Source: Lama guanicoe
Taxonomy: Eukaryota
Reading direction: 5' to 3'
DNA: 64,000 bases
Assembly: GCA_013239625.1 (NCBI GenBank)
Contig: MU053881.1
Coordinates: 14,500,373 to 14,564,372 of the forward strand
The stretch's first letter is position 1. The number at the start of each line of letters is the position of its first letter. The notes beneath the pieces are model-generated. The model saw only the letters and a program-made list of their open reading frames with translations, did not search any database and was not told the origin of the DNA. Shown piece after piece: positions 1 to 64,000 of the stretch. Position numbers and translations under genes: made by a program.

Positions 1-2849
1 AAAAGACCTGGCCAGCAAGGTGGGTCAAGTAGTGTCACGTCTAGAGATGGAATTGCAGGAGGAATGGCAAAAAGGTTCTTCAACCACAAACAAATGAAGA
101 CCTTCTCCCCAGTCCCCCATGCTGCCTCTGCCTCCACCCTCTCTGCCCTCAGTTGCAGCTGCACCTGTCTATCTTTGAGGCCAAGCAGCCTCAAAGTCTT
201 ACAGCCTCTATCCTTCCCCCAGAGTCCTGCCTCAACTTGCTGGGAGCCCCCTTTCAGGTACAGCCCATCCCCTGCCAGCACATTCTACCTTAGATGCTGG
301 CCTCTGTTCCTTGGACAGATATCAAGCCTTCAGTCCTTTTATGTAAGGAATCCATGAACTGGGAATCAGGAGAACAGGAAAGCAAGGCCTCTGACAAACT
401 CACCTGTGAAACAAGTACCTTTGTGAAGATAAAGAGAGAGAAAGTGGGTGCAGCACACTGAAGCTGCAAGGACCCTTTCCCACATACCCTGGAGGGTTCC
501 CAGATGATTCCCAGTCACTTCCTAGGGCTACTTGCAGGTATTTAATTAGAGTAAGTTCCTTTGTCTTCTAAAAGACTAACCTACATTTTCATCAGACAAA
601 AAGAGGTCACAAATACAGCCTAAAAAGCAAGGGGAGGGGCAAGAAGCCCGTGGTCTGACATTCCTCTTGACTAAAATGTCCTGGATCATGTTTGCTGGAA
701 TCCACAAGTATGCAAGATCTGTCCCCAGCTGGTACTTTTGTTTCTAATAACACCATAACACCATTTCACTATTTCCACCTCACTGCCACCACTTCAGGTC
801 CCTTGTCTTTTTTTTTTTTAACTCAACCGTCTTAACATGTTACCTTCCTAATTCAAGGCAAAGATACAGCTTTGCATAGTTAGCACCTGAAACAAGTTTC
901 ATTACCTGAAAGAATAGCAATCTGAGGCCAGATTATCTAACTCACCTCCTAAAACAGTTCAGATAACTCAAGAGCATCCATTCTAACAAACAACCACACT
1001 TAGCAGGCAGCACAATTCTGTAAGCCTCCAACTATGACACTGCCAACTCGTTCTTCTGGTTCTGCCACACTTCCCGACCTGACACTTGTTACAAGCAAAT
1101 CCCAACGATGCTCTATTACCCCAGGACAACTGCTCATAAAGACCTCACCTACTCACCTATTTCATAATCTTCCTAGTTTTCTACAACGAGCATAAATTAA
1201 CTCAATTATCAGGGGGAAAAAAATAAGCCTAAGGAAAATAGCCTTGTCCGTTCCATTTGATGGCACAGAAACATCCCAAGTCCAAACAGGTAGTTCTCCA
1301 GACAATCATTTGAGTTGCCCACGCTTTCAGAGATTAGCACACCAACAGTCCTTAAATGGATTCAGGGAAACTGACACATTCAAGACCTTGCAGGTCATTC
1401 TTGATTTTCTCCCGAGAACAAAACACCAGAAAAAATGCCAACATTTCAGAAAGGCTTCGCTACTTCCCCACTCACGTCCTTCAGGTGCATCTTTCAGTCC
1501 TCTGCTATCTAAGGTCTATGAGGTCCTAGTTATGAGCCCCAACACTTCCTCACGGCACCAGTCCCTGCTTTATCCTCTTCAATGGGGTCCCACTACTCTC
1601 AAGGTAAATTCCAGACCCCCTCAGCCCTGGGGACTGACTGCCTGTTTGTCTCTCTCTGCTTCAAATACACTGATCTTCCTTCAGTCCCAAGCACTCTCCC
1701 TGCCGGAAACGCTCTCCCTTTTCTCTTTAACCTATTTAGTTCCTACACGTCCTCTGATCCCAGTTGAAGGCCCCCCTCAAGTCTTGCTCACCAGGTCACA
1801 GTGTCCTCTCTCCTTGGCCTTTGTAAGTTTCCCCAAGTTTATGAGATTAGTTATGACTTCTCTCCCACTAATCTCACAGCAAACTCCACTGAGCACCGGA
1901 GGCACAGTACGCACACTTATATTTATTGAATAAATCAATCCAGAAATCACAACTTGCAACACCAGAAATTCACAAAATAAATGATGCAAAACAAGTGAGA
2001 ATTACTGAAGAATTGAGAATTGGAGTCTTTAAAATGTTTTATTACTGAAATAAACAATGTTCCTTAACTTTTAAAAAATCAGAAAATAGAGATACCAAAA
2101 AGTTTAACCAAAACACAAAAACAAATAAACAAACAAATGAAAACCCTACTGCTAACCCTAATCCAAAGATTTTGTTGTTGACATGTTGGTACAAATCCTT
2201 CCAGGATTTTTTCTACCAAGAGCAGCATTACTTCTTTCCTCACTATCAAAATATAAGATTGTAGGATCTGCCAAATGATACTGCATTAATAGAGATGACT
2301 TGACATTAACAAAAAAATGATGTCATCTGAATGGAAATAACAATGCATCCAAATCATTAATACAGAAGCCATCCCATTCTCTACACCATATCCAAGATGA
2401 GAGGCAATCCTCTGTAAAAACAGCTTCAGAATTTTAGGGGACAAACAGAGGATGAAAGATGAAGAGTGGAGGGCGTATGTAAGAAGAGGGTCTAGTAAAT
2501 CACTCTCAAAATCTCCAATCTAAACTGCTTCCTAGAAAAGGGCCAATTTTTCTGAGTTGTAGGCTATGGAAGCAAAGCAAAGGAGTGACTTTGTGGCTTG
2601 GTTCTTAAAAGTGAGCTGTTATAACTCTGCTCTCTGAGGACAAAACAGGGCTAGAAATGGGTGTCACCAGGTCATCCCCCAACTCCAAGGAGAGGTGCAC
2701 TGGAGCCTGGACAAGTAAATGTCCCTCTGTTTTAGGAGCCCTCAGGAAATACTCAACACCTTGGGCTCCAAACAGGAGCATTCTTGGGCTCTGTTGCCCC
2801 GCAGGGAAGACGCAAGCCCAGCTCTGCCTCTCCACTACTCAGCAATCTT

Positions 2850-2985
2850 GGGCAAGCAGCCTGGCCTTCAGAAAACCTCAGTTTCCTCATCTATAAAGTG
2901 GGGAATATACTTTCCCCTCCCCACTGGATTGCTAGGGGCACTGAAATATGTCTATGCATTGAGCTTGACACATAGTAGGCACTAG
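2850..2985 (+). mobile_element. MIR fragment
   Basis: CCTCAGTTTCCTCATCTATAAAGTGGGG core and GACACATAGTAGGCACT 3' end. Confidence 0.7.
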
Positions 2986-3789
2986 AATCCGGACCAGTAT
3001 GATCTATTAGCTTTCCACCACAGCTTGCTGTCAGATCTAACAAGCTACTGATCTTGATGTACTGATCTGGTGCCAGTAAACATTATTTCATACAATCTAA
3101 CTTAAAAGAAAACTTGTAACCACTACCAGAAGAAAAAGAACATCAACAGGACAATAGGTCCAAGACTGAAGCAACTACACACAAGGCTGATTGTCCCTTC
3201 GTTTCTCTGTGCTACCACAGCCAGAAGGTGTCACTGTGTGAAATGGACACACAGAACCAGAGACTTAACCAGTACTGTGCACTCCAAGAAAACTGAGAGA
3301 AGTAAAAGGGTGAGGAAGAGAGAAAATTAAAGGCTCAAGTGACTCACTCGGACTTTGATCTAAAGAATCCAAAGCTCTTACGATAAGGATGAACTACACA
3401 CCTAAAGGTGTAGGGTCAAATACACAAAATTAAGCAGTCCTTGCAAAACTCCCAGGGTAGGGCAGAAACGTGCACCTAAGGTGTCATCCAATTCCTAAAG
3501 GAGGGGTCCTCATCATTTCTGGGTCCCAGTGTATGCGCAAACACCAAGTGTCAGTCACACTCTAAGCTTGGGCCCTGCCCATAAGCCTTTCCTTGTTGAA
3601 GTGATCAATTCCGATTCTTGGCAATAATCCCTTTAAAAGGCCAGCTGCTGCTGTCTAGTCACTGATGTCGACCCGTTCCAGGTGGGAAAAAGGAAATCAA
3701 TACAGCCACCGCCTAGATGGGGAGGCAAATTTAAAGTGTAAGGCCCTGTGAAAGGCTGGAACCCAGAGAGGGGGAAGGGTCCTAGGGCT

Positions 3790-4800
3790 CCCGGGGGTCA
3801 GGCAGGAAGGGCGCGAGCCGGGGGGAGGGCTGGCCCTGCAGGCGTGGGCGCGCGGGGACTCTTATTCTGACACGGGATCCGCAGCCGCCGTCGCCGTCGC
3901 CGCGGGGTTCAGCGCCGCGGCCCGGCCCGCCCGCGACCCCCGCCTCCCTCCCGGGACCCCCGCCCCGCGCGCCCACGTGCCGCCGCCCCCCCGNNNNNNN
4001 NNNNNNNNNNNNNNNNNNNNNNNNNNNNNNNNNNNNNNNNNNNNNNNNNNNNNNNNNNNNNNNNNNNNNNNNNNNNNNNNNNNNNNNNNNNNNNNNNNNN
4101 NNNNNNNNNNNNNNNNNNNNNNNNNNNNNNNNNNNNNNNNNNNNNNNNNNNNNNNNNNNNNNNNNNNNNNNNNNNNNNNNNNNNNNNNNNNNNNNNNNNN
4201 NNNNNNNNNNNNNNNNNNNNNNNNNNNNNNNNNNNNNNNNNNNNNNNNNNNNNNNNNNNNNNNNNNNNNNNNNNNNNNNNNNNNNNNNNNNNNNNNNNNN
4301 NNNNNNNNNNNNNNNNNNNNNNNNNNNNNNNNNNNNNNNNNNNNNNNNNNGGGGCCGCCCGGGCCCGCGGCGCTCGCTCCGCCGGTCCGCCCGCCCGCCC
4401 GCGCCGCCGGCCAGATAATGCGCCCCTCGGCCGCACACATGGAGCCCGGCGCCGGCGTCACCGCCCGGGACATGCGCACCAGGTCAGCGCGCCCGGCCCG
4501 CGGCCCCCAAAACACCGGGGAGCTCTTAAAGGCGACGCCGCCCGCCCGCGCCCGGCTGGGCGGGGCCAGGCGGTTGGAGGGCGGGGCCTGGTGATGTGGG
4601 CGGGGTCGTGTTGGCCGGCACCGCCCCGGAAGCACCGCCCCTCCTGATCGCGCCCCACTGGACGCCCGACCCCGTGCGTCGGTTTCCCACGCGGGCTCCG
4701 GCGGACTCCTAACGCAGGGCCAAGGGGTCGTCGCCAGCTCTCCCGCGGCAGAGCAGGGCGGGCCGCGCCCAGGGCTGACTCACGACGCGCTCACTACTGA
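3790..4800 (-). promoter_or_regulatory. GATAD2A: Second CpG island, likely an alternative GATAD2A promoter/first exon, interrupted by an assembly gap
   Basis: Very high GC/CpG, GC boxes, TATA-like TTTAAGAG on minus near 4525. Orientation and gene are inferred. Confidence 0.6.
3994..4350. other. Assembly gap (357 N)
   Basis: Run of N inside the GC-rich island. Confidence 1.
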
Positions 4801-7749
4801 CCTCGCTCCAAATGAGCTGCGAGACCTCAAGCAACTTGGCTGCTTCTGAAAACCGAAATCAGAATGCCACCCCCTCGGGGTCGTCACACAGAAGTTCCCT
4901 TCCAGGGGATCAGCTAAGCCATCACTTATCCAGCGCAGGGAAGACAGTTCTACAAAGTAAGATCCAGACCCACTCACTGAAAAGACACTTGGGGGATGAC
5001 TGCTCTCCCTCTCCAGTTACCTCCCAATCTGCCTCTGGGAGAAGGTGAAACCTCCCAAGAAAACGAATCTGTACCCTTCCCTCTCCAGTGACTTGGAGGA
5101 AACACAGTCTGACCTAAGAGAGGATGGGCTTTGGAGATGTTAAACTACATAAAACAAAACACAATTTTAATAGGGAAAATAAAATATCTAGTATCACAAG
5201 AAGGCTCTCAATATCAAGATTAGGTTCTGAAGAATCACCAAAAAGGCCCTTTCCACGTTCTTTTAGTGTTAAAACAAATAATTCATAATGAGACACCTAG
5301 AATCCTAAATAGCGCCTTTTAATTTTTATAACACATCCTAATACATATTCATACAAATGAAACAAGTTTCATCAAACATACGTTTATCACTTGCAATGTA
5401 GTGATATTTTCTATTTCATTTTTAAAAAGAGAATGTAATTCTGACCCACAATTGTTCTTGACCCCAAACTTTAAAAACAATGTAGAGTAAGTTTTACAAA
5501 TAAAAATTTCTGCTATGAGCCCCCACCCCAGAAAGAAGTTCCAAAAAATCCCATTTTAATTGTGTTGAGTTCCACACCTAACTGGCAACTTTTTGTCACT
5601 GATTCCACCCCCTGCTACACCCCCAAAATCTTCCAACAGCTTAGTGCCAACATCTGGCATGCCTTCCCCAAGGCTAAAAGAGAAGCATTCCTCAAGGGAA
5701 AAATGATACAAAGTACAAATTGTTGACCCCCGAACACCTTCCCTGACCCAGTTTTGTCAACAGCTTGCTTTGCTACAAAGAAATTCAAATGTACAAATTC
5801 AAAAACCAAACAAAAAAGTCTTATTCTCAAACAGGTGACCTAGTATAGGAATGCAGGAAGCTCCCTGATCCCATATGCAAAGATAGGTTAAAGCAAATAT
5901 CCATGACTTTCATTCTAATTCAGCAGCTGTACATTTTGAGAACTGCTTTATGCTAGGACGATTAATCAGATGATGTATATTAAAGCAATACAGCAAAATA
6001 TTACCTCACTGCTCCTCACCTGGGTCTTGATTAATGCCAACTTAATTAACTACAAACAGAGCAAAGTGCGGTCAGGTGGGAGACCCAAGACTTGAGATTG
6101 ACGTAGAGATTCCAGAGTCTGAGCTTGCAAACCCTGTGCGAGTCACCAAGATGACAACCATCCTGTTTTAAAGAGGGAGGCATCAGCAGTGACATATTAA
6201 TGACACACCCTCGTGGACTGAGGTGTGCACTGGTGACAGGTGGGCTGCTCCAGAGGACAGTGCCAACATCAGCTGGAAAAGCAGGGGTGAGGGTGGGGTG
6301 AAATAGTTGGACTTTATTTCTGTGATAGGAAGAGAGGGCCAAGTGTGTAGATGGAAAAAACCATAGTGAATTCATACCTTTGGGGTCCCTGATGCTTAGG
6401 CAGGTGAAAGCTGAGGCTGCTTGGCTTAAAGACCTTGATGCCTCAGTGCCTAGTACCAGACTAAACAGCAAATAGTTCAGCTGGGTGATTATGAAACATG
6501 ATGCAATCATCTTCAGATGCCATTCTAAAACTGAAGAAACTCTAATTAAGAGACAACTAGGACTAGAACCATGTTTCTCTTGAAGTTTTCCACTCTGCCT
6601 TAAGAACAAGGCAGTCAATTAATACTTATGGATACCAGTTAATATAATCCTTTAAAAACACTTCTGTTACTAAGTTAAACAAAACTTCCTGCCAAATTCA
6701 CTTCATATCCTTTAGACCAAATCCTTGTTAGCAATAGCCAAACCTCCTTCCACCCTAACAATGGCAGAAATACACTAATTATCTTTCTAATATTATCTAT
6801 TAGATAAACTTTTAAACATCATCTGAGCTAATTCTTCTACAACAGAGGGATTGAAGAAAACAAATTTGGGCCAAATTCAATGTTCATGTCCTCTTTTATA
6901 AAGCAGAAATTGGTCCACAGTAGTGTGAAACTGACTGAAAAACAGTAGCATCACCTATTACATGTTTAAGATACTGTACTTTTTGGTTTTAATCAGAAAT
7001 TTTCTTTAAAGTTTCTTTCTGGTGGACAAAATTTAAGATGTCTTATGTGAAAACACTGATCAAGAAGAACTGTCTAAAAGACCACTCATCCCAAGGGTTT
7101 TGAGGCTGGGGAGCCTGCAGGTACCAGCCCCAGAAGTTCACAGGCTGGTGGTACAGAAAGACTTAGAATGATTTCAATGTAGGAGATGCATTCATAGGAA
7201 AGTTAGGAATGACAGAGGAAGGGGCTGCTCCCTTGCCTGAGGAGGAGTCTGAGAAATCTCTATGGATGTGACATTTGAGCCATCTCTTAATGGATGAACA
7301 TCCCAGGCATCTAGAACAGCAGAGACAAGGACCAGAACTGGCTACTCCCGGAGTGTGAGGGCTTTAGAGCAGAAAAGGCTGAAAAGGGATGGATTCATTA
7401 TCCTTTAAACTTTCTAGATGGCTTTCTCTCTCAGAACACAGAATGATCTGTCAACCACTTACTTAAATTTACAAGATAAGCAGACCTAGTTATGTAGACT
7501 TTAACCAATTTTTAGACTTCTAATATCAAACAATGATATTAGGCTCCCATTTGTTTTCTGACACTCTCCAAGGAATTATAGGTTGTTCACTCAAAAATGT
7601 ACCATGTTAAAATTTTTTTTAAAAAGGGATCCTTATGAAAAAAAGCATTGACTGGTTTCCATGCTTCACATTTTTAGTACTCTAAAGTCTAAAACTGTTT
7701 TCACTGAGTTTAGGGACAATGTTATCACAATCTCTAAGAGAGGATTATT

Positions 7750-8335
7750 TTAAAGTTTCTTATTTCACCCCAAATTCACACTCAGATGTTGAGATTACAA
7801 TGCAATTGGATGGGAAAGGAAAAGATTCATTTCTATATGAATTTTATTTCCTTAGTACTTTGATATTTTTGGTACTTTTTTTAGGATCAGGATATAGTTA
7901 AAGGGGCTATGTCTTATGAAAAATACAATACTCCCAACACTACGGCTGCTGCAACAAATGTCAATTTTTTTAATCACAACATTTTTACACTAGATTAGGA
8001 GTTTTGGGGGGACAGGTCAGCACCAGTTTGCCCCATCCCTGTCGTGTATGCAGAAAAGTTCTCTGAAACATAGCTCTCTAGAGATGAGCCACTTTGTCAA
8101 CATGTGTTTGTTTTGAGTATCTTTTCTAACCACGATTCTAAACACTTAGTGTCAACGCAACATGGAGTTCAGGCTCCATCTGCAGTTAGTCTCTGTGTAG
8201 CCATGATAACACACTATTACAGGGTTCTGAGCACAGATGCTTCCCTAAAGGGTTAAATACAGACTGCTCAGAAGTATCATTGTGAACCGGAAGTGTATCT
8301 CCCATTCTGTCTTCATCTGCATGTGTCACCAGTTG
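7750..8335 (+). repeat. Copy A of a ~590-bp inverted duplicated non-coding segment
   Basis: Reverse complement aligns colinearly with 26350-26950; 60/66 identities for 8124-8189 versus 26500-26565. Confidence 0.92.
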
Positions 8336-9859
8336 GCAAGGAATATCTCTTTTGTGTCTATACATGGCTTACAAAAAAAAAAATGCACACCTAATTTAGA
8401 TCAATTTTAAGTCTTTGAAAAGTTAGCAAGTGAACCATGTTTTCTATGAATTAAAGAATTAAAATGAAAAAAAAAATCAGAAAACCACCAGAAAAAAAAT
8501 GCTACATAACAGTCAAGTCTAAAGATCAACCTATTCAAACCTGCTTAGCAAAGAGTGTTAGTCACATCATCGGTCTGCTAATAAACATCCTTGGTTTAGA
8601 CATGAAGGAAAATATGTTTTAAAAACCTGGTATCCAATTCATACCACCCTCCCCAGTTATTAAATGGCAGATCTTCCAAACGACATAGGAAGGAGGAAAA
8701 CATTCCTCCCCAAAGTCTTCCTAATTAGAAGAGTACTCCCTCCTCTACTGGTGCCCAGTATTTCACTATAGAAAATACAGGAGGCGGGTCTTTCTAGTTT
8801 TCTCCTTTACAGCTTGATAACAGGCCTACAATTTTACCAACTCCTGGTTTGGGAGCAGTAAGATCTTTATTTCAAATCTAGGTCAAAAGTCAATCTTCAA
8901 TAGAGATACTTTAAGAGGTTAAATAAGAATTTGAAAGATTTATAAATATAAATACAAATATAAAACCTAAACCTTGAAAATGTCATGCAAGTTTAAAAAA
9001 AATCATTCTGCTGTGTTAAGAATTTCAGACCAGCTTAAATGACAATTCTCAAAGGAAAAAAATTCAGCAGCGCCCTTATCTGTTCTCTGGAAGTTCCTTA
9101 GGAGATTAAACTCCATGTTGACCGCATACAGAGTCTACATGGTCTGATTTCACTGGTCATCATTGGTTTCTGATTGAAAATGCTTATTCAGAGCTCAATT
9201 TAGATATTATTTTAATTTATTTGGGGGGACATTATTTTAATTTGAATTCAATTTTGAATCCTACTATGGCATATTTTATAAGACTCTCTACTTCTGAAGG
9301 TAACTTTGGGCTTTTCTTGCCAAAGGTGCTCAGTTCAAACTCTGACTTTTACATGAGCAAAACTCCTCAGATCAAGGGAACTCACCAGGCTGTTTTTCTC
9401 CTCTAGGTCCCTGACCGTGCCCATGCTGTTCCTCTTCTGAGAGTGCCTAGCCACCTAACAAGTAGCTCTCCCCACCGCCCTTTCCTTTGCAGGTTCTCCA
9501 AATAGTCCCTCCTTCCCCAATCCAACTGCAGCATTTTGCTGCACTTACCAGTTCATGAACCTGTCTTTTCCTGGTAGCATATGAGTTTCTGTGTCCAGCC
9601 AAGTGCCTGACCCTTGGCAAGTTAAATGAGTATTTGCCAGCAGTGGCAGTATAAGGCTACAATGAACTAAGGGAACATACTGAGAAAAATCAGCCAATCC
9701 AAGAACCTCTAGATCGTCCCTCAGTCATAAATAGCAGCCTGTGGCCCCAGTGCAGACCAATCTGCTCTTGGGCAGTATTAACTGCCATAGATAGCTATCC
9801 AAACTTGGGTGCCAACCTCAAGAGGGACAGTCAGCCTTGTTATGATTCTGTAACAACTA

Positions 9860-10020
9860 CCTTTACTAGGCACCTACAGCAATCCAGCCACTTGCCTGGT
9901 GTTTACCATCACCATCTCACAAATGAGGAAACTGAGGCTCAAAGAGGTTAGGCCACTTGCAGTTAGGCCACCTTCCTGGGGTCATTAAGCGAGCAAGTGG
10001 CGGAATCTGGCTCTCTGGCT
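9860..10020 (-). mobile_element. MIR fragment
   Basis: ACAAATGAGGAAACTGAGGCTCAAAGAGGTTA core. Confidence 0.65.
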
Positions 10021-12134
10021 CTTAAGTTTCTACTGCACACAGGGCCTCCCATGGTACTTTTACAAAGCAACAAAGACAAGAGCACACTCCTGCAGAAGGA
10101 CTTATCTACTGTCTGCTTCCTTAAATTCTATACACATCTCCAGAACAGCCCTCTGCAGGCATGCTCCTGCAGGGAACGTTGTGATAATACAATAGGAAAC
10201 CATCCCATTAACCACCCTGCCAGATAGTCCTGAATTTGTGCGTACATTAGCTGAGCCCCCAGAACTGCTAAGTGCAGGTCCACTGGTGGCTCCCAGCTCT
10301 GACGAAGAAGTTTACTGAGCAAAAAGTGAGAACCTGAATGAGCTGGAGCCCAACAACCCAGCCTGGAGGGCGGGGAACAGGAAGTGAAGAGAGAGCAAGC
10401 ATTTACTTCCCAAAGGCAGCAGAGCCCAGAGGTGGGAGCCTGGTCACGTGCACATTGCATTACTTGTCCACGCCCACTTCCGGCCTGGGCCTTCCTCTTC
10501 ACCTCAGGAGTCAGTACTTGGGTAGAAGGAAAGAAAAAGAAGAGACTGCCAGAAACTCTCCTTATAATATGCTCCCTCTCTCCTGGAGCCTGGGTCCTGA
10601 ATGAGTATCCACCCTTGCTCTCTGGCTCCAACCCTCACAAGTACACTTACTCACTTACTTAAGAAAAGCACCAGTCACACAATTCACCTATGTGGACTAA
10701 CATCAAATCTGGCCAAAACATAGGAAAGTCAATATAGCAGGTCCCCAGTCCCAGTACAAGAGGGAACACTTGAGCAGAGGAAACTCTGTGCAACTCTTTT
10801 TTTTTTTTTTAAGATTTCAAATAAGGCGGGAAGGGCTTTTAGAGCTGTTTATTTCTTTGCATAATATACACTGCCATGAAGAAATGCCACAGGATTCCAA
10901 AAACACACTGCCACCAACTTCAAGAAAAAGCAAAGCTGAAAATGCTCCTGGCAATAACCATTCCAGACTCTCTCTTATTTCTCCAAGACCACAGTCAGTC
11001 ATCCTGGATCAACTAGTGCCAACAGCCAACAATCAACCAGGAAAACACCATACTTTTTGCTTCCTTTCAGAGGGAGGAAACAGAAGAAAGGAACTCTAGA
11101 GAAGAAATTAGAAGAGTAATAAGGTTTCACTTCCAAACCTCCAAGAAACTCCACCCCAAGTTCCAAACATCCAGGGATATTCCCAAAGAAGTTCTGAGAT
11201 ATTCTTTCATTCATTTGTTTGTTTACTTGTCTGTCACTGGGATGTAAGCTCCCTGAGGGCTGACTGCCACTGTCCAGCTCTCTGCTAGGCCCCCAGCTGA
11301 GCATGTTGCGCCTGGTGCATCACTGGCACACGGACATTTATTGCTGAATTATTTGCTGGCACAGGAAGTTACATGAGCCAGAAGATTTAACATTTTCTAT
11401 TTTTCAATCCAATTTAAGTTGCATTAAAAAAAAACTATCTTATGGCCACACAGAAAAATCTGTGGTAAGTAAAGCCCTTACCTGAGTGTTCAAATGTCCC
11501 TTACAGGCCAGTTTGGAGGGATAGATTCATATTCAAAAGATGCATCAGTATAAATAAAGACAGCCGGGCTGCAAAGAGGATAAAGTCAAACTTAATACTA
11601 GGAATTGAAAATAACAACATCCGTTTATTTGGATGGAACAACTCCACAGAGTAGTTATTTCCCAATTCCAAAAGAGGTCAACTTCTTTCTTATCATCAAA
11701 ATCCCACAGGGATTTAATGCCCCGAGTGCTGTCTCCAACAGGAAGGAAACCCTGACTTCCCTAGCTATTTCAGTTATATAAATCAACAATTTATCGTCCC
11801 AAGTTAGAAGCTGGGCAGTGTTGGGACCCACATGCCTTTTAGAGCTGCCCACCAACGGATAACCACGTTACATTACATCTAATAAATGTACCTAGATCAA
11901 TATCATTTCTAACTATCCAAGGGTTTTTATTGCTGTAAGGATCTTTCAGTTCAAAAAAAAAAAGTTTAAAAAACTTCCTGTTAGATAAAAGAGACTCGGT
12001 GGTGGCGCCACCATCCACCAGAGTGAAGTCTGTGGTGCACAAGAGATACAGCATAATTTCAAAAGGGATAATAATCCCTTTAAAGTTGTTTACCTTACGT
12101 TTTATATTTTAAAAATAATAAACTGCTCCTTTCC

Positions 12135-12208
12135 TATACAATGGAATAAATGTCTTTAAAAGAATTAAGATTATACAATGGAATAAATGCCTTTAAACGA
12201 ATTAACAT
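12135..12208. repeat. Tandem duplication, 37-bp unit x2
   Basis: TATACAATGGAATAAATGTCTTTAAAAGAATTAAGAT / TATACAATGGAATAAATGCCTTTAAACGAATTAACAT. Confidence 0.9.
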
Positions 12209-12251
12209 TAATTTCAGATTGGCAGATACTTCTTGGGCTCAATAGTAAACT

Positions 12252-12256
<5 letters not shown>

Positions 12257-12300
<44 letters not shown>
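12257..12300. repeat. (TG)n(AG)n microsatellite
   Basis: Directly visible. Confidence 0.95.
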
Positions 12301-14899
12301 CGAGAGCGAAATATTTTAAGGGGTGGGGGAAAGATCTTTTCTTCAAACTTGGGAGTGGTGCAGTGAAAGCCTTAACAGATTTTTCACCCACTATTTCCCC
12401 CTACCTCCAAAGTGCTAGCTATCAGGGGCAAGTGCCATCTGTCCCCACATGAGTAAGTGAAAAGGGCTGGGCCCAACTCACCAGCCATGATGGGCTTTCA
12501 CTAATTGCTAAGAAAGAACCCTCTTACAAAAAAAGCAAAAAAAAGTGTCCTGCCCTCCCCAGCCCCCACCCCCAGAGGTTAAGTTAGCATCTTCACAGCT
12601 CTCTGGATCCTTGAGACCTCAAGGTAAATTCTGATTTCCTCATGGTCACTAAGCCACAAACTCAATGTACTGTTATTGTGTGGCAAAAAATGACTTTGTC
12701 CATCACTTTCCCAGTCTTTTATCCCCAAATCCGATCTGCTACCCTAAAAGAATGGTTCTTCTTTCAAGGTTCTAATGTGTAAGAAGAGATCACTCACCAG
12801 GTCATTGCTGCATATCACTCACTCAAGCAGTTCCAAAATATGGATATTTAGGTTTATGGTTCACTTTCTTTTTTCTTCCCACAATTCAAGTTCACTGTTA
12901 TCTTCTATTTTGCCTGTGGTCTAATTATAGTAATACATCTCCTTGGCCTTAACTCAGACATTACCCCATTTTATAGAGGGAGAAAGCAAGGCCAAAGCAA
13001 ACACAAACCCTTGCCACATAGCAAATCCATCTCACGTCTGCCATTCTGAACACAGAAAAATGTTACTAGACCCAGGTGGGCAGTGGGTTTTTCAAGAGAC
13101 ATATCAAATTTCTTTCTCTTTGCTCTTAGGGCATATCTAGCTTGGCAAAATGTCAAGTGCTTCCTGCTCTGGGAGTCCAGGCCAGAACCCTAATCTTCTG
13201 AGCACAACAATCAACCTTTACTGCACACCAACCATGTGCTAGGCACTGTGCTGGCCGCCTCCTGTTCATTATCTCAGATTCATTCATTCACACGTCTACG
13301 AAGCACTTCCCATCTGCAGGCGCCTTCACACACATTCATGGAAATGTGACCCCCTCAAGTATTTAGTAACATGACAATCTTGTGCTGTAACTTATCCAAG
13401 GCCACATGGCTAGGAAGAACAGACCCAGAAACTGAATCAGGTCCTTCTGACTTCAAAGATCCCCCTTCCCTAACACCCCACCACGATAGTCCTAATGGTT
13501 TCATTTCAAATCATAAATATGTGCCAGCACTTCTCTACCCTGTCACAAGACACCTTAAGCCCTGAGCTCCCCCACCATCTTTCCCCTTCCCCTCAGGGCA
13601 GTGCCTACAGCTGACCAGGAAGAGGCGGTAGAAGAGCAACCAGGTCTGAAGCAGCTTCCTGCCTGGACTTGACTACCCCAGGAGCAGAGGGCCCAGGAAA
13701 CTCTCCAAGCACTTCTCCACAGAAGAAAATAGCTCGAGTTGAAACTTGTGTCCACATGGTCCACCGACAGATTTAGAACTCAAATTATAGCCTCGGCAGG
13801 AGTCTTCACAAAGGACTCAAATTAAGCAAGACCCAGATGGAAATGAACAGGAGAGAGACAGCCTTAAGTCAAACTGTAAAGTGACCTGCAGTTCTAGCAG
13901 AGTCAGAGGGAGGAACTTGTTGAAACGCTAAACTAAACAGAAGTTTAGCCTCTATTTCAGAACTCCACTTCAGGAACATTCTCCCCACGTTTTTAGCCTG
14001 AGACTTGTATGTGGACACGAAGTGGTTACAAGTTACTCAGGTTTCAAACTGAGTTCATTCCTGTCCTTTGGACCATCTCTCAATGCCAGCATTCATCTAC
14101 TTGGGCTCCAGAGAGCTCTGCGTTTGGCAAAACAGATAAAATTAGCTACTGGAGTGAACTTGGAATCCAGGGTGGGCCATTAAAAAAAAGTACACATGAG
14201 ATTTGTAAAGGCCACGTAAAAACTTCCTTTGGGCCAGGCTGAAGTCATCTAAAACGTAGAGAAATGAATTCAAATCCCCTGATCCTTGCCTCCCTTCCAC
14301 CCTTCCTGGATCTAACGTGACCCATTTCCTGCTTCTTGCCCTGCCTTCCAAACCAGAGTGGCCCACAAACTGAGGATTCTCTAGAGATCAAGGGGTAAAT
14401 CAGAGGGCCTAGGGAGAGAAAACACAGCAGGAAAGCCTAAAGAAGTGTTTTTCTTCTCCTTTTTTTGGGGGGGTGGGAGTGTGGTGAGGGAAGTGAGTTA
14501 CACTAGGCAGAGGGAGAACTGAAGGATGGGACAGGAAGTGGGTCGGTCCCACAACTTGAAAGTGTGATAATGGGGGGACAATGCCCCAGCCCTGTCCCTC
14601 CCACCTCTACACTCGCCTGACAACACTGCAGTGGCTTCATGGCTCAAAAATGGAGTAACCAAGACCGTCATCTGGCAATAGCTCCTGCTCCCCTAAACCT
14701 AGCAGGTCTTAAATTGTAAGAGAAAACAGCGTTTTTTGCCTGTCTCCCAATTTTCCTTCCAGTCACACAATCCTCCAGGTCCCTGAAAGCTGAGGTAAAA
14801 GTTCAGAGAATATCCCTAATCTGGCATTCCAAGAAGACTGGGGTTGGGGGGCAGGGGGGCTTGCATATTTCTGATCCCTCCTTCCAGAATGGAGAGAAG

Positions 14900-16120
14900 T
14901 GGGTACCACAAACAGAAGTAGGGGAACCTTGAAGTTGGGGGCTCCAAGGAGAACTGAGGGAAGAGTTTCTTCCTTAAAGACTCAGAAGGGGAACCTCAGG
15001 AAAGGGGGAATGTCCTCAGACAAGTGGAAGAGGAACCCCCGGGAATGCAGGGGGTCCCTTCAAAGAAATGAAGAAATCTACCGTGTCTTCCATCAGAGAC
15101 GAGGTATCTTGGAACAGTGGAGGCACATTTCAGAGATGTGAGGAACCTAACAGGGAGTGGGACATCTCATATTAGGAAGAACCTCTGGAGATGTCAGGGA
15201 CCCCTCCAAACATTGTGGCATCACAGATTAGCAGGGGACCCCCCAAAACAAAAAAATTTTGGAAAGGTGGGAATGTTTCCTCAGACAAATAAGGATCCAA
15301 TTAGAAGTATGGGCATTTCAGAGTAGTGGGGGTGGGGGGCGCCTCAGGAAAATGGCGGTACTCATCAAAAAGTGGGTCTGGAGGAGAGAGTAACAGCTTA
15401 AGGGTAGAACGCGTCCTTAGCGTGCACAAGGTACTGGGTTCAATCCCCAGTATCTCCACTGAAAAAAAAAAATTAGGGGACCCCATCAAAAATGGGGACA
15501 ACTCAGAAAAGTGGGGAACATTTCCAAGAAGGATTCTGACAGAAGAGCACCTCAGATTAGTTGGGGGATACTTGGGGAAAGAAAGAGATCACCCAAAGAA
15601 GTTGAGACAGAAAAGCAGTGAGAGCATCGCAGAAAGGCAGGGGGGCAGGGGGGAACATCTGAAAAGTAGGGGGGACACCTTAAAAATGCAAGGGAGAAAA
15701 AGGAGCACAGAACAGTGGGACAACAGCTCAGAGAAGCAAAGATCTCCTCAGAGAGGTGGGGATCCCCCACAGAAGTGAGGGGGAGGGTCCCCTGGAAGCA
15801 GAGATGTCTCCTGAGAGAAGCGGGGGTCCCTCAGGGAAGCAGGGTATCCCCAGCGAGACGGGGTTCCCAGAAAGGCAGGGAGTCCCTCAGAGAACGCAAC
15901 CATTAGGAGAAGCAGGGGTCCTCTTAGAGAAGTTAGGAGGGGTAGTCTCAGAGAGGCGGGACTCTCGGGGAAGTGGTCCCTCAAAGAGATGGGGGGGTCC
16001 CTCAGGGAAGGGAAGCTCCTCTCAAAGAGGTGAGGTCCCTCAAAGAGAAGCGGGTTCCCTCAGACAAGAGGGTCCACGCACTGGAGACGGCCCCCTGGAA
16101 GAAGCGGAAGCCCCTGAGAA
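14900..16120. repeat. Degenerate purine-rich minisatellite (~20-nt GGGGTCCCTCAGAGAAGC-like units)
   Basis: Recurrent GGTCCCTCA / CTCAGAGA motifs, best preserved in 15740-16120. Confidence 0.7.
15383..15472 (+). mobile_element. tRNA-Ala-derived SINE (camelid Vic-1-like)
   Basis: Degenerate A box, B box GGTTCAATCCCC, poly-A tail. Confidence 0.8.
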
Positions 16121-17100
16121 GCCCAGGGCACCGGAAGCCGGGGACCCGCCACCGGCGGCGCCGGCCCCTCACTCACCGAAGTTGCTCAGTGCTTCTGCGG
16201 GTGGCTGCCGGGCCCCGGCCGGCCTCGGGTGGCGGGGTCTGGTCCAGTCCGCTCGGGTCCCGTGGGGGCAGCTCCCTCAGGTGGCGCCCGCGGCGGCGGC
16301 GGCGGCAGCGGCGACAGGACCACAGACGGTCGACGGATGGACTGCGCGGGCGACGCGGACCGCGTTCGGGCGGCGGGGGTGCGCGTGCGCGCGCCGGGGC
16401 GCTGACCCCGGGCGGGAGGAGCCGCTGCGCAGCGCTCGGAGCAGCCGCTCGGTCTCGCCGCACCGTCTCACACTGAAATTGCCCGCTTCGCAGCCCGGCT
16501 TCCCCGGTTGCTAGGCAGATTTCGTCTCGCACACTTCCGGGTTGAGACGCGTCTCACCGAGTGGCGGCGCCGCAGGCCAATGAGGTCCGGCAGGGGTTCC
16601 CGGGATCCGCGCCCCGGTGAGGGCGTGGCCAGGCTCATGACGGACATCACCCAGCGGCCAATGAGCGTACGTGCCGGCTAGCCCTCGGGATCGCGCCGGG
16701 GGCCTGGGCGGACCCAAGGAGGCGGGACGAGGTGACTGACGGGCGGAAGGCCAATGGAAGAGTGGGGCGGGCCTCAGGTCCAGTCAGGGCGCTGCGGGGG
16801 CGGGGCTTTAGGTTTGGGGCGGGAACACCTCAAGGGGCGGGGCCTACGGGACGCGTCAATCCGTGGTCGGCTAGCTCGGACACTGGAGGGGGGTTCCGCC
16901 GGGCTGCCCGGCGGCCGACAACTGGCTGGGCAGGGGGTTCCCCGCAGTGCTCAGCAGGGGCGCCCCACCCACAATGCACCGGAGGCTGTCTGGGCCGGGC
17001 GGGCGTGGGGCGGTTACGCCGGGAGGTGGGCGGGGCCGCATGAGGCGCGCTCTGAGGACACTGGGCGAGCTGTGGCCCGGCCTTGTTCCCGAGGGGTTTC
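16090..17100 (-). promoter_or_regulatory. GATAD2A: CpG-island promoter, likely the upstream GATAD2A promoter
   Basis: Dense CpG; CCAAT boxes at 16577, 16658 and 16751; many GGGCGG boxes; ETS ACTTCCGG; NRF1-like GCGCGTGCGC. Gene identity comes from synteny with MAU2/SUGP1 only. Confidence 0.75.
16177..16474 (-). other. GATAD2A: Probable non-coding first exon of GATAD2A (5' end approximate)
   Basis: Strong donor TTCG|GTGAGT at 16177/16176; Inr-like TCAGT near 16474; GC-rich leader. Confidence 0.6.
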
Positions 17101-20100
17101 GTTGCCTCTGGGCTCTTTTCTGTCTAGAGTCATGGGTTCTACTCTCTTCTGAGGAGAATCATGGGGATTCTTGCCCCCCGGCCTCCGTTCTGAGGAGAAC
17201 CTTCAAGAATCTTGCCTCTGGCCCCTTCTGAGAAGAGTTTTACTGATTCATGCCTGCGCTGCCCACTTTTCTGAAGAGAATTGCCAAGAACAGAATGATT
17301 TTGTAGATTCGGAACTTAAGCTCTCTGCTCAGAGAAAACTTGTCGGGATTCCGACCCCTGTCCCCTTTGCTAAGGAGAATTTGGGGAATTCAGGGCCCGC
17401 TGCCTTTCCTGGAAGAGTCTTTAGGGGAACATACCTCTTTTCTGAGCACTGGTGGGGGTCACTGGGCGGCTCCCTCCCCTGAGGGGCAGTAGGGGCTGCA
17501 TATCCCCGGCCTTCAGTTCTGAAGAAAACTTGGAAAATTCCTAACTTGTCCCTCCTCCGACCAGAGAAGAAATTTGGAACTTAAAGCACTCCTCTCTACA
17601 GAGAGGAATTGCAGGAGACTGATGGCCCCTCACCCTTTTTACTAAAGAATTGCCAGACAATTGTGCTCCCTGCGCTTTTTCTAAGCGTTAATTGAGTGTT
17701 GCAGGAGTTCCTCTTTTCCTAAGAACTGCAACCATTTGACTCCTCTGCCCTAGAAAAGTTACCCATTTAGACCTCCTTCCCTTTTTTTTTTAAGGATAAT
17801 TTTCCAACAGCTACCTACTCTTTCCCAAGGATCAAATCTGTGGCCCTTCCAAATTCTGTCTCCTGTCAGTCTTTTCACCCCCACCTTCCATCTCTGCTGA
17901 GTGTGGCCCTTCCAAGAAGCATTCTTGCTTCCCACCTACCCTAGACAAAACTAAACAGTCACTCCAGACTCTGCTGTAGTATGCACCATGGCCTACCAGG
18001 TGTCGGAGTCCTTCACTTCTGTCTTCCTCCAGCTGGTCTGTACTCCTCTCCTCTCCTCTCCTAATTTACCCCCAAAGAACCCAGTCATGCCCTTCATAGG
18101 CAAACATCCATTGAATCACAGGGGGAATGAATGCAGCGATGAGAAGGATCCACAACACTGAGGATTCAATATGGCAAACTTTTATTGCCCCTACTTTGTG
18201 CATAGAAGCATGGGATCGAACTTGTGAGCCAAGATGAACACAATAAAGGAAAATAGGCCTATTAGACAAGGCAGATTGTTGTAATACAGAGATACCAAGA
18301 ATATGTTGTAGGAATGTAGAGGAGGGAGTGATTAAATGAGATAATGGATGCAAAAGTGCTTTGTAAACCTTGAAGCAGTGTACCCGTGTAGAAAGGATTA
18401 TTGTTATTGTTACAAGTGGGCTGACATTCCTGGAAGAAAAGTAAAAAATAAATTCTATTTTGAGCATCAGAGTGATGGGAGGTTGGCAGAGAGCTGTGTG
18501 GTGCCTGACTCCCTGAATAAGCTCAGCCAGGACACAAGCGGCAAGGCTGAGTCCTTGGCTAGGGAAGGAAGCCACTGGAAACATGAAGACACCATGTTCC
18601 CAGAGTGCCTTGTTTGCATGTCTGTTGTAGCACTTATCACATTCCGCAAGTATCTAAGATGGTCTGGGTGGACAATAAACACTTGGACTTTAGTGACTAG
18701 CAGAACTGGGGTCAAACCCACGTCTGCCACTGCCTAGCTAGGCCAGTTACTTTCCTTAGCCATATCAGAAATGAGAACACCTGTCTCTAAAAGTTGCACT
18801 AAGAATTGTGAGCTCAAAGTTCCTTGAATGGTACCTGGTGCGTGCGCAGTAGGGCTCAAGAGCTTTTTGTTTCATTCCAGGCACTAATCAAGATACTTTC
18901 CGAGAGCAAGAATCCAGCCTTATCATTTAAATAATCCCTCGGTGCTTTTAGAGTTCTGAACTGAACCAGAATAAAAGAGCAGCTCATTGTCCAACCACTT
19001 CATTTTACACATGAGAAACTGAGAGGCCCCAGAGGGCAACTGTGACTTGTTCATATCCCACTACTACTTTATGGCTGGATCCTAAACTTGCATGGACTTA
19101 ATCTCACTTTGGGCCTATGTGTAGAAAGTTGAGAAGGAGGGAGCCCTGTGCCCTTGAGTCCTTGTGCAAAGCAGAGTCATGTAAGAACCCCAAATTCCCT
19201 GAGCCTTATCTCTCTCTTAAGTAAGCTGTGAGAAGGTTCTAGACACAGCTCTAATAGAGTCCCCAAACTCAAGAGAAAAGGGCAAGTGGGGGCACTGACC
19301 AGGGTCAAGACCACCTAAATTAACTTTATCAAAGGGAAATTGCAAATGAAGTGAGGTTATTTCAGAACTACTCTATGTAATTTCCAGATCATTCCCTGGA
19401 AATGTCAGGACCTATAATTACATCTCACCTTTTTATTTTAAGAATGTACAGAATTTCTCAGATTCTCTGAAAAAAGGCATTGCCTGGAGGCAGAGATGTT
19501 GGATTAAGGGATGTCCCTGAAGTCTGGAATCCTAAGCATAAACAAGAGTCCCATTTGGCTGGAAAATTGTATCCTCAAAGAATCAAAGGCAAATGGGCAT
19601 TCGTCAGAGAGAGAGAAATGCCCCACCAAAATGGATGACATGAGCACAGCTTCTGACATAAAAAAGAAAAGAAAAGAAAAGCATGTGACCCATACCAAGG
19701 ATGGGCTTTCCTTTCCATGGTGGTAGCAGCGATTGTATCTCTCAGCATCAAGGCGTGTCCCTTCCTGGGTCTGGGAAATCATGTGGGCAAACTGGCTAAG
19801 TGACATTCACATCCAAATAGGGAAATGGGAACTGAGCCAGGTGAATGCACAGGCGGCAAGAAGGCAGGGCCTCAGTGGTAGTTAGAAAAATGAGGACTTG
19901 GTGGGTGCCAGCCTGCAGAGATCTTCTCTTGGTGTTGTGGCCTTGGACAAGGAGGAGTGCCCACTAACAAAGAAGAACAACAGCTGGTTGATACCAGTAG
20001 GAAGGGTAATAAGTGCAGATATTAAAGCCCTCTAGTGTCACTCAATGACAGTAGCCACTCAAGTACACACAATAAAGCACTGTGAGGTTCACATATGTGA

Positions 20101-22161
20101 ACTGAGCGTAGCTTTAGTGGTACTGGTTGACTAGACAATCTAGTATTGAGTCCAGTTGGAATTCAGGCATCCTTTCACTTTTTTTTTTTTAAATAGATCT
20201 TTAGGTCAAAAACCTGGACTCTAGTAACAGATCTTACCTGGTTCTTTGACACAATTAAGTGGAATTAGTGATAACCCTTTTCTGAGGCAAAAAAAAAAAA
20301 AAAGTAGTGTATACCTACATGCCTGCAGCCTAGAAGATCTCTAAGTCAAAATGGTGACTTCCCCATCTAGGAAGAAAAGCATTTCTGATAGGAGAGACTT
20401 CATCTTAGACACGTGTGGCCACTATATGCAGAAAGGAGAAGTCGAATGGAGACTCACTGTTGCCCGTGGAGAATTCACCATGAGATTCTGTTGGATCTGA
20501 AGGCTTTTAGCATTCCAAACACGCACTTACATCTGAGCCTGAAACCCAGGTCAGGGCTTTAATCCTGCTGCATTTCACACCCTTTCCTCAACCTTTCTGT
20601 GCCTTTCTGTGCCTTTCTGTGCCCAGAGACTGAAGTGATTCCAAGTGGCATGTGTATCATGCCTGTGGTTGGAGCCCATTGCTTTCGTTCCCTCACCATT
20701 CTCTCCTCTTGTCAGGCTGGAGTCTAATCCTACCACTAAAATCTCTCTCAAGTTACTGAGAACTTCATGATCCCCCTTCTAGGAACTCTTCTTGGTGTGC
20801 ATTTTCTCCAACCTGCAGCATCTAAAAGATACTCCCTCCTCCGTTGCAATGTCTTTCATTGGCTCTTGGGGAACTTGACTCTTCTGGTCTCCTGTTCAGT
20901 CTCCATGCAACTTCTACCTGGAAATTCTTCCAGGCTGTTCATCTCTTGCAACTCTTTGCCCTCTCTGTTTCTTCAGAGAATAAGTCCCTTGGTGGAGTGG
21001 GACTCTATTAAGAACTCCCAGATCTGTATTCCCATTCTGCCCAAGTTCCTGTCTAGGGTGTCCTTTGCCTGCAGATAGTACCATGAAGATGTGACTCAAA
21101 CCCAACCAAATATCACACCAAGGTTGGTATCTCTCTCTTTGACCCATCTCCCATTCTTTAAACTACCTGGCCTTTGTCATTCTCTTTTCTGCACCAGTGC
21201 CACTTTCCCAGTGTTCTAGACAGAAAGCACTTAAATCTTTAGAAGTTTTTTAACGTCACTCTCCAAGCTCAAACTTAGTTGCTAAATGTTGTGAGGTGTC
21301 CCCTCACTTTTCTATCTACTCTTTTCAATTTCTTGTTACCACCCATACCTGGACTATTATGTGCAAACTATCAGACATGTACCACTCCTACTCAAAAAAC
21401 TTTGATTTTTAGGGAGGCTATATTGTGTTGCTTTTGTAATCAGAAAGAAAAAAAATTAACTAGATAAAGGCTGAATCTTGGCTTGCCATTTGAAGCCCTC
21501 TCGTTGCCCCTCCCTTCACTACAGTTTCTTCCTGGGATGCTTCCTTCAGGAATGATACCTTACGCTGATTACTGCAAAATTTCCCACACTGAATTCCACC
21601 GGACATCAGAATGATTCAAGATATCAGTAGTGATTCTGTAATGAATTTCCCTTTAAAAAAATTTTTTCAACCTGAAGATTTCACTAAATTGTTAATATTA
21701 AGAATACACATTGTTATGGTATATTCCAACCCCTCTTGAGCACATGCTGTTTCCTTTTTCTAAGAACACCCATTAATATCCTGACGAACTCATATTTGGT
21801 AGAACATGGTTCATGGCTTGAATGGGGCTGGTTCGGCTCAGCACGTTGCCCTTGTCTAAGCCAGCTTCTTCCTCCCTTACTGCATCGCCCTCTCTCAGTA
21901 GTTGTGTGAGGTCAAGGTACATTGCTCTGTTTTGGTGGGGAGATGATTGAGGCTCAGGGTTTTTTATTCAGCTAGAGTCACCAATAAATAAAACCAGAAC
22001 CTAGGTCTGAATTCCAATTCTGAACAAAATCTCAGACTCCCGTAGAGCCTTTGGACCAGCTAGGGCTACGAGCATGTTGGTAAGTAACATTTTCTGTTTG
22101 TAATCCTCGTTTTTGTGCATTTTGTATTAAGTGACCACACAACGTGGGTACGCTGGCTTGC

Positions 22162-22182
22162 CTTTCTTTCTTTTTTCCTTCC

Positions 22183-22225
<43 letters not shown>

Positions 22226-22259
22226 CTCTCTCTCTCTCTCTTTTTCTCTTTCTTTCTCT
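22162..22259. repeat. (TTTC)n/(TC)n pyrimidine microsatellite
   Basis: Directly visible. Confidence 0.95.
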
Positions 22260-24342
22260 ACTAGATAACACATTCTCAGAGGATAGAACTATGTTCTTCA
22301 ACGCACACATAGTAGACAAATACATTTAATATATACACGGCAGACTACGTTTAAACAATAAATGCCTGGATCACCTGCCTTTTCTGAATGCCTGCTCATT
22401 TCTCCCCCTTGGGTCCCCTCTTCTTGTACATAATACAATGTTAAGGACTGTCAGACCCAGAGGAAGTGCAGAAATCAGCTAGTCCATCTTCAACATTTCC
22501 CAGATGAGGAGCATGCAAAGAGCTTATGACTTGAGCAAGCTCAACAGCAAGGCGAGAGCCAAGCCGGTCTCTTGGCAGAGCCAGCCTGAATCTCAAAGAC
22601 CACAGACACTCACTGCACCTTCGTGGTTGTTAAACTCCAGTGGCAGAACAGGCGGCGTCCTGTCTGCTGTCTTAAGTGGAATTCAGGAGTCCCCAGGGAG
22701 CTCTGGGCAGTCATGGGCCGCGCCCCGTGGGTCACTTGTGTGCCTTTGTGCGGGAAATTTCCTTGTCACTGCCCAGTTGCTTCCTGCCTCCATATTAAGG
22801 CCTCCAGACCAATCTGCGGGGAAGCAGCCATCAGGGCTCGCTGCCTTTGGCTTCCACCCAGACCAGGCCAGGCTCTTCCTGCTGCTGCTCGGCCTCTAAC
22901 ACATCTGCTCACCGAGGCCCTGGCCCTCTTTATGAGAATTTTCTCCTGGATTGTTGCCGAAACATAGACAAGAGATCTGGAAGAGGGAGACATTCCCCCA
23001 GACGTATAGAAATGTGCCAGTCATCCCAGATTCTCTCCTCTTCCTCCCCTGCAGGCGGTCGTGGGGCTGGCACTGGGCTGGTAGCAGGGTGAGTGCTGGG
23101 AATGGAATGCAAGAGGATACCGAGTGTCTCCATCTTATTTTGTTCCTTTGGACCAGGAACCTTTCAAATGTTCCCTCACTCATTGCTATGTTTATTTATT
23201 ACACAAGTATTTAATGGGGTAAAGTGGTGGGCAAAGGTGCCAGGGATGAGGCACAGCTCTCTCACATTGACCCTTAGGTCTGCTGTCTCCTCACCCACAA
23301 GCAACCACTGTCACCAGTCTCTTACATGTCCCACCAAAGAGGTTCTACACCATTCACAGATGTACCAGGTGCGCTTTGATTTTATACACACAGAGTCATG
23401 GTGTGCACATTCTGATTTTTTAAACTGAAAGCAAGAATTCTGGGGGGTAATGTTTCTCACCACGGAGACAAGTTGCCACTCTCAATCAGTGACCCAGAAC
23501 TGTACTTTGGGGTTAGGTTCCAGCTTCTAAAATGTTCCTGAGAACCTGTACCCTTAGCCCAACATTGCTGTTCAGTATAGAAAACCCTAGAAGGCCTTGC
23601 TTCGGGGCCTGCTGAGGATGGGAAAAGGTCCTTGGATCCTCGGAGCAGTGGTATTTCTACACATCGCAACTTTTGCTTAGATCTAAGGACTAACTACCCT
23701 TTACTAGTGCAGGAGTCATTAGTCCCCCCCCCCCACCCCCGGTCTGGAAACCTTCACTCCTGCTCCAAATGATGCTGAGAGCCAGGAGCTTTCAGCTTAA
23801 GGGGAGACGGGGCTTATGGCAAGAATTTCGGTGCAGAGGCCCAGGTTCCCCGTTGGAGCTGTCAGAGGCCTATGGTCATGGTGAGAGATCTGGGTGCCGT
23901 GGAAGTACAGTGGGGAGAGACAGACTGACAACAAAGTGAACAAGGTGATTTCAACTACTCATGATGATAAGAAAGAAAAGTAATCTGGGGTGTGACACAG
24001 TGACACAGGCAGGGCACAGCAGGTGGATTTGAGGAGACACCTGAATCTTAACAAAGACTCAGCCTGGGGATGACCATTCTGGGTTGAGGGGAACAGTGAG
24101 TGCCACAGAAGGCACCGAGCAAGGGGCAGGGAGCAGCTGGCAAGCTGGTGGGCATGGATGAGGTGGGAGAGGTCGGCTGAGATTGTGGGTCTGGGAGGAA
24201 GCAGGATTTTATTCTAATAGGAAGAAGTAAGCATGCTACAAGCTCTGTTTCCCCTTGGCAAAACTCCTTGTTCGGACTCGGTAATCCTCCAGCTCTCTGG
24301 TTTCATGCCTGTGTTCTTTTATTCAAAGATGTTATTGAGCCT

Positions 24343-24435
24343 CCAGGGTGGCCAGATTTTACAAATGAAAACACAGGACACCCAGTTAGCTTTGAATATC
24401 AGATCAATGACAAATACTCCTGTAGTATAAGTTTA
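24343..24435 (+). mobile_element. MER53-like hAT DNA transposon fragment
   Basis: CAGGGTGGCCAGATTTTACAAATGAAAACACAGGACACCCAGTTA resembles the MER53 terminus as I recall it. Confidence 0.6.
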
Positions 24436-26305
24436 CCCTAGAGTGTTAGAGTATCTTCCAAGAGCCAGGCCCCTGCTAGAAGTCAGCCCAGGTTTCAGTA
24501 ATTCACTTCATACAACCCTACAACCTAGCACCTTCAGAGGAACTGGTTAGACATGAAGGTCAGAGTCTGGTGTGGCTTGGGAAAGAGATTAATTGGCTTA
24601 AAAAAATCTACCTTGGTCCCAAATTGTGACCTTGAACTGGTGATTCCTTTGGGTGCCCCAACGCTTGTCAGATGCCTACATGGCATTGATCAAAATGCCT
24701 TCGGTGCCCCTTGCATCACAAACATGTATCCTGTTGTGTGGGGAGGTTTCTTGGGTGGCCAGATATAGGTTCTGGCCTTTTTCATGAGAACTATGAGGAG
24801 AGGGGAGCATGCTTAGCACTCACCCATCACTCTCGCCAAGGGTGTGGCTGTGAGTAATGAGGAGGTGAAGTTTTGAAGGTTGGAAGAATCCAGAGAGAGA
24901 TGATGTGGCCATGGGCTCCTCATCTTATCTTGGGGACTGTCTCTGTGCTGCCATGGGGTCTGTCTCTGTGCAAAGCCCACCTGGCCCTGTACCCTGCAGA
25001 CAAGGTACAAGGGTGTCCCACAACCAGGGCAACCCCGGGCATGACCTGTGGCTATTCCAGAACACAGCCAGGGAGGGGCAAATAATCCCTGAAAAATAAT
25101 CTCCTTAAGTCAAAGTTTTAGGTCTCAGGAAAACTAGATGCTAAGAGAGAAACAGATCCTATGAAAGAGGGATTTGGGTGTGGCCCTGCTGGGACTTCCT
25201 TCTGTTGATGCCAGAAGACAGAGGAATTTTCTGGAGGCAGGAAGAACTTCTTGGAGAGATGAGGTCCCTTTTCTTGGGGAGGGGGTGTCTCCAGAAACAG
25301 CACGGTGGCCACTGGGCAGGGTGTTAGGGGTACGGTACTCATTTTGGGGACCCAGCTCTGAGGCATCTACTGTGGTTAGTTCCTGGTAGTGTCAGGGGCG
25401 CTCTGGCTATTGGTCACCTACTGTTGGAGTCCATGTTATACATGGGGGTTAGTGACCTCATCTCTGTCACTGTCACCCTCTGACCCACACCCCTGCCTCA
25501 GATTCAGCCATATCTGTACCACCTCCACCCTTGAGATGGGTTCCAGGATGTGGGCCTAAGTTTAGAGGGGAGAAGAACCTGAGGGGACCCAGGGATTCGA
25601 ACCCTCCCCTGGACAAGGGGCCTCAGTCACTTTGCCTATATCGATCAATGTCCTCTTGGACATGACCCAGGCATCAGCTATGTTTGAGATGGCAGCGGGC
25701 ACGGGCGGCAGCCCCTGCCCTCTGGAATGCCACAGGCAGTACCGATGCACACCCAGCATCTTATCTGGACTGGCCAGACTTGAGGGCTGGCCGATTCCCT
25801 CCCCATGGTCTTGGTGGCTGTGTAGCAGAAGCTGGAAATATCATCCAGCTCCCACTGGTTTGGCTGAGCGAGGTCTCCCCTCTGTCCTGTCACAGAGCCC
25901 CCAACCTGTCTCCTGGTTGTTCCATCCTACAGTGTGCTACTCCTCTCTCACAGGCAGACCAGCACTTGCTCATCTGTGGTCCATCATAGAGCTCCCTATA
26001 GAATGTCCACTCCCTGAGGGCAGGGACTTTGTATGGTGTGCTTCCTGCTGTGTCCCCAGCACCCAGCACCCAGTAGGTGCCAAATAAATGTTTGGCGAGT
26101 AAATGAGGGAATGGTGTAGGCCTGACACTTGGAGAAACACAGAGATCAGCATGTTACAGGAGGGGAACTGAGAGGCCTTGAGGTAAAGGTCAGTCCACAT
26201 CCTTGCAGATGAGGACAGAGCCAGGCTACATTGGAGTCTGGCAACATCCAGCCCAGCCTTCCCAGCCTGCTTGTCCTGCCAAGTGGGGACACTGCCCAGG
26301 GTGCC

Positions 26306-26322
26306 CACGCCCCCTGGTGGCT
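26306..26322 (-). promoter_or_regulatory. Candidate CTCF site
   Basis: Minus strand GCCACCAGGGGGCGTG matches the CTCF core CCASYAGRKGGCR. Confidence 0.6.
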
Positions 26323-26349
26323 GAAGATGGAGGGGCCGGGCCAGCAGCC

Positions 26350-26950
26350 GCAGCTGGTGACACATGTAGATGACAGAGTGGTAGATACACTTCCGGTTCA
26401 CGACGTTACTTCTGAGCGGTTTGTACTTAACCCTTTGAACCCTGTAGTAGTGGGACATCCTTCAGGGCCACACAGACCTTTGCTCTGGACAGAGCAAGCC
26501 TAACTGCAGATGGAGCCTGAACTCCAAGTTGCATAGACACTAGATGTTCAGAATCGTGGTTAGAAGTGACACTCAAAGCTAAACAAACACGCTGACAAAG
26601 TGGACCATCTCTAGGGATCTGTTTCAGAGAGCTTTTCTGTATACAGATAGGAATGGGACAAACAAATGCTGATCTGTCTTCCACAAACTCCTAATTTAGT
26701 GTAAGAATGTCGTGATCTTAAAAATTAACATTTGTTGTCACAGCTCTAATGCATTGGGGTTATTGTATTTTTCATAAAGCATCACTGCAATAGTCCCTTT
26801 ATTTTTGAGTCTTTGCAAAACAAGTATCAAAAATATCAAAGTACCAAGAAAATAAACTTCACATAGAAATGAATCTTTTCATCTTTTCCCAACCAATCGC
26901 AGTGTAATCTCATCACTTGAGTATGAATTTGTGGTGAGATAAACTTTTAA
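26350..26950 (-). repeat. Copy B of the ~590-bp inverted duplicated segment
   Basis: Shares CTAACTGCAGATGGAGCCTGAACTCCA, AGAATCGTGGTTAGAA, ATAGAAATGAATCTTTTC and AGATACACTTCCGGTTCAC with the reverse complement of copy A. Confidence 0.92.
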
Positions 26951-28194
26951 CTTGTCAGCAATCCCTCCTCCCCTCCCCAACCCTCTGGGAATGAGCAACA
27001 ACCCTTCCTAGAGCGTTGGGGAGGGGGCCCCCATGGCCCTCAGGGTCTAACTCCCTCGCCCACCCAGCCTCCGCCCATTGTCCCCAGTGCGGTAGGGGCC
27101 CCGCCTTACTCTGACCCCAGCAGGGGTTAGTCTCCAGTTGGCAGCTCTGAGCTGACTGGGATTGTACTGGGGGAAGAAGATGGCGTGGTTCAAATCAAGG
27201 AAGATGTTAAGTGCTGGACACACTGGAACATGGTAGGACTCTCCCTAAATAGCTTTCTTTGTGGGGAAATGTAAATCCAAAGAGCTCAAGGAGGCCAAGG
27301 AGGGAAACCAATACACATCAGGAATATTTTAAACTCCCAGGTCCCCATCAGCTTGGGGGGTAAGGTCAGAATTCCCTGCAGGATGGCAGGGACTTGTTGG
27401 TATTTCTGGGGGGGAGGGGACCGAGCCACAGTGACTGGGCATGCTGACACCTGCAGTCATTGTGGGCGGGTGTTCACGATGGCATCTGCTGAACCTGTCT
27501 GGAGTTGGGCCATGCACACTTTCATCTGGGCTGCCCTATGGACCCACCCACTATGTGGTAGGCCCGGACCAGGACATTCCCCAGTGTTACCCAGTAGCCA
27601 CAGGGAGAGTGCCCCTGGCAGGGGGACAGCTGGGAATGACCACAGAACATTCTGAGACCATTCAGGGAGGAGGCTGGGCAGCATTTAGATGGGAGACATG
27701 ACTGGGGCTCAGACAGATGGCAAAACGGCTAGGAATGGGCAGAGTGACCTGCAGGATATCTGAGGATTGGGGCTGTGTGTCTAAGACGAGTAGTGACCCC
27801 TTCCCCAGCCATTTGATGCTCAGGCCAGCTGCCCTGGCCACCTGCTATCCTCTGTGAAGCCTGTTCCTGTCCTTCCCTCAGCCCTGTGGACACTTCTTGG
27901 CTGAGTTCCTGTCACCCGCTTTCCAAGTGTGTTTTGCAGACCCCAAGAGCTTCTGTGCACCATGTCACTATGCTGGGGATCATTTCAGTCAGGGCTGTGT
28001 CAAATCACTCTCACATCCAGTGGCCCGCAGTTCTGACCTGGGACCCTGGCCCAAAGGAGTCCTCTGATGTGCCCCTGGAAGGGAGCAGTCAAGGTCACCT
28101 GGACGTCATCTTGGGGCACAGGAACAAGAGCAACATGAGGCTTTTGATGCAACATGGGCAGCAGCCTGGCACCATCCATGCATGTTAATAGCAG

Positions 28195-28765
28195 GGCACA
28201 ACCCAAGAGAAATGAAAACACGCATTCAAACAAACAAACAAACAAAAATGTACGTGCACACTCACAGCAGCACTACTCACAATAACCACAAGGGGGAAGC
28301 AACACAGAGCCCATCAATGGATGAATGGATAAATGTGGTCCATCCATCATCCAACAGAACATTATTTTGCCACAAAAAAGGAATGAAGAACTGATAGGAG
28401 CTAAACATGGAAAAACACAAGCTACAATATGGAAAAGATGTTAGTCTCAGTGAAAGAAGCCAAACACAAAATGACATGTTATGTGATTCCATTTATATGA
28501 AATGCCCAGAACAGTCACATCCATAGAAACAGAAAGTAGATTAGTGTGTGTGGGGAGGCGGGGGGGCACTGGTGGAGGGGAATGGGGAGTGACTACTAAT
28601 GGAGATAGGGTCTCCTTTTGGGGTGATGAAAACGCTCTGGAACTAGACAGAAGTGCTGGTTGTACATGGTGAATGTATTTAATGCCACTGAATTATAAAT
28701 ATTAAATGTTAATTTTACATTACGTGACTTTCACTTCAAAAAGGAAAAAGCAAAAACAAAACTGA
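28195..28765 (+). mobile_element. Old L1 3' end (L1MB-like)
   Basis: GATGAATGGATAAA, GTGATTCCATTTATATGAAAT, TTTTGGGGTGATGAAAA, A-rich tail. Confidence 0.8.
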
Positions 28766-29084
28766 AAAAAACCCACATGAATGCTGGCCCATGTGTTTTC
28801 TAAGAATACAGGGACTAGGACACCAGGCGCGTGAGGAAGACTGTCTGGTGAGACAACGCCGTGGGCCTGTGTGCAATGTCTCGGGGTTCCCTCCCCTCTG
28901 GGCAGGGCTGGACTGAGGCATATCACCATCAGAGAGGAAGAAGATTCAGGTTTCCATTAGCTCAGGCAGTCCAGCATAGGGGGCTCTGTATCCTCACGCC
29001 CTGTAGGTTAGAGCAGAAGTCCCTGCGGCCCTGCTGGGTGGGTGGGGAAGGTCAGAGTCCCTGGGGCAGCACATGTGAGGGGTA

Positions 29085-29135
29085 GACAGCACAACAAAGA
29101 CACCGTGAGTGATGGCTCCTGCAAGTTATTTTACT
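29085..29135 (-). terminator. MAU2: Probable MAU2 distal polyadenylation site: AGTAAA variant hexamer plus downstream GU-rich element
   Basis: Minus strand reads AGAGTAAAATAAC...CCATCACTCACGGTGTCTTTGTTGTGCTGTC; the AT-rich UTR-like sequence ends here. A canonical AATAAA is at 29679-29684. Confidence 0.55.
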
Positions 29136-31942
29136 CTGAATATATAGCAAAAGAAATCTACAAACGAGAAGCTATGTTCTATGGTTATATCTTTTAAACA
29201 AGGTTTTATATTTACAATTTTTTTTCCTGATTAAAAGCACCAGCTGAAGTTACAGGCTGCTAAAAACAGAAGATATTACAACAAATGCATTAAAAGACAT
29301 TATGCCAAACATACTTAAAACTCTTTTAAGGATAAACAAAGACAACGCAACCAATGTATTTACCTACTGTGCCAGGCAGCCCTTTCTGATTTCCCTGCCT
29401 GCGTTCCCAGTTAGTGGGATGGGGAGTGCTTACCCCAAGGAGAGGACCCTTGCCTCTCCCATCGGTGACTGTGGTGACCCAACTGGGGGGAGGCAGCTAT
29501 GTGTCAGGTGCCTCCTGGATCAGTGTTCCCAGACCCAGAGGCCCTGAGGGCCACCACTGCTGATAAGAGGAAGTGGGAGAAGCACACAAGGGGTCTGACC
29601 AGCTTTCAGTAATTTACCTGCCAACAGGAATCTTTCTGCTACTCCCTCAGAACCCTGTATGCTGAAGGATCTGGAGCTTTTATTTATGTTTTCTTCTTAA
29701 CACTTAGCTATATAGCATTAGGTGTAATGTCTCCTTGGGGGCTTGCTTGCTGCCTGTCTTCAATTCTTACGATTGAGAAACTGTGAGGCACTGAATTTGG
29801 ACTCACAGGAAGGTATTTATGACAGCTTTATGTAATTGAAAGGTGCTGCAGCGAAGCGGAGGTTCAAAGCTCACACATGCACACATGCCCGTACATGCGG
29901 TTTGGCTGCCATAAATCTAGAGTGGAATATTAAATATTGAGTACTGAATTTTTAACTGTAAACTTAAGAACTTACCTTTAACTTTACATATACATAGATA
30001 ACAGAGTGGTCACTAAAAGCACTTAAACATCAGGACAGACGTTAAGTTTTGAGGTTCTTAACGTCAACAGCTCTACGTACAAAATGCCCTAAAAGCAAAG
30101 AAAGGCTTAAATAAATACGCAGAGACAAACATGATGTAAAGTGTGATCGAAGAAACGTGGGTCGGAAGAGGTCGGACTGTGTGGGGTCTGGGCCTGCAGA
30201 TGTAGTTGTAGTGAGACTGGGGCTCTGTCCCTTGGGTGGAGGAGAGGACCTGAGGGGCACCCTCGAGCGGGGAGGAAGACAGGATGGGGACAGCTTGTGG
30301 TCAGGTGTCACACCCTCCTTTGCAGGCCTCAAAGGCCCACGGGTGTCATCGAGGGGGCAGCCGCATGGAGCATGGGACAGCGCCAGGCTCTTTTGGGTGA
30401 CCCAGGATGACACAGAGAGGGCAAGTCCTCTTAGGACTAGACTCAGCCAGCTGTCCCTTCAACTGGTGGTTCACTTGTGTGCCTGTTGCTGGCCCCCAAG
30501 TGAGTAGCATAGCCCCGATGCAGGCATGGTGAGGGCAGTGGCCCAGGGCAGGGAGGCCTGCTGAAAGCCCTGCCTGTGGCTAAGGCACACCCAGGCCTCA
30601 GGGCCCAAGCAGCTGACCTGAGCTATCCCAACATTCCTTCCATCACAGACACTGAGGCTTCGAGAGGCAGCCCTCACAGTGCTGAGTAATGAGACTTGAA
30701 CCAACAAACAGCCCTGACTACCAAAACCACTCACCATCCCTCAGCGGGGAGATGCTCCCAGGAGCCAGAAGCTAAAGGGGGCCTTAACTGCCTCCAATGC
30801 CACCATCACCTGGGATACCTCCTCAACTATCCAAGAGGAATACAGAACCAAGAACCACTGACTGGGCCTGGCAGAGCCTCCTGGGGTCCAGCTCAAGAAG
30901 AGGTTTCAATGCTGCCCTGAGACCAGGGCAGGGAAGTCTCCTCCTCCTTCTCCCTGAAAGCAGGGCAGGGGGCCAAGGAAGCTGCTGCCTGCAGGCTGGC
31001 GGAGCTTCAGGCATCTGCAAATGTTCTCTGCAAAGGAGGCTGCAGAGCTGACAGAAAGCAAGCCCCTTTGATCTGGCACCCTGAGTTGGGCTAAGGAAGG
31101 TCCTCTCCCTCTCCCCTGATTCCTGCCCCACATTATGGACACTGACAGGGGAAGGCAGCTGGTGCAAACACAGGCTCCAACTCTGTGAATTACCTCACAC
31201 ATACACACGCACGCACTCACATGCACACCCCATACAAGCACATGCACCCCCATGGCTGGACAGTGAATCCAGTCAAGATGCAGATGTTTGGAAGCCAAGT
31301 TCCTGGGTCCCCCAGGGCCCTTAACCAGAGGCCCCAGCTCTCAGAAGGATGGACACTGGAGAGAAAGGCAAGCTGGGAAAAGCACTGTTGTGAGACACGC
31401 ATTTTTTGCGCAATTTCTTCTTCCCTCTAATTTTGGGACAGAAACTGGTGTCTTGCCTTTGGGCACTGTAAGCTGCCATGAGCAAACCCTCTAGCCCAGC
31501 ATAGAGGTCTAGGCGATGGAAGTTGTGGTGATACCCTGGGGGCACCAACTGTCTCAGCACGCAGGATCAGGACCTGGCCAGTGGCTGGCACCTCACTCCC
31601 CACCCAGAAACACTCCCTCGAAGATGACTCAGATGTAAAAGCAGGATGGGCAGTTCAAGTCCACTCTGAAGGATGGCTCTGCAAAGTCGACTCCAACATC
31701 CCACCTGCAAGCCTTGCATCCTGGTACGTGGCAAGAATGGCCAGCAGGCCCTTCCTGGGAGGACAGGAATCAGCCCTCTGCACTCCCCAGGGACTTGGAA
31801 GCTCTGGAGACAGTCAAGAAAGAAGCCTGGGGATGGTCACGCCAGCACGCCTCCAAGGAAAGCTCAACTGCTGTCTGGGTGGAAGTCAGGGACACACCAG
31901 GTCCCACGGAGGCCCCGAGAAGCTGAGTGGCCTCCAGGGGCC

Positions 31943-32017
31943 TCACAGGAGGCTGGCCAGGCTGGTGTTGGGTCCATTCTGAGCTTGGAACTGCACAGGG
32001 GGCGGGCCGTCTGTCCA
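31943..32017 (-). CDS. MAU2: MAU2 exon 19 coding part (WTDGPPPVQFQAQNGPNTSLASLL*)
   Basis: CTGCAG|TGG...CTG TGA; 75 nt including stop. Confidence 0.96.
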   Translation of the reverse strand, partial: WTDGPPPVQFQAQNGPNTSLASLL

Positions 32018-32383
32018 CTGCAGGAGGGAGAGGACACACAGGTGAGGTCCTTCCTAGAGAGGAGCAGGGGTACGCTGGGCTGCATGTCTGCACCTGGAAT
32101 GCTGCCCTCCTTGGGCTGGTCACCAGCCAGGGCCCTCTGTCTTCCACACTCAAGTCAGATGGGCCCCCAGGAAGCAGCCTGCATCATGTGGTGCCATTTT
32201 GCCCATCCAAGGGGGCTCCTGAGGCCAGGCTAAGTTAGAAATTGTTGGAGAGATGCAAGGAGATGGTCGCCAAGTGTGTACTTCCCACCTCAGCAGCGTG
32301 CCCCCCAGGCTATAGGCCAGGTGAGCTAGCCCCGAGGAGCCAACCAGCACCCCCATTTCATATCCCTCACCCCATGCCCATAC

Positions 32384-32511
32384 CGTGATAAGGTTGTGCT
32401 CAGGGAGGCTGCAGGCCTCGATGTGGTCCTGGAGCAACTGCTGCGAGAAGTTCTGGTGCATCTGGGCGGCTTCGTGGGCATCCATGGCATTCCCACAGGC
32501 CTTGTTCAGGT
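32384..32511 (-). CDS. MAU2: MAU2 exon 18 (DLNKACGNAM...PEHNLIT)
   Basis: 128 nt; CCTCAG|ACCTG...ACG|GTATGG. Confidence 0.96.
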
Positions 32512-33319
32512 CTGAGGGTGGGATACGCGCACAGGATGGGCCTGCTTTGGCCTGCCACCACACCCATGCCCTCCCCTCAGGTATGGGTGGAGTTTTAAGT
32601 CAAACCCCAGCTCCACCAGTGGGTTTCTGTGTGCCTGGAGCATCACCTGTCCTAAGCCCTGTCTCAAGGTCAGCAAAGCCTACTTGCCAGCAGCCCTCAC
32701 ATGTGCCCTCCTATGTTCCTGTGTCGTATGTCCTTGGAGGTGGATGAGCAGCAAGGCCTACAGGGGCAGATTCAAGGGTTGGTGGGGCAGTGAAAGCTGG
32801 CCCTCCCAGAGATCTCTTGGCTATCTCTTGGGCACCCAGGGGCTAGCTGGAAGCAAGGCACCCAATGCTCATTTATGAGGCAGGATGACTGCAGATGTGA
32901 GCAACCTGTCTTCTACCTCCTCTCCAGGGCTCTGGTTATGTCTCTGGACCTTAGTTTCACAATCTGTAAATGGGGGAGCAGCAGTAACAACAGTGACACC
33001 TGGTGGTGCTCTCCCTGTACCAAGAACATCCTTCCATTCATGGGAAGGAAACTGAGGCCAAGCACCATGGCTCACAGCCCAAGTCTTCACCCACATGCCA
33101 AGGACCAGCCCTGTGGGTCCCAGAGAGACTGAATCAGACCCTGTGTTGATCTCACTACATGAATGAGCCTACTGTCCTCAAACAGGGCCTCCTGAGAAGC
33201 CTGAGAATGTGCTAGAACTGGGGCTGTGGCCTGCAGAGGTCCAGTCTGAAGCAGAGGCGAGCGGGGCTTACCCAGCATCTTCTATCCTTAGGCTCTGCCC
33301 AGAAGTCCTGATCTCTTAC

Positions 33320-33410
33320 CTCTTAGCAGGGCTGATGACCACAGCTGCACCGACATGTCTGGGATCTTGCTGGCCAGCTGCATGGCTGGCACCACCATGT
33401 TGTTACTTTC
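33320..33410 (-). CDS. MAU2: MAU2 exon 17 ([10 protein letters not shown]...SSALLR)
   Basis: 91 nt; GACAG|GAA...AGAG|GTAAG. Confidence 0.96.
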
Positions 33411-36086
33411 CTGTCAATCAAGAGCAGCAGGAGAGTTGGGGGTGGCTGGGGCTGGTGGCAGGGACAGCTTGGGCCCCACCTGTGACCTCCTCCTACAACC
33501 TGGCAAATTTCTACTCCTACTTCAGAGCCTATCTCAAATGGACCCTCTCTGAAGTACTCCTCGACCACCTCGGGGGAAAAATAAACTGCCCCCACTCCTT
33601 GACTCTGCATGTGCCTCCTCACTGGGACACAGCCACAGGCAACTCTATGTGCCTTTGTCTTTCTAACTAGAGAAAAAAGGCACTGGTGGCAGTCAGCTCT
33701 GGACCCATATCAAGAGTCAATTAGAAATACAGATTCAAGGGTCCCAAGGCTGAGAAGAGGCAGCAGTCTATCCTGGTCGGAGTGATAAGGGCTAAATGGA
33801 CAAAAGAGAGAGGCTCCTTTTACATAGGAGCCAGCTCTTGTAGGAAGCCACTTCAGACACATGGGGCTGTGGGGCACCAGGATGTGTTAACCCTCCAACC
33901 CTGACACCACCATGTGACTGCAACAGTGCCACCCCTCTCAGTCCCCAGGATTAGCTGAGTGAGAGCCACTGGGGGCTGTAAACTCCCATCCTTGACCCTA
34001 CAGTGACCAGCAGCATTGCTTTCACTCCATCCAACCTACAGACCACAAACCTGCTGGCCTAAATGTTGGGTTCAGAGAGAACTCCCCATGTGGCAACCCC
34101 ATGCAGCCTGGGGGACACTTATAACAGCCCAGAGACATATAACTCCTTAAAATCAACTCTGGAGGACCCAGGTTCAACACAGCCAGGTTGTCCAGGGTAT
34201 GCCTCCACAGTGACACAAAAGTTCAATGACTTTATGCTGCCCCCTGGCCAGCACCTTGAAGATAAGCTCCAGGTGGGTCTCAGAACTTTTCAAAATTGAA
34301 CCAAACCCTTTCAAGACCTCAGAATGTACAACAGAACAGAAAAAACTACTCTCTTCCTCCAGACCTGGGGCTGGGCCTCGGGAAGCTGCCAGGAGGAAGA
34401 GTCCCCTTTGGCTCTCCCAGGCAGGCTCCCCCATGCCAGTCTGGGGCTGCCCGCACAGAACCTGGTTTCAGAGATTCGTGTGATCCTGACAGGTGGCCTG
34501 CATGAGGCCATCCACAAAACTGGCAATGCCTGTGTATGCTCTGGCCTGGCAGGCCCAGGGCAGGCTGTGTCTGCCCCCAGACCTGGAGTAGTGTGAGGCT
34601 GGGCCTGGACTTGAGGGCTCTTGGTAGCTCCATGTTACCCAACGTGGGCCCAGGCACACAGGGAGCAGTGAAGGTTTCCAAATAAGCTCTGTAATTCGCT
34701 CTGGGACTGCTCCGAACATGAACTGGAAGCCACAGCTGAAGAGCTGTTCTGCCCATACTGCTCCACTGAAGGTGGCTTCTGGAAGCTTCTGAACAAACAA
34801 GACCAAGCCTGGGTCTGCAGTTTGGGGCTATGTGACCTTAATCTCCCCATTCAGAAATGTAATCACAGCCACACACCGACATACAAGGCAGGCAACCTGC
34901 ACTTAGTGGGGCCTCCTGCTGAGACCTCTGTCCCTGTACAACACCCAGTTGCACACTGAGGTCACTGCCTTCCCTGTTGCTCAGTGACTGGGGTGTTCTA
35001 GAAGAAGTGGAGCTACATTCAGAAGGGAGAACCCAGTACTGGTCCTCCTCCTTTCAGGGTGGTGATGACCCCAGAATTCAGGCCACAGCTGCAGGGCATA
35101 TTGCCCTCGCAAATGCCTGTCACACGACTGTGGGGAGGTGGGATGCTCTACGCTCACCAAAAAAAAAACCTCATTCGTTGGAAGTCCTGGGGTTTGATCA
35201 GATGAAATTTTATGGGCCAAGACAAGTGCCCTACATTATCTATCCCATGAAAACAGCTAAAGTGACTTTGACTAAACTATGGAGCTGATATCACTTAAAA
35301 ATTCTCATTGCCATTAAAAAAAAGCTCTGACACAGTGGTGCAGAAAAAGACAAGATACAAGATTATAAAATGGCCTGACAAAACCTATGCATGGGCAGGG
35401 GTGGGCAATGGAAAGAGCTGGGAGACAGAATCATCAAAGATGATTTCCTTTGTGTCTCAGACTTTCTATGATGAACATGACATATTTTATACCGATAAAT
35501 ATTTTCTTAAAAAAATTGAAGACCTTGTGAGGTTGATGGGTTAGAGCAGGCAACAATGTACACACCTAGGTGGGGAGAGTCAGCGTCAACTGATCACACC
35601 AGAGACTAGCTGGTATGGGTGGGGACCAGCTCCAGGGGACACTGTTGGTGAGAGTGACCATATGTGATGGGCAGAGATGGAATCCTTGGGATTGTGGCTG
35701 AGAGGACATACCTCTTCTCGCCCAGGTATTAACACGAAAGGGGAACCTGCTTTTAGCCTTGCCAGCTCTGGGCAGCCTGACCAGCTCTAGCTCCACCGAG
35801 CCCTGGGGTTTTGCTGAACTACTGCCTGTGGCCAACACTGGCCCCATCTGCACAGAGATGCATCCTCCAGGAATCCCAAACTCTCCCAGCCCTGCCTGGC
35901 CAGGCTGTCTGAGCCAGGGTGCCTCTGCCCTGGCTGAGCCTAATGGAACAATGGGGGGCGAGGGGTCGCTGAGATGTGATCATTCCAGGGCACAGAATGG
36001 GAGGCGCTCCACTGCTTGGTGCCCACTCATGCCTCACTAAGCACCACACCAGCTCACTGTCCCTCAGCCTGGCCCTCAATACTCAC

Positions 36087-36198
36087 CCTATGGTTTCCCA
36101 ACACATAGAAGATGTGGCCCAGCAGCACGAGGGAGCAGGCCGTAAGCCGGTTCAGGTCCTCTGCGTTGGACATCTTCAGGGTTTCCCGCAGAAATCGC
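36087..36198 (-). CDS. MAU2: MAU2 exon 16 ([10 protein letters not shown]...YVLGNHR)
   Basis: 112 nt; CACGTAG|GCGA...AGG|GTGAGT. Confidence 0.96.
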
Positions 36199-36411
36199 CT
36201 ACGTGAGAACAGACACTGAGGCCCCATGGGGAGGGCTTCGGGGAGGAAAAGGCAGCAGTGGCCTTGGGGCCCTGAGCAGAGCCTGCCTGGCGAGGGATGG
36301 GAAGCGTGGGGCAGGGGACCTGGGCATGTGCTGTTGGGAGAAGAGAAACACCCAGTGAGCCAGGCCGGGAGGTGCCAGGTATGGGGTTGCCTGCCCTCTC
36401 CCAGTACTCAC

Positions 36412-36489
36412 TTGGCCTCGTTATAGCGTCCCTGGAAGAAGGAGAAGAGCCCACGCACGTAGAAAGCGGCTGCTCGGAGGCAGTGCGAG
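36412..36489 (-). CDS. MAU2: MAU2 exon 15 (SHCLRAAAFY...GRYNEAK)
   Basis: 78 nt; CCTCAG|CTCG...GCCAA|GTGAGT. Confidence 0.96.
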
Positions 36490-36690
36490 CTGAGGGGAAA
36501 GCGGAGTGTCACACCTTGGTGGAGTTTTTGTGAAAGCAGCAGATTTACAAATGGGGAGTGGGCAGGGTGTGTGTGAGGCATTGGGGTACATGGGGCAGTC
36601 TGGCGCCCCACGAGTGCTCACATCACCCCAAAGAGGAGAGAAAGCACAAGATAGTTGGTAAAGTGGAACTTGGGGCCTGGAGTCACCTAC

Positions 36691-36740
36691 CTGACAGGGA
36701 AACTGTGGTCTGGATTGATCCTCTCCAACAAACTGTACAG
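36691..36740 (-). CDS. MAU2: MAU2 exon 14 (LYSLLERINPDHSFPVS)
   Basis: 50 nt; CACAG|CTG...GTCAG|GTAGGT. Confidence 0.95.
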
Positions 36741-37800
36741 CTGTGAGAGAAACGTCTGCAAGTTAGGATGATTCCACATTTCTAAACATGAGAGAGTCTG
36801 GCTCCAAATATGCTAGTAAATTGACTAGGGCTGCCTGCAATTTCCTGACCCAATCTCACAGCACGTGCCTTTACCTAAAATCCCCTGCCTGTGAGCAACC
36901 TGCTGGGGAAAGAGGCAGGACCTGCAACAGCGCAGACATTTTAGGTCCTCTTTGGCTGCTGTATGGAGGGAAGGTGGGGGATGAGGGCTGAAGTGGGCTG
37001 AGGCTGCATCCAGTAACCCCTACAGTTTGTTCAGGAGGTGGACACTGGGGTCAGGGCTAGATGCAAGGGAGCCAAACTCCTCTGAGACCCACCAAGGCCA
37101 TACCAGGCCCTCATGACCCTGCCCACTGTGCTTCCTGACTGCTGGAGCAACGGACTGGGCTTTCTGCCCAAAGCATCCAAACCAACCAAGAATCTGGGGG
37201 GTCAGCCAGACTTTTTATAGCCAAGAGATGATAGTGGCCTGAACTAAAAAAATGAAGACAGCGGGGGTAGAGACAAGTGGCCGAATCTGAGATACTCCAG
37301 AGGCAGGATCCCAGGGCTGGAGGGGAATCACAAGGCTAAGGGGATGTTACAAGGGGAACCCTGTGTTAGGGTACTCATCCTGTGAGGCCAAGCTCTAGCC
37401 TACCTCCCCACCTCAGGAGGCTGGGACACCAGACAAACCTAGGAGTCTAGTATAGATAGCTGCCCAAGCTGTTGCTCCTCAGAACTGAGCTATAAGGCCT
37501 CACTAACTTTCTAGAACAGACAGCTCAGGGTAGAACAATTTGTTTTTTTTTCCTGAGGGATTCAACAAAGCTTGGCTGGTTTTCAGTAAGGAGAAGTGTT
37601 AATTGGCTACAGAAATGTTTCTGTCCTAGACTTGAACTCCCCCAGCCACACCTGTGCTCAGACTGCATGGAACCCCTTGTTGGAGGGCAAATACTCTGGG
37701 GTTGTTGAGGTTTGCTGGTGCCCAGGAGAACACCCCCAAAACACCCGCCTCCAAGTAAGAGTTGAAAGAAAGGATACCAAACATGAAGCATGTCACCTAC

Positions 37801-37887
37801 TACCTCTTGGTGTCTATTTCCTTCCCGTATATACACACTCGCCAGGTTGGTCACGATGAAGGCCCACAGCTCCTGGTGATTGGTGAG
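37801..37887 (-). CDS. MAU2: MAU2 exon 13 (LTNHQELWAF...GNRHQE[V]); 87 nt, or 84 nt via a tandem donor
   Basis: TTCCAG|CTC...GAG|GTA|GTAGGT. Confidence 0.93.
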
Positions 37888-38178
37888 CTGGAATGGAGAC
37901 ACAGGGCATTAGGGGGCTGGGCACAGTCAGGTCACCTAGGGGCTGCCTGGTGACATCAGAGCCACCCAAACACTCCAGAGGCTACCTTGGAATCTCCTTA
38001 CTCTTTCCATTCCAAACATACACTCCTTGCCTCCTGAACCCAAGGACAACAAAACTGTTAGTTCTTTTCATTATAAAACCATCATTCACATTATGGGAAA
38101 TTCAGGAAACAGAAAAGCCAGCTGCCTCTAATCCTGCCCTCAGAACACACTATAGTTGGATCTATTCTCTGCTATCTC

Positions 38179-38201
38179 TAAATACTGAGACCTAAAGAAA
38201 G

Positions 38202-38248
<47 letters not shown>

Positions 38249-38260
38249 ATACTGAGACCT
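38179..38260 (+). repeat. (TAAA)n microsatellite flanked by a 15-bp direct repeat
   Basis: TAAATACTGAGACCT at 38179-38193 and 38246-38260. Confidence 0.9.
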
Positions 38261-39324
38261 GGGTGGTTCCCCTCTCCACACCACAGGCGGTGACCCCAGG
38301 ACCTCAGTGTGTGCTGACACACTGGGGGAGGCAAGGAGCCTGCGTGGAAGGAAGCTGAAGCTGGCCAGGAATATTGCCAAAGGCTAATGGGGGACAGATC
38401 ATTGTCTCCAGTTCCTCTGGGGGAACAAAAATGGCCATAAGAGGGACCGATCTGTGTAGCCTGCGCACAGTCCAGACCCTGTGGGGCTGAGTGCTGTCAA
38501 TGGGACTGAGTGTGCACACTTGTACAAGAGGCCGAGGGCGCCTAGGAAGCGTAGATCCCAAGCTGAAGGACCTCAGCAGGTGCCAAGGAGGTCCAGAGGG
38601 TCTTCTGAAGTGAGCAAAGATGCTCTGAGATGTTTGTCACAGGGCCACAGGAAGAGCATGTGTTTGGGGTCATGAGGGGGCTGGGTCTAAGTCCTGGCTG
38701 CATTTCCTCCCAGCCTGTTGGGGAGGACTTGCTAGAGCACACACCATCCGCTGGGAATTTTGATGTTGAACCAAAGCAGCAGCAGCCACTTGTAGGAGGT
38801 GAGATGGGGAAGGAGGCACTAAGAGACCTTCACAGAGCCACGGGCAACATGGGGTGGTCCTGGCACCACTGTAGTGAGCAGCACCAGCTGACTAGGGCCC
38901 AAAGTAGCTGTGACACAAATCAATGCCACCTGGTGGGCTGTTGGGAGGACTGAGAATCCTGAGTGATAGTGGTTGAATCGGCCTGGCCCAAATGGCATCC
39001 CTATTGCCCAATCTCCTCCTGAGCTGCCCTCTTGAGTTAGCTGGGGACACCCCACCCAGGCTGGCCAGGAGCCCCCTTGCTCACAGCTATCCCTCAGCAA
39101 GCTGTGCTGCCCGTGCTGGCCTTGTCTGCATCTGAGCAGTAAAAGGCCTGACCCAGAAAGTCCTGGATGAACGATGCATCACTGTCACAGCCGGCATTAG
39201 GCTGGATGCTGCGGAGTCACCCGCTGACCACGGTTCTGTATGGCCGCTGTCCTCATCACAGACCATGCCCGACTCCTTACTGAGAAGCAACGCCTGCCCC
39301 ATAAAGTGAGGGCCGGCACCTTAC

Positions 39325-39390
39325 CCGCAGGGCTGTGGTGAACTGGGCTTCCGCGTTGTCCATGCAGTTGACAGAGACACAGTACAGGCC
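39325..39390 (-). CDS. MAU2: MAU2 exon 12 (GLYCVSVNCM...FTTALR)
   Basis: 66 nt; TTCCAG|GGC...CGG|GTAAGG. Confidence 0.96.
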
Positions 39391-39742
39391 CTGGAAGAAG
39401 GAGGTGCTGAAGGTTGGGAGCCACGTGCAGCTCGCCTGGGGCCACACAGATGCACCCAAGAGAGCCTGAGACGTGACTCTACTGAGCCAGCTGTATCAGA
39501 GCTTTACCCTGATGAAGAGGAAGAAAGTTGGCATGCTTAATCACTCCTGCCTCCTGGGACCTAAGTCAACTTGGACTTGATGAGATGTTCGTCAGAATGA
39601 AGTCCACTGATAAAGTTCCCAATCCTGCCTGGGGTGGTGATCATAGTTATTCACTGGAAAGATTCAAGATCCTGCCTAGGGTGGTGGTTACGGGGTTATT
39701 CACTGGGATGGGGCTAGGGGCTGGCAGGCCTCACACACTCAC

Positions 39743-39820
39743 CAGCAATGTATGCAGCTGCGCTGCGTGGTTGGAGAAGAGCCGAGGGGATTGCTGGCAC
39801 AGCTGACAGACCTGGGAGAT
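39743..39820 (-). CDS. MAU2: MAU2 exon 11 (ISQVCQLCQQ...QLHTLL)
   Basis: 78 nt; GGCAG|ATC...CTG|GTGAGT. Confidence 0.96.
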
Positions 39821-40424
39821 CTGCCGGGAGAGAGCATGTCTGATGTCACGTGACCTGTACCATGGGACCCAGTGTCCTCGCAGCATTGGGGAAGGACCCC
39901 AAAGCTGGTGGGTGTGCCCATGTCCCACCTATGCTAACCCGGGCACAGAGTTCCAGCAGATCTGCCCACTGTGAGGGCCAGATGCAGCCTTGAGCTCCGT
40001 GAGGATGGCGACCCTTATCCATCACCTGCCTTCTCCCTTTCCAACTTGTGTCTCAGCTACAGAGCTCCTTCACCCTACTCAAGGCCCCCGTGCCCTTTCA
40101 GGAAGGTAGACATTAGGGATTATAGATCATAGGGCAAGAGAGGAGCTACAATTGCCATCTGGGGATCCTAAATCCCCAGGCCCCACATTCCTTGGGCATG
40201 CAAACTTTTAGGGAAAGGCCAGTTGCTTTTTGTAACAGATTCTCTGATTAACTGTGTCCAGTAGGGTTGTAAACTGTCATGTTACAGTCAAATGACAGAA
40301 ACCGTCTTGCTAACATGCACTGGGCAAATTTATATTCTCCTGTGTGACAGCCTCCAAGGCCCAGCAAACTCAAACCACCCTACTCCTCAGCCTTCCCATC
40401 TTGTGTGGCTCCCTCTGGCCTCAC

Positions 40425-40528
40425 CTCCTGCAGCGCGGTGGCCTTGTGTCCCGTGACAAGCCTGCACATGATGATGTGCTCCAGCAGGATCACTTGGAAG
40501 GAGGACAGAATGGGGCTGCAGTCGAGCA
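40425..40528 (-). CDS. MAU2: MAU2 exon 10 ([10 protein letters not shown]...KATALQE)
   Basis: 104 nt; CCCCAG|TGCTC...GAG|GTGAGG. Confidence 0.96.
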
Positions 40529-41650
40529 CTGGGGACAAGAGGCAGGGTTAAGCACTCAAAGCTCGGGTGGAGCAGACAACTGAGGAGACACTGATCCCAG
40601 CCATGCCTCCTGTGGGCTTTAAGCCCTCCTGCCACACCGGCCCCTTGGCTACCTGGGTCTGAGCCCACTTGTCCTCCTGGGCACTGGCCCAGCACCCAGT
40701 CTGTCACCTAACTCAGTGCCCAAAGCACCCTTAGGCAAGGGGGTTCATCTCCCTGTCCAGTTGAGGAAACAAGCTCATGGTCAGCTTTTGGTAACCAGAG
40801 TATTCTAAGAGTAAGAAATTCCTGGAGGGGCTTGTCTTCCATCCTCATCCCATCCCAACCCAGCTGAGTGCTCAAAGGCACTCCGGACACAACAGGTTCT
40901 ACAAACATTGAAGTCTCCCAGGAAAGACTATGCAACAGGCCTCAGGCAGCACTGGGTAATCCCAGGCTTCTGGTTGCCCTGAGCGCTATCTACACACTGG
41001 AACCAGACAGCACTTCCCCAACTCATCTAGAGGGAAAGAGCCACAGTCCCTCCAGGTTTTGGTTCTCTGGCTCTAAGGCTCCTCCCCAGCAGCACTGCCA
41101 AGGGCACAGGGAGTGAATGAAGTTAACAAGGGTGCCGAGCCAGCCAGAGACATGTACGGCTCTGGGTTCCTGCTAGTCAAAGGTTTTTGATCCCAGAGAA
41201 TGGATTAGCCAAGCACCTAGGAAGAACCACCACTTCCAGAGGATCTGCTGTTGGTCAGTTCCAATCCAGTCCTCATCTTAAGCACGATCCATGTCACACT
41301 GATGACAGACAGCAAAAGCAGCCACTACCTGTTTCAACTGAGCACTGCTGCCCCAGCGGGCCTGGATGGGGTCCCACTAACCCTCATGGCTATCTTGTGC
41401 ACTGAGGGGGACAGGACAGAGACACACTCCCCTGCACCCCTTCCCATTCTGATCAAGGATCCAGCCCAGGCCTGGCCTGCTTTGCCAGAACCTAGATCAC
41501 CCCAATCTGCCAACTGGGGTAATAAGACCCATGGGGCAGGGACTCATGCTGCCATCTTTCAAGGTCCGTCAGGCCTGGCATAGGAGGTGGTAGTCCAGCT
41601 GCCCACCAGGGGGCAAGTCGACCCACTGAGCCCCACAGAGCCTAACTTAC

Positions 41651-41741
41651 TCTTAAGCTTCTCCAGCTGCATGAGGGCCTTGTCTGTGTACTTCTGTGCC
41701 TTCTCTAGGTAGCCAGCTTGCATGGAGTGCATCACAGTCAC
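41651..41741 (-). CDS. MAU2: MAU2 exon 9 ([10 protein letters not shown]...QLEKLK)
   Basis: 91 nt; CACAG|GTG...AAGA|GTAAGT. Confidence 0.96.
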
Positions 41742-41827
41742 CTGTGACAACAACAGACAGCAGTGGTCACCAGGGCCCTCTCCTCTCTTTCCTGGGACCC
41801 TGGTCCCTGGACCCTCCAGGGACTCAC

Positions 41828-41974
41828 CAGGTAAACAAGCACGCACATGTGCTCCTTGGGTAGCCAGTGGAAGAGGTCGGCAGGGTTGCTGGGCAGGATC
41901 TCGTCATCGTGCAGCGTGGAGATGGTCTGGATGCACTGCTGCAGCTGCTTCAGGCAAGGCTTCACGCTCTTTAC
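41828..41974 (-). CDS. MAU2: MAU2 exon 8 ([10 protein letters not shown]...MCVLVYL)
   Basis: 147 nt; CTACAG|GTA...CTG|GTGAGT. Confidence 0.96.
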
Positions 41975-43135
41975 CTGTAGTAGGCGGACAGCACTGAACA
42001 CCTGAGCGCCTGTCTGCTCCTATCAGGTGCCACCCACCCTTAGGAGGCAGCCCCCAGAATGGCAGCTAGCCAGGTCCTGCCCACCCATCGACCCCTCAAC
42101 CCTTCCTTCCCAGGAGTTCCTGCCACACCCAGCTGGGTCAGCCAGCTTTCAAGGCACCAGCAGGGCCAGGCAGGTCATCTGTGGGACTAAGGCTCCACTA
42201 CCACTCACTGCTGGGCCTGACACCAAGGCCTGAGGGAGGCCTGTCCAAAGACCCTGCTCCAGCCCAGTTTCCTCCTTCCTGCAGCAACTCCAAAAGAGCA
42301 GGCAGGGCTGGTTACCCTAGCAGGTGGGAAGTGGCCACTGGGAAGCCTGCAGGTGTTGTGGTTCGGACAGATTGGGTCCTCTGCACCAGGAAGCCCCGTC
42401 CCAAGGCCCTACAGGCCATCTCCGTAGCCATCAGCACCCTGTGAGAGTCTGTTTTGTGTTACTTTGTGTTGAGTGAAGTGCTCAGGGCAACAGGCAAAGG
42501 TAAGTGTGGGTGGGGGGATCAAAGGAAGCCCCTTACCAGTGAGAGACCCACTCTGCACTTTCTGGGGCCTTCACTGCTGCCAGGCTCCACCTGTGGCTGG
42601 TCACTGTGACATGGTGGAGAGGGCAGATGGGGCAGCACCCCTCCAAAAGGCTGAGACATTCACCCATGTACAGGTACAGCTGCTCCTCAGCCACGTGAGG
42701 GTTACAGGGTTTTGTCTCAGACAACCACTGACCCTGTCAGTCCCTACTTGAACCCCACAAAGCTGTCAACAGCTGGGCGGCGGTGGAGAGACAATGCTGG
42801 AATGTACCTGCTGCATGCCAGGCACCATGCCAGAGTCCCCAGTTGATTCTGATGGATTCCCCAAAATGCTCTTAGAGGCCTTTGACCGCTAATGCACTGA
42901 GTGGATGTGTGTGAGGCCACATTTACTCCTGCTATGAGGACAGGAATAGGACAGACCCACTCTTGGAGTGCCCTCATGCCAGAGCACTACAGGGCCATGG
43001 GGGAACTGAGCCCCAAATGACAGACGTGCCTGCTGGTGAGGGATAGGAAGAAACAACACAGCTGATGTCTTAGCCCGAGGCCCACCTACCACCCATCTGC
43101 TCCCCAGCAGCCCTCCTGTGGGAGGCACTACACAC

Positions 43136-43291
43136 CTGCCCGGCATCCAGGTAGTGGGTCACCTGAAGCACCAGGAAGAAGACACGCAGAGACTCTTTCT
43201 GGATGGGGTTCCCTTGCCAGTTTTCAACTATCTGTCCACATAGGGTCAGCAGCGGGTGAACTTCCTGTAACTTGCGCTCCATCAGCAGCAG
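43136..43291 (-). CDS. MAU2: MAU2 exon 7 (LLLMERKLQE...HYLDAGQ)
   Basis: 156 nt; CCCCAG|CTG...CAG|GTGTGT. Confidence 0.96.
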
Positions 43292-43610
43292 CTGGGGAGG
43301 GAGAGGCGCACGTGCTGGGAGACCCTGCTGGTAGACACGACTGCGACCCACCCACCCACCCACTGTGGGACTGCTGGCAGCTCCAACCCAGGCTGCTCTT
43401 TCCTCAGCACCAATCTCACAACCCGGAATCTGAGTTTTACCTCTGAATCCAGCTAGGGGAAAGGAGCTTGCCCTTTCAACTGCCTGCCATGTGTGAGGGT
43501 CGGCTGCCCAAGGGGCCACACTATAGCATGCAGGCAAGGTCATGATAAACCCGTGGGGACCCAGCCTTGTGTCCACCACACTGGCCCCATCCCACCCAGT
43601 CTCCACTTAC

Positions 43611-43638
43611 CATCCCTTTGCTGAGTAGGAATAGCGCC
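43611..43638 (-). CDS. MAU2: MAU2 exon 6 (ALFLLSKGM)
   Basis: 28 nt; TTTTCCAG|GGCGCTATTCCTACTCAGCAAAGGGATG|GTAAGT; restores phase. Confidence 0.95.
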
Positions 43639-45415
43639 CTGGAAAAGAGAGGGGTAGTCAGAGGGAGAAGGGGGGTGAGTGATCAGGCCCAAGTGCCTGA
43701 ATCCAAATCCATGCCTCACTGTGGCCCCTCTGTAACCCCACTTCCTTGCCTATAACCAGCCAAGCCCCCTCAGGTTCTCCTTAGGGTTAAGGGGATGAAA
43801 CTCAGGAAGCCTAGGCACGCCAGCAGGCTCACTGTCCATTGTCCTCACCCTCAGGGGTGGCAAGGCCAGATTTCTATTGTCTCTCTAAAATCTTTCTACA
43901 CTTTTTAAATGAGCATGTACTACTGTCGTCAGCAAGAAAAAACATAATAAAACAAACACATTAAAACATTTAGGAAACAGTCAAAGTAACAGGGGAGGGA
44001 GCCAGAGCAGTCCAGACCCACTCCAGCCCCCGGAGGCTCCTGAGTGCATTGGCGTCAGGGTAGGACCACTGCTTTTAGGATCAGCTGTGGGGCTGTGGTC
44101 CTGCAAAGTCTGCAGGGCTCCCACTTGTTTAATACCTAAGTTTTTGTCCTGCCAGTCTGTGCAGAGTCCCCATGTACTGCAGCTGACATCCTATCCAGTG
44201 GGCATCACTCCAGGTGAGGAGACTGAGCTCAGGGGGTGAGTCACAGTCATACAGAGAGACTTCTACACTCCTGGCCACCTTGCCATTCCTTGTTGCTCCC
44301 TCATGGCATGAACACTCTAGGGTCTACTATCTGACTGTTGAAATCTAAGGCCTGGAACTTCATGTCAAGGTCTCCATAATTGTCACATCACTAGGCTGTA
44401 CTTCTGAGATCAGGAACCTGTAGGTGTCACACCTTGGTGAAGCCCACCCAGGTTGCCCACCTATGGCAGCACAGAGGCCTGTCTGAGGACACTTGTGAGT
44501 GAACACATGCAGTGTGTGGCTGTCTCCATCCCCTGCAAGGCGTGAGTGTCACCCTGTACCTAGTGATGGCTGCAGCACAAGGGGTACAAAAAGGGCCAGG
44601 AACACGGGGCCATCCCAGGGCAGGATGGCAGAGGGATGACAGCCCAAGGGGAATTATGTGGACCCTTGTGAGCACTCACAAGTCTAGGGCTCAAAGAACG
44701 GAATTAGGGGCTGTTTTGTACCAACAACCCATGGGACAAGCTTGGATTCTGTATTATATAACTTTCCAAAATCCCAATGCACACAACAAAATAAAAGCAC
44801 TGCTGCCTGGAGTCTGTCTACTACAGAGGATTCTTCTCCTTGGGGAAAAAAGACACAGAATGGAGACCCTCTTAGAGGGCACACAGTGAAATACTGGTGG
44901 CCTCTGACCCCTGACTTCAACTCCAAGGAACTAGTCCTCAGATTGAGCAGTTTCATGCATAACATGAACCTATGTCCCTTCTTTTACACAGGTGTCCACT
45001 TACTCTTTCTCCTTTTATGTATCTAAAAACTCCTGGGTGTCCCCTGAGTGGGGACACTGGCTGTCAAGCACTCTGCCCACACTCTACAAATACCACTCTT
45101 CCATCTGAGCCATGAAGGGGACCAGGCCAGCAAACCATATAAACCCTTTCTATTTCAAGACGTACTAGAAACACGCAAGTGCTAATGGTGCTGAGAGTGC
45201 CAGCTGCCCTTCACCCTCAGTCAATTCAACAACTCACTGCAAATATTGAGGGGGCAAAAGACATCTTGGAGCTACTTTAATTTGCGTGTCTGTGCAAATG
45301 TATAAAAGTGGCCATCATTTTATACTGAAATGCCACTTCTATTTGTTGTCCAGGATCAAGACGGCCAAACTCTTTCCAAGTAAGAGGAACAGGCGCCCAG
45401 GGAGAGGGTGCCTAC

Positions 45416-45510
45416 CGTGTGTACTCGGATCCCACCACCCGGGCGTATTCGGCTCCCACACCTAGGAGGTCGCAGGCCGACACCAGGTCCTTCTCAAGTG
45501 TGTGCAGTTG
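45416..45510 (-). CDS. MAU2: MAU2 exon 5 (QLHTLEKDLV...GSEYTR)
   Basis: 95 nt; TTTCAG|CAA...ACACG|GTAGG. Confidence 0.96.
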
Positions 45511-46974
45511 CTGAAAAGGAGAAAGAGCAATGACCCTCACTTTCAAATTGCCTGCTTTACAGTATCTGACCTTACTGCTTGATTGGCGAGTTAAACTCCC
45601 CATGTCAACAAAATTGCCTCAGTGTCAGTTTTGAGCTAAATTAAGCATATTATCTCATCAACATTAATTGCTTTGGGTACTGAATTCCACTTTGCCTACA
45701 GTGTTTATCATCTAAGCTTAACAGTTCATAGAGCCAGTAGTTACCATTTATGGGTGCAGACCCTTCCAGGGCTGTGTGAGTGTGCCTGCATGCTTTACAG
45801 GTTGTCTCCAGGGGCCAGTCGCTAGGAGAGCAACCAGAGGGGCCTCAAACAAGGAGGAGCTCTTTCAGGGGTAAGTGTCTATGGGAGTTTCTAACCTAGA
45901 AACCTTAACAAGATGAAAGGAAGGGACACCTGCAGGGCCTTGGTTGAGATCTTGGGCTCCTGCATGCTCACAGCACTCACCAACTCAGTGACCAGAGGAG
46001 GGTGACTCACTGCCTGGCCTGCTTCTTCCTCTGCCAACAGGCACAAAAGCACATGGGAGGATTAAAGGAAGATACTGCAGGTGCAGGTGCAGGGCAGGAG
46101 CTAGCCCGAGGGGTAGACCCTGGCTGGGTGAGCTCTTCTCAGAAGCGGATCCTCTGAGCCAAATCTCATGGCAATAAAGGGCTCCCCCAGAGGGCAGGGG
46201 ACACTTCCAGCCCAGGGCCCACCGTGTGCACAGGCAGATGATAAGGGCTAAAATTTGTCATGGACGGTGGGCAAGAGGTGGCCTGGTAGGCAGGCTGTGT
46301 CAGGGTCAGGAGAGGCTGGAGGCTGGCCAGTGAAGGGGAGGTATGGGCAGAGCCCAGGACGAAGAGGCACTCCTCATGGTGGAGCCTAACCCAGACCCTG
46401 GCCTGCAGGCTCCTCCACTGTAGCAGGAAAGCCCAGCCCAGAGAGTCCCTGACCACCTGAAAATCTCAGACCACAGGGACCAGGCACCACCTCCATCTGA
46501 GGAGCTTAAGGGAGACTGGGGCAGAGGGGCTGTGTGGAGCCCAGGGTGAGGCCATACCCAAGCATGCCCAAAAGTGGGCTCGCGGAGAAAAGCTTTGACT
46601 CCAGCATCTGCTGCCCAAGAGGCAGCACTTTGAAATCTCAGTACAGCTCTTAGAAGACAGAGTGGATCTGGCAAGAAATGCTCCCTATACTTTGATTAAT
46701 GCAGGCCAAAGGGAGCACTAGGAGGGAGGGGAACATGATGACTAGGCCCCAGGTCAGCTCCCACCAACACCCTGAGTACTGCTGAGGGGCCTGTCTGGAG
46801 GGTACTTGTGAGCAGTTCAAAGAAACATTCCTGTATCCCCACCTGCTTATAGCAGCATCCTGAGGAAGACCTGTATGTCCCGGAGTCTGCTTATTTGTAC
46901 TTGGGGCAACTGTGCCCTAAGGTCATGGCCCCCAACAGGCACCCAAGCATCTCAGCCAGGCCCCCAGTACTCAC

Positions 46975-47070
46975 AGCGAGCTGGAAGAGCAGGCGGCAGT
47001 GCCAATATGGGGTCTGTTGAGAGATCTGGATCGCTTTCCTCAGCAGTGGTTTTGCTGCATCAACAGAATT
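46975..47070 (-). CDS. MAU2: MAU2 exon 4 ([10 protein letters not shown]...RLLFQLA)
   Basis: 96 nt; TTTCAG|AAT...GCT|GTGAGT. Confidence 0.96.
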
Positions 47071-47283
47071 CTGAAAGGAAACAGTCAAGTTTGGGGAGGA
47101 AAAAACAAGCTGGCAGCAAGCTGGATTCCTTATGCAGCAGCTGCAGAGACAGAAGGCCATTCCTATTCACACTTACCAAAGGATCTGTGGGTTGCCAATT
47201 TGCTTTATTAAAGAAGAAAAGATATTTTATTAGACTCACTGGCTGGGAAGTTTTTGCATTGATCTTAAAATAACTCCCCATAT

Positions 47284-47432
47284 GGGGGAGGATACAGCTC
47301 AGTGGTAGAGTGAGTGCCTAGCAGGCATGAGGTCCTGGCTTCAATCCCCAGTACCTCCATTAAAAATAAATAAATAAACCTAATTACCCCCCCCAAAACA
47401 TAAAAAAAACTTTGAAAACTTAAAAAAAAAAA
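47284..47432 (+). mobile_element. tRNA-Ala-derived SINE (Vic-1-like), MAU2 intron 3
   Basis: GGGGAGGATACAGCTCAGTGGTAGAG...TTCAATCCCCAGTACCTCC, A-rich tail, partial TSD CTCCCCAT on both sides. Confidence 0.85.
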
Positions 47433-47875
47433 CCCTCCCCATTCAACTATACTAAAAGTGGCTTTAGTTCAAAATCAAATTGGATAACAATTGTCATCTT
47501 TCCTGTTCTGCAACCAGAGAGAGGGGCTGGGGTCATGAAACACGGATACTGCTCAAAGTGGGAGAAAGATGATTCTCAGCTATACCTGAGAGCAGGAAAC
47601 AGATCAAGAAGGTAAGCTATGTGAACTTGTTCAGGAACTAATCGTCTTTAGCCTAGGAACAAGGCTGTTTTCCAACAGCACTCGACAGAAAAAGATTCGG
47701 CTGGCCTTTGCTGCAAGGGATCACCCATGGATACCCTAGGCCAGGTGCGGGATAGGAAAGTGATGGGAAGTGTTAAAAGCCAGAAGGGAGTCCAGTCCTA
47801 AGAGTCCCAATTTGCCTTTGTGTCTCTGCTACAGGAAGAGGAAGTCTGCTTTCAGAAACCATCATATGTTCTTAC

Positions 47876-47941
47876 CTCTTGACAGTATAATTCAGACAAA
47901 AGACTTGCTGCTTCAAATTTAACATCTTCAAACTGTGGGAT
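47876..47941 (-). CDS. MAU2: MAU2 exon 3 (IPQFEDVKFEAASLLSELYCQE)
   Basis: CATTAG|ATCCCACAG...CAAGAG|GTAAG; 66 nt. Confidence 0.95.
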
Positions 47942-48323
47942 CTAATGACGTCCAGTTGAGGAAATAGAGACATTGCAAAAAGGTCAGTTTAAAAGAGCCA
48001 CAGTTCAAGGTTCTTATATTGCAGAGACTGGCCGGACAGGCACGTCCCCACCCACTTTGGAACCCCAAGTTCACATATGCACCCCAGCGATCCCTGAGCT
48101 TACTGATGGCTGTGTGTGGAGCTAGATGCTGGGGCATGAAGAGGAACAAGGCACCCAGAAGCTGTTGGTCTGAAGGAGTAGCCACAGCCGAGCAGGGATG
48201 CTCCCGGAAGTCTGTGGGGCAAAGACCAAACCCATAGGGTGCATTATAGGTGGTATTCAAGTTCAAGTTCTTTTCACTTAGAAGGAGCTTTCCTTACAGG
48301 GAACAGTACCAAGAAAAGGATAC
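47942..48323 (-). other. MAU2: U12-type (minor spliceosome) GT-AG intron 2 of MAU2
   Basis: 5' site GTATCCTTTT; branch TTCCTCAAC (47955-47963) close to the AG with no pyrimidine tract. Confidence 0.9.
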
Positions 48324-48341
48324 TTGTTGTGATATCAACCA
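48324..48341 (-). CDS. MAU2: MAU2 exon 2, 18-nt micro-exon (WLISQQ)
   Basis: Pyrimidine tract plus TTTCAG|TGGTTGATATCACAACAA|GTATCCTTTT. Confidence 0.95.
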
Positions 48342-51300
48342 CTGAAAGAGAAAGAAAAAAGGATTAATCCTGAGCCAAATGCTTGGTGCCCACTTAACTG
48401 GCTCCATTTTGGGGTTTACACAGGTTGTCTTGTCACCAAAGGCTGCAGGTGTTCAGTTAAGCAGAAAGATGGCCTGCTCAGCCTGAGAGGGGGGGCTCCC
48501 TTTTCCTCTGATCCAGCAGAGTGGGCCTGGGGGAAGGGGAACATACACTTGCTCCCCTACTGATGGGCTTCCTGTCCTGCCAGGCTCCGGAGTGAGAGCT
48601 GGAGCCTGCTCCTACTATAGCAGCAGTGCTTCAGGAGGGGAAGGAGCACAAAGGGGCCACCACATGCTACTCACTGCAGTACACCAACAGCCAGTCATGA
48701 CATGAGCAATCAATTACAACTGGAGGGTATGTCTCAGTCCTTCCTGGAAAAATGACATTTAAAAAATGCTGGGAAATGAGCAAACTTAGCTTCAGAAGGG
48801 AGGAAGGAGAACTCCAGGAAGGACTGATGTGGGCAGCGCCTGGCTAAAGGTGGCAGAGATGATTCTGAGATCTGAGCTCGCCATCCCTCTCTGCTAGTAC
48901 ACATACTGGGACGTGGTTCACACAACATGCTCCTGCTTGGGGATAACTGTGCCCTGGAATTTCACATTCCAACAGGAGGCAGAGAGGTCCAAGGGCAGTC
49001 CACCACACACAACACCGACCATAGTCTGTCTGACCACCCAAGACTCAAGCCTAATGCTGTTCCTGCCGACACACTCGTCCTGCAAACATTCACAGAGCCT
49101 TGGCGGTTGTTGGAAGGCATATCCAGAGCCTAACAGATGACTCTGACTTGCTAGGCTCTGTGAGAGAACAGTGTGTGTGCAGGTTGCGGGTGCCCGGGGC
49201 TCAGCCTTGAAGGGCAAGGATGCAAGGATAGGTGTTCCCAGGCAAAGTGGGAACAGGAGTTTCTCTAGGCAAAGAAGAGCCTATGAAAATGGCACAGAGG
49301 GCCAGGGAGGTAAGGCTGGAAGTCCTGTTGGGTCTCTGTGCCACTCATGTGGCAGTGGTGACTGTGGGTCAGAATGCCCCAATGTCACCCCTGGAGACTG
49401 ACCCAGTCAGAAGCATTAAAAAAAAAAAAAGCATCTAATCAGATCTGAGTTTTAAGAGCATTCTAAATGTAGCAAAGGATGCAGAGGGAGGAGGAAGAGG
49501 AGCCAGAGGCTGAAGGCTCATTAGTCTGTTGGCTACCAGGGAGAAGGGCCAGTGAGGCCAGGCGGGCAGCTTTGGGACTAGAGATGTCTCTGGGGCTGAG
49601 TAAGCAGTGCCCAGGGAAATCACCAAAGAGGCTGGGGAAGACTTGAAGCTGGTCTGGAGACCAGCTGCCTGAAAGACACAGGTGGGCCAGGAGGAGGAGC
49701 TGTAGGAATGGAAGAAAGGTACAGAGGAACAGAGAGAGCACGCTGGAGAGCCACTAGGCTCCGGTCTTTCTCTCTCTCTCACACATACACATACGCACAC
49801 ATGCACATGTGCAGAGCCCAGGTAAAAGACACTCTGCAGCCAGCCCGAGCGTCCCCTCCCAAGGCCCCTTGAAACAGGGTCAGGAAGCACTCAGGGCCCC
49901 CAGAAGAACAGAGTCAGAAGTAATGAGGCTCCTCAGCTGGAGGCTGTCTACAGGGACAGTGGGGATGGGCCTGGCTCTAGCCACACATATATGATGTCAC
50001 GAAGCTGGTGAACACAGAAGTCAGGCCTTGTTTTCTACAGAAGTCACTCCTCCCCATGGGGAACAGTAGTCCAGCAAGAGACACTCCTGAAGGCCACCAA
50101 CTGGGAGGAGGGATGGGACACCATGAAGGTAACTGTGTGACTGAAAAACTGGGTTAGGGACATGTTAAGATCTGGTCCAACTTTGAGATTCTGCGGTTCC
50201 ATGATTCAATCTCCATGTATAAGACCTACCTTGGACAAGGCCTCCAGGCTCAAGGGGAGCCCTTTAGAGAGAGTACAGGGTGGATAAAAAGAATTCTGAC
50301 ACATGTGAGTGGCATTTGCTTTCTACTTGGAGCTCCGTGCGGCTTGCTCTAAACAACCCAGCCTGGATAGCCAAGGCAGAGAGAGTGTGCTCAGTAAACC
50401 TGCCACGCACAGCTGAGTTTCCCAGTCAAGCTTGGCCACGCCTCAGGACCTGGCATAACGATGACCTCACCTGTGTGTCACTGCCCCTCAACCAAAGTGA
50501 AGAGGGCAACAAGAGGTGTGGCAAAAAAACCGTCCTTCAAGTCTGTGGCCCAGAGATGCTCTCCTTGCTGCACAAAGCACACTCCAAACTGGAGGCAAGG
50601 ACAGTCCACGAAGGCACGTCCATGGTGGGCAGACTGAGAAGGGACACACAGCCAGTTGCCCACTTCTCCAGTGCCTTGGCTTGTGTTGCCAGGCCCAGGA
50701 CTAAATGAGCCTATCAAATGTCTCCTAATAGCTATGGCTTTTTATCCCTTCTCCTTTTGGGGCTTTTGTGTGGTTAACATCTATTCCACAGACACTTAGG
50801 CTGGGCCCTACTGTATCTCTTCTCTATGAGCCAGATGTGTCAATGATCAGTTTCTGTCTCTGCCAGTTCTCTGTTTTCTGACCTGAGGGCAGGAGAAAGC
50901 ATCACATCGCCCTGGGGACTTGAGTGACCACCAGGAGAGCCAGGAAGTAACATGTCCAAAGGTCTAAGACTCAAACCCTCTCGAAGGCCTTGTCTACCAA
51001 TGTGAGGAGGTGTCAGGAGCACTGTTCTAGGGGCCAGAGGACGAAGTCTGAGGTGTGGACCCATGCGGGAGTTAGCAACACTTGAAGACCTGGAGGGGCT
51101 GGATCCTAGTGGTCCTTAGCATCCATTCCCAGGGCTATGACCTGCCACCATTCTCTCATGCATATACCATGGCCTCCACTTTAAACACACACCAATGGGA
51201 GATGTTAGATAATGCCCCATATAATGTGCCTCATCATGGTTCTGTGTCCTCAGTACCTCGAATGGACTTAAACACAAGAGGTACTTGGGAAACATCTGTT

Positions 51301-54207
51301 GCATGAATGATGACTATCTAGCATCACCAGGAAATGAAGGATTCCTTACGCACAAATGGTCACAGAACTGAGGCTTATGCCTTTCAAACACAAAATCCTA
51401 GTTCCTAAACAGCATCAGACATCTCCCTATCTTCAGACATCAGTGTTTCTTGCTCAGGCATCAGTGTCAGTGATGTCTGGAGCTGTCCCTGAGACGATCC
51501 ATTCCTGAAGCTGCAGGACTAGCCCAATGTCTGGGATTTTCAGTCAGACGCCAATCAAATCACTTTGCTTTTGTATCTTTTAACATTTGCAATATAAATT
51601 CATGAATCAGAAATCTATAGATATTAGAAAGTATGCCCATCTCACAAATAAAGTATGTAGGGTATCTTACAGGTTGTGACCTCGTCATGTATTTCACTTT
51701 GTAACATTAAAATATAGCTTTTATGTTTTCTTCTTTGTCATGGGAAAATAGCCAAAGTAAGAATCCCTTCACCGCCAGACAGCCGGCAGGTGTGAAGCAG
51801 ACATGTGAATGACCCTACCAGAAGCCTCTGGGGTCACCTTGGGATTCTCAGGAAAAGCAAGGGTCACCACAGGGCCAGCACGTACCCTGAAGGGTGGAAG
51901 GGCTGGAATCAGCACACTTTTCATCCCTAACGTATTCAGCTTAGGGCTGAGAGCATTTCAAGGCTTCTTGTACCTTGAAACTAAGGTAACTTAAAAAAAA
52001 AATCAGGTTTTTTAAGTCACCAAAATGTGTGGAAATCGTTATCAGTTGCAGTTCTTCTGGGATGGAAGCACAGCATTTAGGAGCCAGCCTTGCCTCTCTC
52101 TGTTGTGTGACCATGGCTACAAGCATTCTGGTCAGTATCATCAGCAAGTTGGAAGTGATTCCTACCTTGTGGGTTTGTTGAGGATCCAAAGAGACAGTGC
52201 TCCAAGAAGCATGAATGTAGGGCCTGGCATGTGGAAGGCACCAATAACACTATAGTAATTCAATTCCCAGGCAGGAACTGGAAGAACTAGGGGTTGCAGG
52301 GGAGGCAGGAGGCAAGTTGGTAGAACCACGAAGGGATGGTTCCTAAACACATATCACATCCTGAAGTCAGAGGAGACTCACTGAGTGAAGAAAATGAGAA
52401 CAGGAGGGAGCACAGACCACTCTTCACGAAAACGCAGTTTCTGCACCAGGTTCTGCTCCCAACTGATGTGGCAGGGAATTTAGCAGGACACAGCTGTGAA
52501 CCTGCTCCAGCTGTGCCTAATGATAAAAGGTCCAGAAGTGAGCCCTTTCAGGCCTTAAGAAAGAAAGGGAGGCATTTAATCACTTGCTGGGAAGGTAGCC
52601 AGCCTAACCTGGAAACAGAATTAAGGAGTGTCTGACTGACACAGTTTGGAACTGCTTTCTAAGTCAGACAAGCAAAACCATCACTAAAAAGCTGCCCCAA
52701 TGCAAACACACAGAGAAAGCAATTAATGGTATCAACATGGATGCTGCAGTCAGAAAAGTCCACTGTGGAAAGAATGACTGCCTGGATTATAACAAATAAC
52801 AAACAATCCATTCCAGAGAAATAGTACTTTATCTTCTGTGGCTTTCAAATCAGGAGAGTCTAAAGATGATGATGCACTTTCCAGGTCAAGGGATAAAAAG
52901 GAATGTAATCAAGAGTAAGAAAGTTAAGGGTGAGATAAATATATATCCAAGTACAGACATGCAGATTCTTGATTCCACAGTGGAAGGGCAAATAACTGAA
53001 AAGGGACTGTCTGCTTGAAAAACAGTGAATATAAGACAAGACAAAACTGAAAATTCACACAGGAATAGGTGAGCAGCAAAAGGAAAGGTAACAAGGCAAA
53101 AATTACGTGAAGAAGAACACAATCTGATACAACCTGCAGAAACAGCTTCATGAATTATCTAGCCAAGAGATTTCTGAGTAAAGAAACATCCTTTAGAATC
53201 ATGAACTATTTAGTAAAGGTGTCCCAGAGCAGTCAAGGATCCTACTGATACATCCACATCACTGCCAAAACCGTAATCAAAAAGGGAAGGCTCCCAGGTA
53301 AAGTGTCTTGTCATGCACCATAACAGTTATAGGATCTGCTGAGCAGACCCAGGGAATGAGGCCTGCAGAGGCAGGTACCACAGAGACCAATGGCTGCAAC
53401 TTCAATAAAGCTGCTGACGAAAGGGAGAAATACCCTCTATGCCTCTGATAGGAACCTTTCACAAATGATTCCTTCAAAGTTGGTCGAATTGATGAAGCAG
53501 ATGGGTGAGTATGAGTATATACACACTTCTTCCAGAACGTTTACAAAGACAGTTGAAGAAACAGAAATAATAATCTAACCTTAAATATATATAAAAGCAA
53601 TTACCAACAAGGTTAAGGTCTCTTACAGACAAAGAAAAACACAATGAAAACAACAGGAAAAGAAACAAAAAAAACAGGTAAAGGTGAATGTACACTAAGT
53701 TCCAAGGCCACTTAAAATTTTACCTACAGCACTTATAAGTTAGAACAGCAAGGGGAATGATCAAGAAGAAAACAGTCCCCAAATCCCTGAGAGTCATTTA
53801 CCTTCTTTCTAAAAAAGTTGCTAGTTTTTGTTGTTGTTGTTGTTGCTCTGGATTGGCTCCCTGAAGAGAAATTGGAATCTCTCTGGCCATGTGTTTTTTA
53901 GGACTAGAAACTAGCAAACCACTTCTAAATGGAGAACATGTGATTCTCTATCTAGTAAGTTTGGGAAAGGAAAGAATAAAAGTTGACAGCTGCCTGGTTT
54001 GGAAAAAATGCACAACTAATAAAGAATGAAGATTAAAGACAGCATGCCTGCATTGTAATGCAAAAGGAGATCACAAACAATTGCAGAAAGAAAACGTTAC
54101 AGAGAATGGCCTTTAACTGAAATCTGGACAAAATTCCAGCTGGGGATGCACATGACTGAAAGAAAGGTGTAACAACTATGAACCACTGCTAGAAACAAGT
54201 TGAATGG

Positions 54208-56469
54208 AAAGGAAGAAGTAAAACTGTCACTGTTTGCACATTATACGACACCATATATAGAAAATCATGAAGATGCCGCCAAAAATATTAGAACTAATAA
54301 TAAATGAATTCAGTAAAATTTCAGGATACAAAATTAACATACAGAAATTTGTTGTATTTCTATACACTAATAACAATCAGAAAGAGAAATTAAGAAACAA
54401 TCCCATTTACAATTGCATCAAAAAGAAATAAATCTAACCAAGGAGATAAAAGGCTTGCACTCTGAGAACTATAAGACATCAGTGAAAAAAACTGAAAACA
54501 ACAAAACAGAATGGGAAAAAAATACTGTGCTCATGGATTGGGAAAATTAATATTGTTAAAATGACCATACTACCCAAGGCAATCTACAGATTCAATGCAA
54601 TCCCTCTCAAAGTACCAGTGGCATTTTTCACAGAACTACAACAATGTTTAAAATCATATGGAAACACAAAGGACCCCAAATAGCCAAAGTAATCTCAAGA
54701 AAGAAGAACAGAACAAAGCTTGGAGGTATCATTGGTTTCAAAGTATATTATAAACCTACAGTAATGAAAACAGTATGGTAATGGCACAAAAAACAGACAC
54801 ATATATCAATGGAACAGAATACAGAGCCCAGAAGTAAACCCACATTTATATAGCCAATTAATCTATGACAAAGGAGGCAAAAAAATATAATGGAGAAAGG
54901 CAATCTTTTCAATAAATGGTGTTGGGAAAACTGGAGAGCCATGTGCAAAAAAATTCAAACTGGATTACTTTCTCACTCTACACACAAAAATAAACTCAAA
55001 ATAGATAAAGACTAAAGTGTAAGGCCTGAAACTATAAAACTCCTAGAAGAAAACACAGGCAGTACACTCTTTGATAACATTCTTAGCAATATTTTTTCGG
55101 ATCTGTCTCCCCAGACAATGGAAACACAAGCAAAAATAAACAAATAGGACTACATTAAACTACAAAAGATTTTGCATAGGGAAGGAAATCAACAAAACAA
55201 AAAGGCAGCCTACTGAATGGGAGGAGATACAGCCGTCACTCAGCAGCCTCAGGGGACTGGTTCCAGAAGCCCTTGAGGATACCAAAATCCACAGATGCTC
55301 AAGCCCCTTATATAAAATGGTGTAGAACAATGAATACAGTCAGCCCTGGAATCCTTGGTTGGTTGAATCTGCAAATGTGAAATCCACTGATACGGAGGGT
55401 CGATTGTACTTGCAAACAATATATCCGATAAGAGGTTAATATCCCAAAATGTACAAAAATCTCATACAGTTCAACATAGTAACAAAAACAAAAACAAACC
55501 CAATTAAAAAATGGGCAGAGGACCTGAACAGACATTTTTAAAAGAAGCCATATAGATGGCCATGAAAGGACGAAAAGACACATGAAAAGATGTTAATTAC
55601 CAGAGAAATGCAAATCAAAACCACAAGATACCACCCCACACCTGTCAGAATCGCTATCATCAAAAAGACAACAAATAACAAGTGTTGGTGAGGATGTGGA
55701 GAAAAGGGAATCCTCGTGCACTGTTGGTGGGATTGTAAATTGGTGCAGCCACTATGGAGAATAGTATGGAGTTTCCCCCCAAAATTAAAAATAGAACTAC
55801 CATATGATCCAGCAATTTCACTTTTGGGTATTTACCGAGTAAAAACAAAAACACTAACTTGAAAACATATATATGCACTCCAATGTTCATGGCAACGTTA
55901 CTTAAAATAGTCAAGATGTGGAAGCAACCTGAGTGTTCACAAATAGCTGAATGGATAAAGAAGACGTGGTATATAAATACAAGGTACTATTACTTAGCCA
56001 TTAAAACAAAATAAAATCGTGACATTTGCAACAACATAAACGGATCTAGAGAGTATTATGCTAAATGAAATAAGTAAGACAGAGAAAGACAAATACTGCA
56101 TGATGTCACCTATATGTGGAATCTAAAAAACAAAACAAATAAGCAAACAAAATGAAAACAGACTCATAAACACAAAGAACAAACAATGGTTGCCAGATGG
56201 CAGCTGGGTGGTGGGGATGGACAAATCAGGTGAAGGTAGTTAAGAGGTACAAACCTCCAGTTATAAAATAAGCAACCCATGGGGATGTAATATACACCAT
56301 AAAGTACATGATCAATAATACTGTAATAACTGAACAGGGAATGATGGTTCCTAGACTTATCATGGTGATCATTTCATAATGCACGCAAATGTCAAATCAC
56401 TACACAGTACACCTGAAGGTAACACAATGTCTTTATGTCAACTATATTTTAATTAAAAGAAAAGGAAAA
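54208..56469 (+). mobile_element. 5'-truncated LINE-1 (ORF2 3' half plus 3'UTR, L1MA9-like), antisense in MAU2 intron 1
   Basis: Decayed KEEVKLSLFA RT motif at the start, typical L1 ORF2 and 3'UTR sequence, A tail; degenerate TSD AAACAAGTTGAATGG (54193-54207) / AAATAGGCTGAATGG (56470-56484). Confidence 0.9.
55230..55406 (+). mobile_element. MER2-like Tigger (Tc1/mariner) non-autonomous DNA transposon nested in the L1
   Basis: TA on both sides; GGATACCAAAATCCACAGATGCTCAAG and GATACGGAGGGTCGATTG signatures; removing it restores L1 GAATGGGAGGAGATACTTGCAAAC. Confidence 0.8.
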
Positions 56470-57168
56470 AAATAGGCTGAATGGCCCTGAGACAAGGGGA
56501 AGGAGGTGGCAAGATCTGTTGTTAATTGAGAGAAGGGAAAGCTTCAGAACCAGCACATCCACTTCATAAAGGCACTGGGTCACGAGGCCTGCGCAGTCAC
56601 AGCCGCCAGCCCACCCCCTCCCCCCAACACCCAAGGAAGCCTAACAGTTCATTTGAAGCCTCGTCACTTCCCAGGAGAGACCCTGACATCAACCAGTCAC
56701 TGATATCTTGGGCACTGCAAGTGACTGACCTCATACCCCGAGAGGTTCTCAAGGCTTACCCCACCACCCCATTAAGTCCTCTGTTTGAATGTCACTCCCA
56801 CAAATAAAGACTTACTCCCTATCTCTGCCAAAACTAGCTCTCATCAACTCCATCCCTTCATCATGGTCCACATTTTTGATGGCTCTCCTATCACTGCTTA
56901 ACCTTTTACTATGCATTCATTGTTTGTCTCCCTCACAGAAACATAAGCTTATGTGGGCAGAATAGGGCTTGGCATCTGGCGTGAGCTGATTAAATATCTG
57001 CTGAATGAATGAAAGGAAAAAAACTTCACAAAAACAACAGTGACTTATGGTCTTGACATAGAACCTGGCGATCTTGAGCCTAGGTCTGAGCCCAGTTTTG
57101 TTAATAACTTGCTGTGTGGTTTTGGGAAAATCACTTCACCCCTCTGGGCCCATACTGCCTCACTCCTG

Positions 57169-57247
57169 AAACAAAGAAGTTGATCAAGCAAGGACTAAAG
57201 AGTTGATCAAGCAAGGACTAAACAAAGAAGTTGATCAAGCAAGGACT
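57169..57247. repeat. Three copies of AGTTGATCAAGCAAGGACT
   Basis: 57178-57196, 57201-57219 and 57229-57247. Confidence 0.92.
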
Positions 57248-58268
57248 TTACAGTCTGCAAAACAAGATATGATTGCTCTCCCGGAGGCAACTTGTTACTA
57301 GCTACAGGTGGGCTCAGATTTACCTCAGATCAAGACGCTTTTCAAATCGCTTTTCAAATTGAAGTCGATTCTATTCAAAATGTTTTTCCTTTAAGCAGAA
57401 TAGAGTTGGGTAAATGGCAAATGGAGACACTGACAGGAGTACAGTGAAAAGAAGCAACTCCACAGCCAGAAAGGGCAGAATGATAACCACTTTCCCACAT
57501 TGAGACACCAAGATCCCACAAGTTAACATGAGGAGACAGGGCCTGCCCTTTGAAGGGGGCGGATCAGTGGACAGTGGGAGGAAGAGAAATCATGGGAGGA
57601 TACGAAGAAAGAAGGAGCTCTTGCTCCTGGAATCCAGACCCCGCTCAGTTCTGCCTCCTTAAAGGACCTCAACTGACCGACTCTAAACTCTGGGCCTCTG
57701 TCTCCCACCAATGACTCCCCTGCATCACTAGTGGAGGCACAATACCCTCTAGACCCTTATCAGACTTCCGTGTCCTGGGAGAGGATGCTTTCCTAGATTT
57801 CCTCAGAGACCAAACTTCAGATTCTCGGGAGATGCCTGGACTGTCACTTGGACCCTCCCCTATCCCGAGTGACTTCAGAAAGGACAGTTCAGGCTGACGC
57901 TCCTTAGCCCTGAGAAGCTAGAAGCTGCTGGACCCACTGACCGATCTGGGGGCGTCCCCACGGGTGCCCAAAGATGACATTTTCCTGAAAACCCGAAGAA
58001 TTTGGGGAGCCTGTTGCTCCTCTAAGAGTACCCTGAACGCGGTCCTAGACCTCTGCCTGCCACCAGATACATTAAGTAAGACACAGGCGAGGCCCTTGGG
58101 TCTCCCGAAAGGCTGACAGCTTCGGGGTCCTGCTGCTCGTGCGGAAGTCACGCTCCAGGTCCCCGAGGAACGGCCAAAGCGGCCCCCGCCCGCCAGGGTC
58201 GCGGGCCCATCAGTCCAATCCCGGAAAGGAGCCCGCGCCTCCTCCCTCGCGACCCAGCCAGCGCTCAC

Positions 58269-58544
58269 CGCCTTCTCCAGGTGGCTGCGCGCCTGCTCGC
58301 TGTTCTTGGTGTGGTGGTAGAGCACCGAGCCGAGCTGCAGGTGCGTTCGGGCCTCAATGCGCTGTGGTGGCTTGAAGGGGAATACGGCCTGCAAGCAGTG
58401 CACGCACAGGCGGATCTTGGGCGGACTGGAAGTGCGGAAGTGCTCAGCGAAGCCCAGAAGCGCCAAGTACCACGACTCGGCCGCCTCGGCCTGCGCTGCC
58501 TGGGCCGCCGCCGCTTGGGCAGCCACCGCCGCCTGAGCCGCCAT
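58269..58544 (-). CDS. MAU2: MAU2 coding exon 1 (MAAQAAVAAQ...ARSHLEKA)
   Basis: ATG in AAAATGG context; 276 nt; donor GCG|GTGAGC. Confidence 0.97.
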
Positions 58545-58903
58545 TTTGGCCTCCACAACAACAAGCCGCCGCCACAGGGAGGCGGAAGCAGGCGCACGGG
58601 GCGGGGCTGGGAGCGCCTTGCGTCTCTCGCGAGAGCTGCTACACAAAGCATCCTGGAACAAGCAGTTTGTATTTGGTGTGGCCGCGGCTTCGGGAAGGTC
58701 TGAGAAAAAAGGCGACACACTCTGGCCCGCGGGACTGAGACCAGACATTGCCGATAGGGTGAAGTTTGCGTTCCTGTCTAGGGAGACCGCAGGCATCCAC
58801 GAAATGGCATGGTGTGGTTTGCCGATGCGGACTACATCTCCCATCAGGCCATGCGCAGTATAACAGGCCTCCCTCAGGTGGCGCCGGAGCATTGTGGGAT
58901 TGG
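58545..58903. promoter_or_regulatory. Bidirectional CpG promoter shared by MAU2 (-) and SUGP1 (+)
   Basis: Divergent ATGs 360 bp apart. Motifs: TCTCGCGAGA (58625-58634), ACTACATCTCCCATCAGGCC ZNF143-type (58831-58850), a GC box, and YY1-type CCGCCATTTT over the MAU2 ATG. Confidence 0.9.
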
Positions 58904-58937
58904 ATGAGTCTCAAGATGGACAACCGGGATGTTGCAG
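58904..58937 (+). CDS. SUGP1: SUGP1 coding exon 1 (MSLKMDNRDVA-G)
   Basis: ATGAGTCTCAAGATGGACAACCGGGATGTTGCAG|GTAAC; recognised SUGP1/SF4 N-terminus. Confidence 0.93.
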
Positions 58938-59454
58938 GTAACAGCCCCCTTCTCCCCTCAAGCGTCCGCCCGGGTCTACAGGCTACGTGTCTTTGCTTCA
59001 TCCTCCCGTAGGACCTGTCTCAGCCCGCAAGCCCTTCGCCTTAGCTTCTGGGCGGCCGGAAGTAGCCTCTTCTGCACCACCCCCGTCTCCCGAGACCCCA
59101 GACCTAGTTGTTGCCTTCCTCCCCTCCCCCCGCGCTTGGTTTGCTGAGAACTCCCTGCTTGCCTTAAAGGCAGCCACCCAGATGTACCTTAGGCCGACTT
59201 TCCGAAATAACCGCCTTCAGGGCTTCTCCGAGCTCAGCTCTCTGAGCCAGCGGCAACCTTGGGCTGTCCTGCGCCCCTCTCTTAGGAGCAGCTGTCGTTT
59301 GGCCTGTATCCCGCTTTCTGGAAAAGCTGCTTTTCTGAACTGCACTCGGACTCCCTGTGCACACTTTCCTGGGTTTTTTGAGCCCCCACTTTACCACAGA
59401 CCTTGTCCTTCCCTCTCTCCCAGCCCTAACCACCCCCTCCCCAGACTGGGATGC

Positions 59455-59870
59455 GTTCAGCAAATACTCACTGTGTGCTAGGCACTGTGCTAGGCTCTGA
59501 GGATGCAGTGATAACCAAAACAGGGCCCTGTCTTCCTGAAGGCTACTTTCGACTAGGGTGTCAGACAATACACCAAAAAGGAAATATTTACAGAAGGTTA
59601 AAATGATGTGAGAGAGTAGGGGCGGAAGCTACTGATATTGGGTGGTCAAGGAAAGCCTTTTTGAGCAGAAGACATTTGAGATGAGAAGATACCAGCTATG
59701 GGAAGGCCTGCAGGGCAGAGCCTTCCACGCAGAGGGGGACAGCAAGTGCAAAGGCCTTGAGTGCTTGTCATTTTAAAGAATGTCAGGGATAAAGTGGAAG
59801 TGGAGAGGAGCCATCTCTGGCAGAGCCTTGAAAATCAACGTTGAGAATTTGGATTTCATTTTGAGTCCCA
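59455..59870 (-). mobile_element. L2 fragment, SUGP1 intron 1
   Basis: CAAATACTCACTGTGTGCTAGGCACTGTGCTAGG and GACATTTGAG...CAGCAAGTGCAAAGGCC are typical L2 motifs. Confidence 0.6.
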
Positions 59871-60668
59871 TGAGGAACCTTCCTGGTGTCTTTTTCATCT
59901 CCATAGCTACCACCCTTGTCTGAAGACACTATCATCTTTTGCTTAGAGCCAGTAAGGCTCCTCGTTGGTCTCCTTGCTGCCTGTGCACTCTGTCTAATCA
60001 GTAGCCTGAATGATGTTAAAAATAAAAATACCAATTGGATCTTGTCAGCTTAATACTCTCCAGTTGCTTCTTAAAGTCCTTTAAGTTAAACCCAGACTCC
60101 CTATCTTGCCCTCCCCGGCCAATCCTTGGAATCATCCACTGTGGCCACACTGGACCTTTTCTGGTCCTTGGATGCACCAGGCTTCTTCCAGCCTTGGGCT
60201 TTCGCATTTGGTTCTTACTTTGCCCAGATCACTCCCCATGTGGCTTTTTAGGAAACTGGCTTTTTACCTTTCTGATTTTAGCTTAAAGGTGCCCTCTTCT
60301 AACAGTTATTTTCTGGCTACAGCCCTAGCTGTATAGGTGCTCCTCTTATTTTTTCTCACCTTTCTTTGGTTTCCAGCAGAGAGCTCTTATCACGATTTTG
60401 CAGCTACTTTTTGTTACAAGTCTGTTGTCTCCCCAGCCAGAAGTGAATCCCAAATAGACAGGGACCCCATCTGCCTTGTTTAGCATCAAGTACAGCACCT
60501 GGTTCATAGCTCAGCAAATGTTTGGTAAATAAATGAAGGAACAGACATGTGAACATCAATCTGAATGTCAGTTGCTGCAGGCAGCAGCATCTGGGTTGCT
60601 CCCATAGCAGCTGCTGGACATGTTTGTGGAGTAAAGGTGATTTCTGATGTGTTTGTTTCCCTCCCCAG

Positions 60669-60840
60669 GAAAGGCTAACCGATGGTTTGGAGTTGCTCCT
60701 CCTAAGTCTGGAAAAATGAACATGAACATCCTTCATCAAGAAGAGCTCATTGCTCAGAAGAAACGGGAAATTGAAGCCAAAATGGAGCAGAAAGCCAAGC
60801 AAAATCAGGTGGCCAGCCCTCAGCCCCCACATCCTGGCGA
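60669..60840 (+). CDS. SUGP1: SUGP1 exon 2 ([58 protein letters not shown]); gene continues beyond the window
   Basis: CCCCAG|GA...GGCGA|GTAAGT; 172 nt; phase fits exon 1. Confidence 0.95.
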
Positions 60841-62089
60841 GTAAGTCCCCCCTGAAGCTGGGTTAGGGTCTTAATGGATCACCAGCAGAGGGTTTTGCTT
60901 GGGACAGCAGTCAGGGTGCATCCAGCCACAGCCTGATAGTGCAAGGAGTGACACAGGTGCACTCTTTAAGGAGGCTCAGTGTTGCAGGAGAGAAATGAGG
61001 GGTGTGTGGGAGCCCAGAGGATGGCTGCCAACCATTTCACTCAGCAGTTATTTACCACTGACCAGTTGTGGTTCAGGGGCCAAGAATATAGCACAGAGCG
61101 AAAACCCAGATTCCATCCCTGTCCTTACGGGGCTCACAGTCTATTAGCAAATGAGACCCAATTATACCCCTCGAGCTGCCAGTGGGTAACATGAGGCACT
61201 GTGTTCCCAGATGCAGCAGCTGCCATAGAGATGCAGAAGAGGCTCTGCATTCTGAAGGCCCAAACCCTTTGAGGAAGCAGGGAAAGGATGCAGAGGACAG
61301 GAAGAGAGGAGAGCCCCTGTATGTCAAGCAGCCTGAGCTGCTAGGCCAGAGGGGCTGTTTCTGAGCCAGGCGGGAGGTAGCTCAGGCAAGGTTTCCTCCT
61401 GACTTTCCTGAGAAACTCTGAGGGCATCCAAGAGTTTTGAGCAGAGGTGTGTGATCAGGGTGACAGGATCCAAGAATTTCAGGCTGGAAATTGACAGGTA
61501 AGCCCCTTTCTCCGTGGTCTGAAGTTAGAGCATGTTAATCCTGTACGAAAGCTCTGTTCTAGCTCACACCTTTTCTAAGAGTCTGTGGCTTCTCCTTGAG
61601 AGTGAGACTTAGACCCTATTCCTGTTGGAACCAGGACCTGGCACCTCCAAGGCTCTCAGGAACATGGGGACTAGATATTGAGTGATCCGTGGGTGGGCTT
61701 GGGGGTTCTCGCCCCTGGGGTTATGAAGGACTTGCACCAAGATGGGGAAGGCCTGTAGGATTGGTTCCAAGAGGGTCCCCTGGAGGCTGCACCATCCCAG
61801 TGCTAGAATCAGTCAAAAGGGAACATCAGGTGGGTGGGTGCATGGTATAGGTAACTTTGAAAATAAGGTTGTTTTTCCCTGTTGTAAAAGGGTGGAGCAC
61901 CTTAGAATTTCTTGCAGAAATAAGAAACATTCAAGTTGTCTCAAAAAAAAAAAACATTTTGATATATTCCCTTCCCATGTCATTGCTTTATTTTAGTAAA
62001 TTGTGATCAGTTTCATGTGATGCTTCCCCCCCAACATTTTAAAGGAAAAGCTCCTCCCCCAGCCACATTACAAATCTTTAGAACTATGA

Positions 62090-62485
62090 TAGTTTTTAAC
62101 TTTTACTTATTACTAAGATATAATGTGCTATAAAATTGATCTTTAAAACGACATAGTTTATGATTTCCAACATTTGCACAGCATTTGTGCAACTGTTTCC
62201 ACTAATTCCAGAACATTTTATCACCCCAAAAAGAAACCTTATGCTCATGAGCAGTCACTCCCCATACCCACCTCCGCAGCCTCTGACAACCACTAAGCTA
62301 TTTTCTCTCTGTGGATTTACCAATTCTGGATATTTTGTGTAACATGTGGCCTTTTGTGTCTAGCTTCTTTCACTGGACATAATGTTTTCAAGGTTCATTA
62401 TAGTATGTGTCAGGACTTCCTTCCTTTTTGCGGCTGAATAATATTTCATTGTGTGGATGGACTGTGTTTTGTTTATCTGTTCATC
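62090..62485 (-). mobile_element. Old L1 3' end (L1MB-like)
   Basis: TTCCAGAACATTTTATCACCCCAAAAAGAAACC and TGTTTTCAAGGTTCAT are antisense L1 3'UTR signatures. Confidence 0.75.
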
Positions 62486-63804
62486 AAGAGCCATCCTTAA
62501 CAGCTGTGTGATACCTCCTGCCGTTTGTTATGAGTGGTTTTCAAGTGGGATTCTTTTGCTGATGTGCTGTTGCCCTAGAGCGTTTTCTTGTCTTTGTCCC
62601 TGCCTTCTTTCTGTCCCTCCTAAGGGAGGAGCACACAGCATGAGAACAGGGCCAGGGTCATTAGAAGGCCCTGCTTGTTTAATGCCAAGGCTGGTTATCA
62701 GCCGGATCTTCTCATTTTATATAAAATAACTTTTACTACTTTTTTTAACTTTTTTTTAGCTTTAAAGATCATTTTTATGTGTGGTAGAAAATCTGGGAAA
62801 TAGGGAAGAAAATGAGGAAAAACTAAACTCAGTTGTAACCCTGCAACCCACAGACAAGTGCTGGTTACATTTTTAATGGGTTTTTGTAATTTCAATCAGA
62901 TATATCTTGACATAAGTAGGGCCATGCTGTAGATACTGTTTTATATCTTGCCTTTTTGTTTTTCATTTAATGTTGTGCTTGGTTGCTTTATTTATAAAAT
63001 TTTAACTTCTCAGGGCCCCTCCATCTGCCCTATGGATGTCCCATAATTTATTTAACCAATGCCCCTTGTTGACTACTTAGGTTTTTTTCCACTTTTACTT
63101 CATTAGAACAGATTTCTAGAAGGATGAAACTTAGTTTTAAAGGAAAAAGTTCAGACTCATGGGCTCGCTGAGCTTTTACCAATTACTGGGTGTGTCTATA
63201 TGATGGATGTGACCTTGAAAGCAGCACGTATGAGGAATTTCTGAGGTTGGAGCAGGATGGTACATTACAGCTGAAAATGGAAGAAGTAGGCTGTGTACTA
63301 TAATCACAGCCTTATTTCTAATCTAAGGGTCAAATCAAAAAAAATATACCAAAGTGTTAATAGTGACTCTTGTGAGGAGATTTTGGGGGCTGTTTTTTCT
63401 CCTTGCTTTCTATATTTGTTTTCCCACATTCCCACTTGCTCATAATGAGCCTCTACTACTTTTATGATAAGGAAAAATGAATTTGAATTAAACATAGGCA
63501 CTTGGGTTTGCTCTTTTGCTTTGTTAAAAATGAATTTTTCTATTTTCGAAATAAAACATACTCTGCAAAAAGAAAAGAGAGAAAAAGTAATAAAAAGATA
63601 AAATTTCCCTATAGTTCTCCCACAAAGAGATGGGTGTCGGTGTTTTCTTGTGCACATGTGATACCCACAGAAGCACTGGCTGACCCAGGCCCGAACTGCA
63701 GTCACACACAAGTGCAGACACTGCCTTTGAGAGCTCTAAAATTTAGTTGGAAAGACAGACTTGGAAACAGTGATAGCCCAGAAAATTAGTTAACAATAGG
63801 AGGA

Positions 63805-63924
63805 GGGGAGGGTGTAGCTCAGTGGTAGAGTATGTGCCTAGCATGCACAAGGTCCTGGGTTCAATCCCCAGTATCTAAATAAAATAAATAAATACCCACC
63901 CACCCACCCCCAGAAAAAAAAAAA
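63805..63924 (+). mobile_element. tRNA-Ala-derived SINE (Vic-1-like), SUGP1 intron 2
   Basis: GGGGAGGGTGTAGCTCAGTGGTAGAG...GGTTCAATCCCCAGT plus (TAAA)n/A tail. Confidence 0.85.
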
Positions 63925-64000
63925 GTTACGACAGGTGCCGTGCAGAAGGTGAGCAGGTGCTTCTGAGCCTTTTGTTGGGGAGGCCCTTCGGACCTGGAGG

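Follow-up and report, generated by a model that had tools for sequence, protein, structure and literature searches.

The window analyzed here, a stretch of 64,000 nucleotides of Lama guanicoe DNA, holds two copies of a non-coding segment with a CpG-island promoter between them. The CpG observed/expected ratio was 0.73-1.27 over 16,100-17,099, and a splice donor at 16176, read by eye, points toward the gene body. The gene is presumably GATAD2A, a name that we take from gene order, and no GATAD2A coding exon was identified in the window. Copy A sits in the intron that separates this upstream CpG-island exon from a second CpG island of the presumed GATAD2A gene on the minus strand, and copy B is intergenic, about 2.2-2.7 kb past the likely poly(A) signals of MAU2. 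One MAU2 exon, other than the last, gave a Pfam Cohesin_load match (E 9.9e-6; 24.6 bits, just under the cut-off of 25.8), and a search of solved structures with this exon returned no match. The features are as follows.

7760..8335, plus strand: copy A, probable donor (blastn; GC content relative to flanks)
8163..8189, plus strand: perfect 27-bp run, partner at 26500-26526 on the minus strand (permutation p 0.42)
8282..8300, plus strand: 19-bp identical run with an ETS/GABPA-type consensus, in copy A (alignment)
16100..17100, minus strand: promoter in a CpG island, with the first exon, in the interval between the copies; donor site at 16176 by eye; CpG observed/expected 0.73-1.27
26351..26942, minus strand: copy B, probable insert, intergenic (blastn; GC steps at both junctions)
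26383..26401, minus strand: copy B counterpart of the 19-bp ETS-type run (alignment)
26970..27026, no strand: inverted repeat whose 22-bp arms (91% complementary) enclose a 13-base loop, lying 28 bp beyond the copy B junction
29130..32020, minus strand: MAU2 last exon and 3' untranslated region; stop codon at 31943-31945, 3' end by eye

A preliminary description of this DNA had reported a segment of about 590 bp duplicated in inverted orientation about 18 kb apart and had proposed a dot-plot-type self-comparison. Self-blastn of the window recovered the pair as the top of five self-matches, copy A at 7760-8335 (+) aligning with copy B at 26942-26351 (-) over 619 columns (E 3e-114; 74.5% identity with gaps). 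The copies, 576 bp (A) and 592 bp (B) long and on opposite strands, are separated today by 18,015 bp. In a global alignment, 461 of 544 gap-free columns (84.7%) were identical, with 54 transitions and 29 transversions, corresponding to a K2P distance of 0.173 (bootstrap 0.136-0.213). The indels had been called small; there were 13, of 1-21 bp, and the term does not suit the two that measure 19 and 21 bp. No homology was found beyond the copy ends in the 2-kb flanks of either copy, and a two-copy profile search found no third copy in the window. An assembly artefact was excluded: there is a 15% difference between the copies, and of the 24 listed runs, from five organism codes, 14 contained 0.92-1.00 of the words sampled from 25800-27500, four of these 14 runs being flagged as a possible source. 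The duplication is far beyond chance; the sub-features picked out within it are not.

The identical positions showed no clustering along the alignment, neither in the variance between windows (p 0.78) nor in how many runs they form (p 0.36). The block of 60/66 identical positions with its perfect 27-mer, pointed out previously, is present, but neither part holds as a mark of selection: the best 66-column block had a permutation p of 0.81, and a run of 27 is expected under even divergence (p 0.42). Two identical runs of at least 19 bp were seen for 2.6 expected, and at this divergence any one 10-mer has a 15% chance of remaining identical. The ETS site and the shared 10-mer were both found in the two copies, as described. 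The former lies in the 19-bp run, whose 9-mer consensus we take to be of ETS/GABPA type; in copy B, a single contig of a relative spans this run, with zero listed differences inside. As for the claim that the midpoint of the pair falls at the edge of the CpG island, the midpoint (17,343-17,351) does lie only about 250 bp outside it, but one as near arises 28% of the time by chance.

Base composition differed between the two sites. Copy B has a GC content of 0.397, compared with 0.570 and 0.557 in its flanks (p 4e-11), with steps at both junctions, while copy A (0.389) is close to its flanks (0.373 and 0.347; p 0.25); the substitutions showed no GC drift between the copies (36 versus 34). Because B stands out as AT-rich within GC-rich surroundings, whereas A matches its own, B is probably the insert and the direction of copying was probably from A to B.

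The earlier remark that the copies carry no terminal inverted repeats, LTR ends, or poly-A was borne out. No target-site duplication was present, the longest direct repeats of 6 and 5 bp being usual values in 2000 random placements and the 5 bp at the B ends falling below the null median. No terminal inverted repeat exceeded 6 bp, a second check at the ends found none either, and no A or T run occurred at either B junction. A Pfam search of 18 of the 40 stop-to-stop frames, the longer ones being chosen, gave no match at the cut-off and one far below it (E 0.069). Rfam gave none at the cut-off, and the 2 and 12 weak matches obtained at relaxed thresholds were all far below it. In the predicted single-copy fold, 2 of 130 pairs covary, and 4 of the 13 indels are multiples of three. 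Among the contig pieces listed for four of the 24 runs, two of them whole-genome and two RNA, none on copy B was non-local, a comparison whose positive control failed: the DNA runs yielded no contigs of the locus, a copy-A contig appeared in none of the four runs, and records were filtered unannounced. The same four runs listed pieces of 34-51 bp at about 80-90% identity on a neighbouring repeat relic, and B-bearing contigs did appear in the RNA runs. A third copy as near to B as A is would share an exact run of at least 21 bp 87% of the time. Exact-pattern scans for orthologues or further copies present as host contamination in metagenome (six loci), prokaryote-genome (one), and two viral sets (one and zero) returned eight loci, all of 19-25 bases and attributable to chance; these scans have little power, and absence is not to be read from them. 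A Polinton-like giant transposon with 590-bp terminal repeats was rejected because a CpG-island promoter of the host lies in the interior and the eye finds no duplication at the flanks.

The divergence of copy B was then compared with that of its surroundings. In a comparison with a relative about 1.6% diverged, copy B showed 7 differences in 445 positions, and 29 were counted in 1855 positions of its flanks (Fisher p 1.0). If B had slowed to 30% of the flank rate, this would have been noticed (rejected, p 0.006), but a 50% slow-down was not rejected (p 0.064), in a test that counts seven events on low-depth RNA contigs and leaves out 147 of the 592 bases, including the 27-mer. Neither RNA run covers 26448-26594, but four other such holes exist and this one was not used. 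At the seven positions where B differs, copy A agreed with the window at three, with the relative at two, and with neither at two, and thus gave no signal of gene conversion. Of six repeat comparisons, the four in correct orientation were used. Compared with two SINE pairs in the window, the two copies were similar both in K2P distance (0.173 against 0.18 and 0.26) and in indels per 100 columns (2.4 against 2.5 and 2.2), while two pairs of L1-like relics lay above them (0.25 and 0.35; 5.5 and 6.2 indels). If neutral, the duplicate would be about as old as the tRNA-derived SINE pairs of the window. These tests lack the power to see constraint confined to a few short motifs or to copy A. Since B changes at the pace of its surroundings, an accident is likelier than a preserved pair of gene switches. 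The proposal of twin enhancers kept by selection was not supported, given the even identity, an indel density like that of the SINE pairs, the flank-like rate of B, and the unremarkable symmetry, and that of an old local inverted duplication, with one intronic and one intergenic copy and no recognisable transposon, was supported as far as it could be tested.

We consider it probable that the pair arose as a one-off local inverted duplication, through an ordinary accident of replication or repair, and that copy B has been drifting since. The homology, the orientation, the sharp ends, the lack of a tail or terminal repeats, the compositional mismatch of B, and its flank-like divergence are all consistent with this reading, which covers only B as not kept; A may or may not be regulatory. 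During break repair or replication at the B site, synthesis would have switched to, or captured, the A sequence, reproduced some 590 bp of it in reverse orientation, and then returned, leaving an inverted insert without marks of retrotransposition. The insert would have been fixed in an ancestor of the species compared and have drifted thereafter. The inverted repeat next to B, at 26970-27026, is a candidate fork-stalling site. Folded as DNA, it had a z-score of -3.34, and it was the strongest of 180 windows tiled over 19-46 kb, although it was chosen post hoc. We infer that a template switch, perhaps favored by this hairpin, produced the copy. Fork stalling can be caused by hairpins, which also occur together with template switches (PMC7954356), and the switches described there in great apes likewise involve reverse-complement copying and secondary structure near the switch point, but they stay inside a single fork and cover tens to hundreds of bases rather than 18 kb. 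No empty ancestral site and no outgroup was seen, which weighs against a copying accident.

Among the sequenced inversion sites of the 1000 Genomes phase 3 data, 54% of 229 were inverted duplications of less than 1 kb that were not linked to retrotransposition, the most frequent class there (PMC4617611). The present pair resembles these in being shorter than 1 kb, inverted, near its source, and without retrotransposition marks, B showing neither tail nor target duplication, although such marks could have decayed. It differs in lying 18 kb and not at most 5 kb from its source, although the original distance may have been different, and in being fixed and 15% diverged instead of polymorphic, with junction microhomology unreadable. 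Given the gap of 18,015 bp, it would work like this class without being filed as a typical member. Nearly all the human cases lie within 5 kb (PMC4617611), so that the spacing of the copies speaks against a copying accident. Class 2 templated insertions (PMC5110952) are also templated patches without target-site duplication or poly(A) and fit break repair, but their donors are distant compared with 18 kb here, and junction marks are unreadable at this divergence. The duplication and tail marks of class 1 insertions (PMC5110952), as of L1-mediated copies, are absent here.

Several other explanations were considered. That the copies, of the same origin, are both ETS/GABPA-driven enhancers of the promoter between them, with selection on the short motifs only, is unlikely: the shared 10-mer and the long runs survive as often as chance allows, identity is not clustered, and the CpG asymmetry described below is not significant. 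If a low-copy interspersed repeat had inserted twice independently, or a third locus had supplied both copies, with the inverted orientation arising by chance, this would explain why both copies end at the same points, and old families can lose obvious ends, a possibility left more room by the failed copy-number control. A single copying event gives shared ends equally well, however, and terminal repeats, target duplications, a tail, any Rfam family at cut-off, and any Pfam domain at cut-off in the 18 frames searched are lacking. A further copy should usually have left a long exact run, yet nothing non-local was listed on B from the four runs, and A blends with its flanks; we regard this explanation as quite unlikely. 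Improbable too is a lineage-specific shadow-enhancer pair, cleanly dated and traceable in sequence, in which an intron-1 GABPA/ETS enhancer of a dosage-sensitive chromatin gene was template-switched across its own promoter with both copies active; the same low probability takes in an alternative form, a pair older than the mammal split that would be an overlooked conserved pair at a locus associated with human disease. In humans, the GATAD2A locus has been linked to the risk of breast cancer and of schizophrenia (PMC7492262). Shadow enhancers born by duplication (PMC13345019; paralogous enhancers in PMC11291912) are likewise two homologous non-coding segments near one promoter with non-homologous flanks, and 31.5% of mouse hit pairs also lack flank homology (PMC13345019). 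Those enhancers are defined by marks and shared targets, whereas the present pair is known by sequence, and its copy B shows no whole-length constraint.

Two further explanations concern the interval between the copies. When an inversion starts from staggered breaks, both breakpoints end up with an inverted duplicate, a geometry that fits the position of the two copies at either end of the 18-kb interval. Such an inversion would have turned the promoter round, but the splice donor of the first exon inside the interval, by eye, faces the gene body. The model also predicts one native and one foreign side for each copy, whereas B has foreign DNA and A native-looking DNA on both sides, making this explanation very improbable. 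It is scarcely credible that the pair forms an RNA duplex on MAU2 read-through transcripts running into GATAD2A intron 1. RNA-library contigs do give patchy cover of B together with its flanks (24 and 19 bins out of 30), and the predicted pairing of A with B amounts to about -670 kcal/mol. This cover is not specific to B, may include DNA, and is not proof that B is expressed. No sign of an 18-kb transcript crossing the promoter was seen, and a normal GATAD2A transcript contains A only. A selected duplex should not, moreover, decay evenly with 13 indels and so few covarying pairs.

None of three shared 16-mers, in either orientation, was found in the main text of published papers, and literature listings on the locus and on the duplication class contained no description of this pair. 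Passages of PMC11438911, PMC7492262, PMC13405209, PMC10637723, and PMC8605555 held nothing mappable to either copy. A one-off copying accident would make the pair one more case, now fixed and decayed, of a mutation class that is common, and it would matter little; it would have some small value as a fossil showing that inverted copies of less than a kilobase can lie 18 kb from where they were copied, and perhaps as a lineage marker. If both copies were active enhancers, they would offer a tidy case of shadow-enhancer birth by duplication, useful but not surprising, as such birth is reported to be common (33.9% of mouse sets; PMC13345019).

Finally, the ETS-type 9-mer occurs four times in the window for 0.39 expected, always between 8.3 and 26.4 kb, and B keeps CpG more than A does: a CpG is retained in B with its decay product in A at five sites, and the reverse at one (two-sided p about 0.2, not significant). 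Both the 9-mer excess and this CpG retention speak against a copying accident.

The strongest self-match of the window joined 7760-8335 (+), hereafter copy A, to 26942-26351 (-), copy B, over 619 columns (74.5% identity with gaps, E 3e-114). This self-comparison bore out the inverted pair of the preliminary description, and the 27-mer, the 60/66 block, the 19-bp ETS-type run and the shared 10-mer that it listed were all found at the positions it gave. At gap-free sites, 461 of 544 were identical (84.7%), and the copies differed by 54 transitions, 29 transversions and 13 indels of 1-21 bp, four of which kept the frame. Homology ended abruptly, with no match between the 2-kb flanks, and a profile made from both copies found no third copy in the window. 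B was also present in public read assemblies (14 of the 24 listed runs, five organism codes, 0.92-1.00 of the words of 25800-27500), four of these 14 runs being a possible source of the window DNA itself. The observation of the pair stands.

MAU2 is located on the minus strand, where one exon matches Pfam Cohesin_load (E 9.9e-6). Its stop codon is at 31943-31945 and likely poly(A) signals were seen by eye near 29,680 and 29,130, and B therefore lies 2.2-2.7 kb beyond the end of the gene. RNA-library contigs gave patchy cover of 25400-28100, past this end; two loose contig ends in one run (26773 and 28034) start with the same 13 letters, presumably a template-switch adapter and, if so, these molecules would be minus-strand RNA, consistent with MAU2 read-through. 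The regions 58270-59050 and 60671-60841 presumably hold the MAU2 first exon and a head-to-head neighbor in a common CpG island, which we take to be SUGP1. A CpG island at 16,100-17,100 contains an exon with a splice donor directed to lower coordinates, and A lies within the intron separating this island from a second one at about 3.8-4.8 kb, in which a run of 357 N (3994-4350) leaves the downstream promoter only partly assembled. We take this gene to be GATAD2A, from the known gene order and from papers on 19p13.11; no coding exon of GATAD2A was identified in the window. Two such papers place both MAU2 and GATAD2A at 19p13.11 (PMC11438911, PMC7492262).

The GC content of B (0.397) is foreign to its flanks (0.570 and 0.557; p 4e-11) and shifts abruptly at each junction, whereas that of A (0.389) resembles its own (0.373 and 0.347; p 0.25); for this reason, B is likely the insert. 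Neither a target-site duplication nor a terminal repeat or tail was found at the ends of B. An inverted repeat with 22-bp arms (26970-27026) lies 28 bp outside one B junction, and its predicted hairpin (z -3.34), noticed post hoc, was the strongest among 180 windows tiled over 19-46 kb. Hairpins can stall forks and accompany template switches (PMC7954356); that by the B junction may have stalled a fork or favored a template switch. As minus-strand RNA, the same hairpin is predicted to form a stem-loop of 60 bases (z -2.77), the size of a microRNA precursor, with weak matches to Rfam microRNA models, far under the cut-off. A relative about 1.6% diverged, the source of RNA-library contigs, differs at 26998 and 27001, in the loop, with unchanged arms (one contig).

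The K2P distance between A and B was 0.173 (bootstrap 0.136-0.213) which, with 2.4 indels per 100 columns, matches two SINE pairs of the window (0.18 and 0.26; 2.5 and 2.2) and falls below two L1-like relic pairs (0.25 and 0.35; 5.5 and 6.2), the SINE and L1-like names being presumptive.

Copies of the tRNA-derived SINE used as a local clock (self-match and Rfam tRNA matches)
15380-15473, first copy
47285-47407, second copy
63802-63924, third copy

These SINEs look camelid. If neutral, the duplication would be about as old as the window SINEs. Counted in substitutions, it would lie about 11 times as far back as the split from the relative, which on typical branch lengths would fall approximately on the camelid stem. 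Such an age, if neutral, predicts that human and mouse carry A only.

The preliminary description had raised twin enhancers kept by selection as a possibility, a reading that we consider unlikely. The 27-mer and the 60/66 block fail as signs of selection: in 20,000 permutations of matches and mismatches, the longest run averaged 26.5 (p 0.42 for 27) and the best 66-column block 60.6 (p 0.81 for 60/66). Window variance (p 0.78) and number of runs (p 0.36) were likewise ordinary by permutation, two identical runs of at least 19 were observed for 2.6 expected, and a given 10-mer would be identical in both copies 15% of the time at this divergence. The midpoint near the CpG island is no special symmetry, as B placed at random in the upstream gap brings it within 300 bp of the island in 28% of cases. 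Compared with the relative, B showed 7 differences in 445 covered bases and its flanks, taken as neutral, 29 in 1855 (Fisher p 1.0), this test concerning B rather than A and the cover coming from low-depth contigs of two RNA-library runs that reach 445 of 592 bases and miss the 27-mer. A slow-down of B to 30% of the flank rate was rejected (p 0.006), and one to 50% was not (p 0.064). With even A/B identity and B diverging like its flanks, the evidence at hand does not support a preserved pair of twin enhancers.

On the side of function, an ETS-type 9-mer occurs four times in the window (8287, 10475, 16532 and 26388, all around the promoter) against 0.39 expected, although two of the four are the A/B pair itself, the motif was chosen post hoc and the shuffle ignores CpG islands. 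At five sites B keeps a CpG where A has the decay product, with one reverse case and two CpGs common to both; the imbalance is not significant and gene-body methylation fits too. The sequence data leave room for A as a putative regulatory element, and less for B having retained a regulatory site. Separately, the third ETS-type consensus outside the promoter (10475-10483), some 25 bp from a sequence that by eye resembles an E-box, marks a candidate intronic enhancer at 10440-10490, unrelated to the duplication.

A dispersed repeat family was considered by aligning contigs of two whole-genome and two RNA runs on 25400-28100 at 80% likeness. Non-local pieces of 34-51 bp were listed on a relic at 26009-26091, with one on 27197-27236, and none on B among the matches listed; yet the control failed, with A in no run and own-locus contigs absent from the DNA runs. 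A third copy no more diverged from B than A is was computed to share an exact run of at least 21 with B 87% of the time, and in the A/B alignment 96 windows of 48 gap-free columns reach 80% identity or more, so that a young, abundant family should have appeared. The contig result makes a repeat family less likely. Searches of the pair turned up neither an Rfam family nor, in the 18 of 40 stop-to-stop frames covered, a Pfam domain above cut-off, and no covarying structure emerged. A may also belong to a much older repeat and have been copied locally to give B.

A one-off local inverted duplication with B drifting is, in our assessment, the probable explanation. In the 1000 Genomes map, inverted duplications account for 54% of the 229 inversion sites that were sequenced; these are nearly all under 1 kb and at most 5 kb from the other copy, and are not typically linked to retrotransposition (PMC4617611). 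This is the nearest known class, and the A/B pair works like its members, but its copies do not lie within 5 kb of each other; we therefore class the pair as a local inverted dispersed duplication rather than a typical member. The other analogue is the class 2 templated insertion, with distant donors (PMC5110952). The pair adds one case to a known kind of mutation, and was not described in the titles and abstract openings searched.

Two further features lie farther along the window. A long fragment at 54180-56460 in a MAU2 intron, by eye presumably L1-like, is broken at about 55230-55410 by a short insert of another kind, which we take to be a small DNA-transposon relic, and three imperfect tandem copies of about 22-34 bases each form, by eye, a short array at 57170-57247.
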